A stretch of 64,000 nt of DNA from contig OZ024762.1 in assembly GCA_964016885.1 (NCBI GenBank), positions 9,362,001-9,426,000 on the forward strand, read 5' to 3'. Positions 1-64,000 of the stretch are shown here, piece by piece (position 1 is the stretch's first letter; each line of letters begins with the position of its first letter). Made by a program: the position numbers and the translations under genes. This DNA comes from Eledone cirrhosa. Taxonomy: Eukaryota. The notes below the pieces were generated by a model, which had not been told where the DNA came from, did not search any database, and saw only the letters and a list, made by a program, of their open reading frames with translations.

Positions 1-84
1 CTCACTATCCGGATGGCTTCCAAAAATAATGGTTGCATTTTAATAGGGTACGTCAAAGCTTATTTGTAAAACTGTTATATATTG

Positions 85-149
85 TATTTTGTCTGATGAA
101 GGCATACCATAATTTAATTTGGTATCCCTGAAATATGTATAATGAAATA
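85..149 (+). ncRNA. Minimal type I hammerhead ribozyme motif (Penelope-like element type)
   Basis: tattttgt-CTGATGA-aggcatacc(loop)ggtatccct-GAAA-tatgta-TA-atgaaata. Catalytic core boxes are present, stem II has one mismatch, and stem I closes with G-U pairs. Confidence 0.6.
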
Positions 150-355
150 AATATGGTTTTATAAATATAGTTTCCATTTATTAATATCGTATATATATAT
201 ATATATATATTAGAGAGTTAAACAAGATTCAATGAGTACATCAAAGAATGAGCTTTACAGTAGATTGAAAGCACTCTACAGAAAGATATTTTCCAGGGTT
301 ATTAATATTAAATTCAAATATTAATAAAATAGACGTTCTTGTGATCAAGTACATT

Positions 356-360
<5 letters not shown>

Positions 361-430
<70 letters not shown>

Positions 431-567
431 GAATGGGATATTAGAAAGACCGAAGGGACGGGTGGGGGTAAAATTGGAAAAGAATGTTTTTAGAGAAAAA
501 TAACTGGTCCATATATATGCATTGAGTGATTGGAACGGCGCGCCCCCTATTACTGAAGTTACACACC

Positions 568-627
<60 letters not shown>
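361..627. repeat. (TA)n microsatellites (361-426, 573-627); many more across the window, e.g. 1232-1281, 1812-1872, 2675-2793, 56606-56674
   Basis: Directly visible dinucleotide runs. Confidence 0.95.
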
Positions 628-629
<2 letters not shown>

Positions 630-1155
630 AAAGTTATATTTAAATTGTTGGGTTACAACGAGTAAATATTTATAACTGATATAAAAGCACTCAACAAGTA
701 TTTGGAGTATATTTACGATATTAAATACATGGAAATTATATTTATAAAACCATATTTATTTCATTATATATATTTCAGGGATATCATATTAAAAATATGT
801 TATGCCTTCTTCAGACAAAATACAATATAAACAGTCTTATAAATAGATAGATTCGACATACCCTTTCAACATCGACTTGCATTTGAAAAGTTGATTTGGT
901 ATATATATATACATATACATATATATATATATTTATATATATATATATATAAATAAAAAGAATTAATATATCTAGTAACATATATATACACAGATGCATA
1001 CTTATGCTAGCAAATATATAGGTTTTGTCTTAGTAACTTTGTGGTTCAATGCATGGGGATGCAGAACAATAATATGAGAGACGTAAAATAAGAAAATTAT
1101 AAAATTAACTTACTTTTAGTAAGTAAATTAATTTTATAATTTTTCTTATTTTACG

Positions 1156-1192
<37 letters not shown>

Positions 1193-1228
1193 TAAACAAA
1201 TAATGAATAAACAATTCCTTATATCTAC

Positions 1229-1286
<58 letters not shown>

Positions 1287-1447
1287 TAAGAAAATTAACA
1301 AAGAAAGGACAAAAAATAAATATAGAAACGAAGGACACAGAAGTCCATAGTCATCGGCCGTTGTGAGGGACTTGGGCAGTTTTGATCTATATATATATAG
1401 AACTTGTTTTTCGCTAATTTCCAATAGCCGTAATGCGGTTCTCGCTA

Positions 1448-1486
<39 letters not shown>

Positions 1487-1539
1487 TACATATATATATA
1501 TAGGAAATATATATACATATATACATATATATATAGGAA

Positions 1540-1711
1540 ATGTAGTAAGGAACCAGGTGGACCATAACGCACCAAAGTACTCAATACTTGGGGTAATAGA
1601 GTGGGTAATAGGAACCAGTAAGACCCCGACGGTTGAGCTCAAGCCGTTTCGACGGCTAATTAGCCGTCGAAACGGCTTGAGCTCAGCCGTCGGGGTCTTA
1701 CTGGTTCCTAT
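1540..1711. mobile_element. Fold-back repeat remnant with ~104 bp palindrome (1608-1711), probably a Penelope-like terminal repeat
   Basis: ataggaaccagtaagaccccgacgg...ccgtcggggtcttactggttcctat is self-complementary. It is homologous to 60820-61005 and embedded in (TA)n. Confidence 0.6.
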
Positions 1712-1810
1712 ATATATATATATACACACACATACATACAGGAAGGTAGTACAGAATAATCGAAGCTCTGGTTGCGGGCAAGCTAACGAATGCTGTGGGG
1801 AAGTGCAGCC

Positions 1811-1882
<72 letters not shown>

Positions 1883-1990
1883 ATATATATATCTATATAT
1901 ATATATAACCCCTCACTCGCAAGCGTGAAACTAAAAACCATATCATTTGTACTGCCTCTCTGTTTTTTGTTCTCTGTTCATTTATTAAAC

Positions 1991-2025
<35 letters not shown>

Positions 2026-2327
2026 ATGTATATATATGTATATATATAAATATATATATGTGTGTGTATATATGTATATATATCTATATATATAAATATA
2101 TGTGTGTGTGTGTGTGTGTATAGATAGATAGATCTTTCTATTTCTTCTTTAATTTCTCATTCTATTTTCTGATGAAAGACTAGCGTCCGAAACCTAATCC
2201 TCTTTTCCTACTATATCAGGCGTAAAACTAATATATTTCTTTATTGTATTGTGTCATTTGCTTTGTTATTTCTGTTTACCTTTTCCACATATACCTATGT
2301 TTGTTGTTTCCTTGAACTATATATATA

Positions 2328-2563
2328 CAGGGGTGGTGGAAGCATTTGTGAATTTGGGTGGAGGCGCAAATTTGGACAATTTAGTTATAGTGATTAATTT
2401 AGCTCTTTGCACTCTAAAATGGTCAGAAAACTTCGATATGCGATAAACATATCATGTACATAAATTGTAGCGCATATCCAAAAAGATGTGTGTTTTGGTA
2501 GTTTGGGGAGAAAATATAATTCTTGGAGGGGGGCATGCCCCTCCCCCAGTTCCACCGCCACTG
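2328..2563. mobile_element. MITE with imperfect TIRs
   Basis: Left end caggggtggtggaa; right end ttccaccgccactg; TATA flanks on both sides. Confidence 0.6.
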
Positions 2564-2672
2564 TATATACATAATTTAAAAAAATTATGCTCTGTGCCCT
2601 TTCCTAAGGGGTTCAATATCGAGCTTCTTTGCATTTAGTAAGAAACTAGTATTGTACACAATTTATTCATCT

Positions 2673-2784
<112 letters not shown>

Positions 2785-2795
2785 ATATATATATG

Positions 2796-2885
2796 AAGAC
2801 TTACCACCACAGGCGCTGAGCTTGCTAGCCACAGGTGTGAGCCCCGCGAGATGGAATATCTCCTCCAGCGCATCTCCCATACCAT
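2796..2885 (+). mobile_element. Fragment of an RLE-type (CRE-like) non-LTR retrotransposon C-terminus
   Basis: Nucleotide homology to 58310-58400, which translates to ...LQWLFQRISLAVRWG. Confidence 0.45.
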
Positions 2886-3060
2886 CCTCCTGGAAAACGC
2901 CTTGTCCATTCTGTCCGCCGGGACCCTGGCGCGGCCAGCACGTGGGACCCCATTTGCTCACAATACAGAGAGATGGGGAGAGCGAGAGAAATGAGGAGGA
3001 GATGATAGTGGGAGTTCGGCTCTTCTGTATTCGGACCTGGTGTGCAGCGTCAGGTATCTG
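2882..3060 (+). repeat. Dispersed repeat, second copy at ~55471-55630
   Basis: ccatcctcc...gtccgccgggac...cgtgggaccccattt...aatacagagagat...gttcggctcttctgt is shared by both loci. Confidence 0.7.
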
Positions 3061-3139
3061 TAGGGAGGCAGTGGTTTGTACTTAGTGAAGGTTTCTAGAA
3101 CCTTGTGTTTGCGATTCTTGTATGTATTATTATATCCCT

Positions 3140-3268
3140 TTGTGATCTGAGTTCAAATCCCGCCGAGGTTAACTTTGCCTTTCATCCTTACGGGGTCGAT
3201 AAAATAAAGTACCAGTAATACACTGGGATAATTGCTGGCCTTGTGCCAAAAGTAGAAACAATTATTAT
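3140..3268 (+). mobile_element. tRNA-derived SINE, 5'-truncated (octopus-type family)
   Basis: gagttcaaatcccgccgaggttaactttgcctttcatccttacggggtcgataaaataaagtaccag...gtagaaacaattatt; about 11 copies in the window. Confidence 0.85.
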
Positions 3269-3559
3269 ATGTTTGGGTTCACTTAAATACTGTAACTCTA
3301 AATCAATTATTAAAACCCTATAACTAAATAGTTTAACAAACTTAACTCCTCATAAAAACTGAAGGCTGAAATAAAACAATACAAAATGTTATTCCAAATC
3401 AGCAAAAAATACATTTTATGTGAAACAATTTCAACATCAGAATAATAAACCCTTCAACCTAAAAATTTCTAACCCGCAAACCATAACTCATAATCTTCTA
3501 ACACTCTAGCCCTTAACTATAACCGTTAAACCCTAACCTCTCAAGTTAAGCCCCTATAT

Positions 3560-3863
3560 CAGAGGTTCTCAAACTTTTGGGGCCCCCACCCTCTCATGGC
3601 CACGTAATACCCTCTGTGCTCCCGCCTCTATTTCCAGAGAGAGCTGCCTACATGCAAATTGTAAATAATATATAATAAATAAAATCGTTAATTTATATAT
3701 AATAAATAATATAATATATACTCTGTATAAATAAATATTATATACTTTCTATTTTACTATATATATATGATTTGATATTGAATGCACTATATATCATATC
3801 TGCCCTCCCCCTACGGCCCAGCATCCCCTGGACCTTCTCAAAGTCCCACTTTGAGAACCTCTG
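3560..3863. mobile_element. hAT-superfamily MITE with 8-bp TSD
   Basis: TIRs cagaggttctcaaa / tttgagaacctctg; identical 8-bp TSD ccctatat at 3552-3559 and 3864-3871. Confidence 0.85.
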
Positions 3864-3889
3864 CCCTATATCCTACTGATTTTTTAAAA

Positions 3890-3997
3890 ATAATAGTTTC
3901 TACTTTTGGCACAAGGCCACCCAGTACATTACTGGTACTTTATTTTATCGACCCCGTAAGGATGAAAGGCAAAGTTAACCTCGGCGGGATTTGAACT
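3890..3997 (-). mobile_element. SINE copy (same family)
   Basis: Reverse complement of the SINE core. Confidence 0.8.
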
Positions 3998-4174
3998 AAA
4001 AAATAATTTAACGGTAAATCTAACACAAATATTTCATATAGTAATTAGTAATCAACGCTTAGTTATCTCCCCTGTTGATATGCTTTTAAGCAAAAGATTT
4101 ACCTTAATACTTCATCTAATAATAATTTGTCAATCCTTAGTTATCTCCCCTAAACAAATTTGGATATTATTGTT

Positions 4175-4355
4175 TGGCAGTATCGGTAGAGGGTCGGACG
4201 CCATGCTTTCCAGCATAGTTACGTCCCTTTACGATCTGAGTTCAAATCCCGCCGAGGTTGACTTTGCCTTTCATCCTTACGGGGTCGATAAAATAAAGTA
4301 CCAGTAATGCACTGGGTAATTGCTGGCCTTCTGCCTAAAGTAGAAACAATTATTG
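4175..4355 (+). mobile_element. Near full-length SINE copy
   Basis: Head tggcagtatcggtagag (A-box-like), gagttcaaatcc (B-box-like), core and AATT tail. Confidence 0.85.
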
Positions 4356-4371
4356 TTATATAGTTCGGCTA

Positions 4372-5400
4372 TAGATGTAGAAGCTGGTGTTGTTTAACCC
4401 TAGGTCAGTAGTGTGGCTGTTATCAGATGTAGAAGCTGGTGTTGTTTAACCCTAGGTCAGTAGTGTGGCTGTGATCAGATGTAGAAGCTGGTGTTGTTTA
4501 GCCCTAGGTCAGTAGTGTGGCTGTGATCAGATGTAGAAGCTGGTGTTGTTTAGCCCTAGGTCAGTAGTGTGGCTGTGATCAGATGTAGAAGCTGGTGTTG
4601 TTTAGCCCTAGGTCAGTAGTGTGGCTGTGATCAGATGTAGAAGCTGGTGTTGTTTAGCCCTAGGTCAGTAGTGTGGCTGTGATCAGATGTAGAAGCTAGT
4701 GTTGTTTAGCCCTAGGTCAGTAGTGTGTCTGTGATCAGAGGTAGCAGCTAATGTTGTTTAACCGTAGGTCAGTAGTGTGGCTGTGATCAGATGTAGAAGC
4801 TAGTGTTGTTTAGCCCTAGGTCAGTAGTGTGGCTGTGATCAGATGTAGAAGCTAGTGTTGTTTAGCCCTAGGTCAGTAGTGTGGCTGTGATCAGATGTAG
4901 AAGCTGGTGTTGTTTAGCCCTAGGTCAGTAGTGTGGCTGTGATCAGATGTAGAAGCTAGTGTTGTTTAGCCCTAGGTCAGTAGTGTGTCTGTGATCAGAG
5001 GTAGCAGCTAATGTTGTTTAACCGTAGGTCAGTAGTGTGGCTGTGATCAGATGTAGAAGCTGGTGTTGTTTAACCCTAGGTCAGTAGTGTGGCTGTGATC
5101 AGATGTAGAAGCTAGTGTTGTTTAGCCCTAGGTCAGTAGTGTGGCTGTGATCAGATGTAGAAGCTAGTGTTGTTTAGCCCTAGGTCAGTAGTGTGGCTGT
5201 GATCAGATGTAGAAGCTGGTATTGTTTAGCCCTAGGTCAGTAGTGTGTCTGTGATAAGAGGTAGCAGCTAATGTTGTTTAACCGTAGGTCAGTAGTGTGG
5301 CTGTGATCAGATGTAGAAGCTGGTGTTGTTTAACCGTAGGTCAGTAGTGTGGCTGTGATCAAAGTCTGGCTGCTGTTGTTGTTTAACGCTAGGTCAGTAA
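4372..5400. repeat. 52-bp minisatellite, ~20 units, with a 5-unit (260 bp) higher-order repeat
   Basis: Unit agatgtagaagctggtgttgtttagccctaggtcagtagtgtggctgtgatc; variant gtagcagctaatg recurs at 4741, 5001 and 5261. Confidence 0.95.
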
Positions 5401-5619
5401 TGTGGTTGAATCATTGTATGGCCACTATTGTTGGCGGAGGGCATGGTGTCTGCATTAGACAGGTTGTCTTATTGTGAGACAAGTCAGATCAGGTTATCGT
5501 GTCTTGTCCATAGGGAACTGTTTCTGGCTGGGTTTCTACTGATGGATGGCCTTCCTTAAACCAACCACATTTACAGTGTGGACTGGGTGCTGTTTGCTGT
5601 GTCACTAACACAGCCACTT

Positions 5620-7440
5620 TCCAGGGTGGGCGCCTCCTGTCATGTCCCCAACAGAACCACTTTACAGGGTGGCCTTCGTGCCTCCTGTCATGTCCCCAAC
5701 ACTACCACTTTACAGGGTGGGCGCCTCCTGTCATGTCCCCAACACAACCACTTTACAGGGTGGGCGCCTCCTGTCATGTCCCCAACAGAACCACTTTACA
5801 GGGTGGCCTTCGTGCCTCCTGTCATGTCCCCAACACGACCACTTTACAGGGTGGGCGCCTCCTGTCATGTCCCCAACACAACCACTTTACAGGGTGGGCG
5901 CCTCCTGTCATGTCCCCAACAGAACCACTTTACAGGGTGGCCTTCGTGCCTCCTGTCATGTCCCCAACACAACCACTTCACAGGGTGGGCGCCTCCTGTC
6001 ATGTCCCCAACACGACCACTTTACAGGGTGGGCGCCTCCTGTCATGTCCCCAACACGACCACTTTACAGGGTGGGCGCCTCCTGTCATGTCCCCAACACG
6101 ACCACTTTACAGGGTGGGCGCCTCCTGTCATGTCCCCAACACGACCACTTTACAGGGTGGGCGCCTCCTGTCATGTCCCCAACACGACCACTTTACAGGG
6201 TGGGCGCCTCCTGTCATGTCCCCAACACGACCACTTTACAGGGTGGGCGCCTCCTGTCATGTCCCCAACACGACCACTTCACAGGGTGGGCGCCTCCTGT
6301 CATGTCCCCAACAAGACCACTTTACAGGGTGGCCTTCGTGCCTCCTGTCATGTCCCCAACACGACCACTTTACAGGGTGGGCGCCTCCTGTCATGTCCCC
6401 AACACGACCACTTTACAGGGTGGGCGCCTCCTGTCATGTCCCCAACACGACCACTTTACAGGGTGGGCGCCTCCTGTCATGTCTCCAACACGACCACTTT
6501 ACAGGGTGGGCGCCTCCTGTCATGTCCCCAACACAACCACTTTACAGGGTGGGCGCCTCCTGTCATGTCCCCAACACAACCACTTCACAGGGTGGGCGCC
6601 TCCTGTCATGTCCCCAACACGACCACTTTACAGGGTGGGCGCCTCCTGTCATGTCCCCAACACGACCACTTTACAGGGTGGGCGCCTCCTGTCATGTCCC
6701 CAACACGACCACTTCACAGGGTGGGCGCCTCCTGTCATGTCCCCAACACGACCACTTTACAGGGTGGGCGCCTCCTGTCATGTCCCCAACACGACCACTT
6801 TACAGGGTGGCCTTCGTGCCTCCTGTCATGTCCCCAACACGACCACTTTACAGGGTGGGCGCCTCCTGTCATGTCCCCAACACGACCACTTTACAGGGTG
6901 GGCGCCTCCTGTCATGTCCCCAACACGACCACTTTACAGGGTGGGCGCCTCCTGTCATGTCTCCAACACGACCACTTTACAGGGTGGGCGCCTCCTGTCA
7001 TGTCCCCAACACAACCACTTTACAGGGTGGGCGCCTCCTGTCATGTCCCCAACACGACCACTTCACAGGGTGGGCGCCTCCTGTCATGTCCCCAACACGA
7101 CCACTTTACAGGGTGGGCGCCTCCTCTCATGTCCCCAACACGACCACTTTACAGGGTGGCCTTCGTGCCTCCTGTCATGTCCCCAACACGACCACTTTAC
7201 AGGGTGGCCTTCGTGCCTCCTGTCATGTCCCCAACACGACCACTTCACAGGGTGGGCGCCTCCTGTCATGTCCCCAACACGACCACTTTACAGGGTGGCC
7301 TTCGTGCCTCCTGTCATGTCCCCAACACGACCACTTTACAGGGTGGCCTTCGTGCCTCCTGTCATGTCCCCAACATAAATACCTTACTGGGATCTCTTTG
7401 TTGTGTCCCCAACACAACCACTTTACAGGGTGCTCTGTTG
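5620..7440. repeat. 43-bp GC-rich minisatellite (~41 units) with a 48-bp variant
   Basis: Unit cagggtgggcgcctcctgtcatgtccccaacacgaccacttta; variant ggccttcgtgcctcc interspersed. It explains the 574-622 aa ORFs. Confidence 0.95.
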
Positions 7441-7829
7441 TCATGACACCAGCATGAGCACCTTACAGAGTGGACTGAGATCTTTTAGCCATTTCAGTAG
7501 CATTGTGGGAGAGTGTTCAGCTTTCCATACTTGTATACATATATCATCATCACTGTTTAATGTCTATCCTTCCATGGGTCAGACATGTCATCCATGTTAT
7601 GGTACAAGTCTGACCAGTTGGCTGCGCCATACCTTACTCCAATGGAACTGTATTTTGGCTGGGTTTTTTACAGCTGGATGTCCTTCCTAATACCAGCCAC
7701 GTATACAGTGTGGAACTGTTATGAAACTTGTCCGTGGTTTACAGAGCCCATGTGTCCCTGTGTTGATGTATTTTATTGAATTTTTAGTCACAATATTGAT
7801 ATAATAGTCCAACCAAGGGGGACAGTGAT

Positions 7830-9530
7830 GTGAATGCAGAGGAGTTCGCTGAGGAAGTGTAGAGCAGTCAACACCACACAAGCTCATAACATCCTGCTTG
7901 TTCTGAGTGACTTCAATGCACATCTGAGTAAGGAGAGCAGTGAAGATCCTTGCTGGTACTTCCATAACAACACCAACCGAAATGGAAGACTACTGAATGA
8001 CACCCTGTCGGAGGTGAACTTCATGGCAACCAACCTACGGTTTAAGAACAATCCGGGGAAGATATGGACCACTGACTTGTTATGAGTGAGGTTCAGGTGA
8101 GCTTAAGAAAGAGTAAGGCACAGCCCCGGAGAGCAATCTATGACTGGGGAACTTTCAAGGAAGATGAGGAGAGGTACACACGTTCAGTGCTCTATGTGGA
8201 GAGTGTGACAAGGTGGTACAGGTACTTCACCAAGGCAGTGGCAGAAGCAAGTGAGGCCCTGGTGCCGAGGAGAGAAAAGAACATCAGCTCTGCAGATCTG
8301 AAAGATGCGAAGGACCAATTCCATGCAGATCCTAGAAGAACTCTGTACCGCTTACACTGAGGCCAAAGAGCAGGCGCTGATAAAGAAGATCAGAAGTGTG
8401 GAGAGAGCAGTTGACATGTGTATGTCTAAAGAGAGCTGGACGATTATCAAAATCACAGGGAAGAAGAGAGGGAGTTCGAGTCAGATCCAGGGAACAAGGC
8501 CCGAGGATAGGAAGAGGAAATGGTTGGACCATTTTAAGACCCTACTAGGAGAGCCGCCTTCCACAGCCCAGAACAGATGTTTGAGGGACTGGAGATTAAG
8601 ACAGTACCCTTCGCCAGAGAGAAGCTTCAGGGAGCCAAGGCCCATGGAGTGGCATTAGAGGTGTGATTTTTATATCATCCTGGAGTTCTGTAACCAGGCA
8701 CTGGAGAAAGGAGTTGCCCCAGATTAGTGGGGATCTCATTGACTTCACTTGTGGCAAAGACCCTCAACAGGATTCAGCCTGAGATGGAGAAGAAGCTCAG
8801 GGACAACCAGAACGGCTTCAGAGAGGGAAGATCAACCACCAGTCACATCCTGATACTGAGGAGATTTTAGAAGGAGCTAGAGCCTTACTTATGGTTTTCC
8901 TTGATTTCAGGAAGGACTTTGATTCTGTGAACTGAGACAGCCTGATGAAGATCTTACAGACTTATGGAATCCCTAAGAAGATAGTGAACTTGATATCACC
9001 GCTCTACACCTGACAGGATGACAGAGTTATTTGAGATACTGGCTGGAGTGCTCCAGGGAGATACATTGGCTCCCTACCTTTTTATCATTGCAGTGGACAT
9101 TGTACTGGAGAAACACCAGGACTCTGGCCCCTAGCTCAGAGTAGGAAAGTTAAGGCTAAAAAGATATCGGATACTGAATTTGCTGATGACATAGTTCTGG
9201 TCACAAACACAGTAAAGGAGGCAGAGAATGAATGAGATTAAGACGAAGTATCTGGTAGAGAAGATTATGAATGTAGGCGAGAAGCTGCTAGAGTTGGTTT
9301 AGGACTTCCTGTGAACAAAGAAGAAGTCGGACCTGAAGATCCGTCTCTTCATCGCTACAGTGGAGTCTGTGCTGCTATACGGGTCTGAGACTTGGACACT
9401 GACCAAGGGTCTCACTCAGATAGAGGATGGCTCTGAAGATGAAGAACTCGGAGCCTCCCAAAAGTTACAGAGAGGAGACTAAGGTTAGCTGGACATGCTC
9501 GCCGACATTCAGTGGTCCTGTGGGATAAAC
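7830..9530 (+). mobile_element. Decayed RTE/RTE-X-like LINE (APE endonuclease and RT remnants)
   Basis: Fragments LLVLSDFNAHL (EN), QNGFREGRSTTSHIL, GVLQGDTLAPYLFII, FADDIVL, ESVLLYGSETWTLTK and RRLRLAGHARRH, broken by stops and frameshifts. Confidence 0.85.
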
Positions 9531-9725
9531 CGTTCAAGCTGACAGCCAGTACTACCGCGTTGAACGTTACGCCATCCGCCCAACCAAAATAAGAAATAAC
9601 AGCCAATAACCTGTTTATCTTATAAAATGCTAGAATTAAAAACCAAATCACACTGAAATAAGTGTCTCTTCTGCTATAGAAAATGCTAGAAATAGCAGCT
9701 AAATATCCCTATGTGAATGTATATA

Positions 9726-9806
9726 CTGGGTCGTCAAGTATGAAATTTGTAGAAATTTTTTTTTTTTTTCTACGAATTTCTACACATTTCATACTTGACG
9801 ACCCAG
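9726..9806. mobile_element. Short TA-flanked MITE (Tc1/mariner-like); diverged copy at ~63765-63836
   Basis: ctgggtcgtcaagtatgaaat...atttcatacttgacgacccag inverted ends, with TA on both sides. Confidence 0.7.
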
Positions 9807-9849
9807 TACATATATACATACGTATGCTTGTGCTTATATATATATATAG

Positions 9850-10238
9850 TAATTGTTTCTACTTTTTGGCACAATTATCCAGTACATTACTGGTATTTTA
9901 TTTTATCGACCCCGTAAGGATGAAAGGCAAAGTTAACCTAAATTTGAAGACTAAAATCCAAACAGGGCTCGATATATATATATATTTTAATAAATATATA
10001 TATATATATATGTATGTGTATACATACACACACACTCAGTCACACACATATGTATATATGAGAGAGAGGTACACACATATGTATGTGTTCGTGTACACAA
10101 ACGCGCATGCTGTACGAAGTTGTTCGTATGTTATACAATGTATTTTTAAATCATCCTTACGGGGTCGATAAAATAAAGTACCAGTAATGTACTGGGATAA
10201 TTGCTGGCCTTGTGCTTAAAGTAGAAACAATTATTATT
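9850..10238. mobile_element. Two partial SINE copies in opposite orientation (9850-9939 minus; 10151-10238 plus)
   Basis: SINE core matches on each strand. Confidence 0.8.
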
Positions 10239-10259
10239 ACTTGCATTTGTAATGAAATT

Positions 10260-10371
10260 TCCACCCTTAAAAACCCGAACAAAATACTTTTAATATTGTT
10301 TTTTTCGCCATAACATGTGTTGCGAGGGAGAAACTTTCGAAATAATTTTTGCACCCATTTTAGCGATTAAG
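10260..10371 (+). repeat. 5' portion of the palindrome-centre element, truncated at the left palindrome junction
   Basis: aaaatacttttaatattg...ttcgaaataatttttgcacccattttagcgattaag matches 34283-34371 and 31960-31995. Confidence 0.8.
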
Positions 10372-10388
10372 AGATGTATACAACAACA

Positions 10389-10475
10389 TTTAATATAGAA
10401 ATGGCTTCTACAGGTCTAGAACTGTTTCATTCGAAGGAAAACAGTTCTAGTCCTGTAGAATATTTCTATATTAAA
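10389..10475. repeat. Fold-back hairpin at the arm terminus (mirror 53461-53547), related to 60315-60348
   Basis: tttaatatagaaat..ttctacagg.ctagaactgttt / aaacagttctagtcctgtagaa.atttctatattaaa. Confidence 0.75.
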
Positions 10476-10934
10476 TTTGGTTATATAAATATATATGAGG
10501 ATCCAAACAACCTATTTGATTTGGATGTTTATGTTGGGTATGACATTTTAGTCCTGCCAAGGGTGAGGATAATGTTGCTGGTATTTTTGATAATGTTTTT
10601 CTCCTTCCTGTTGCAGCCTAGGGATACAACCAGACTCGAAGTTCCTGATCTCCAGTCCTTTCACTCCAAGGCCACTTGCTGAAATGTTTCATAAGGTATA
10701 TTGGTTGCTGAAAGGTTTACTCTTTTGTTTGTATATATATATATATAGAATCCGCCAATAAAATGTATTCACACTTCGGGAAAAGATACATATATTCAAT
10801 AATACATTTCTTGAATCAAGATATCTCAACATGGAAATTCATCTGTTGTATGTATATATCTAGGGTGGGTAAAATTCCCTCTGTCCGCGGAGGGGCTTCC
10901 ACAGGACCACTGAGTGCAGTATCAACTCTGAATA

Positions 10935-11180
10935 TCAGTGAGCATGTCCAGCTAACCTCAATCTCCTCTGTGTTACTTTCGAGAGGCTCCTGTACAGCTC
11001 AGAGCTCTTCATCCTCAGTGTATACTGATTAATGTTCAGAGCCATCCTCAGCATTGGAGCAAAGCCTGTCACTGTTTGAGATCGGACCTTCGTAAAGACT
11101 TGAAGATTCATCTGTGTTGCTGTACGGGTCTGAGACTTGGGCACTGACCAAGAGATTCACTCAGATGGTGGATGGGTGCT
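10935..11180 (-). mobile_element. RTE-X-like LINE 3' fragment (mirror 52756-53001 plus)
   Basis: MLRMALNIN...LSKVTQRRLRLAGHAH; same family as 7830-9530. Confidence 0.75.
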
Positions 11181-12615
11181 AAATATATATTTATACAAAT
11201 TTTTCTTTTCCTGAAGTGTGTAGACATTTTTTTTGTATACACACTTATTGGAGTTAGCTGTCTTGTTTCTTAGAAGAAATGAAAAAGCAAAAGTTTGGTT
11301 TATTTCACATGTTCGTCGCTAGATAAGGAAGTTTATTTACATTCCTTTGAAGATGGCAGTAGTGTTTTCCTGTGTAGAGAAGGTTTAATTATGTTTCTTA
11401 GTAAAAAAGAGAATCAGAAGTATCTATGTAAGAGGGCTGACTGACCAAATGGAAAGAAACAATGCAGTTATTAGTAAGGAGGGTTGAAATTAATGCATGC
11501 AAGATTTCACTCCTTCATAGTCAGCCGATGAGCTTTTCAGTTGACCCTCGTTTTTGTACAGAAGAACGTTTATATAAATGTAACTTTATGTGTGTGTTTA
11601 GAGAAGATTTAGTTTTGTTTATTAGACAAAGAAAGTATGTATATATAAATGTAACAGATAGAATGCCTTCATTTCAGCTGTCTGAATTCAAATCCCATTT
11701 CATCCATTCGGGGTTGATTCTTCCTCTATACTTCTCTAGAAGAAATCCGCTGTATTCAGACCTGGGCTCTGCCAGGTTTTTAAAAGAGCCCTAGAAACAC
11801 TGTAGGTCAATGCGTTGCCTCCCTCAGGAGTTACGGGTCCATACATACATGTAACTCTCACAGCTTGGAAGTTCTGTATGTAAGTCTTTAAAACCATTTC
11901 ACATTTCTCCAGTACACTCAGCGTCCTATACTCTCAGACACTTAATTCCAAAGAAACTGGTAAGAAGCCTAGAACAGACTATATTTAGGTTTCATCAATA
12001 CATATATTGATGATTGGAATCATGGTCTTAAGATTACTCAAATCGACACTAACTATTACATATATAGATCTGTCTAAGGCTATGTTACCATCTTGAAGTA
12101 TATTTAACTACATATTAATTGTAGAAACGTGGCCCCTCACAAAGACGATTGACAGCTTCGATAGCAGAGCCCTGAGGACCATCTAAAACATCAGATGGGA
12201 CCACCACGTTTCCAACGGAGTGACGCATCAGCCCACAGCCTTACTCTCGTTCAACGCAGTAGCACCTGGTCGGCTCAACCCATGATGATGCCAGTCTAGT
12301 CTAACAAGAATATATGTACAAAATACTCGAATATAAGGTGACCCTCCTCCCTATCTTATGTCTGAGAAATGGGTAAAAATCCGAATCTTATTTACGTAGA
12401 ATTTGTAGTTGGCGAAAACGGTTAAACTATTGACTCCCTATATAAGTCAACACCTTTCTACATATTCCCTGGCTTCTATTCGTGTATATCCCGTTATATA
12501 TGTACAAAATACTAGTAGTTCCTTAATTGCTATATATCCCGTTATATTTATATATAGAGAGAAACGGAAAGAAAGCGAGATAACACTCGGAATATGTCGT
12601 GTTATCTCGCTTTCT

Positions 12616-12665
12616 TTCCGTTTCTTTTTTTTTTTAAAAAAGAAAGAAAATGTTAGCTATAAGTA
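12616..12665 (+). promoter_or_regulatory. Candidate Pol III upstream promoter: TTCCGTTTCT motif plus TATAAGTA
   Basis: Both motifs are kept with 41-42 nt spacing in paralogs A (12616/12658), B' (40146/40187) and diverged C' (38473/38515). Confidence 0.5.
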
Positions 12666-12683
12666 TGCCTATTTGACTCTGTA

Positions 12684-12853
12684 GAATTGCGGCTTGTGCG
12701 TGGCGCTGCACGTAGCGCTTCTAGCTTCGCTGTCGTACTTCGGTATGGCATGACCACTCGATCGTGTCTGAAGTTCGAATCGTTGCGGGGGTCGGCCGGG
12801 ACCACAGCAGGCTGGCTTTATGCTGGCCTGCTCTCCCACTCGCATGAGTTTTT
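12684..12853 (+). ncRNA. Candidate Pol III structured ncRNA, copy A
   Basis: TATA ~26-31 nt upstream. Hairpins GUGCG/UGCAC (12696-12711), UGUCGUAC-UUCG-GUAUGGCA (12731-12750) and GCAGGCUGGC-UUUAU-GCUGGCCUGC (12807-12831). GTTCGAATC B-box-like at 12773; T5 end. The start position is inferred. Confidence 0.55.
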
Positions 12854-13647
12854 GCCAAACAATTTGACGAGAGTTATCTCCCCTTAATTTGAATTATTTG
12901 CCCTTTGTTTACATTGAACTACTTCCGGTTTGTGGAACTCTTCTTACTTTGTTGTCATTTCTTTTCAGTGTATTGAAGCGGTAACATCATTCTACTTACT
13001 CTGGGACTATTAACGATACCGGTTTGGATTTTACGTTCGTGTAAAGAGGTTTGTAAAGTTTTATTCACACTCACGAATATTATTGAGACACAAAAATACA
13101 TTTCACTATCTTGGAAATATACATACATTTAATTCTTCAATATAAATGCATTCTTGTAGTGTTTTAGTTGCCATGTCTTTTAAATTTATTCTAAACACTC
13201 TTCACAGAACTAAACCTCCTTCCGAGAAACAAAACAAATAATATATACACGCAGCTACCTCTTCTAACTAAACATACATGTTACTTTCCTCTCTATACCT
13301 TATAGCATCGTAATTTCTACGTCGAGTTACCTCGGCATCACCACCTTTACTCCAACTCAGCATTCTCTCTTGCACACATCATATCAACTATATATTTATA
13401 TTATAATCGTATCTCTATTACACCTTCTCTGTATATACTTACTTAGAAGAAAGGTATATCTCCTCATTATACACAGTATCCGGAGCTATATAAGAAACTG
13501 TAGTATATAGAATACAGTATCGTATATATGCAGCATCTACATACACAAGGCAAAGTTAAAACACTCTTCTCTACTACTTTTCCCGAGGATACTTACATAA
13601 AACTCTGGATATTTTATCAAGGCATCTATTTTTTGTATGTAGAAGAC

Positions 13648-16610
13648 ATTATAATAATAATGAAATTATTGTGTAAAGTGCTCAGGTGCACTACAACTCG
13701 TCAATATAGTACATAGAATAATACACAAATGTCAGGGAAGTACATGTGTGTATGTGTTAGCTGTAGTGTTGGCGGATCTCGGGAAGCATGGAGGCCTTAA
13801 AGGATGCAGTGTCTCGACAGCTAACAACTGATGCAGGTAGTTTGTTCCATGCTTCAGCAACTCTGAGCGTGAAAAAATGTTTCCGAAAGTCATGGGAACT
13901 GTGCTGTTTTCTGACTTTGTGGGCATGTCCACGTGTGTTAGACACATGGAAATCAAAAAGGTACTCAGGGTTGTTGTTGGCAACATGGTTAACAATTTTG
14001 TGGGGGTTTACCAAGTCAGTTGCCAGGCGTCGGAGCTTCAATGAATCCATGCCCAGGGAAGCAAGGCGCTCAGAGTATGGTAGATGCCTGATGGAGGGTA
14101 TTCGCTTGGTTGCACGTCTCTGAACAGTTTCCAGGCGGTCAATGTCCTGAGCAAGATAGGGGTTCCAGACTGGTGATGCAAATTCTAAGTGTGGTCGTAC
14201 CATAGCCTGTATACAGCCTTAAATAGATATCTGGAGAGCGGCTGACAAAGGTCTTGCTGAGTGATGCTAAGACACCCTCGGCCCTCTTGACAACTTTAGA
14301 GACGTGCCTCGTCCAACGCAAATCGCTGCTGACCGTAATGCCCAGGTCACGTTCACAGGAAGACTTCTTGATATTAGTGCTGTGGAGGGAGTATGTGGAC
14401 GCTGGGTTTTTACTCCCAAAATGCATGGTGGTGCACTTGTCCGCAGCTAGCTTGAGTTGCCAGTCTGAGATCCATTGTTGTATTGTGTCCAGGTCAGACT
14501 GCAAGCAAGATCTATAGTGTTCAGGATCTGTCCTTTTTATCTCAAGGTACAGCTTGATGTCGTCTGCGTACTTTAGTACTGTGGCATTCCTTAAGTTGGC
14601 ATCTATGTCATTAATATATGCCACAATCAAAAGGGGGCCAAGAACAGATCCCTGTGGTACACCAGATGACATCTCATATGATGAGGAATGCTGTCCCAGA
14701 ACCGCGACTACCTCTCTTCGACTGAGAATGAAGGACTTCAACCAGTTAAAAAGATCATCCTTCACACCCATTGCAAAGAGTTTTGCCATAAGCCTTTTGT
14801 GTGGCACAGAATTGAAGGCCTTCGCAAAGTCAAGGTAAACAACATCCACCCATGAGCCGCCATCAGTGATCCGGGTGATGTCCTCAAGAAACTCTATAAG
14901 TTGATCACAGCAGCTGGAGTTGGGGATAAATCCAAATTGCAAGGGCCGGATAAGACTGTGAGAGCTCCAGAAGTTCCAAAGTGTTTCTCTGACACAGGAT
15001 TCCATCAGTTTGGCGATGCAACTAGTAAGACTGACTGGACGATAGTTTACAGGTGATGTGCGGTCACCCTTTTTGAACAGAGGAATGACACTGGCAGTTT
15101 TCCACTGTTCTGGAGTAGCACCGTTGTTCAGACAGAATTGGAAGAAGCGTGATAACTGGTGTAGAAGGAAGTACCCACCACGTTTAAGAAGCAGGTACGT
15201 AACACCATCAAGACCAGGAGAGGCATGGTTGCGTTGATTTTTTAGGTGACGTCGCAGCATTGCAGGTGTAAATTCCATGGTTGTAATAGAGTCCGGTGTC
15301 ATAGGTGGTGGAGATGGTACACTCTGGTCTTCAATAGTGAAAATGCCTGAATAGCATTCAGCAATGAGCTCTGCGCATGGCTTGTGTGGGGATTGCGAAG
15401 AGGACCAACTGGAGAGTGAGGCCTCTGCTTTAAGTGAACATACTTCCAGAACACCTTACTGTCAGGGCTGGTTGCTATGCGCTGCTCAAATTGAAGCACT
15501 GCCTTTTTTGTCACCTGTTTGAGGTGGTTGGACGATCTATTTTGCCTCTTCCTATTAATGTCTGATTTGTGAAGTTTGTACTCACGTTCAGCATTGCGCC
15601 GTTCTTTTCTGGCAAGACAGACTGCTGCAGTCTCCCAAATTGCGCTTTTGGGATGTTTTTTCCGCTTACGTGGCACCGATGCTGCTCAGGATGTTCTGGA
15701 GTACAGTGTTGACATCTCCAGAGTCGTAGAACTCAAGCCAGTTTGGCCGTTGCAACTCGGTGCAGTAACAGTTCCAGTCTGCTTTATTCCAGTCAAAGTG
15801 AGCACTTTGGAGATGGTTGTGGTTCTTGTCACTGCCCATGAGGGATAGATTGGCAATGATCATAGCATGATCAGAGTCACCTAAAGGTTCCTCAGCAGTA
15901 ACACTAATGGCCGTTTCAGGAGTAGTGGTGAAGAGTAGGTCCAAAGTGTTGTCACCTCTCGTTGGGGAGGTGACCACCTGGGACCAACTCGAGTCCAGCA
16001 CCAGCTCAAGGAAGTCATTTGCACTTGGCGGCCAACGAAAGGTTTCCCAGTCAATCTCAGGCTGATTGAAGTCACCTGCAATGAAAACATAAGTGGCTGT
16101 CTTCCTGGCAGCAGCTCTGAGGATATCACAAAGTTGAGTGTCCTGATGGTAATTTGGGGGACGGTAAACGACTCCAAGTAGCAGTGTTGACATGGTCATA
16201 CGGATATCGCAGAAAAAAACTTCCTGCTGTGATTGGTTCAAATCAGCACAAGGAATTGCCGACAGATTTGACCGAACGTGTTTTCAGACCAGCTGGTGTC
16301 TCTTTTCCATGATTCGCCAGCCTTAACAAACTTCCATATCTGCCCAACATCTCGTAGGCTGAAGCTTTCATGTTCTGCCGAGCTGCGGTTTAGGGAAGCT
16401 GCAGCACGCAACTTTGGGCGGACATCAGGTGGAAGACCAGGGCGTGTTCGGAAAGCAATCCGACTTTCACGCCTAGCTTTATCAGAGGCTACAAGGTATG
16501 AACGTGCCTCAGTTGAGTTTGAAAACGACAGTCTAATTAACCTGGGTTTCGGGCCTGGTCGGCCAAGGCGTAGAGCACCCTTTGCGGGAGCACAGCACTA
16601 TCCTTCTCAA
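13648..16610 (-). mobile_element. CR1-clade LINE, 5'-truncated and frameshifted (ORF1 tail, EN, RT, 3'UTR, (ATT)n tail)
   Basis: EN motifs GVVYRPP, AGDFNQP, TLDLLF, LGDSDH. RT motifs NYRPVSLTS, YLDFAKAFNSV, GVPQGSVLGP, YADD. CR1 C-terminal VRPHLEFASPVWNPY, VQRRATK, TRGH. Split into four ORFs. Confidence 0.93.
14139..15302 (-). pseudogene. Reverse transcriptase domain of the CR1 LINE (frameshifted at both ends)
   Basis: 387 aa ORF with the full RT motif set. Confidence 0.9.
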
Positions 16611-17964
16611 TAGAGGAAAAAAACTCCCCATACATACAGTTTTTTATAGAATACACTGCCTTGTTATATAAATATTGTACACATGTGTGTATATAATACA
16701 CTTCTATATATATATAGAAACTTACTACTAGTTATTGTGTGTACGCAGCAAAGAATCTACTTTTTGTATGTAGAGACTCCTCTGTAACATCTAGAAGGCT
16801 TATATTTACTATCCTTCTCTATAATTAAAAAAACCCATATATACAGTAATGCCTTATCTAGAGGCATATAAGAAACTGTATTTCACATCCCTATACCCAC
16901 TCTCCTAAGAAACTAAACTGTTCATGATAAAGAGTTTTAATTTCTGCCTCTAAAAAAGTATTGGTGTTAGAGCTGTGTAATCTGGATTGTTTTTATCAAT
17001 ACCCTCTGCTTCTTTCCAGGTATGTTGAAGATCTCCGCCAGCTCAACTCAGTGTGTAAATACACACAGTCGTCTCAAGAAATAAAATAACTCCAACAACA
17101 AAATGTAGTTTATTTATTGATCTTTATTTCACATTTTTGTTTCTTATATATATACACAGGTAGTATCTTACATGTAGATCGTTTAACTTTCATTCATATT
17201 AAATATATAGGAATTAACAGCTGTGTATATATAACTAGTGGATTGTTAAACACATGCCTAGAGATAAAAAGGTATTAACATGCGAGAGAATTCAATTATT
17301 ATGTAATTAGTGAGAAACATCCTTCTTGAAAGAAGTGTATATATAGAATAGATTAATTAATGTGTATGTACACTATAGAATCCCAGTAAGAAACATCCTT
17401 CTTACTGAAAGAAGTAAGTGTGGTGCTATAGAAAAGTTTCTTTGAGAATGGAAACTGTATGTATATATATATATAATACAGTTATCCTACCAAGTTTATT
17501 TCTTTCTGTGTATATAGGTATTCTGTAAGAGGTTATAATATCTATATATACAGGGTTATGTGGATATTCTATATCTCTCTCATACTTACCAGTAGGTATA
17601 TGGGTATTAATAAAGAAGATTCATATTATAAACATTTATAATGTGTATATATACAGTATTCTAGTAAGTTTATTTCCTTCTGTATATAGAATAAATTTGT
17701 ATTCTATATCTCTCCCAGTATGTATATAGGAATAGAAGTATGAATTCAGTTCGAAACATCTTTCATGAAAGTAATGTATATAATGCGGGTATTATAGTGA
17801 GGCCATTTCTTTCTGTCTGTATACATATGCCTAGAGATAGAAGGGTGTTAATATGTATGGATTCTATAGAAGTAAGTGTATATATACACATGGTTTTAAG
17901 GTAATAGTATCCTATAGAATACACATACTTATCTCTATCTAGAAAAAAAAGTTCAACTCCTTAG

Positions 17965-20900
17965 CTATATATATGTATGTATATATATATACATATGTAT
18001 ATATATACAGACATATGTATGTATATATATAGACATACATATGTCTATATATATACATATGTATGTATATATACATACATATGTATACATACGTATGTAT
18101 ATATACAAGTAAGTATATACATACATATGTATATATACATGTGTATGTATATATACATACATACGTATGTGTATATACATACGTATGTATGTATATATAC
18201 ATACGTATGTATATATACATATGTATTTATACATACATATGTATGTATACATACATATGTATGTATAAATACATATTTATGTATAAATACATATGTATAT
18301 ATACATACATATGTATGTATACATACATACGTATATATACAGGTATGTATGTATATACGTACGTATGTATATATACATACGTATGTATGTATATATACGT
18401 ATGTATGTATATACATACGTATGTATACATACATACATATGTATACATACATACATACGTATGTATATACACATACGTATGTGTATATACATAAGTATGT
18501 ATGTATACATACATACATACGTATATATACATATGTATGTATACATACATACGTATGTATGCATGCTTATGTATGTATATATATATACGTATGTATACAT
18601 ACATACATACGTATGTATATATACATACATACGTATGTATATATACATACGTATGTATACATATATACATACATACATACGTATATATACATATGTATGT
18701 ATACATACATACATATGTATGTATGTATGTATACATACGTACATATATACGTATGTATACATACATACGTATATATGTATACATACGTATGTATATACAT
18801 ACGTTTGTATGTATACATACATACGTATATATATACGTATGTATGTATATATACGTATGTATATATACATACGTATGTATATATACATACGTATGTATGT
18901 GTACATACATACGTATGTATATACATACGTATGTATACATACATACATATGTATGTATACATACGTATGTATATATACGTACGTATGTATGCATACATGT
19001 ATGTATGTATATATACATACATACGTATGTATATATACATACGTATGTATGTATGTATACATACGTACGTATATGTACATACATACGTATGTATGTATAC
19101 ACACATACGTATATATGCATACATACGTATATATGCATACATACGTATGTATATACACATACGTATGTATGTGTACATACATACGTATGTATGTATATAT
19201 ACATACGTACGTATGTATATATACATACGTATGTATGTATATATACGTATGTATACATACATACGTATGTATGTACACATACATACGTATGTATATATAC
19301 ATACGTATGTGTATATACATACGTATGTATGCATATATACGTATGTGTGTATACATACATACGTATGTATATATACATACATACGTATGTATGTATACAT
19401 ACTTACGTATGTATATACACATACGTATGTATGCATACATACGTATGTATATATACATACATATGTATGTATACATACATACGTATGTATGTATACATAC
19501 GTAAGTATGTATACATATGTGTATATACATACGTATGTATGTATACATACATGTGTATGTATATACACATACGTATGTATGTGTATATATGTATTTATAC
19601 ATACGTATGTATGTGTACATACATACGTATGTATGTTTACATACGTATGTGTATATACATACATACGTATGTGTATATACATACATACGTATGTATGTAT
19701 ACATACTTACATATGTATACATACATACGTATGTGTATATACATACGTATGTATGCATATATATGTATGTATACATACGTATGTGTATATACATACGTAT
19801 GTATGTATACATACATAAGTATGTTTACATACATACGTATGTGTATATACGTATGTATATACACATACGTATGTATACATACATACGTATGTATACATAC
19901 ATACATACGTATGTATGTATACATACGTATGTATGTATATATACATACGTATGTATATATACATACATATGTATGTATATATACATACGTATGTATGTAT
20001 GTATACATACGTATGTATGTATACATACGTATGTGTATATACATACGTATATACACATACGTATGTATACATATGTATGTATACATACGTATGTGTATAT
20101 ACATTCGTATGTATGTATACATACATACGTATGTATATATACATACATACGTATGTGTATATACATACATACGTATGTGTATATACATACGTATGTATAC
20201 ATACATACGTATGTATATACACATACATACTATGTATGTATGTATATATACATACATACGTATGTATATATACATACATATGTATGTATGTATGTATATA
20301 TACATACGTATGTATGTGTATATATACATACGTATGTATGTGTATATACATACGTATGTATGTATACATACGTATGTATATATACATACATATGTATGTA
20401 TACATACATACGTATGTATATATACATACATATGTATATATACATACATATGTATGTATACATACATATGTATGTATACATACATATGTATGTATACATA
20501 CATACGTATGTATATATACATACATACTATGTATGTATGTATACATACATACGTATGTATATATACATACATATGTATGTATGTATATATACATACGTAT
20601 GTATGTATACATACGTATGTATGTATACATACGTAAGTATGTATACATACATACGTATGTGTATATACATACATACGTATGTGTATATACATACGTATGT
20701 ATACATACATACGTATGTGTATATACATACATACGTATGTATATACACATACGTATGTATGTATACATACGTATGTATATACACATACGTATGTATGTAT
20801 ATACACATACGTATGTATGTATACATACTTACGTATGTATATATACATACATATGTATATATACATACGTATGTATGTATATATACATACATATGTGTAT

Positions 20901-21828
20901 ATACATACGTAAGTATGTATATATACATACATACGTATGTGTATATATACATACATACGTATGTGTATATACATACGTATGTATGTATATATAGATATGT
21001 ATGTATACATACATACGTATGTATATATATATACATATGTATGTATACATACGTATGTATATATACATACATATGTATATATACATACATATGTATATAT
21101 ATATACATACATATGTATGTATACATACGTATGTATATATACATACATATGTATATATACATACATACGTATGTATATACACACACGTATGTATACATAA
21201 GTATGTATATACATACGTATGTATACATACATATGCATGTATGTATACATACATACGTATGTATATACAGATACGTACGTATACATACATACGTATGTAT
21301 ACATACGTACGTATATATATACGTATGTATATATATACATACGTATGTATACATACATACGTATGTATATATACATACATACGTATGTATATATATACAC
21401 ACGTATGTGTATATACATACGTATGTATATATACATACGTATGTATATATATACATACGTATGTATGTATATGTATGCATATATACGTATGTATATATGC
21501 ATATATACGTATGTATATATACATACGTATGTATATAGACATACGTATGTATGTCTATATACATACGTATGTATGTATATGTACAGACATACGTATGTAT
21601 ACATACACATGTATGTATGTATGTATACATACGTACGTATGTATATATATACACATACGTATGTATGTATACACATACGTATATATAGATATGTATGTAT
21701 GTATATACATACATATGTATGGATATATATATGTATGTATATATACATACATATGTATATATATATATACATATTTATGTATATATATATACATATGTAT
21801 GTATATATACAGATGTATATACATACAT
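17965..21828. repeat. ~3.9 kb compound alternating purine/pyrimidine microsatellite built on palindromic ATACATACGTATGTAT
   Basis: Directly visible; source of all the Y/I/H/T/V/C/M-rich ORFs. Confidence 0.97.
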
Positions 21829-23711
21829 CTTTAATTCCTTAGCTATATTTATATAATACAGTAGTCTAGAGATATAAGGGTATTAATATGTATGTAGGTT
21901 GTCTTTATATCTGTGTAGTGTAACTTCTAAATTTACAATGAAGATATGCTTTATATACACAAAAGTGTTTATATGAAGTATGCCTGTCTAGAGGAGAACA
22001 GGGTATTGATGTATCCTTTAAAGAAAAGGGTAACTGCGTACATATGGTTCTACATACTGTACTCTATTGAACACAACTTCAATATATAATGGAGGTACTT
22101 CTTCCAATATAGAGAAGAAGGTATATTATAGACATGAAGTAAGCTTTGTGTGTCATATTGAATACAGTTTTTCTATATATGTGTGTATGTGAAGAACACT
22201 AAATTTCTTTGTATTTATACAGTTAGCTCTCTTGCTTCTTAGGAAGCATGTACACGTTCTACTATGAGATGCTTATACACAACTAGAAGAACAATCGTAG
22301 TAGTTTCCTAAGAGACGTATGTGTAGTATCTAGCGAGGATGTATTGATATGTATGTACAGATCAAAACCTCTTATCTTATATATGTATGATGTTCACTTC
22401 CAGGTTTCTACATACACGTGTATAATATAAAGAGACACACACAATGTGGGTTTAGATATATTCTATAGAATACAGTTTCTTATATACAGACATGTCTACA
22501 TTGATGTTATTTACCTGTATATAGAGATGGCTTGTTTCTAATAGGTGTGTATCTAGGAAATAATTTATATAATATGAATCTAGTATACAGTGACAGAAGG
22601 TTTTTGTCTTCCTACAGTGTAAGAGGTGTCTAGTGTGTGTATATATACAGGGAGTAAATAATAAGGGAACAAAGGAAAATACTGGTTTATTCTTTTATTT
22701 CACAATTTATTTACCTTTCTTCTTGAGATAGGGTTGTAGTAGTCTCCAGGTCTGGTGCTGTTCCTTAGGAATATAAAATAGGTTAGTTGTGTATATATAA
22801 AGGTTTAGTTTTGTATCTAGTGAAAAACGTTTATATATGGATGATGTAGCTATCAAGCAGGTGAGGATGCTAGAAGTAGTAGTGAGTCGTCTTACGGCAG
22901 AGTAATGGAGCTACCATGCTTCGTTAGATATAAGATATAACTATGGTTTAGCTTCTATATTCATATGTCTAGAGAAGGTTTAGTTTCATGTCTATTATTC
23001 CAGTATGAACAAGTTTGTATATTGCGCCTCATAAGTATCTGTTATGATAGAAGGGAGACCGTTTATACATGAATATAGCTTCATGTGTACGTATGTCCCC
23101 AGGATTCTTCCTCTACATGGTTTAGAATAAATTTACGGCAAATACATAAATATGCCTGAAGTGTTTGTGAACTTACGTGAAAAAGTGTCTTCTTGTATAT
23201 AGAATATCTGTGTGTGTATTCAGGTATAAGGTTTATATAGAAGATAAAATGTGTATAGAGAGGAAGCTTGGTTATATTTCCTTACAAGTATGTATATAGT
23301 ATCGAGAGAAGATTTAGTTGTAACATGTTAGAAGAGGTGTGTATATATACAGATCATGGTTAGTTTTGTTTCATAATAGAGGAGGGTAACATGTATGTTT
23401 AGTTAGAAGAGGTAGCTGCGTGTATATATTTAGTTTTGTTTCTTTAAAAGACATGGCAACTTACTTTTGTGTCTCAACAATGTTTGTGTATATACGGCAA
23501 ATAAAACTTTACAAACCTCTTTACTCGAACGTAAAATCCAAACCGGTATCGTTAATAGTCCCAGAGTAAGTAGAATGATGTTACCGCTTCAATACACTGA
23601 AAAGAAATGACAACAAAGTAAGAAGAGTTCCACAAACCGGAAGTAGTTCAATGTAAACAAAGGGCAAATAATTCAAATTAAGGGGAGATAACTCTCGTCA
23701 AATTGTTTGGC

Positions 23712-23881
23712 AAAAACTCATGCGAGTGGGAGAGCAGGCCAGCATAAAGCCAGCCTGCTGTGGTCCCGGCCGACCCCCGCAACGATTCGAACTTCAGACA
23801 CGATCGAGTGGTCATGCCATACCGAAGTACGACAGCGAAGCCAGAAACGCTACGTGCAGCGCCACGCACAAGCCGCAATTC
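23712..23881 (-). ncRNA. Candidate Pol III ncRNA, copy B
   Basis: Nearly identical to copy A, in inverted orientation. Confidence 0.55.
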
Positions 23882-25090
23882 TACCGAGTCAAATAGGCAT
23901 ACTTATAGCTAACATTTTCCTTCTTTTTTAAAAAAAAAAGAAACGGAAAGAAAGCAAGATAACACGACCTATTCCGAGTGTTATCTCGTTTTCTTTCCGT
24001 TTCTCTTTCTATATAAATATAACGGGATATATAGCCATTAAGGAACTGCTAGTGTTTTGTACATATATAGGGATCCAATAGTTTGACCGTTTTCGCCAAC
24101 TTCAAATTCTACGTAAATAAGGTTCGCATTTTTGCCCACTTCTCAGACATAAGATAGGGAGGAGGGTCACCTTATATTCGAGTATTTTGTACATCTATTC
24201 TTGTTAGACTAGACCGGCATCATCATGGGTAGAGCCGACCAGGTGCTACTGCGTTGAACGAGACTAAGGCTGTGATGGTCCTCAGGGCACTGCTGTCAAT
24301 CGTCTTTGTGAGGGGCCACGTTTCTGCTCCATAGAGGAGAACACTGATGCATCTTTTCAGAACAATTAATATGTAGGTAACATAGCCTTAGAGAGATCTG
24401 TATTTGTAATAGTTAGTATCGATTTGGGTAATCTTAAGACCATGATTCCAATCATCAATATATGTATTGATTAAACCTAAATATAGTATATGAAGAAGTG
24501 GATTTTAAAATATGCAATGATAGTGTCGAGAGAAGGCTTAGTTAGTTACTTCTAACAATGTACCACTATGAATAAGACAGAAGGCGGTGTATGTAGATAG
24601 AATGTTTAGTTTTCCTGAGTATGAAGGGGTTTTAGTTATTATTCTTAGTAAAAAGACGGTTATATTATACATATACGTCTCTAACATTCCTCCTGTATAT
24701 GAAGGGTAGTGAAATATATTCTTGTGTCTCAGGAATAACTACGTGTTTATCGATGAATTTAAGGGACAACTGAAACATTACATACCTCTTTAGAAGAATG
24801 AAGGTGTATATATAAATGTAGCTTTATATGTGTATATTGATCTAGATAGTGTATGGATTATAGAGGTGAATGCATACACTAAAGAATGTTAATATATATC
24901 TAAGACTGTATTTTCGAGTGTTTAGCAATGAATTAAAATATACATGGCAAATAAAGCGTTCGTATAGGTAAATTAGAGGGTATTTTACCTCAGCTAAAGA
25001 ACATTTATATATATATAAATCTAGTTTTGTGTGTGTATTTAGGTTTAAATAAAACAATATGTACGTCTCTAGAATCTTTCTGTATATAGA

Positions 25091-25179
25091 ATAATTGTTT
25101 CTACTTTTGGCACAAGGCCAGCAATTATCCAGTGCATTACTGGTACTTTATTTTATCGACCGCATAAGGATGAAAGGCA
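25091..25179 (-). mobile_element. Partial SINE (mirror 38915-39003 plus)
   Basis: SINE 3' core. Confidence 0.8.
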
Positions 25180-25395
25180 TATAGAATAATGTATGTCTGT
25201 GAGTGTATATACGGCAAATAAAACATTACATACCTCTCACCATTAGTATAATATCCAGACTGATTCTATCAAATTACACGAGTAAATCCAAACGATGTTA
25301 ACAGTTTAATTCAATAAAGAAGAATGACAACAAACGAGAATAGTTCCAATCAGGGGCAAGTAATTCAAACGATAACTCTCGGCGAATTTTTTAGT

Positions 25396-25553
25396 AAAAA
25401 ATCAATGCGAGGCGGGGACGCAGGCCAGCATAAAGCCGGGCTGCTGCCGCCGCAACGATTCGATCTTCAGACACATAGAATGGTCATGCCATACCGAAGT
25501 ACAAGAGCGAAGCCCGAAACGTTACGTGCAGCGCCATGCACAGAGCGCAACTC
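25396..25553 (-). ncRNA. Candidate Pol III ncRNA, diverged copy C
   Basis: Keeps the TATA, GUGCA/UGCAC hairpin, guacUUCGguau, GGCUUUAUGCUGGCCUGC hairpin and T6; lacks most of the GGUC/GACC hairpin. Confidence 0.5.
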
Positions 25554-27219
25554 TACTGAGTAAATTAGTCATACTTATAGTTAGAATTTTATTTATTAAA
25601 AAAATATATATAGAAACGGAATGAGGGCGTGGGGAAATATCTCTTTCTGAATATATTTCGTATGGTGAGAGTTGAGATATCTACCGAATGATTATCAATA
25701 TTATACTTCGTCTCCGAAATATTTTCAGAAAGAAATTACTTTTTCACGACCGTGTTATCTCACTTCCATCCCGTTTCTATATGTAACAAGTTTAAACAAC
25801 TAGTATTTAATACATATATATATACAGAACAATAAGTATATTTACTTCAAGATAGTAATGTTTATGTTAATACAGAAAATAAAAAATGCAAACCATCGAT
25901 CTTAGTAATTAGTATCAATCCCTAATTATCTATTTTGGTAATAAGCATCTTAAGACCATGATTTCCTTCACGATATGTGATTAGACCAAAATTTAGTATA
26001 ATATATAAAGACTGTTCTCAGCTTATGACCAGTTTGCTTGGTGTTAAGTGTCTGAGAGTACAAGACTCTCCCTGGATAGTACGCTGGTCTACCACAGGGC
26101 TAACTCCTCGGCTGTGAGTACTGGAGCAATGTGATGAATGCAGAACTTCCAAACTGTGAGAGTTACATGCATGCATGGACCTGCAACTCCTAAGGGAGTC
26201 ATACAGGCCACACATTGACATACAGTATTTCTAGGGCACTTTTTAAAACCTGGCAGACCCATCTCCTCTCCAGGTCTGAATACAGCAGATTTCTTCCAGA
26301 GAAACAGAAGAATCAACCTCAATACTAGACTGGTACTTTGTTTTATCAACCTCAAATGGGTGAAAGACAAAGTTGACCTCAGCAGGATTTTAATTCAGAG
26401 AACTGAAGGCATTCTGTTACATTCATATATATACATACATACTTTGTCTAATAAACAAAACATCTTCTCTCTCTACACACATAACATATAAAGCTACATT
26501 TATATATACCTCTTCTAAGAAATTAAACCTACTCTAGACTTACACATAGATACAGTTATATATAAATACTTACCTTGTCAAATAAACACAACTAAATCTT
26601 CTCTAGACAGACACACAAAGCTACATTTATATAAACATTCTTCTCTACAAACGAGAATCAGCTGAAAAGCTCATAGGCTGACTTTGAAGGAGTGATGCTA
26701 GAACTGCGAGATATTGTGGTTAGGTTCATTATCATAGGACTTGGTGGAGCAACCAAAATTCACTGCCAACTCATGTACAACTTTATGATGTTCGTGATTC
26801 ATCGGTGAAAAGGAATGACTCTGATAGTTCTGTTTCATGTGAGGAAGACTAAAAGGAAACCTTCAGAGTGTGCATTGAACAATATGGGATATTTCTAGAA
26901 TGTAACTAATGCTAACTTGAATCATCCTTGGACATCATCATACATAGTATATATATATATAGTGTGCTTAGTACAGTGTAGTAGCTAACTAGGTATTTGG
27001 TTTTATGAAATGAAAGGGACAAAAAAAACAAACTATATATATACACTGATACTTCAATGTGTTATAAGCAATCCAATACCACTGTTGGATACATAGAGTG
27101 CTTAATCCTGCTTACACCAAAGTTTATGGATTAAGGTGGTGCAAACACAACACTTAAATAAAGGAAACAATATATGGCCATAGTACAGAAAATTCTTATA
27201 ATATATATATATATATATA

Positions 27220-27650
27220 CATCTCGGGCTGGATTCTGTTGAGGGTCTTTGCCACAAGTGACATCAATGAGATTCCCCTGTAGTTGTTCATGTTAGAAAG
27301 ATCTCCCTTCTTTGGTACTGAGATGATGTTAGTGATCAAGGGCAACTTTCTCCAGTGCCTGGTTACAGAACTCCAGGATGATATCATCAAAATCACACCT
27401 CTTCATCACTTTTGATGCCTCTCCATGGGTCTTGATCTTCTTGGTTCGCTGAAGCCCCTCTCTGGCGAAGGTCCTGTCTCAATATCCAGTTCCTCAAACA
27501 GCTGTCTGATCTCCCTGGTATTCTGGGCTGTCGAAGGTGGCTCTCCTAGTAGGGTCTTAAAATGGTCCAGCCTCTTCTTATCCCCAGATCTAACTCAAAC
27601 TCCTTCTCTTCCTTCCTGTAATCTCGTTGATCATCATCCAACTCTCTTTA
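27220..27650 (-). mobile_element. RTE-X-like LINE internal fragment (mirror ~36444-36874 plus)
   Basis: NIISVPKKGDLSNMNNYRGISLMSLVAKTLNRIQPE; nucleotide match to 8520-8785. Confidence 0.85.
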
Positions 27651-28253
27651 CACTTACATATATATATATACACTGACCTCCTACAAGGTTACATCTCAAA
27701 GGAGGTTTACACCAGTTCTTTTATCCCGAAACTTTTTCAGGAACTGTGGACAAGGAGTTTCTTATGGTTGTAGGTTTTTTGAAAGGGGAAAAAAAACAGA
27801 AGGTGATTGTCGTGTGAAGGAGGAAGATTGGTAGAGCAATGGACTCCACAGACACTGGTAAGGGTAACTTAGAACAGGATGGAAAGGTATCCATGGTGAG
27901 TGAAAAACCTAACCATTGTTTCGGCTACAGCAGCAGAGGAATTAAGTTATGGTGGGTTTGAAGAAAACAGAGTTGGATGTCTTCAATGTAGTGACTATAT
28001 AGACCAGAGGCTTTCAACATAACTGATGAGTGTTTCAGTGGAGACCAGCAACCTCTGAGGAGCAGGGACTACAGTAGTAGAGATAGAATATGCAGAGGGA
28101 ATGGCATATTTAGGGGCTGGGGAGAAGCAGAGACCACTGTAGTAGAGGTAGAGAGGGAACAGCATATTTATGGGCTGGGGAGGAGCAGAGACCATTGTAG
28201 TAGATGTATAATGTGCAGAAGGAGGAGAGACAATAATTGTGGACTAGAGCCTG

Positions 28254-28444
28254 TTGAATTGTTGATAAAGCTGGAGTGTCATCCCTTAATGTAGCAACCT
28301 TGTCAACATGAATGTCCTTGGGGGATAAACCCCTTTTCTACAGGTACTTGATAATACCACGATGCCAAATGTTGTCCATTTTCAAGAGGTCATTACTAAT
28401 TACATTTGAAGTCCTCTTTCAACAGTCAGATGTCAGTTTACTTG
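28254..28444 (-). mobile_element. Mariner transposase N-terminal remnant (mirror of 35650-35840)
   Basis: See the plus-strand copy. Confidence 0.75.
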
Positions 28445-29524
28445 GAAAGAAACAATGCAGTTATTAATAAGAAGAGTTGAAATTAATTCATGCAAGATTT
28501 CCCAGCTCTAGCATCAGTCCTTCATAGTCAGCCAACCTTCGTACTTCTGCTGGGTCAAGGCTGACGTCTTAAACAAGCCCCAACAAATAAGAAAGATTTA
28601 GAAGAGAATATACTAATTACTAGATATTCACACAAAAGTGACATTAGAATTATTGCTGGAAATAGCAGCCAAATATTTATCGCTCGACACGTTTTAAAAT
28701 AATGAAGGACACATTAGAAGATGTAGATTTAGATAGTCATATATACACATATTGGTCAACGCTGGAATCTCATTGATTCTATATACATAAGTTGGTTCTC
28801 AAAGGACCTATTCAGGTTATGGGAACTGTTTGTCCCCCGTGTAAAAATTTGGCGTATATATATACTTATATATGTCTGTATGCATTTTGTTGGGGTTTAA
28901 ATGGTGAAAATTCCATAAGGTAGCTGTTGTTTACTTTCATTGACAAGTCAGACCTGAGCGATCAAGACATATATTTACATATACATAATCAAAATAAAAA
29001 ACATTGTTAATATCTTCCTACAGAGATAAAATATAAAATATTGTATTTACATGTGTCACAGCTAATTCACCTCCGTAATTCTTAGGAAACCTGGCTTCTA
29101 TTTCTAGCAAGTGGAGCGTAGACGTGTTGCTGTTGTTTACTTTCATTCACAGGTCTTGAATGAGCAAGACAAGATGACCCGACATGTGTGTAATCGATGG
29201 TATACCTGCCGTGACCATCCTGTGTTTATATGATTATCAAGGTACTCACATCTACATCGTTGAATGTACCTTTCATTGTTTTAAAAGGGGTTGTAGAAGA
29301 CAGAACATCTGAAGGTGAGAGGCCGGAGATCGTCAGTGAGTGGCTTTAAATTAATTAGCCATGATTCTATGAAATAAAGAAGCGAAATCACTTTGGAGAA
29401 CAATAGTAATTATTATGAGGCCGGTGTAGCGATTACATATTACCCTTTGTTTACATTAACCACTCCCGACACCATGGTAATTGGATATTCAGATTACAGG
29501 GAGGTGTGGGATGGAATTAATTCT

Positions 29525-29822
29525 TTTATTTATTTACTTATATCAAACAACAAACACGGTGGCAAGGAGTAAATTAAAAAAACTCGCCTTTCTTTTAAAA
29601 TAAAATTCAAGCCTCAGCTCTCCCGTGATGCAACAGTGCGGGTAAATAAGTTGACGCTTTAGCGACATCAGTTCCTTAAATTTCACCAGACCGAAATCTC
29701 AAGAACGATAACTCTGTCTTTACTTAATCGCAAAAATGGGTGCAAAAATTATTTCGAAACAACACTTGCTATGGACGATAACGACAATATTAAAAGTATT
29801 TTGTGGATTTTTAATAGGTGAA
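29525..29822 (-). repeat. Copy of the palindrome-centre element (mirror ~34272-34570 plus)
   Basis: Matches 31960-32193 (ttcgaaataatttttgcaccc...gagttatcgttcttgagatttcgg...aggaactgatgtcgctaaa...gtaaataa). Confidence 0.8.
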
Positions 29823-29934
29823 CACATCATTATATGTATATATATATATACATGTATATATAGATAGATATATACATTTATATATATATACATGTATATA
29901 TATATATACATGTATATATAACTATATATATGTA

Positions 29935-31890
29935 TAGCATGACTCCTTCATAGGCTGACCAAGATACTCTCATGGAATGACCAAATGAGGTTTATTTTTC
30001 AACATGCAAGATTGCACAGCTCTAGCATCACTCCTTCATAGGCTGACCAAGATACTCTCATGGAATGACCAAATGAGGTTTATTTTTTAACATGCAAGAT
30101 TGCACAGCTCTAGCATCACTCCTTCATAGGCTGACCAAGATACTCTCATGGAATGACCAAATGAGGTATATTTTTCAACATGCAAGATTTCACAGCTCTA
30201 GCATCACTCCTTCATAGGCTGACCAAGATACTCTCATGGAATGACCAAATGAGGTTTATTTTTCAACATGCAAGATTTCACAGCTCTAGCATCACTCCTT
30301 CATAGGCTGACCAAGATACTCTCATGGAATGACCAAATGAGGTTTATTTTTCAACATGGAAGATTTCACAGCTCTAGCATCACTCCTTCATAGGCTGACC
30401 AAGATACTCTCATGGAATGACCAAATGAGGTTTATTTTTCAACATGCAAAATTTCACAGCTCTAGCATCACCCCTTCATAGGCTGACCAAGATACTCTCA
30501 TGGAATGACCAAATGAGGTTTATTTTTTAACATGCAAGATTGTACAGCTCTAGCATCACTCCTTCATAGGCTGACCAAGATACTCTCATGGAATGACCAA
30601 ATGAGGTATATTTTTCAACATGCAAGATTTCACAGCTCTAGCATCACTCCTTTATAGGCTGACCAAGATACTCTCATGGAATGACCAAATGAGGTTTATT
30701 TTTCAACATGCAAGATTTCACAGCTCTAGCATCACTCCTTCATAGGCTGACCAAGATACTCTCATGGAATGACCAAATGAGGTTTATTTTTCAACATGCA
30801 AGATTTCACAGCTCTAGCATCACTCCTTCATAGGCTGACCAAGATACTCTCATGGAATGACCAAATGAGGTTTATTTTTCAACATGCAAGATTTCACAGC
30901 TCTAGCATCACTCCTTCATAGGCTGACCAAGATACTCTCATGGAATGACCAAATGAGGTTTATTTTTCAACATGCAAGATTTCACAGCTCTAGCATCACT
31001 CCTTCATAGGCTGACCAAGATACTCTCATGGAATGACCAAATGAGGTTTATTTTTCAACATGCAAGATTTCACAGCTCTAGCATCACTCCTTCATAGGCT
31101 GACCAAGATACTCTCATGGAATGACCAAATGAGGTTTATTTTTTAACATGCAAGATTGTACAGCTCTAGCATCACTCCTTCATAGGCTGACCAAGATACT
31201 CTCATGGAATGACCAAATGAGGTATATTTTTCAACATGCAAGATTTCACAGCTCTAGCATCACTCCTTTATAGGCTGACCAAGATACTCTCATGGAATGA
31301 CCAAATGAGGTTTATTTTTCAACATGCAAGATTTCACAGCTCTAGCATCACTCCTTCATAGGCTGACCAAGATACTCTCATGGAATGACCAAATGAGGTT
31401 TATTTTTCAACATGCAAGATTTCACAGCTCTAGCATCACTCCTTCATAGGCTGACCAAGATACTCTCATGGAATGACCAAATGAGGTTTATTTTTCAACA
31501 TGCAAGATTTCACAGCTCTAGCATCACTCCTTCATAGGCTGACCAAGATACTCTCATGGAATGACCAAATGAGGTTTATTTTTCAACATGCAAGATTTCA
31601 CAGCTCTAGCATCACTCCTTCATAGGCTGACCAAGATACTCTCATGGAATGACCAAATGAGGTTTATTTTTCAACATGCAAGATTTCACAGCTCTAGCAT
31701 CACTCCTCCATAGGCTGACCAAGATACTCTCATGGAATGACCAAATGAGGTTTATTTTTCAACATGCAAGATTGCACAGCTCTAGCATCACTCCTTCATA
31801 GGCTGACCACGATACTCTCATGGAATGACCAAATGAGGTTTATTTTTCAACATGCAAGATTGCACAGCCCTAGCATCACTCTTTCATAGT
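29935..31890. repeat. 88-bp satellite array, ~22 monomers, with a 7-monomer (616 bp) higher-order duplication
   Basis: Monomer catgcaagatttcacagctctagcatcactccttcataggctgaccaagatactctcatggaatgaccaaatgaggtttatttttcaa; variant ttgtacag at 30541 and 31157. Confidence 0.95.
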
Positions 31891-32061
31891 GAGCCTATGA
31901 ACTTTTAAGCCTACCTTATATGCAAACAATGTAAGTATATACAAATAATTACTAAGAAATTCGAAATAATTTTTGCACCCATTTTTGCGATTAAGTAAAG
32001 ACGGAGTTATCGTTCTTGAGATTTCGGCTCGGAGAAATTTAAGGAACTGATGTCGCTAAAT

Positions 32062-32296
32062 CGCCAAATCATTTACATGCCCCGTTGCATCATGGGAGGG
32101 TAATGGCTGCCTTTAATTTTTTAAACGATGGCAGATTCTTTAGTTTCTTTCACAGCATCTTGTTCCTTGTTTCATATGAGTAAATAATTAAAACATTTTG
32201 GCGAGAAAGATATTAAAAAGACTGCCATGGTTTTCGAAAAATAAAAGGCAGCCATTATACTCCCATGATGCAACGGGGCAGGTAAATGATTTGGCA
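32062..32296. repeat. Palindrome centre: diverged imperfect inverted repeat plus ~35-40 bp loop
   Basis: 32062-~32160 and ~32198-32296 are reverse complements with many mismatches and indels, unlike the near-perfect arms. Confidence 0.85.
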
Positions 32297-32467
32297 ATTT
32301 AGCGACATCAGTTCCTTAAATTTCTCCGAGCCGAAATCTCAAGAACGATAACTCCGTCTTTACTTAATCGCAAAAATGGGTGCAAAAATTATTTCGAATT
32401 TCTTAGTAATTATTTGTATATACTTACATTGTTTGCATATGAGGTAGGCTTAAAAGTTCATAGGCTC

Positions 32468-34159
32468 ACTATGAAAGAGTGATGCTAGGGCTGTGCAATC
32501 TTGCATGTTGAAAAATAAACCTCATTTGGTCATTCCATGAGAGTATCTTGGTCAGCCTATGAAGGAGTGATGCTAGAGCTGTGAAATCTTGCATGTTGAA
32601 AAATAAACCTCATTTGGTCATTCCATGAGAGTATCTTGGTCAGCCTATGAAGGAGTGATGCTAGAGCTATGAAATCTTGCATGTTGAAAAATAAACCTCA
32701 TTTGGTCATTCCATGAGAGTATCTTGGTCAGCCTATGAAGGAGTGATGCTAGAGCTGTGAAATCTTCCATGTTGAAAAATAAACCTCATTTGGTCATTCC
32801 ATGAGAGTATCTTGGTCAGCCTATAAAGGAGTGATGCTAGAGCTGTGAAATCTTGCATGTTGAAAAATATACCTCATTTGGTCATTCCATGAGAGTATCT
32901 TGGTCAGCCTATGAAGGAGTGATGCTAGAGCTGTACAATCTTGCATGTTAAAAAATAAACCTCATTTGGTCATTCCATGAGAGTATCTTGGTCAGCCTAT
33001 GAAGGAGTGATGCTAGAGCTGTGAAATCTTGCATGTTGAAAAATAAACCTCATTTGGTCATTCCATGAGAGTATCTTGGTCAGCCTATGAAGGAGTGATG
33101 CTAGAGCTGTGAAATCTTGCATGTTGAAAAATAAACCTCATTTGGTCATTCCATGAGAGTATCTTGGTCAGCCTATGAAGGAGTGATGCTAGAGCTGTGA
33201 AATCTTGCATGTTGAAAAATAAACCTCATTTGGTCATTCCATGAGAGTATCTTGGTCAGCCTATGAAGGAGTGATGCTAGAGCTGTGAAATCTTGCATGT
33301 TGAAAAATAAACCTCATTTGGTCATTCCATGAGAGTATCTTGGTCAGCCTATGAAGGAGTGATGCTAGAGCTGTGAAATCTTGCATGTTGAAAAATAAAC
33401 CTCATTTGGTCATTCCATGAGAGTATCTTGGTCAGCCTATAAAGGAGTGATGCTAGAGCTGTGAAATCTTGCATGTTGAAAAATATACCTCATTTGGTCA
33501 TTCCATGAGAGTATCTTGGTCAGCCTATGAAGGAGTGATGCTAGAGCTGTACAATCTTGCATGTTAAAAAATAAACCTCATTTGGTCATTCCATGAGAGT
33601 ATCTTGGTCAGCCTATGAAGGAGTGATGCTAGAGCTGTGAAATTTTGCATGTTGAAAAATAAACCTCATTTGGTCATTCCATGAGAGTATCTTGGTCAGC
33701 CTATGAAGGAGTGATGCTAGAGCTGTGAAATCTTCCATGTTGAAAAATAAACCTCATTTGGTCATTCCATGAGAGTATCTTGGTCAGCCTATGAAGGAGT
33801 GATGCTAGAGCTGTGAAATCTTGCATGTTGAAAAATAAACCTCATTTGGTCATTCCATGAGAGTATCTTGGTCAGCCTATGAAGGAGTGATGCTAGAGCT
33901 GTGAAATCTTGCATGTTGAAAAATATACCTCATTTGGTCATTCCATGAGAGTATCTTGGTCAGCCTATGAAGGAGTGATGCTAGAGCTGTGCAATCTTGC
34001 ATGTTAAAAAATAAACCTCATTTGGTCATTCCATGAGAGTATCTTGGTCAGCCTATGAAGGAGTGATGCTAGAGCTGTGCAATCTTGCATGTTGAAAAAT
34101 AAACCTCATTTGGTCATTCCATGAGAGTATCTTGGTCAGCCTATGAAGGAGTCATGCTA
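32468..34159. repeat. 88-bp satellite array, ~19 monomers (inverted copy)
   Basis: 264 bp (3 monomers) shorter than the left array, from the shift in coordinate sums. Confidence 0.95.
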
Positions 34160-35649
34160 TACATATATATAGTTATATATACATGTATATATATATATAC
34201 ATGTATATATATATAAATGTATATATCTATCTATATATACATGTATATATATATATACATATAATGATGTGTTCACCTATTAAAAATCCACAAAATACTT
34301 TTAATATTGTCGTTATCGTCCATAGCAAGTGTTGTTTCGAAATAATTTTTGCACCCATTTTTGCGATTAAGTAAAGACAGAGTTATCGTTCTTGAGATTT
34401 CGGTCTGGTGAAATTTAAGGAACTGATGTCGCTAAAGCGTCAACTTATTTACCCGCACTGTTGCATCACGGGAGAGCTGAGGCTTGAATTTTATTTTAAA
34501 AGAAAGGCGAGTTTTTTTAATTTACTCCTTGCCACCGTGTTTGTTGTTTGATATAAGTAAATAAATAAAAGAATTAATTCCATCCCACACCTCCCTGTAA
34601 TCTGAATATCCAATTACCATGGTGTCGGGAGTGGTTAATGTAAACAAAGGGTAATATGTAATCGCTACACCGGCCTCATAATAATTACTATTGTTCTCCA
34701 AAGTGATTTCGCTTCTTTATTTCATAGAATCATGGCTAATTAATTTAAAGCCACTCACTGACGATCTCCGGCCTCTCACCTTCAGATGTTCTGTCTTCTA
34801 CAACCCCTTTTAAAACAATGAAAGGTACATTCAACGATGTAGATGTGAGTACCTTGATAATCATATAAACACAGGATGGTCACGGCAGGTATACCATCGA
34901 TTACACACATGTCGGGTCATCTTGTCTTGCTCATTCAAGACCTGTGAATGAAAGTAAACAACAGCAACACGTCTACGCTCCACTTGCTAGAAATAGAAGC
35001 CAGGTTTCCTAAGAATTACGGAGGTGAATTAGCTGTGACACATGTAAATACAATATTTTATATTTTATCTCTGTAGGAAGATATTAACAATGTTTTTTAT
35101 TTTGATTATGTATATGTAAATATATGTCTTGATCGCTCAGGTCTGACTTGTCAATGAAAGTAAACAACAGCTACCTTATGGAATTTTCACCATTTAAACC
35201 CCAACAAAATGCATACAGACATATATAAGTATATATATACGCCAAATTTTTACACGGGGGACAAACAGTTCCCATAACCTGAATAGGTCCTTTGAGAACC
35301 AACTTATGTATATAGAATCAATGAGATTCCAGCGTTGACCAATATGTGTATATATGACTATCTAAATCTACATCTTCTAATGTGTCCTTCATTATTTTAA
35401 AACGTGTCGAGCGATAAATATTTGGCTGCTATTTCCAGCAATAATTCTAATGTCACTTTTGTGTGAATATCTAGTAATTAGTATATTCTCTTCTAAATCT
35501 TTCTTATTTGTTGGGGCTTGTTTAAGACGTCAGCCTTGACCCAGCAGAAGTACGAAGGTTGGCTGACTATGAAGGACTGATGCTAGAGCTGGGAAATCTT
35601 GCATGAATTAATTTCAACTCTTCTTATTAATAACTGCATTGTTTCTTTC

Positions 35650-35840
35650 CAAGTAAACTGACATCTGACTGTTGAAAGAGGACTTCAAATGTAATTAGTA
35701 ATGACCTCTTGAAAATGGACAACATTTGGCATCGTGGTATTATCAAGTACCTGTAGAAAAGGGGTTTATCCCCCAAGGACATTCATGTTGACAAGGTTGC
35801 TACATTAAGGGATGACACTCCAGCTTTATCAACAATTCAA
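35650..35840 (+). mobile_element. Mariner transposase N-terminal remnant
   Basis: From ATG 35715: MDNIWHRGIIKYL*KRGLSPKDIHVDKVATLRDDTPALSTIQ, resembling the mariner HTH N-terminus, with an internal stop. Confidence 0.75.
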
Positions 35841-38540
35841 CAGGCTCTAGTCCACAATTATTGTCTCTCCTCCTTCTGCACATTATACATCTACTACAAT
35901 GGTCTCTGCTCCTCCCCAGCCCATAAATATGCTGTTCCCTCTCTACCTCTACTACAGTGGTCTCTGCTTCTCCCCAGCCCCTAAATATGCCATTCCCTCT
36001 GCATATTCTATCTCTACTACTGTAGTCCCTGCTCCTCAGAGGTTGCTGGTCTCCACTGAAACACTCATCAGTTATGTTGAAAGCCTCTGGTCTATATAGT
36101 CACTACATTGAAGACATCCAACTCTGTTTTCTTCAAACCCACCATAACTTAATTCCTCTGCTGCTGTAGCCGAAACAATGGTTAGGTTTTTCACTCACCA
36201 TGGATACCTTTCCATCCTGTTCTAAGTTACCCTTACCAGTGTCTGTGGAGTCCATTGCTCTACCAATCTTCCTCCTTCACACGACAATCACCTTCTGTTT
36301 TTTTTCCCCTTTCAAAAAACCTACAACCATAAGAAACTCCTTGTCCACAGTTCCTGAAAAAGTTTCGGGATAAAAGAACTGGTGTAAACCTCCTTTGAGA
36401 TGTAACCTTGTAGGAGGTCAGTGTATATATATATATGTAAGTGTAAAGAGAGTTGGATGATGATCAACGAGATTACAGGAAGGAAGAGAAGGAGTTTGAG
36501 TTAGATCTGGGGATAAGAAGAGGCTGGACCATTTTAAGACCCTACTAGGAGAGCCACCTTCGACAGCCCAGAATACCAGGGAGATCAGACAGCTGTTTGA
36601 GGAACTGGATATTGAGACAGGACCTTCGCCAGAGAGGGGCTTCAGCGAACCAAGAAGATCAAGACCCATGGAGAGGCATCAAAAGTGATGAAGAGGTGTG
36701 ATTTTGATGATATCATCCTGGAGTTCTGTAACCAGGCACTGGAGAAAGTTGCCCTTGATCACTAACATCATCTCAGTACCAAAGAAGGGAGATCTTTCTA
36801 ACATGAACAACTACAGGGGAATCTCATTGATGTCACTTGTGGCAAAGACCCTCAACAGAATCCAGCCCGAGATGTATATATATATATATATATTATAAGA
36901 ATTTTCTGTACTATGGCCATATATTGTTTCCTTTATTTAAGTGTTGTGTTTGCACCACCTTAATCCATAAACTTTGGTGTAAGCAGGATTAAGCACTCTA
37001 TGTATCCAACAGTGGTATTGGATTGCTTATAACACATTGAAGTATCAGTGTATATATATAGTTTGTTTTTTTTGTCCCTTTCATTTCATAAAACCAAATA
37101 CCTAGTTAGCTACTACACTGTACTAAGCACACTATATATATATATACTATGTATGATGATGTCCAAGGATGATTCAAGTTAGCATTAGTTACATTCTAGA
37201 AATATCCCATATTGTTCAATGCACACTCTGAAGGTTTCCTTTTAGTCTTCCTCACATGAAACAGAACTATCAGAGTCATTCCTTTTCACCGATGAATCAC
37301 GAACATCATAAAGTTGTACATGAGTTGGCAGTGAATTTTGGTTGCTCCACCAAGTCCTATGATAATGAACCTAACCACAATATCTCGCAGTTCTAGCATC
37401 ACTCCTTCAAAGTCAGCCTATGAGCTTTTCAGCTGATTCTCGTTTGTAGAGAAGAATGTTTATATAAATGTAGCTTTGTGTGTCTGTCTAGAGAAGATTT
37501 AGTTGTGTTTATTTGACAAGGTAAGTATTTATATATAACTGTATCTATGTGTAAGTCTAGAGTAGGTTTAATTTCTTAGAAGAGGTATATATAAATGTAG
37601 CTTTATATGTTATGTGTGTAGAGAGAGAAGATGTTTTGTTTATTAGACAAAGTATGTATGTATATATATGAATGTAACAGAATGCCTTCAGTTCTCTGAA
37701 TTAAAATCCTGCTGAGGTCAACTTTGTCTTTCACCCATTTGAGGTTGATAAAACAAAGTACCAGTCTAGTATTGAGGTTGATTCTTCTGTTTCTCTGGAA
37801 GAAATCTGCTGTATTCAGACCTGGAGAGGAGATGGGTCTGCCAGGTTTTAAAAAGTGCCCTAGAAATACTGTATGTCAATGTGTGGCCTGTATGACTCCC
37901 TTAGGAGTTGCAGGTCCATGCATGCATGTAACTCTCACAGTTTGGAAGTTCTGCATTCATCACATTGCTCCAGTACTCACAGCCGAGGAGTTAGCCCTGT
38001 GGTAGACCAGCGTACTATCCAGGGAGAGTCTTGTACTCTCAGACACTTAACACCAAGCAAACTGGTCATAAGCTGAGAACAGTCTTTATATATTATACTA
38101 AATTTTGGTCTAATCACATATCGTGAAGGAAATCATGGTCTTAAGATGCTTATTACCAAAATAGATAATTAGGGATTGATACTAATTACTAAGATCGATG
38201 GTTTGCATTTTTTATTTTCTGTATTAACATAAACATTACTATCTTGAAGTAAATATACTTATTGTTCTGTATATATATATGTATTAAATACTAGTTGTTT
38301 AAACTTGTTACATATAGAAACGGGATGGAAGTGAGATAACACGGTCGTGAAAAAGTAATTTCTTTCTGAAAATATTTCGGAGACGAAGTATAATATTGAT
38401 AATCATTCGGTAGATATCTCAACTCTCACCATACGAAATATATTCAGAAAGAGATATTTCCCCACGCCCTCATTCCGTTTCTATATATATTTTTTTAATA
38501 AATAAAATTCTAACTATAAGTATGACTAATTTACTCAGTA

Positions 38541-38698
38541 GAGTTGCGCTCTGTGCATGGCGCTGCACGTAACGTTTCGGGCTTCGCTCTTGTACTTCGG
38601 TATGGCATGACCATTCTATGTGTCTGAAGATCGAATCGTTGCGGCGGCAGCAGCCCGGCTTTATGCTGGCCTGCGTCCCCGCCTCGCATTGATTTTTT
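38541..38698 (+). ncRNA. Candidate Pol III ncRNA, diverged copy C'
   Basis: TATAAGTA at 38515; T6 at 38693-38698; hairpins retained. Confidence 0.5.
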
Positions 38699-40212
38699 AC
38701 TAAAAAATTCGCCGAGAGTTATCGTTTGAATTACTTGCCCCTGATTGGAACTATTCTCGTTTGTTGTCATTCTTCTTTATTGAATTAAACTGTTAACATC
38801 GTTTGGATTTACTCGTGTAATTTGATAGAATCAGTCTGGATATTATACTAATGGTGAGAGGTATGTAATGTTTTATTTGCCGTATATACACTCACAGACA
38901 TACATTATTCTATATGCCTTTCATCCTTATGCGGTCGATAAAATAAAGTACCAGTAATGCACTGGATAATTGCTGGCCTTGTGCCAAAAGTAGAAACAAT
39001 TATTCTATATACAGAAAGATTCTAGAGACGTACATATTGTTTTATTTAAACCTAAATACACACACAAAACTAGATTTATATATATATAAATGTTCTTTAG
39101 CTGAGGTAAAATACCCTCTAATTTACCTATACGAACGCTTTATTTGCCATGTATATTTTAATTCATTGCTAAACACTCGAAAATACAGTCTTAGATATAT
39201 ATTAACATTCTTTAGTGTATGCATTCACCTCTATAATCCATACACTATCTAGATCAATATACACATATAAAGCTACATTTATATATACACCTTCATTCTT
39301 CTAAAGAGGTATGTAATGTTTCAGTTGTCCCTTAAATTCATCGATAAACACGTAGTTATTCCTGAGACACAAGAATATATTTCACTACCCTTCATATACA
39401 GGAGGAATGTTAGAGACGTATATGTATAATATAACCGTCTTTTTACTAAGAATAATAACTAAAACCCCTTCATACTCAGGAAAACTAAACATTCTATCTA
39501 CATACACCGCCTTCTGTCTTATTCATAGTGGTACATTGTTAGAAGTAACTAACTAAGCCTTCTCTCGACACTATCATTGCATATTTTAAAATCCACTTCT
39601 TCATATACTATATTTAGGTTTAATCAATACATATATTGATGATTGGAATCATGGTCTTAAGATTACCCAAATCGATACTAACTATTACAAATACAGATCT
39701 CTCTAAGGCTATGTTACCTACATATTAATTGTTCTGAAAAGATGCATCAGTGTTCTCCTCTATGGAGCAGAAACGTGGCCCCTCACAAAGACGATTGACA
39801 GCAGTGCCCTGAGGACCATCACAGCCTTAGTCTCGTTCAACGCAGTAGCACCTGGTCGGCTCTACCCATGATGATGCCGGTCTAGTCTAACAAGAATAGA
39901 TGTACAAAATACTCGAATATAAGGTGACCCTCCTCCCTATCTTATGTCTGAGAAGTGGGCAAAAATGCGAACCTTATTTACGTAGAATTTGAAGTTGGCG
40001 AAAACGGTCAAACTATTGGATCCCTATATATGTACAAAACACTAGCAGTTCCTTAATGGCTATATATCCCGTTATATTTATATAGAAAGAGAAACGGAAA
40101 GAAAACGAGATAACACTCGGAATAGGTCGTGTTATCTTGCTTTCTTTCCGTTTCTTTTTTTTTTAAAAAAGAAGGAAAATGTTAGCTATAAGTATGCCTA
40201 TTTGACTCGGTA

Positions 40213-40382
40213 GAATTGCGGCTTGTGCGTGGCGCTGCACGTAGCGTTTCTGGCTTCGCTGTCGTACTTCGGTATGGCATGACCACTCGATCGTGTCTGA
40301 AGTTCGAATCGTTGCGGGGGTCGGCCGGGACCACAGCAGGCTGGCTTTATGCTGGCCTGCTCTCCCACTCGCATGAGTTTTT
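40213..40382 (+). ncRNA. Candidate Pol III ncRNA, copy B'
   Basis: TATAAGTA at 40187; T5 at 40378-40382. Confidence 0.55.
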
Positions 40383-42265
40383 GCCAAACAATTTGACGAG
40401 AGTTATCTCCCCTTAATTTGAATTATTTGCCCTTTGTTTACATTGAACTACTTCCGGTTTGTGGAACTCTTCTTACTTTGTTGTCATTTCTTTTCAGTGT
40501 ATTGAAGCGGTAACATCATTCTACTTACTCTGGGACTATTAACGATACCGGTTTGGATTTTACGTTCGAGTAAAGAGGTTTGTAAAGTTTTATTTGCCGT
40601 ATATACACAAACATTGTTGAGACACAAAAGTAAGTTGCCATGTCTTTTAAAGAAACAAAACTAAATATATACACGCAGCTACCTCTTCTAACTAAACATA
40701 CATGTTACCCTCCTCTATTATGAAACAAAACTAACCATGATCTGTATATATACACACCTCTTCTAACATGTTACAACTAAATCTTCTCTCGATACTATAT
40801 ACATACTTGTAAGGAAATATAACCAAGCTTCCTCTCTATACACATTTTATCTTCTATATAAACCTTATACCTGAATACACACACAGATATTCTATATACA
40901 AGAAGACACTTTTTCACGTAAGTTCACAAACACTTCAGGCATATTTATGTATTTGCCGTAAATTTATTCTAAACCATGTAGAGGAAGAATCCTGGGGACA
41001 TACGTACACATGAAGCTATATTCATGTATAAACGGTCTCCCTTCTATCATAACAGATACTTATGAGGCGCAATATACAAACTTGTTCATACTGGAATAAT
41101 AGACATGAAACTAAACCTTCTCTAGACATATGAATATAGAAGCTAAACCATAGTTATATCTTATATCTAACGAAGCATGGTAGCTCCATTACTCTGCCGT
41201 AAGACGACTCACTACTACTTCTAGCATCCTCACCTGCTTGATAGCTACATCATCCATATATAAACGTTTTTCACTAGATACAAAACTAAACCTTTATATA
41301 TACACAACTAACCTATTTTATATTCCTAAGGAACAGCACCAGACCTGGAGACTACTACAACCCTATCTCAAGAAGAAAGGTAAATAAATTGTGAAATAAA
41401 AGAATAAACCAGTATTTTCCTTTGTTCCCTTATTATTTACTCCCTGTATATATACACACACTAGACACCTCTTACACTGTAGGAAGACAAAAACCTTCTG
41501 TCACTGTATACTAGATTCATATTATATAAATTATTTCCTAGATACACACCTATTAGAAACAAGCCATCTCTATATACAGGTAAATAACATCAATGTAGAC
41601 ATGTCTGTATATAAGAAACTGTATTCTATAGAATATATCTAAACCCACATTGTGTGTGTCTCTTTATATTATACACGTGTATGTAGAAACCTGGAAGTGA
41701 ACATCATACATATATAAGATAAGAGGTTTTGATCTGTACATACATATCAATACATCCTCGCTAGATACTACACATACGTCTCTTAGGAAACTACTACGAT
41801 TGTTCTTCTAGTTGTGTATAAGCATCTCATAGTAGAACGTGTACATGCTTCCTAAGAAGCAAGAGAGCTAACTGTATAAATACAAAGAAATTTAGTGTTC
41901 TTCACATACACACATATATAGAAAAACTGTATTCAATATGACACACAAAGCTTACTTCATGTCTATAATATACCTTCTTCTCTATATTGGAAGAAGTACC
42001 TCCATTATATATTGAAGTTGTGTTCAATAGAGTACAGTATGTAGAACCATATGTACGCAGTTACCCTTTTCTTTAAAGGATACATCAATACCCTGTTCTC
42101 CTCTAGACAGGCATACTTCATATAAACACTTTTGTGTATATAAAGCATATCTTCATTGTAAATTTAGAAGTTACACTACACAGATATAAAGACAACCTAC
42201 ATACATATTAATACCCTTATATCTCTAGACTACTGTATTATATAAATATAGCTAAGGAATTAAAG

Positions 42266-45200
42266 ATGTATGTATATACATCTGTATATATACATACATA
42301 TGTATATATATATACATAAATATGTATATATATATATACATATGTATGTATATATACATACATATATATATCCATACATATGTATGTATATACATACATA
42401 CATATCTATATATACGTATGTGTATACATACATACGTATGTGTATATATATACATACGTACGTATGTATACATACATACATACATGTGTATGTATACATA
42501 CGTATGTCTGTACATATACATACATACGTATGTATATAGACATACATACGTACGTCTATATACATACGTATGTATATATACATACGTATATATGCATACG
42601 TATATATGCATACATATACATACATACGTATGTATATATATACATACGTATGTATATACACATACGTGTGTATATATATACATACGTATGTATGTATATA
42701 TACATACGTATGTATGTATACATACGTATGTATATATATACATACGTATATATATACGTACGTATGTATACATACATGCATATGTATGTATACATACGTA
42801 TGTATATACATACTTATGTATACATACGTGTGTGTATATACATACGTATGTATGTATATATACGTATGTATGTATATATACATATGTATGTATATATACA
42901 TACGTATGTATACATACATATGTATGTATATATATATACATATGTATGTATATATACACATACGTATGTATGTATATATACATACTTACGTATGTATATA
43001 CACATATGTATGTATATATACATACATACGTATGTATATATACATACATATGTATGTATATATACATACGTAAGTATGTATACATACATACGTATGTGTA
43101 TATACATACATACGTATGTGTATATACATACGTATGTATACATACATACGTATGTGTATATACATACGTATGTATATACACATACGTATGTATACATACA
43201 TACGTATGTATGTATACATACGTATGTGTATATACATACGTATGTATGTATGTATACATACGTATGTATATACACATACGTATGTATGTATATACACATA
43301 CGTATGTATGTATACATACTTACGTATGTATACATACATACGTATGTATACATACATACGTATGTATATATACATACATACATATGTATGTATATATACA
43401 TACGTATGTATGTATACATACATACATAGTATGTATGTATATATACATACGTATGTATGTATACATACATATGTATGTATACATACATATGTATGTATAT
43501 ATACATATGTATGTATATATACATACGTATGTATGTATACATACATATGTATGTATATATACATACGTATGTATACATACATACGTATGTATATACACAT
43601 ACATACGTATGTATATATACACATACATACGTATGTATATATACATACATATGTATGTATATATACATACGTATGTATGTATATATACATACATACATAG
43701 TATGTATGTGTATATACATACGTATGTATGTATACATACGTATGTATATACACATACGTATGTATGTATATACACATACGTATGTATGTATATATACATA
43801 CGTATGTATGTATACATACATACGAATGTATATACACATACGTATGTATACATACATATGTATGTATATATACATACGTATGTATATATACATACATATG
43901 TATGTATATATACATACGTATGTATATATACATACATACGTATGTATACATACATACGTATGTATGTATGTATACATACGTATGTATGTATACATACGTA
44001 TGTGTATATACATACGTATATACACATACGTATGTATGTATACATACATACGTATGTATATACACATACGTATGTATACATACATATATATGCATACATA
44101 CGTATGTATATACACATACGTATGTATGTATACATATGTAAGTATGTATACATACATACGTATGTATGTATATACACATACGTATGTATGTATATACACA
44201 TACGTATGTAAACATACATACGTATGTATGTACACATACATACGTATGTAAACATACATACGTATGTATGTACACATACATACGTATGTATAAATACATA
44301 TATACACATACATACGTATGTGTATATACATACACATGTATGTATACATACATACGTATGTATATACACATATGTATACATACTTACGTATGTATACATA
44401 CATACGTATGTATGTATACATACATATGTATGTATATATACATACGTATGTATGCATACATACGTATGTGTATATACATACGTAAGTATGTATACATACA
44501 TACGTATGTATGTATATATACATACGTATGTATGTATACACACATACGTATATATGCATACATACGTATGTATATACACATACGTATGTATATATACATA
44601 CGTATGTATGTGTACATACATACGTATGTATGTATACATACGTATATATACATACATACGTATGTATATATACATACGTATGTATGTATACATACATACG
44701 TATGTATATATACATACGTACGTATGTATATATACATACGTATACATACATACGTATGTATGTACACATACATACGTATGTATATATACATACGTATGTG
44801 TATATACATACGTATGTATGCATATATACGTATGTGTGTATACATACATACGTATGTATGTACATATACGTACGTATGTATACATACATACATACGTATG
44901 TATATATACATACGTATGTATGTATATATACATACATACATGTATGCATACATACGTACGTATATATACATACGTATGTATACATACATATGTATGTATG
45001 TATACATACGTATGTATATACATACGTATGTATGTACACATACATACGTATGTATATATACATACGTATGTATATATACATACGTATATATACATACATA
45101 CGTATATATATACGTATGTATGTATACATACAAACGTATGTATATACATACGTATGTATACATACATACGTATGTATGTATACATACGTATATATGTACG

Positions 45201-45971
45201 TATGTATACATACATACATACATATGTATGTATGTATACATACATATGTATATATACGTATGTATGTATGTATATATGTATACATACGTATGTATATATA
45301 CATACGTATGTATATATACATACGTATGTATGTATATATACATACGTATGTATGTATGTATACATACGTATATATATATACATACATAAGCATGCATACA
45401 TACGTATGTATGTATACATACATATGTATATATACGTATGTATGTATGTATACATACATACTTATGTATATACACATACGTATGTGTATATACATACGTA
45501 TGTATGTATGTATACATATGTATGTATGTATACATACGTATGTATATACATACATACGTATATATACATACATACGTACGTATATACATACGTATGTATA
45601 CATACATACCTGTATATATACGTATGTATGTATACATACATATGTATGTATATATACATATGTATTTATACATAAATATGTATTTATACATACATATGTA
45701 TGTATACATACATATGTATGTATAAATACATATGTATATATACATACGTATGTATATATACATACATACGTATGTATATACACATACGTATGTATGTATA
45801 TATACATACACATGTATATATACATATGTATGTATATACTTACTTGTATATATACATACGTATGTATACATATGTATGTATATATACATACATATGTATA
45901 TATATAGACATATGTATGTCTATATATATACATACATATGTCTGTATATATATACATATGTATATATATAG
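42266..45971. repeat. ~3.7 kb alternating purine/pyrimidine microsatellite (mirror; ~158 bp shorter than the left copy)
   Basis: Directly visible. Confidence 0.97.
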
Positions 45972-47325
45972 CTAAGGAGTTGAACTTTTTTTTCTAGATA
46001 GAGATAAGTATGTGTATTCTATAGGATACTATTACCTTAAAACTATGTGTATATATACACTTACTTCTATAGAATCCATACATATTAACACCCTTCTATC
46101 TCTAGGCATATGTATACAGACAGAAAGAAATGGCCTCACTATAATACCCGCATTATATACATTACTTTCATGAAAGATGTTTCGAACTGAATTCATACTT
46201 CTATTCCTATATACATACTGGGAGAGATATAGAATACAAATTTATTCTATATACAGAAGGAAATAAACTTACTAGAATACTGTATATATACACATTATAA
46301 ATGTTTATAATATGAATCTTCTTTATTAATACCCATATACCTACTGGTAAGTATGAGAGAGATATAGAATATCCACATAACCCTGTATATATAGATATTA
46401 TAACCTCTTACAGAATACCTATATACACAGAAAGAAATAAACTTGGTAGGATAACTGTATTATATATATATATACATACAGTTTCCATTCTCAAAGAAAC
46501 TTTTCTATAGCACCACACTTACTTCTTTCAGTAAGAAGGATGTTTCTTACTGGGATTCTATAGTGTACATACACATTAATTAATCTATTCTATATATACA
46601 CTTCTTTCAAGAAGGATGTTTCTCACTAATTACATAATAATTGAATTCTCTCGCATGTTAATACCTTTTTATCTCTAGGCATGTGTTTAACAATCCACTA
46701 GTTATATATACACAGCTGTTAATTCCTATATATTTAATATGAATGAAAGTTAAACGATCTACATGTAAGATACTACCTGTGTATATATATAAGAAACAAA
46801 AATGTGAAATAAAGATCAATAAATAAACTACATTTTGTTGTTGGAGTTATTTTATTTCTTGAGACGACTGTGTGTATTTACACACTGAGTTGAGCTGGCG
46901 GAGATCTTCAACATACCTGGAAAGAAGCAGAGGGTATTGATAAAAACAATCCAGATTACACAGCTCTAACACCAATACTTTTTTAGAGGCAGAAATTAAA
47001 ACTCTTTATCATGAACAGTTTAGTTTCTTAGGAGAGTGGGTATAGGGATGTGAAATACAGTTTCTTATATGCCTCTAGATAAGGCATTACTGTATATATG
47101 GGTTTTTTTAATTATAGAGAAGGATAGTAAATATAAGCCTTCTAGATGTTACAGAGGAGTCTCTACATACAAAAAGTAGATTCTTTGCTGCGTACACACA
47201 ATATCTAGTAGTAAGTTTCTATATATATATAGAAGTGTATTATATACACACATGTGTACAATATTTATATAACAAGGCAGTGTATTCTATAAAAAACTGT
47301 ATGTATGGGGAGTTTTTTTCCTCTA

Positions 47326-50288
47326 TTGAGAAGGATAGTGCTGTGCTCCCGCAAAGGGTGCTCTACGCCTTGGCCGACCAGGCCCGAAACCCAGGTTAAT
47401 TAGACTGTCGTTTTCAAACTCAACTGAGGCACGTTCATACCTTGTAGCCTCTGATAAAGCTAGGCGTGAAAGTCGGATTGCTTTCCGAACACGCCCTGGT
47501 CTTCCACCTGATGTCCGCCCAAAGTTGCGTGCTGCAGCTTCCCTAAACCGCAGCTCGGCAGAACATGAAAGCTTCAGCCTACGAGATGTTGGGCAGATAT
47601 GGAAGTTTGTTAAGGCTGGCGAATCATGGAAAAGAGACACCAGCTGGTCTGAAAACACGTTCGGTCAAATCTGTCGGCAATTCCTTGTGCTGATTTGAAC
47701 CAATCACAGCAGGAAGTTTTTTTCTGCGATATCCGTATGACCATGTCAACACTGCTACTTGGAGTCGTTTACCGTCCCCCAAATTACCATCAGGACACTC
47801 AACTTTGTGATATCCTCAGAGCTGCTGCCAGGAAGACAGCCACTTATGTTTTCATTGCAGGTGACTTCAATCAGCCTGAGATTGACTGGGAAACCTTTCG
47901 TTGGCCGCCAAGTGCAAATGACTTCCTTGAGCTGGTGCTGGACTCGAGTTGGTCCCAGGTGGTCACCTCCCCAACGAGAGGTGACAACACTTTGGACCTA
48001 CTCTTCACCACTACTCCTGAAACGGCCATTAGTGTTACTGCTGAGGAACCTTTAGGTGACTCTGATCATGCTATGATCATTGCCAATCTATCCCTCATGG
48101 GCAGTGACAAGAACCACAACCATCTCCAAAGTGCTCACTTTGACTGGAATAAAGCAGACTGGAACTGTTACTGCACCGAGTTGCAACGGCCAAACTGGCT
48201 TGAGTTCTACGACTCTGGAGATGTCAACACTGTACTCCAGAACATCCTGAGCAGCATCGGTGCCACGTAAGCGGAAAAAACATCCCAAAAGCGCAATTTG
48301 GGAGACTGCAGCAGTCTGTCTTGCCAGAAAAGAACGGCGCAATGCTGAACGTGAGTACAAACTTCACAAATCAGACATTAATAGGAAGAGGCAAAATAGA
48401 TCGTCCAACCACCTCAAACAGGTGACAAAAAAGGCAGTGCTTCAATTTGAGCAGCGCATAGCAACCAGCCCTGACAGTAAGGTGTTCTGGAAGTATGTTC
48501 ACTTAAAGCAGAGGCCTCACTCTCCAGTTGGTCCTCTTCGCAATCCCCACACAAGCCATGCGCAGAGCTCATTGCTGAATGCTATTCAGGCATTTTCACT
48601 ATTGAAGACCAGAGTGTACCATCTCCACCACCTATGACACCGGACTCTATTACAACCATGGAATTTACACCTGCAATGCTGCGACGTCACCTAAAAAATC
48701 AACGCAACCATGCCTCTCCTGGTCTTGATGGTGTTACGTACCTGCTTCTTAAACGTGGTGGGTACTTCCTTCTACACCAGTTATCACGCTTCTTCCAATT
48801 CTGTCTGAACAACGGTGCTACTCCAGAACAGTGGAAAACTGCCAGTGTCATTCCTCTGTTCAAAAAGGGTGACCGCACATCACCTGTAAACTATCGTCCA
48901 GTCAGTCTTACTAGTTGCATCGCCAAACTGATGGAATCCTGTGTCAGAGAAACACTTTGGAACTTCTGGAGCTCTCACAGTCTTATCCGGCCCTTGCAAT
49001 TTGGATTTATCCCCAACTCCAGCTGCTGTGATCAACTTATAGAGTTTCTTGAGGACATCACCCGGATCACTGATGGCGGCTCATGGGTGGATGTTGTTTA
49101 CCTTGACTTTGCGAAGGCCTTCAATTCTGTGCCACACAAAAGGCTTATGGCAAAACTCTTTGCAATGGGTGTGAAGGATGATCTTTTTAACTGGTTGAAG
49201 TCCTTCATTCTCAGTCGAAGAGAGGTAGTCGCGGTTCTGGGACAGCATTCCTCATCATATGAGATGTCATCTGGTGTACCACAGGGATCTGTTCTTGGCC
49301 CCCTTTTGTTTGTGGCATATATTAATGACATAGATGCCAACTTAAGGAATGCCACAGTACTAAAGTACGCAGACGACATCAAGCTGTACCTTGAGATAAA
49401 AAGGACAGATCCTGAACACTATAGATCTTGCTTGCAGTCTGACCTGGACACAATACAACAATGGATCTCAGACTGGCAACTCAAGCTAGCTGCGGACAAG
49501 TGCACCACCATGCATTTTGGGAGTAAAAACCCAGCGTCCACATACTCCCTCCACAGCACTAATATCAAGAAGTCTTCCTGTGAACGTGACCTGGGCATTA
49601 CGGTCAGCAGCGATTTGCGTTGGACGAGGCACGTCTCTAAAGTTGTCAAGAGGGCCGAGGGTGTCTTAGCATCACTCAGCAAGACCTTTGTCAGCCGCTC
49701 TCCAGATATCTATTTAAGGCTGTATACAGGCTATGGTACGACCACACTTAGAATTTGCATCACCAGTCTGGAACCCCTATCTTGCTCAGGACATTGACCG
49801 CCTGGAAACTGTTCAGAGACGTGCAACCAAGCGAATACCCTCCATCAGGCATCTACCATACTCTGAGCGCCTTGCTTCCCTGGGCATGGATTCATTGAAG
49901 CTCCGACGCCTGGCAACTGACTTGGTAAACCCCCACAAAATTGTTAACCATGTTGCCAACAACAACCCTGAGTACCTTTTTGATTTCCATGTGTCTAACA
50001 CACGTGGACATGCCCACAAAGTCAGAAAACAGCACAGTTCCCATGACTTTCGGAAACATTTTTTCACGCTCAGAGTTGCTGAAGCATGGAACAAACTACC
50101 TGCATCAGTTGTTAGCTGTCGAGACACTGCATCCTTTAAGGCCTCCATGCTTCCCGAGATCCGCCAACACTACAGCTAACACATACACACATGTACTTCC
50201 CTGACATTTGTGTATTATTCTATGTACTATATTGACGAGTTGTAGTGCACCTGAGCACTTTACACAATAATTTCATTATTATTATAAT
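47326..50288 (+). mobile_element. CR1-clade LINE (mirror copy)
   Basis: ORFs 47695-48270 (EN), 48260-48637, 48634-49797 (RT) and 49733-50179; upstream ORF1-like RLGRPGPKPRLIRLSF; attattatt tail. Confidence 0.93.
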
Positions 50289-51082
50289 GTCTTCTACATA
50301 CAAAAAATAGATGCCTTGATAAAATATCCAGAGTTTTATGTAAGTATCCTCGGGAAAAGTAGTAGAGAAGAGTGTTTTAACTTTGCCTTGTGTATGTAGA
50401 TGCTGCATATATACGATACTGTATTCTATATACTACAGTTTCTTATATAGCTCCGGATACTGTGTATAATGAGGAGATATACCTTTCTTCTAAGTAAGTA
50501 TATACAGAGAAGGTGTAATAGAGATACGATTATAATATAAATATATAGTTGATATGATGTGTGCAAGAGAGAATGCTGAGTTGGAGTAAAGGTGGTGATG
50601 CCGAGGTAACTCGACGTAGAAATTACGATGCTATAAGGTATAGAGAGGAAAGTAACATGTATGTTTAGTTAGAAGAGGTAGCTGCGTGTATATATTATTT
50701 GTTTTGTTTCTCGGAAGGAGGTTTAGTTCTGTGAAGAGTGTTTAGAATAAATTTAAAAGACATGGCAACTAAAACACTACAAGAATGCATTTATATTGAA
50801 GAATTAAATGTATGTATATTTCCAAGATAGTGAAATGTATTTTTGTGTCTCAATAATATTCGTGAGTGTGAATAAAACTTTACAAACCTCTTTACACGAA
50901 CGTAAAATCCAAACCGGTATCGTTAATAGTCCCAGAGTAAGTAGAATGATGTTACCGCTTCAATACACTGAAAAGAAATGACAACAAAGTAAGAAGAGTT
51001 CCACAAACCGGAAGTAGTTCAATGTAAACAAAGGGCAAATAATTCAAATTAAGGGGAGATAACTCTCGTCAAATTGTTTGGC

Positions 51083-51252
51083 AAAAACTCATGCGAGTGG
51101 GAGAGCAGGCCAGCATAAAGCCAGCCTGCTGTGGTCCCGGCCGACCCCCGCAACGATTCGAACTTCAGACACGATCGAGTGGTCATGCCATACCGAAGTA
51201 CGACAGCGAAGCTAGAAGCGCTACGTGCAGCGCCACGCACAAGCCGCAATTC
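51083..51252 (-). ncRNA. Candidate Pol III ncRNA, copy A'
   Basis: Mirror of copy A. Confidence 0.55.
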
Positions 51253-54159
51253 TACAGAGTCAAATAGGCATACTTATAGCTAACATTTTCTTTCTTTTTT
51301 AAAAAAAAAAAGAAACGGAAAGAAAGCGAGATAACACGACATATTCCGAGTGTTATCTCGCTTTCTTTCCGTTTCTCTCTATATATAAATATAACGGGAT
51401 ATATAGCAATTAAGGAACTACTAGTATTTTGTACATATATAACGGGATATACACGAATAGAAGCCAGGGAATATGTAGAAAGGTGTTGACTTATATAGGG
51501 AGTCAATAGTTTAACCGTTTTCGCCAACTACAAATTCTACGTAAATAAGATTCGGATTTTTACCCATTTCTCAGACATAAGATAGGGAGGAGGGTCACCT
51601 TATATTCGAGTATTTTGTACATATATTCTTGTTAGACTAGACTGGCATCATCATGGGTTGAGCCGACCAGGTGCTACTGCGTTGAACGAGAGTAAGGCTG
51701 TGGGCTGATGCGTCACTCCGTTGGAAACGTGGTGGTCCCATCTGATGTTTTAGATGGTCCTCAGGGCTCTGCTATCGAAGCTGTCAATCGTCTTTGTGAG
51801 GGGCCACGTTTCTACAATTAATATGTAGTTAAATATACTTCAAGATGGTAACATAGCCTTAGACAGATCTATATATGTAATAGTTAGTGTCGATTTGAGT
51901 AATCTTAAGACCATGATTCCAATCATCAATATATGTATTGATGAAACCTAAATATAGTCTGTTCTAGGCTTCTTACCAGTTTCTTTGGAATTAAGTGTCT
52001 GAGAGTATAGGACGCTGAGTGTACTGGAGAAATGTGAAATGGTTTTAAAGACTTACATACAGAACTTCCAAGCTGTGAGAGTTACATGTATGTATGGACC
52101 CGTAACTCCTGAGGGAGGCAACGCATTGACCTACAGTGTTTCTAGGGCTCTTTTAAAAACCTGGCAGAGCCCAGGTCTGAATACAGCGGATTTCTTCTAG
52201 AGAAGTATAGAGGAAGAATCAACCCCGAATGGATGAAATGGGATTTGAATTCAGACAGCTGAAATGAAGGCATTCTATCTGTTACATTTATATATACATA
52301 CTTTCTTTGTCTAATAAACAAAACTAAATCTTCTCTAAACACACACATAAAGTTACATTTATATAAACGTTCTTCTGTACAAAAACGAGGGTCAACTGAA
52401 AAGCTCATCGGCTGACTATGAAGGAGTGAAATCTTGCATGCATTAATTTCAACCCTCCTTACTAATAACTGCATTGTTTCTTTCCATTTGGTCAGTCAGC
52501 CCTCTTACATAGATACTTCTGATTCTCTTTTTTACTAAGAAACATAATTAAACCTTCTCTACACAGGAAAACACTACTGCCATCTTCAAAGGAATGTAAA
52601 TAAACTTCCTTATCTAGCGACGAACATGTGAAATAAACCAAACTTTTGCTTTTTCATTTCTTCTAAGAAACAAGACAGCTAACTCCAATAAGTGTGTATA
52701 CAAAAAAAATGTCTACACACTTCAGGAAAAGAAAAATTTGTATAAATATATATTTAGCACCCATCCACCATCTGAGTGAATCTCTTGGTCAGTGCCCAAG
52801 TCTCAGACCCGTACAGCAACACAGATGAATCTTCAAGTCTTTACGAAGGTCCGATCTCAAACAGTGACAGGCTTTGCTCCAATGCTGAGGATGGCTCTGA
52901 ACATTAATCAGTATACACTGAGGATGAAGAGCTCTGAGCTGTACAGGAGCCTCTCGAAAGTAACACAGAGGAGATTGAGGTTAGCTGGACATGCTCACTG
53001 ATATTCAGAGTTGATACTGCACTCAGTGGTCCTGTGGAAGCCCCTCCGCGGACAGAGGGAATTTTACCCACCCTAGATATATACATACAACAGATGAATT
53101 TCCATGTTGAGATATCTTGATTCAAGAAATGTATTATTGAATATATGTATCTTTTCCCGAAGTGTGAATACATTTTATTGGCGGATTCTATATATATATA
53201 TATACAAACAAAAGAGTAAACCTTTCAGCAACCAATATACCTTATGAAACATTTCAGCAAGTGGCCTTGGAGTGAAAGGACTGGAGATCAGGAACTTCGA
53301 GTCTGGTTGTATCCCTAGGCTGCAACAGGAAGGAGAAAAACATTATCAAAAATACCAGCAACATTATCCTCACCCTTGGCAGGACTAAAATGTCATACCC
53401 AACATAAACATCCAAATCAAATAGGTTGTTTGGATCCTCATATATATTTATATAACCAAATTTAATATAGAAATATTCTACAGGACTAGAACTGTTTTCC
53501 TTCGAATGAAACAGTTCTAGACCTGTAGAAGCTATTTCTATATTAAATGTTGTTGTATACACTCTTTTAATGTATTGAGAACTTTACTATGGTCCCCCCC
53601 CCCCCCCCCCCCCCGATTGAACCCAGGACTCATATATATGGTAGGTATGTGTGTAACTATAGTTACAGGTGGTTCACTGGTTGAAGCATTCAATGCTTGT
53701 TTATGGTTTAACCTTAACTTCATTCCTGCTTACTTGTATATATATTAAAACTTAAGCCAAAATCTCTTTTTGTGAGGATATGAGCTAGACTGACTAAAAT
53801 AAGTCAATTTTACTTATAAAGTTCCTCAACCCTGGTTTCCGGACATCAGAAAACAACATTAACCATTCCAATACATTAGAAGAATGACAATTCCATCATC
53901 AGGATAAGAAGTCTTTGGAATAACAGGAGTTGAATACATACCATGTCGTTGCCGACTGCATGGTGTCCAACAGGTTGTGATACTGAATTACTATATGAAT
54001 ATATCCCACTCAATGTATGAGGACAACACAACAGGTTTATATTAATGCTAAAAATAGCAACCAAAATCAGCTCAGTATAGATGCCCTTACTTTGGATGAC
54101 TTCGGCACATAAAGTCACCATAATATTGAACAGTTTTGTAGTGATAATATTCCACTCTT

Positions 54160-54410
54160 CTTCATTTGGTCATTCCATGAGAATATCTTGGTCAATCAAC
54201 CCTCATACATATATAAACTTAATCTTTCTTCTGCTTTACTTTTTTACTGAGAAACAAAACTAAACTTTCACTACACAGGAAGATACTACTCCCATCTTTG
54301 AAGGAGAGTAAATAAACTGTCTGGTCTAAAGACGAAAAAAATGTGAAATAAAAGAATTAAATAAACCAAACTTTTGCTTTTTCATTTCTTCTAAAGGACA
54401 TGACAGCCTC
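54160..54410 (+). repeat. Diverged direct paralog of ~52485-52680, containing half of the 88-bp satellite monomer
   Basis: Shares aaataaaccaaacttttgctttttcatttcttctaa and ctacacaggaa...ccatctt; contains catttggtcattccatgaga.tatcttggtca. Confidence 0.7.
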
Positions 54411-55206
54411 CTAGTGCTGGTGGTCTACACAATAAAAACATCCAGTGAATGTTGTAAAGTGGTGGGTGTTCGGAAGGACAAGCAATTGTAGAAAACTTGC
54501 CAAACAAGGGGTTAGGGAGATCTTTCAGTTTGTGTCAAGAGACATGACAACTTCTCCGCACTCAAAATGACCATATGTAAGCGAGATACAGAACCCTTGG
54601 CTTGTCTGGGAGGTCAGTAGCCCTTCTTCAGTATTGAGTTGGTGTATGTAGACCTCTGGAAGGTCAGTAGCCCTTCTTCAGTACTGAGTTGGTCTATGTA
54701 GAACCCTTGGCCTGTGTGGGAGGTCAGTACTGACTTGGTTTATGTAGATATGTCTAACCTTTACTAGCAGGTGTTAAATGATATATATAAAAAAGAGGTT
54801 TAAAGGATCCTTCAGTTGTACCTCAGTACAGCAACCTCCCTAGTGTTGGTGATCTATACGATAAATGCACCCAGTACATACTGTAAAATGGTCAGTGATA
54901 GGAGGGGTAACCAGCAGTAGAAAGCTTGCCAAAGAAAGGGTTGGGAAGACTCTTCAGTTGTGCCAAAGACATGACAAGCTCTCCTGTACACTCAGTAGAA
55001 TGTGAAACTGTACTTAAATGAGATACAGACCCCTAGCCTGATCAGTAGTCCCACTTCAGTACTGACTTGGTCTACCAGTTCAACCCTTGTTATCACAAAA
55101 TAATAATGATAAAGACATATATACCACCAGATCTGTCGTCTTCTATTTTATCTTTTCTAAGCCTCAGTGCCATTCTTCTTTGTCTGTAAATTGCACTGCT
55201 GTCCAT

Positions 55207-55382
55207 AGGCAGTAGAGGATCTGACACCATGCTTTGGAGGATAGTTACAGCCCTTTGTGATCCGAGTTCAAATCCCGCCGAGGTTAACTTTGCCTTTCAT
55301 CATTACGGGTCGATAAAATAAAGTACCAGTAATGCACTGAGATAATTGCTGGCCTTGTGCCAAAAAGTAGAAACAATTATTT
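55207..55382 (+). mobile_element. SINE copy
   Basis: Head, core and tail match the family. Confidence 0.85.
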
Positions 55383-56589
55383 TTTCTATTTCTCTCCTTT
55401 CACTGAGCCCTCACACAGTCCTCTCCCTTCTGTCAGTTAATGCTCTTGGGATAATTGTTCATCTCCCTTACCATCCTCCGGTGAAACGCCTTCTCCATCC
55501 TGTCCGCCGGGACTGTTTGACGGCCAGTACGTGGGACCCCATTTTCTCATAATACAGAGAGATAGGGAGGCGATGATAGTGGCAGTTCGGCTCTTCTGTG
55601 TTCAGATCTGATGTACAGCGTCAGTGGTCCGTAAGGTGGTAAAAGTAGCATGCTTTTCCTCGTCCTTTCGTTCTTTGGCTTCTGTTATAAGCTGATACCT
55701 GTCCAGTCTCTTCTCTCCCTCTCGCTTTTGATTTTTCATCTATGTTTGTGTAATTTGTCGAAAGGTATAACTTGTCCCATCTTCGTCTCTACCTGGTTTT
55801 GTTAGGTCTTAATATGCACTGAAATAAATGGTATCAACCTTAATGACACAAAACTGTAGTGACTTCCGGAGGCCAGCCAGCTCCAATTGTGAAGGGAAAC
55901 CGGTTGCACCGAGGCGCCTTCTAAAGCTACTGTAGTAGAAATATTTCCCATATCATATATAAGAAATGAATTATGTACGTTGAAATATCCAATATGATAT
56001 AGAAAATAATGTTTAGTTTGGATAATAATTACGTGAAAGTCAAACTTACCATTTTATTGTTTTCATCCATAACATGTGCTACCTTTGACAGTTAGCCACA
56101 CTTTCGGATTTTCACCGTGTAAAGTCTTATTTCTATTATTAAATTTAAATTTTGTTATTTACTTCTTGCCAGTTATATTGTACTGTTTATAGAAATAAAC
56201 ATATTTTTATTAAATTCTAATCCTACTTCCATGTAATCTGTAGATGAAATTATCAGGGAATGGGGCGGAATAAAGCAAAGGCAATTTGAAATATCTACAC
56301 CGGTATTTTCAAAACAATCTTAAATACTGTATTGTGTTTATATTTTCATTCTGTACGAACTATAAACAATGTGTAATGTTATTTATATAACTGTGACCTT
56401 CGGAAAATAAAATATACTCGGTTTAAAAATAAAGATCTTAGTTGTTGTGTATGGCTGTACTTTAGAACATTGGCTAATATGTTTACATAGACGTTCTCCA
56501 GCCCCTGACCCACAAATATACTGTCTTATCTCTTTAGCTGTCTTCTACAGATGAAGATGAAATACAGCATATATACACAAACGTACACA

Positions 56590-56682
<93 letters not shown>

Positions 56683-56709
56683 TAAATGTAGACATTTACG
56701 TAATCAAAA

Positions 56710-56779
56710 TATATTTTATTATATATATTTCGGAGATACTGTGCTGTTTTTTCAGTACCTCCTCATCAGATAAAATACA
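56710..56779 (-). ncRNA. Minimal type I hammerhead ribozyme (Penelope-like element type) inside a ~270 bp inverted repeat (~56676-56942)
   Basis: Minus strand: UGUAUUUUAU-CUGAUGA-GGAGGUACUG(aaaaaacagca)CAGUAUCUCC-GAAA-UAUAUA-UA-AUAAAAUAUA. Stems I and II pair fully; stem III is a palindromic hexamer. Confidence 0.75.
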
Positions 56780-57473
56780 TAAATTGATGTATGACATACC
56801 TCAACTGTGCTGATGGTTCAATTCCAGTCTTGGCAGACTGGAATTGAACCATCAGGACGTACTGAAAAAACAGCACAGTACCTCCGAAATATATATAATA
56901 AAATATATTTTGATTACGTAAATGTCTACATTTATTAATATTTTGAATTAATATTAATAACTCCAGAAAACTTTCTTGTTGGGTGCTTCTAAACTATTGT
57001 AAAACTATATTCATTGATTAATCAATTAACCTTGTTTAACTTTTGGTTATATATATATATATATATATAGCGAAAGGCCTTCAAAATGTTTTTAAATAAA
57101 CATACAGTATATTATTAAATATACAATACGTACATTGATAAAGAAAACTCGTTGAGTGCTTCTAATCTGTTATAAATAATCAACAAACAAACTAACTCAT
57201 TGTTTATATATATCGTGGGTTAACGACTGTTTCCATGAATGGTTTAGACGAGTAAAAGTGATAAAGCACAGAAGTGTATTAAAGATTGTTTTTCTTTAAT
57301 CCTACAGAATGAATAATTTTATAATTATTACATTGTGGATTCAAATTTTGTCAAATATTAATCAATTTTAGGATTTATTGAACCCTCATTAAAAATGTGT
57401 ATATCAACCACACAATGTGGGAGTTGGACTCCATCAAGGGTGCGTACAGTCACCTCTCCTGTTCATTATTTTC

Positions 57474-57627
57474 ATGCTTTCCAACATAGTTACGTCCCAT
57501 TACGATCTGAGTTCAAATCCCGCCGAGGTTGACTTTGCCTTTCATCCTTACGGGGTCGATAAAATAAAGTACCAGTAATGTACTGCGATAATTGCTGGCC
57601 TTGTGCCTAAAGTAGAAACAATTATTT
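57474..57627 (+). mobile_element. SINE copy
   Basis: Family match. Confidence 0.85.
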
Positions 57628-57985
57628 TCATGAACAGGATTGACATACACAGCCAGGTTGGAAGTGGTATCGTGACTGGCACGTGTAAAATCATTCGGCT
57701 GGAATTTACTGAAGACATGGTGCTACTTAACTTGACAGAAGGTGATCTCTGACATGAACTTGATAGGTTTGATATAGAGTGGCTGCATGGCTGGAATGAA
57801 AATCTGTGCTGCAAAAACTGGGACACTTGTCCTCTCAAGGAAGCTTGAGCAGTGCACACTACATGTGAATGGAGCTCTACTGAAGCAGGTAGAGAGAAGT
57901 TCAAGGATCTTGGGGCCGTGTTCCCGAGTGATAGAAGGCAGGAGGCCGAATCAAGAGCAAGAAGTGCAAAAGCTGGTACAATAAT

Positions 57986-58168
57986 CGTTTCTACTTTAGG
58001 CACAAGGCCAGCAATTACCCAGTGCATTACTGGTACTTTATTTTATCGACCCCGTAAGGATGAAAGGCAAAGTAAACCTCGGCGGGATTTGAACTCAGAC
58101 CGTAAAGGGACGTAACTATGCTGGAAAGCATGGCGTCCGACCCTCTACCGATACTGCCAATCCACCAC
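57986..58168 (-). mobile_element. Full-length SINE with 17-bp TSD
   Basis: aaagctggtacaataat at 57969-57985 and 58169-58185. Confidence 0.9.
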
Positions 58169-58269
58169 AAAGCTGGTACAATAATGCACCAGCTTCAGCA
58201 ATTTGGTTAATCAGAAGAAGGGAAGTAGGTGTAAACTTGCTAACTTCAATTCGGTATTCATGCAAACCC

Positions 58270-58420
58270 TCATGCATGGTTATGAATGGTGTCCTGGGCC
58301 CTAGGGCTACCTCCCTACTCACCACCATAGGCGCTGACCTGGCCAGTCGCAGGTGTGAGTCTCGCGAGTTGCAATGGCTTTTCCAGCGCATCTCCCTTGC
58401 CGTCCGTTGGGGCCGTAGGG
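58270..58420 (+). mobile_element. CRE-like retrotransposon RLE C-terminal fragment
   Basis: GVLGPRATSLLTTIGADLASRRCESRELQWLFQRISLAVRWG resembles the QRISxAxxRGNA end motif. Confidence 0.55.
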
Positions 58421-59612
58421 AGGCCACCAATATGATTGACCGACTTGTCGTTTTATCAGTCAAACAGAATTGGTGGTTGTACTGAATTTATAGCTTACTG
58501 GTTATGAATGTTGAGTAATGACCAAAAGAATACAATTGCAAATACAAGCGGTAGAAATGGGGTTCCTCCAAAGAGTCTTTGGAGTAACATTACTCAACAG
58601 AATGTATAGCTTGGAGAAGAGAGAGTCACTCCAGGTAGAGCTGCTACTTCTCCAAATTGAGAGATCATAGCTCCGATACTATGGCCATGTCACAGGAAAG
58701 AATCGCTGGACAGCTTTGTGACAAAACCAGCCAGCAGGAGACCCAGAGGTAGACCCTGGGCAAGATGGTGGGATAACATCTATGAGCTTGGCTGGTCTCG
58801 CTTGGGGATCTATTCAAAATAAGGGTACGTCCTCGAAGATGAAACGTCTTCAGCGCCGGGAAATACGGTAGTCCCTAGAAAGAACCAATGCATTTATTAA
58901 TAAGAAGGGTTGAAATTAATGCATGCAAGATTTCACAGCTTTAGCATCACGCCTTAATTAATTATTAAAAATAATAATTCAAACACATTTCCAATTAAAT
59001 TTAAATGGCTTTATTGAATCTCTGATAGGTATCTAAAACTGTGTGCATATATAAACACATACACACACACATGTATATATATATATATACATACACACAT
59101 CATTACATAAATATATATATAAATACATCATTACATATATATATATATATACTCATACACACATCATCACACACATACACACACACATATATACATACAC
59201 ACATCATTACATAAATATATATGTATATAAACACATCATTACACATATATATACTCATACACACACATATATATACACGTACACACACATTCCTACATAT
59301 AATATATATGTACACACATTTCATATTCATATACACTTTACCCAACTATATGCATATACATAATAAACATATATATAACATATAATATAATATTCTTTAG
59401 ATATATATATATATATATACACAGAAACACATGCATACATCTTTATATAGTATATATACACTCACGCACACATAGCCATATATAACATAATATGTACATA
59501 TACACAGATTTCATATTCATACACAATTTATCCAAGAACTTGCATATACAAAAAAAAAAACATCAACAAGGACTCAGGATATACACATATACACACATAT
59601 ATACACACACAA

Positions 59613-59645
<33 letters not shown>

Positions 59646-60054
59646 TCTATATGTAAAACATTTAAAAAATAAAACTAGAAGAGACCCCATCACAAGGGCT
59701 GAAGTGCATCTCTTTCTATGTTAAAACTGGCAAAGGTGTGATGTGTAGGATGGCTCTCAAATTGGGATTAACTGTCTCTGGCTAGAAACTTAATCCATAT
59801 AACTCCTACTTTTAATTATTTTAACAATTTATCTTATATTAGGTTAACGACATATACATACATATGTATGTATATGTCGTTAACCTAATATATCCCTTCC
59901 ATATACTGTACCGATTGTGTTATTATTTCTGTTTACCTTTCACTTACATATATATAGGAACGATCGACTTTTTTGTCAAATCGGACCGAGGGAACAATGT
60001 TTCCGTTGGTCTTTCCAATTGCTAATACTATCTATCGGTCGCAACTCCAGGTAG

Positions 60055-60177
60055 AAGGAGCAACGTGAAATAAAGTGTCTTGCTCAAGGACATAACGCAT
60101 CGCCTGGTCCAGGAATCGAACTCACAACCTTACGATTGCGAATACAATTCTCTAACCACTCAGCCACACGCCTTCAC
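60055..60177 (-). mobile_element. Second tRNA-derived SINE family
   Basis: Minus strand tggctgagtggttag (A box), gagttcgattcc (B box), then ccttgagcaagacacttt core. Confidence 0.75.
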
Positions 60178-60203
60178 TACATATATATATAGTATATATA
60201 TAC

Positions 60204-60243
<40 letters not shown>

Positions 60244-60606
60244 GTTTATCCCGGGTTCAATCGGGGGGGTAACCACAGTAAGTAAGGTACTCAATACAAA
60301 GAGTATAAATATCTAATATAGAAAGGCTTCTACAGGACTAGAACTGTTATTTTATAAATAAGAGGAAAGCACGAATGGGGGTTTATTTTCCTACGCATTA
60401 ATGCTAGAAATATCCATGATCCCCAGCAGAAAACTGATGAGGGAAAATTATCCCGTGTTTGTGCTTTCCTCTTATTTATAAGTAGACCTTATCCAGCAAC
60501 TACACAGGCACTGTTTCTTCTTAATATATATATTTTCCATGATATCCGGATTACATTGAGTTCTTCATACGGATTGGACACTACCGTAAACTCTTGGTAG
60601 ATTTAT

Positions 60607-60637
<31 letters not shown>

Positions 60638-60819
60638 AAGAATATGCCAACACAAGAGCAAGAAAGACGGAGTCATTCTACTCACATGGCTTAAGAGGCT
60701 GTTTGCATAATTACAAACGAATTGAATATTATAATTAATGTTCGAAAACTTTTACATCTCTTGTATTCAGCCATGTAGAGCGATAAAACTATTTGTTATA
60801 ATATATATATAACAAAGGA

Positions 60820-61005
60820 ATTGTGGTAAGGAACCAGATGGACGATAACGCACCAGAGTACTCAATACTTAGAGTAGTAGAGTGGAAAATAGGAAAAAGT
60901 ATGACCCCGACGGCAGAGCTCAAGCCGTTTCGACGGCTATTTCTAGTCCAGAAATAGCCGTCGAAAAGGCTTGAGCTCTGCCGTCGGGGTCATACTTTTT
61001 CCTAT
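60820..61005. mobile_element. Fold-back repeat remnant with ~117 bp palindrome (60889-61005)
   Basis: Homolog of 1540-1711. Confidence 0.6.
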
Positions 61006-61254
61006 ATATATATATATATATATGTAAGTATGTATGTATATATACATACTTACATTTAAGTAACTGCCGTACTAAGAGTGAGAAATGAAATTTTGTTTCA
61101 TTCTATTCCATTTATATATATATAGAGAGATATAGATATATAGATATGTATGTATATATATGTATATACACTCATATATGATATGAAATATATATCATAA
61201 AATAATAAATATTTCTATATTTGGTATTTTGAAGGGAAAGAGGGGGAGGGGTCG

Positions 61255-61388
61255 GTTAAATCGACCCAGTACATTACTGGTACTTTATTTTATCGATCGC
61301 TTGTAAGGATGAAAAGAGAAGCTAACCTCGTCGGGATTTGAACTCAGAAAGTAAAAGGCCATAACACTATGCCATGAAGTATGGCAAT
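61255..61388 (-). mobile_element. Diverged SINE copy
   Basis: Reverse-complement core match. Confidence 0.7.
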
Positions 61389-62623
61389 AATGTGTGGTGT
61401 ATATAGGTATATGTATATAGACATACAGGCAACAGGCTCACACATGAATACAAATGTGTACAATAAATAAGAATATATGTCAACAGATAAGTCTGAAAAA
61501 CAAGGCTTAAACTATCAGAAAATATACAAGATATATTATTATATATACATTATAACATGCCACGTCCTTATATATATTATATATACACACAGGCATATAT
61601 GCACCCCTACATATGTACAGACAGACATATATGTGTCCATATATATATATATATATATATATATAAACACACACATATATGCAAATAAGACTAAAACACA
61701 AGGCATGGAACATAAAAAGAAAACAGGATATATAACTGTGTACAGCCTAACAAATTATATATATATATATTATGTATATGTATATATATATATATATATA
61801 CAACTTTATATATATGTACATACAAACATATATGCACACACAGTTACTATTTTTAAATATTATTAACATTGTTTTTTTACATTAAAAACAAAAACTGATC
61901 ATTTTCTGGGCTTCAATGAGGAAAGAAGGGGTTTGATAGGTCCAGCTACACATGAAATATTTGAAGCCAGTGTTAAAATGTAGTTTTACTGTCCCTTTTG
62001 TTTGGAAAGGAGGGCAGAAATGGCCTAGATTGATCAGACAGCTAACGCATACATACATACATACATACATATACATATATACACACACGTCTGTACATGT
62101 GTGTGTGTGTATATATATAAATACACACACACAAACACACATATATATATAATATACATATGTATGTACGTATGTGTATGTGTATATATATATATATAGA
62201 TGTATATATATATATAAATGTATATATATATATATATATAAATGCTCATATACATATATAGACACACACACACACATATATATATATATGCATTATATAT
62301 ATACACACACACACACACACACATATTTATGTATTATATGGTGCTAAATTATGTCTGCACATGTCTGAAGATTTTAGACTCAATGATCATTGTCATGTTG
62401 AATAAATGTAGTAACATATTTTGACAAAGATCCCAGAAATATAATATATATATAGATATATATATATTATATTATATATATATATATATATATATATTTA
62501 TTTATTTATTATGTATGTATATCTATATATAAATATAGATCTGTGTGTATCTATATATCTATCTATATATATATATGTGTATGTGTGTAAATTTAGTAAC
62601 ATATTTTGACATAGATCCCAGAA

Positions 62624-62661
<38 letters not shown>

Positions 62662-64000
62662 TTATATATATATAGATATAGATATATTATATATATATAT
62701 ATATATTTATTTATTTATTATGTATGTATATCTATATATAAATATAGATCTGTGTGTATCTATATATCTATCTATATATATATATATATATGTGTATGTG
62801 TGTGTGTGTGTGTACAGGGGCCAGCTGCTGTGTCTTAAAATTAACAAAAGTCTTGTACACACACGTGTGTGTGGGAGATGGGGGAGGGGGGGGGTGACTT
62901 TCATGGAAATTAAAATAAAATATTAAACTTCAATAAGGACTAAAGGCCGGTGGAGGAGGAGGATATGTCAAGATATGTGTGTGTATGGGGGGGGGGGGGG
63001 TAGAGGAAGGTCTAACTAGGTAATGTGAGGGGTTGGGGTGGTGATAATTGAAGGTAGGGATGTGTGTGTGCAACTTGTGTATATACATATATATATACAT
63101 ATATGTATATATATATGTATATATATAAATATATGTATATAATACATAAATATATATAGTTATAATACATAAATATATATATATATATAATACATAAATA
63201 TATATATAATACATAAATATATATATATATATATATATATACATACCTATACATGCATATATATATATATACATATACATACATAGTAACACATACATGT
63301 ATATATACATACCTATACATATGTGTGTGTATATATATATATATTTATACATACATATTTATACATATATATATATGTGTGTCTGTGTGTGTATGAGTGT
63401 GTATATATATTTATATATATGTGTGTGTGTGTATGTGTATAGGATAAAATAGGATAGATGGATTGGTGTTTCTCAGAGAAGGAGAAGAAAAAAAATATAT
63501 ATATATATAGCAAAAATACAAAATCAAACAACAAAAATGTCGGCTAACCACAGTTGCTGCTGTAAAAAAATCAACAAATGTATTTTTTTAATTATTTATC
63601 TGATCCCATTGTTTTTTTTAAACTCTATTAGTTTGGTCTGGAGGAGAGGATGAAAGGACTGAATGCTAAGAAGGTGTGGCATGTGAGAGGGAGGGAAGAG
63701 TACAGCATAACAAGATGAAAATCAATATAAATGTAAATAAAAAAAATTATATATATATATATGTTTTGGGCCGCCAAATATGACATTTGTAGAAATAAAT
63801 AAAATTTCTACAAATTTCAAACTTGACGACCCAAAATATATTTATATGTGGTCCACTGGATAGTTCCAGTTTAGAATGCACACATTTAACTAATTGATTC
63901 AATAATTAATTCATTCTTCCAGTAATTAAAAAGAAAAGAACAAATTAAAAGAGCTGAGAGTTGGATCAGACCAAAACTTTCCATTGCTGATACTATCTGT

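Follow-up and report, generated by a model that had tools for sequence, protein, structure and literature searches.

The window, a stretch of 64,000 nucleotides that forms part of contig C23 in an animal genome of 3.0 Gb, carries members of what we predict from the DNA alone to be a new, undescribed family of Pol III small RNAs that spreads in an unusual, palindromic way. The family has about 200 copies, a rough sum of two partly overlapping counts (157 core matches and about 40 older copies), in at least four lineages, and we consider it probable that it represents a transcribed RNA gene under constraint. The complete reading, in which this multicopy family would yield a folded Pol III RNA of 150-195 nt acting as a decoy or partner of proteins, has in our judgement about an even chance of being right.

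Results

Copies in the window

A BLAST search within the window with positions 12560-12900 as the query returned six copies of the family, all at the positions and on the strands given by an earlier note on this DNA. The six-member family proposed there is correct as to the number of copies, but a palindrome mirrors three genes to give the six. A and B share 97.7% identity, while C is about 78% alike and has a deletion of about 16 nt; since two of the three mirrored genes are so similar, the window alone provides two independent types.

Copy A lies on the forward strand, with a TATA box at 12658..12665 and a predicted RNA body at 12689..12853, which extends from the G inferred as +1 up to the T5 terminator. 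Its start had been placed at 12684; the spacing in the U6 genes of the same genome puts +1 at G12689 instead, which is also where the 5' strand of the predicted terminal stem starts. The B-box-like motif of this copy is found at 12773..12781 (+85) and the conserved downstream motif GAGAGTTATC at 12869..12878, both on the forward strand. Copy B, of the A type, occupies 23712..23907 on the reverse strand (TATA at 23907, body 23876-23712), and copy C, the C type with the internal deletion, 25396..25579 on the same strand (TATA 25579, body 25548-25396). Their mirrors are at 38515..38698 for C (forward; TATA 38515, body 38546-38698), at 40187..40382 for B (forward; TATA 40187, body 40218-40382) and at 51083..51278 for A (reverse; TATA 51278, body 51247-51083). 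With the T-run included, the predicted RNA measures about 164 nt in the A type and about 150 nt in the C type.

The body of copy A is indeed a GC-rich island, having 60% GC against 38% and 34% in its 500-nt flanks. The sequence motifs read earlier in the six copies were recovered without exception: TTCCGTTTCT stands 41-42 nt upstream of TATAAGTA in each of them, a T5-6 end is followed by GAGAGTTATC, and the B-box-like G(T/A)TCGAATC occurs once per copy, exactly six times in the window and nowhere else there. Moreover, the upstream motif, the TATA box, the B-box motif, the T-run and the downstream motif keep a common register in all six. The right arm of an inverted repeat at about 12560..12625 (arms of about 26 bp; DNA fold -30.9 kcal/mol) ends in TTCCGTTTCT, and related repeats are found upstream of old copies. 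Since TTCCGTTTCT is the end of such an arm, and since it was absent, as read by eye, upstream of the U6, vault, 7SK and SRP genes of the same genome, it was not taken as a PSE.

Promoter and terminator

In all six window copies the TATA box is 31 nt upstream of the inferred start. The U6 genes of this genome have a TATA box that begins 30 nt before +1 and an octamer-like element farther up, and the TATA spacing of its vault genes is similar; a U6-type octamer or PSE was not seen upstream of the family copies. For the genome-wide comparison we used the 94 copies that had enough flanking sequence, anchored on a TATA-like word, four truncated ones being dropped. The B box was kept in 90 of the 94, at +84/+85, a T4 end in 93, the upstream TTCCGT in 84 and the core of GAGAGTTATC in 86; TATAAR was present in 89, a count that is not independent because the copies had been chosen by a TATA-like anchor. 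Near +13 there is an A-box-like motif, of which, judged by eye against the consensus, only the first half is present, the closing GG being missing.

Each feature of the architecture that had been claimed, namely upstream TATA box, B box and oligo-T end, is present in the six window copies and in most of the 94. Vault, BC200 and 7SL genes have promoters of the type 2-hybrid kind, characterized by a combination of upstream elements and internal boxes (excerpt of PMC10498592). Both the TATA-to-start spacing and the terminator persist across lineages that are about 20% apart in the core.

The family in the genome

A 20-letter B-box core pattern, with at most one mismatch, had 157 matches in the genome and the control had none; among the matches listed they stand mainly on contigs C22, C23 and C25, with a few on C8, C15, C20, C24 and C26. 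Three young lineages (A, C and D) could be distinguished. An isolated copy as the query gave 40 scored places out of 485 candidates, with 70-100% identity, in a search by sequence likeness that may miss relatives below the 70%-identity copies. The older copies are distributed over C7, C11-C13, C15, C17-C21, C23 and C24; their form is longer, about 185-195 nt, and most of them have private changes and deletions. The copies show birth and death, with an old wave that is decaying and a young wave that has expanded.

The flanks that copies have in common extend for hundreds to thousands of bases, the upstream side included. Such common flanks, containing the promoter, indicate that the family spread as DNA, without retroposition of a short transcript. 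A SINE was rejected: instead of the thousands of dispersed copies flanked by target-site duplications which the earlier note had set against its gene call, there are about 200, which retain promoter and flanks and have neither an A or LINE tail nor target-site duplications (157 core matches).

No family match was found in viral contigs, and two metagenome matches were discarded as a 22-nt chance match within a high-GC bacterial reading frame. Four sequencing runs from one study covered 30 of 30 bins of the region 22400-27000, flanks included, with few differences; these runs behave as DNA of this species or of one very close to it and are silent on expression and on other species. The literature search found no description of the family, which is possibly catalogued as an unclassified repeat in a collection such as Repbase, Dfam or RNAcentral.

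Palindromic arrangement of the copies

The window copies belong to a 43-kb palindrome of two gene cassettes (10366..53571), the arms of which (10366-31625 and 32469-53571) are 97.9% identical. Its centre is flanked on both sides by an 88-bp tandem repeat (29935..34159). An AT-rich satellite at 17966..21811, with a mirror at about 42276-45970, lies centrally in the inner pair formed by the inward-facing copies A and B; other cassettes are alike in that satellites occupy their centres. A LINE with endonuclease and reverse transcriptase frames, broken by frameshifts, is inserted at 13757..16283 on the reverse strand as a passenger missing from most other cassettes. Its mirror lies near 47.6-50.2 kb, and its presence in both palindrome arms means that either the insertion predates the mirroring or conversion copied the LINE across. 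Outside the palindrome, the window also contains two GC-richer tandem repeats, with units of 52 bp (4373-5361) and 43 bp (5614-7375). Inside a cassette, at 25090-25179, lies a piece of a dispersed repeat of very high copy number, which is likely a SINE and whose depth in the sequencing runs is far above that of the RNA family.

For 90 of the 100 family copies listed, a partner that faces inward lies no more than 16 kb away, at a median distance of 8.1 kb; the multi-copy clusters open with a forward copy in 29 cases out of 29 and close with a reverse copy in 27. Old copies on other contigs are paired as well. The inverted arms extend 84 to 2,324 nt upstream of the outer genes. Several old palindromes (C20 pairs) have at their centres a 75-bp GC-rich tandem repeat of short perfect palindromes, which in the old C20 pairs is flanked by inverted 31/62-bp repeats. 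The palindromic layout is retained on more than 10 contigs and in lineages that differ by about 20%, and amounts to an unexplained spread of a gene family whether the cassette is regarded as a host gene unit or as a mobile element.

The latter is the main rival explanation, according to which the cassette would be a non-autonomous, foldback-like mobile DNA with a Pol III unit in its long arms that serves the element and not the host, possibly by giving transcription, open chromatin or a structured RNA for a partner. It accounts better for the near-universal inward pairing, in old copies too, than the Pol III RNA-gene model, which leaves that pairing unexplained. The long inverted arms, the two waves of spread and the satellite interiors also agree with it, and non-autonomous elements with Pol III promoters are known (excerpt of PMC10886601). 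We nevertheless regard it as unlikely, if still a serious contender, because the marks of a transposable unit were not seen: at 11 of 12 loci (inverted repeats spanning the outer genes) the outer ends are ragged, with no common terminus or target-site duplication, and homology continues for hundreds of bases beyond both motifs. Three old pairs stop near a common motif, located 280-480 nt upstream and possibly an old terminus; nesting may hide the termini of old cassettes. The 53 cassette frames of at least 55 aa gave no Pfam match over the cut-off except within the inserted LINE, and they contained no transposase, helicase or recombinase; no recognisable gene was found inside the cassettes examined. 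Furthermore, the T-run terminator would end transcription after 165 nt.

The combination of an upstream hairpin and an inverted downstream motif recalls Helentron-associated elements (HINE, DINE-1), which have a 5' hairpin motif recurring inverted downstream, inner satellites, no coding capacity and DNA-level spread; their subTIRs lie a few to 60 bp from the ends and are accompanied by a 3' hairpin (excerpts of PMC7492417 and PMC4067079). A member of this class was rejected, since the family has no subTIRs near its ends, no clear 3' hairpin and no match in the excerpted oyster subTIR table (PMC7492417). In addition, unlike the elements described in those excerpts, it has no defined ends near the motifs and forms paired palindromes.

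Conservation of body and flanks

Between lineages the body is more conserved than the downstream DNA (the next approximately 225 nt) in single pairwise alignments: 96% vs 75% identity for A-D (Fisher p 6e-9), 89% vs 72% for C-D (p 8e-5), 88% vs 77% for A-C (p 0.015) and 96% vs 82% for D against the C8 copy (p 4e-5). The body is CpG-rich (14-18 CpG, 60% GC), and the flanks, which change faster, are AT-rich. Distances over 123 distinct copies, in motif-assigned groups with some mislabelled members, were 0.034 in the core vs 0.08-0.10 in the flanks within A and 0.18 vs 0.29-0.31 in the old group, flank values being inflated by alignment error in AT-rich DNA. The young C copies, with 0.040 vs 0.024-0.030, have no excess body conservation. 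Within this genome, the comparison of body and flanks thus points to constraint between lineages, the old ones included, and within A, and not in the young C expansion. Gene conversion among copies could be another cause of alike bodies.

Predicted fold and covariation

The body of copy A folds with a z of -3.04, and 1 of 200 shuffles was as good. Sense-strand z values were between -2.1 and -5.9 in 10 of 11 copies, in all of which the antisense strand was weaker; one C copy (z -0.16) folded no better than shuffles. Three elements recur in the predicted folds: a long arm, running from about +24 to +98 into a three-way junction that carries a tetraloop hairpin; a 3' hairpin; and a stem uniting both ends. 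The fold proposed by eye was right in that the body folds. Of its stems, the GGUC/GACC hairpin has been lost from the C type, and the closing UGCGGG/CUCGCA stem differs from the computed folds, which join the 3' CUCGCA to the 5' end, not to the internal UGCGGG.

Covariation is weak. The changes of G-U to A-U and U-G to C-G noticed in copy C are real, but one-sided only. No two-sided pair change occurs in the 42 young sequences (of 65 distinct bodies) that were aligned, and shuffles scored equally in 498-500 of 500; once old copies are included (27 sequences), a single two-sided change (C-G vs U-A) appears among the 24 predicted pairs, in a structure derived from the same sequences used for scoring. 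On tree branches leading to at least five copies, pairing survives 14 of 21 changes vs 8.8 expected (p about 0.02), and on small branches 70 of 163 vs 61 expected (p about 0.09). Parsimony changes per site are alike for paired (0.55) and unpaired (0.63) positions. At +9, U becomes C in old copies; the partner is G in 8 of 16 of them under the hairpin drawn by eye and in 5 of 8 scorable ones under the terminal stem, so both 5' pairings are possible.

Comparison with known RNA classes

The earlier reading that the body matches no known RNA class agrees with Rfam, which gave no hits at gathering thresholds in the window. At E<=10, the region 12500-13000 gave 24 weak matches, of which only two reach into the body, each scoring far under the threshold, and the remainder fall in the upstream hairpin region; one junk match was found on an old copy. 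There is no consistent similarity to SRP, 7SK, U6 or vault RNA (vault z 2.6, in the C type only), and complementarity to 7SK, SRP, vault and U6 RNA has no run longer than 7 nt. Vault RNA was rejected for lack of an RF00006 match on the body, the true vault cluster being elsewhere, and 7SK for lack of an RF00100 match or similarity, its single gene also being elsewhere. SRP RNA or a 7SL derivative was rejected as well, with z below 1 in 7 of 7 copies when these were compared with the SRP RNA of this genome and with the first 50 nt of that RNA; an SRP Alu-domain origin, plausible at first sight, obtained no support from this similarity test. A hammerhead ribozyme was discarded too, since the CUGAAGA-like run leaves, by eye, no space for stem II and has no Rfam match. 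Sm sites, C/D boxes and H/ACA boxes were not seen in the body by eye.

The vault, U6, SRP and 7SK genes of this genome lie elsewhere. At C3:221,183,987-221,251,257 there are 14 vault genes over the Rfam cut-off, of two types, with TATA box, T-run and a degenerate B box; vault homologs have already been mentioned for two lophotrochozoan lineages (excerpt of PMC2770079). About 30 tandem U6 genes with a variant 5' stem lie at C19:31.78-31.84 Mb with a spacing of about 1.8 kb, and in some units a repeat insertion substitutes for the DNA upstream of the TATA box. About 20 tandem SRP RNA genes are found at C12:42.10-42.13 Mb, with no obvious TATA box upstream of the one inspected, and a single 7SK-like gene with TATA box and T-run at C2:194,684,573-194,684,851. 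Considering the absence of an Rfam match and the separate location of the vault, 7SK, SRP and U6 genes, the family may well be lineage-specific and undescribed, as had been suggested.

A tRNA was rejected: ARAGORN found no tRNA genes in the window, none at the 90% threshold either. The comparison covered 13 tRNA classes, of which Trp and Arg had been picked by eye. The A type has some resemblance to tRNA-Trp (z 3.8), and a resemblance to tRNA-Arg was scored in one old copy (5 of 2000 shuffles as good) and in D (15 of 2000); neither the C type nor three of the four old copies tested show a tRNA match. The tRNA-Trp motif itself occurs in more than 40 places, confirmed by ARAGORN in one stretch, and that of tRNA-Arg(TCG) in 34 places, by motif only, with large arrays at C4:353.39-353.49 Mb and C6:63.12-63.17 Mb.

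This patchy resemblance would fit a dead fragment that derives from a tRNA or a SINE, travels passively in segmental duplications, is homogenised by gene conversion and serves no purpose, and so would the even evolution of body and flank in the young C copies and the deletions in many copies. We consider such a dead passenger quite unlikely, as the CpG-rich body changes more slowly than the AT-rich flanks between lineages, TATA spacing and terminator are kept, folding is strand-biased, and the tRNA match is missing from the C type and most old copies.

The Ro-binding helix of Y RNAs carries a bulged C. A role of the family RNA as the lineage's substitute for Y RNA and partner of Ro60 could be imagined from TROVE-domain matches at two loci (C4:12.47 Mb and C10:3.64 Mb), from a genome without an Rfam Y RNA match at E<=1 (51 of many candidates scored), from the predicted closed terminal stem and U-tail, and from a homology search that, in the excerpt of PMC2770079, found no Y RNAs in other lophotrochozoans; it is very improbable, since the bulged-C helix is not visible by eye in the predicted terminal stem, the body (150-195 nt vs a 96-position model) has no RF00019 match, the family has an internal B box while Y genes have type 3 promoters (excerpt of PMC10498592), and the TROVE matches may represent TEP1 or Ro60.

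Discussion

The claim that a real small RNA gene is present is favoured by the roughly 200 copies, the U6-like TATA spacing, the conservation of the body between lineages and the strand-biased fold; weak covariation and the missing excess of body conservation in young C copies speak against it. In our preferred reading, which takes its transcription steps from established Pol III biology, TBP-containing TFIIIB would sit on the TATA box and TFIIIC on the B box, Pol III would start at G12689 and halt in the T-run, and La would take the U-tail. The RNA would fold into a closed rod with paired 5' and 3' ends, the long arm reaching to the three-way junction, and the 3' hairpin. It might then act, in the manner of snaR, as a decoy or partner of dsRNA-binding or translation proteins. 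This function, proposed by analogy, is the weakest step of the explanation, and even if the gene is transcribed and constrained we would put it at slightly less than an even chance. A bolder reading, which we hold to be rather unlikely, is that the roughly 200 genes form an undescribed animal class of Pol III RNA spread as self-contained inward palindromes, which would be either a partner of Ro60 or dsRNA-binding proteins or the first palindromic mobile element to encode a selected, viral-VA-like structured RNA in its arms.

To our knowledge, non-housekeeping Pol III RNAs such as snaR, BC200 and nc886 are known mostly from mammals. If our preferred reading is true, about 200 constrained genes absent from Rfam would mean that such RNAs also arise in an invertebrate-type genome.

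Rodent 4.5SH, Xenopus OAX, EBER and adenovirus VA are protein-binding Pol III RNAs of about 100-200 nt. Several members of the group that they form with BC200-like RNAs are multicopy or have upstream elements together with a B box. BC200 is likewise a protein-binding Pol III RNA outside the housekeeping set and of about 100-200 nt (excerpt of PMC10498592). The likeness of the family to BC200, 4.5SH, OAX, EBER and VA is one of description only, since those present in Rfam gave no match; unlike EBER and VA, the family has no viral context. tRNA-derived SINEs and TRIMp3 (Helenus/Ajax) resemble it in the B box, the GC-rich head and the weak tRNA resemblance (excerpt of PMC10886601), but the family keeps upstream promoter DNA and has no A-tail, LINE tail or target-site duplication. 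TRIM elements with Pol III promoters have direct LTRs (same excerpt), whereas the family has none, in low hundreds of copies.

Vault RNA and nc886 are closer, having an upstream TATA box at similar spacing, a stem-paired B box, closed ends and a T-run (excerpt of PMC10498592); the family RNA is nearly twice as long, does not match the vault model and coexists with a separate vault cluster. The system on which we model the function is snaR of the African great apes, according to the excerpt of PMC3045588 a lineage-specific structured Pol III RNA with tens of genes and several subtypes, spread by segmental duplication together with its flanks and ending in oligo-U. It binds a dsRNA-binding protein and ribosomes (excerpts of PMC3045588 and PMC2094060). 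In the former excerpt snaR is about 117 nt long, Alu-derived, driven by an intragenic promoter and arranged in tandem arrays, whereas our family, likened to it without claiming any sequence relationship, has a predicted RNA of 150-195 nt, an upstream TATA box and about 200 copies in inward palindromic pairs.
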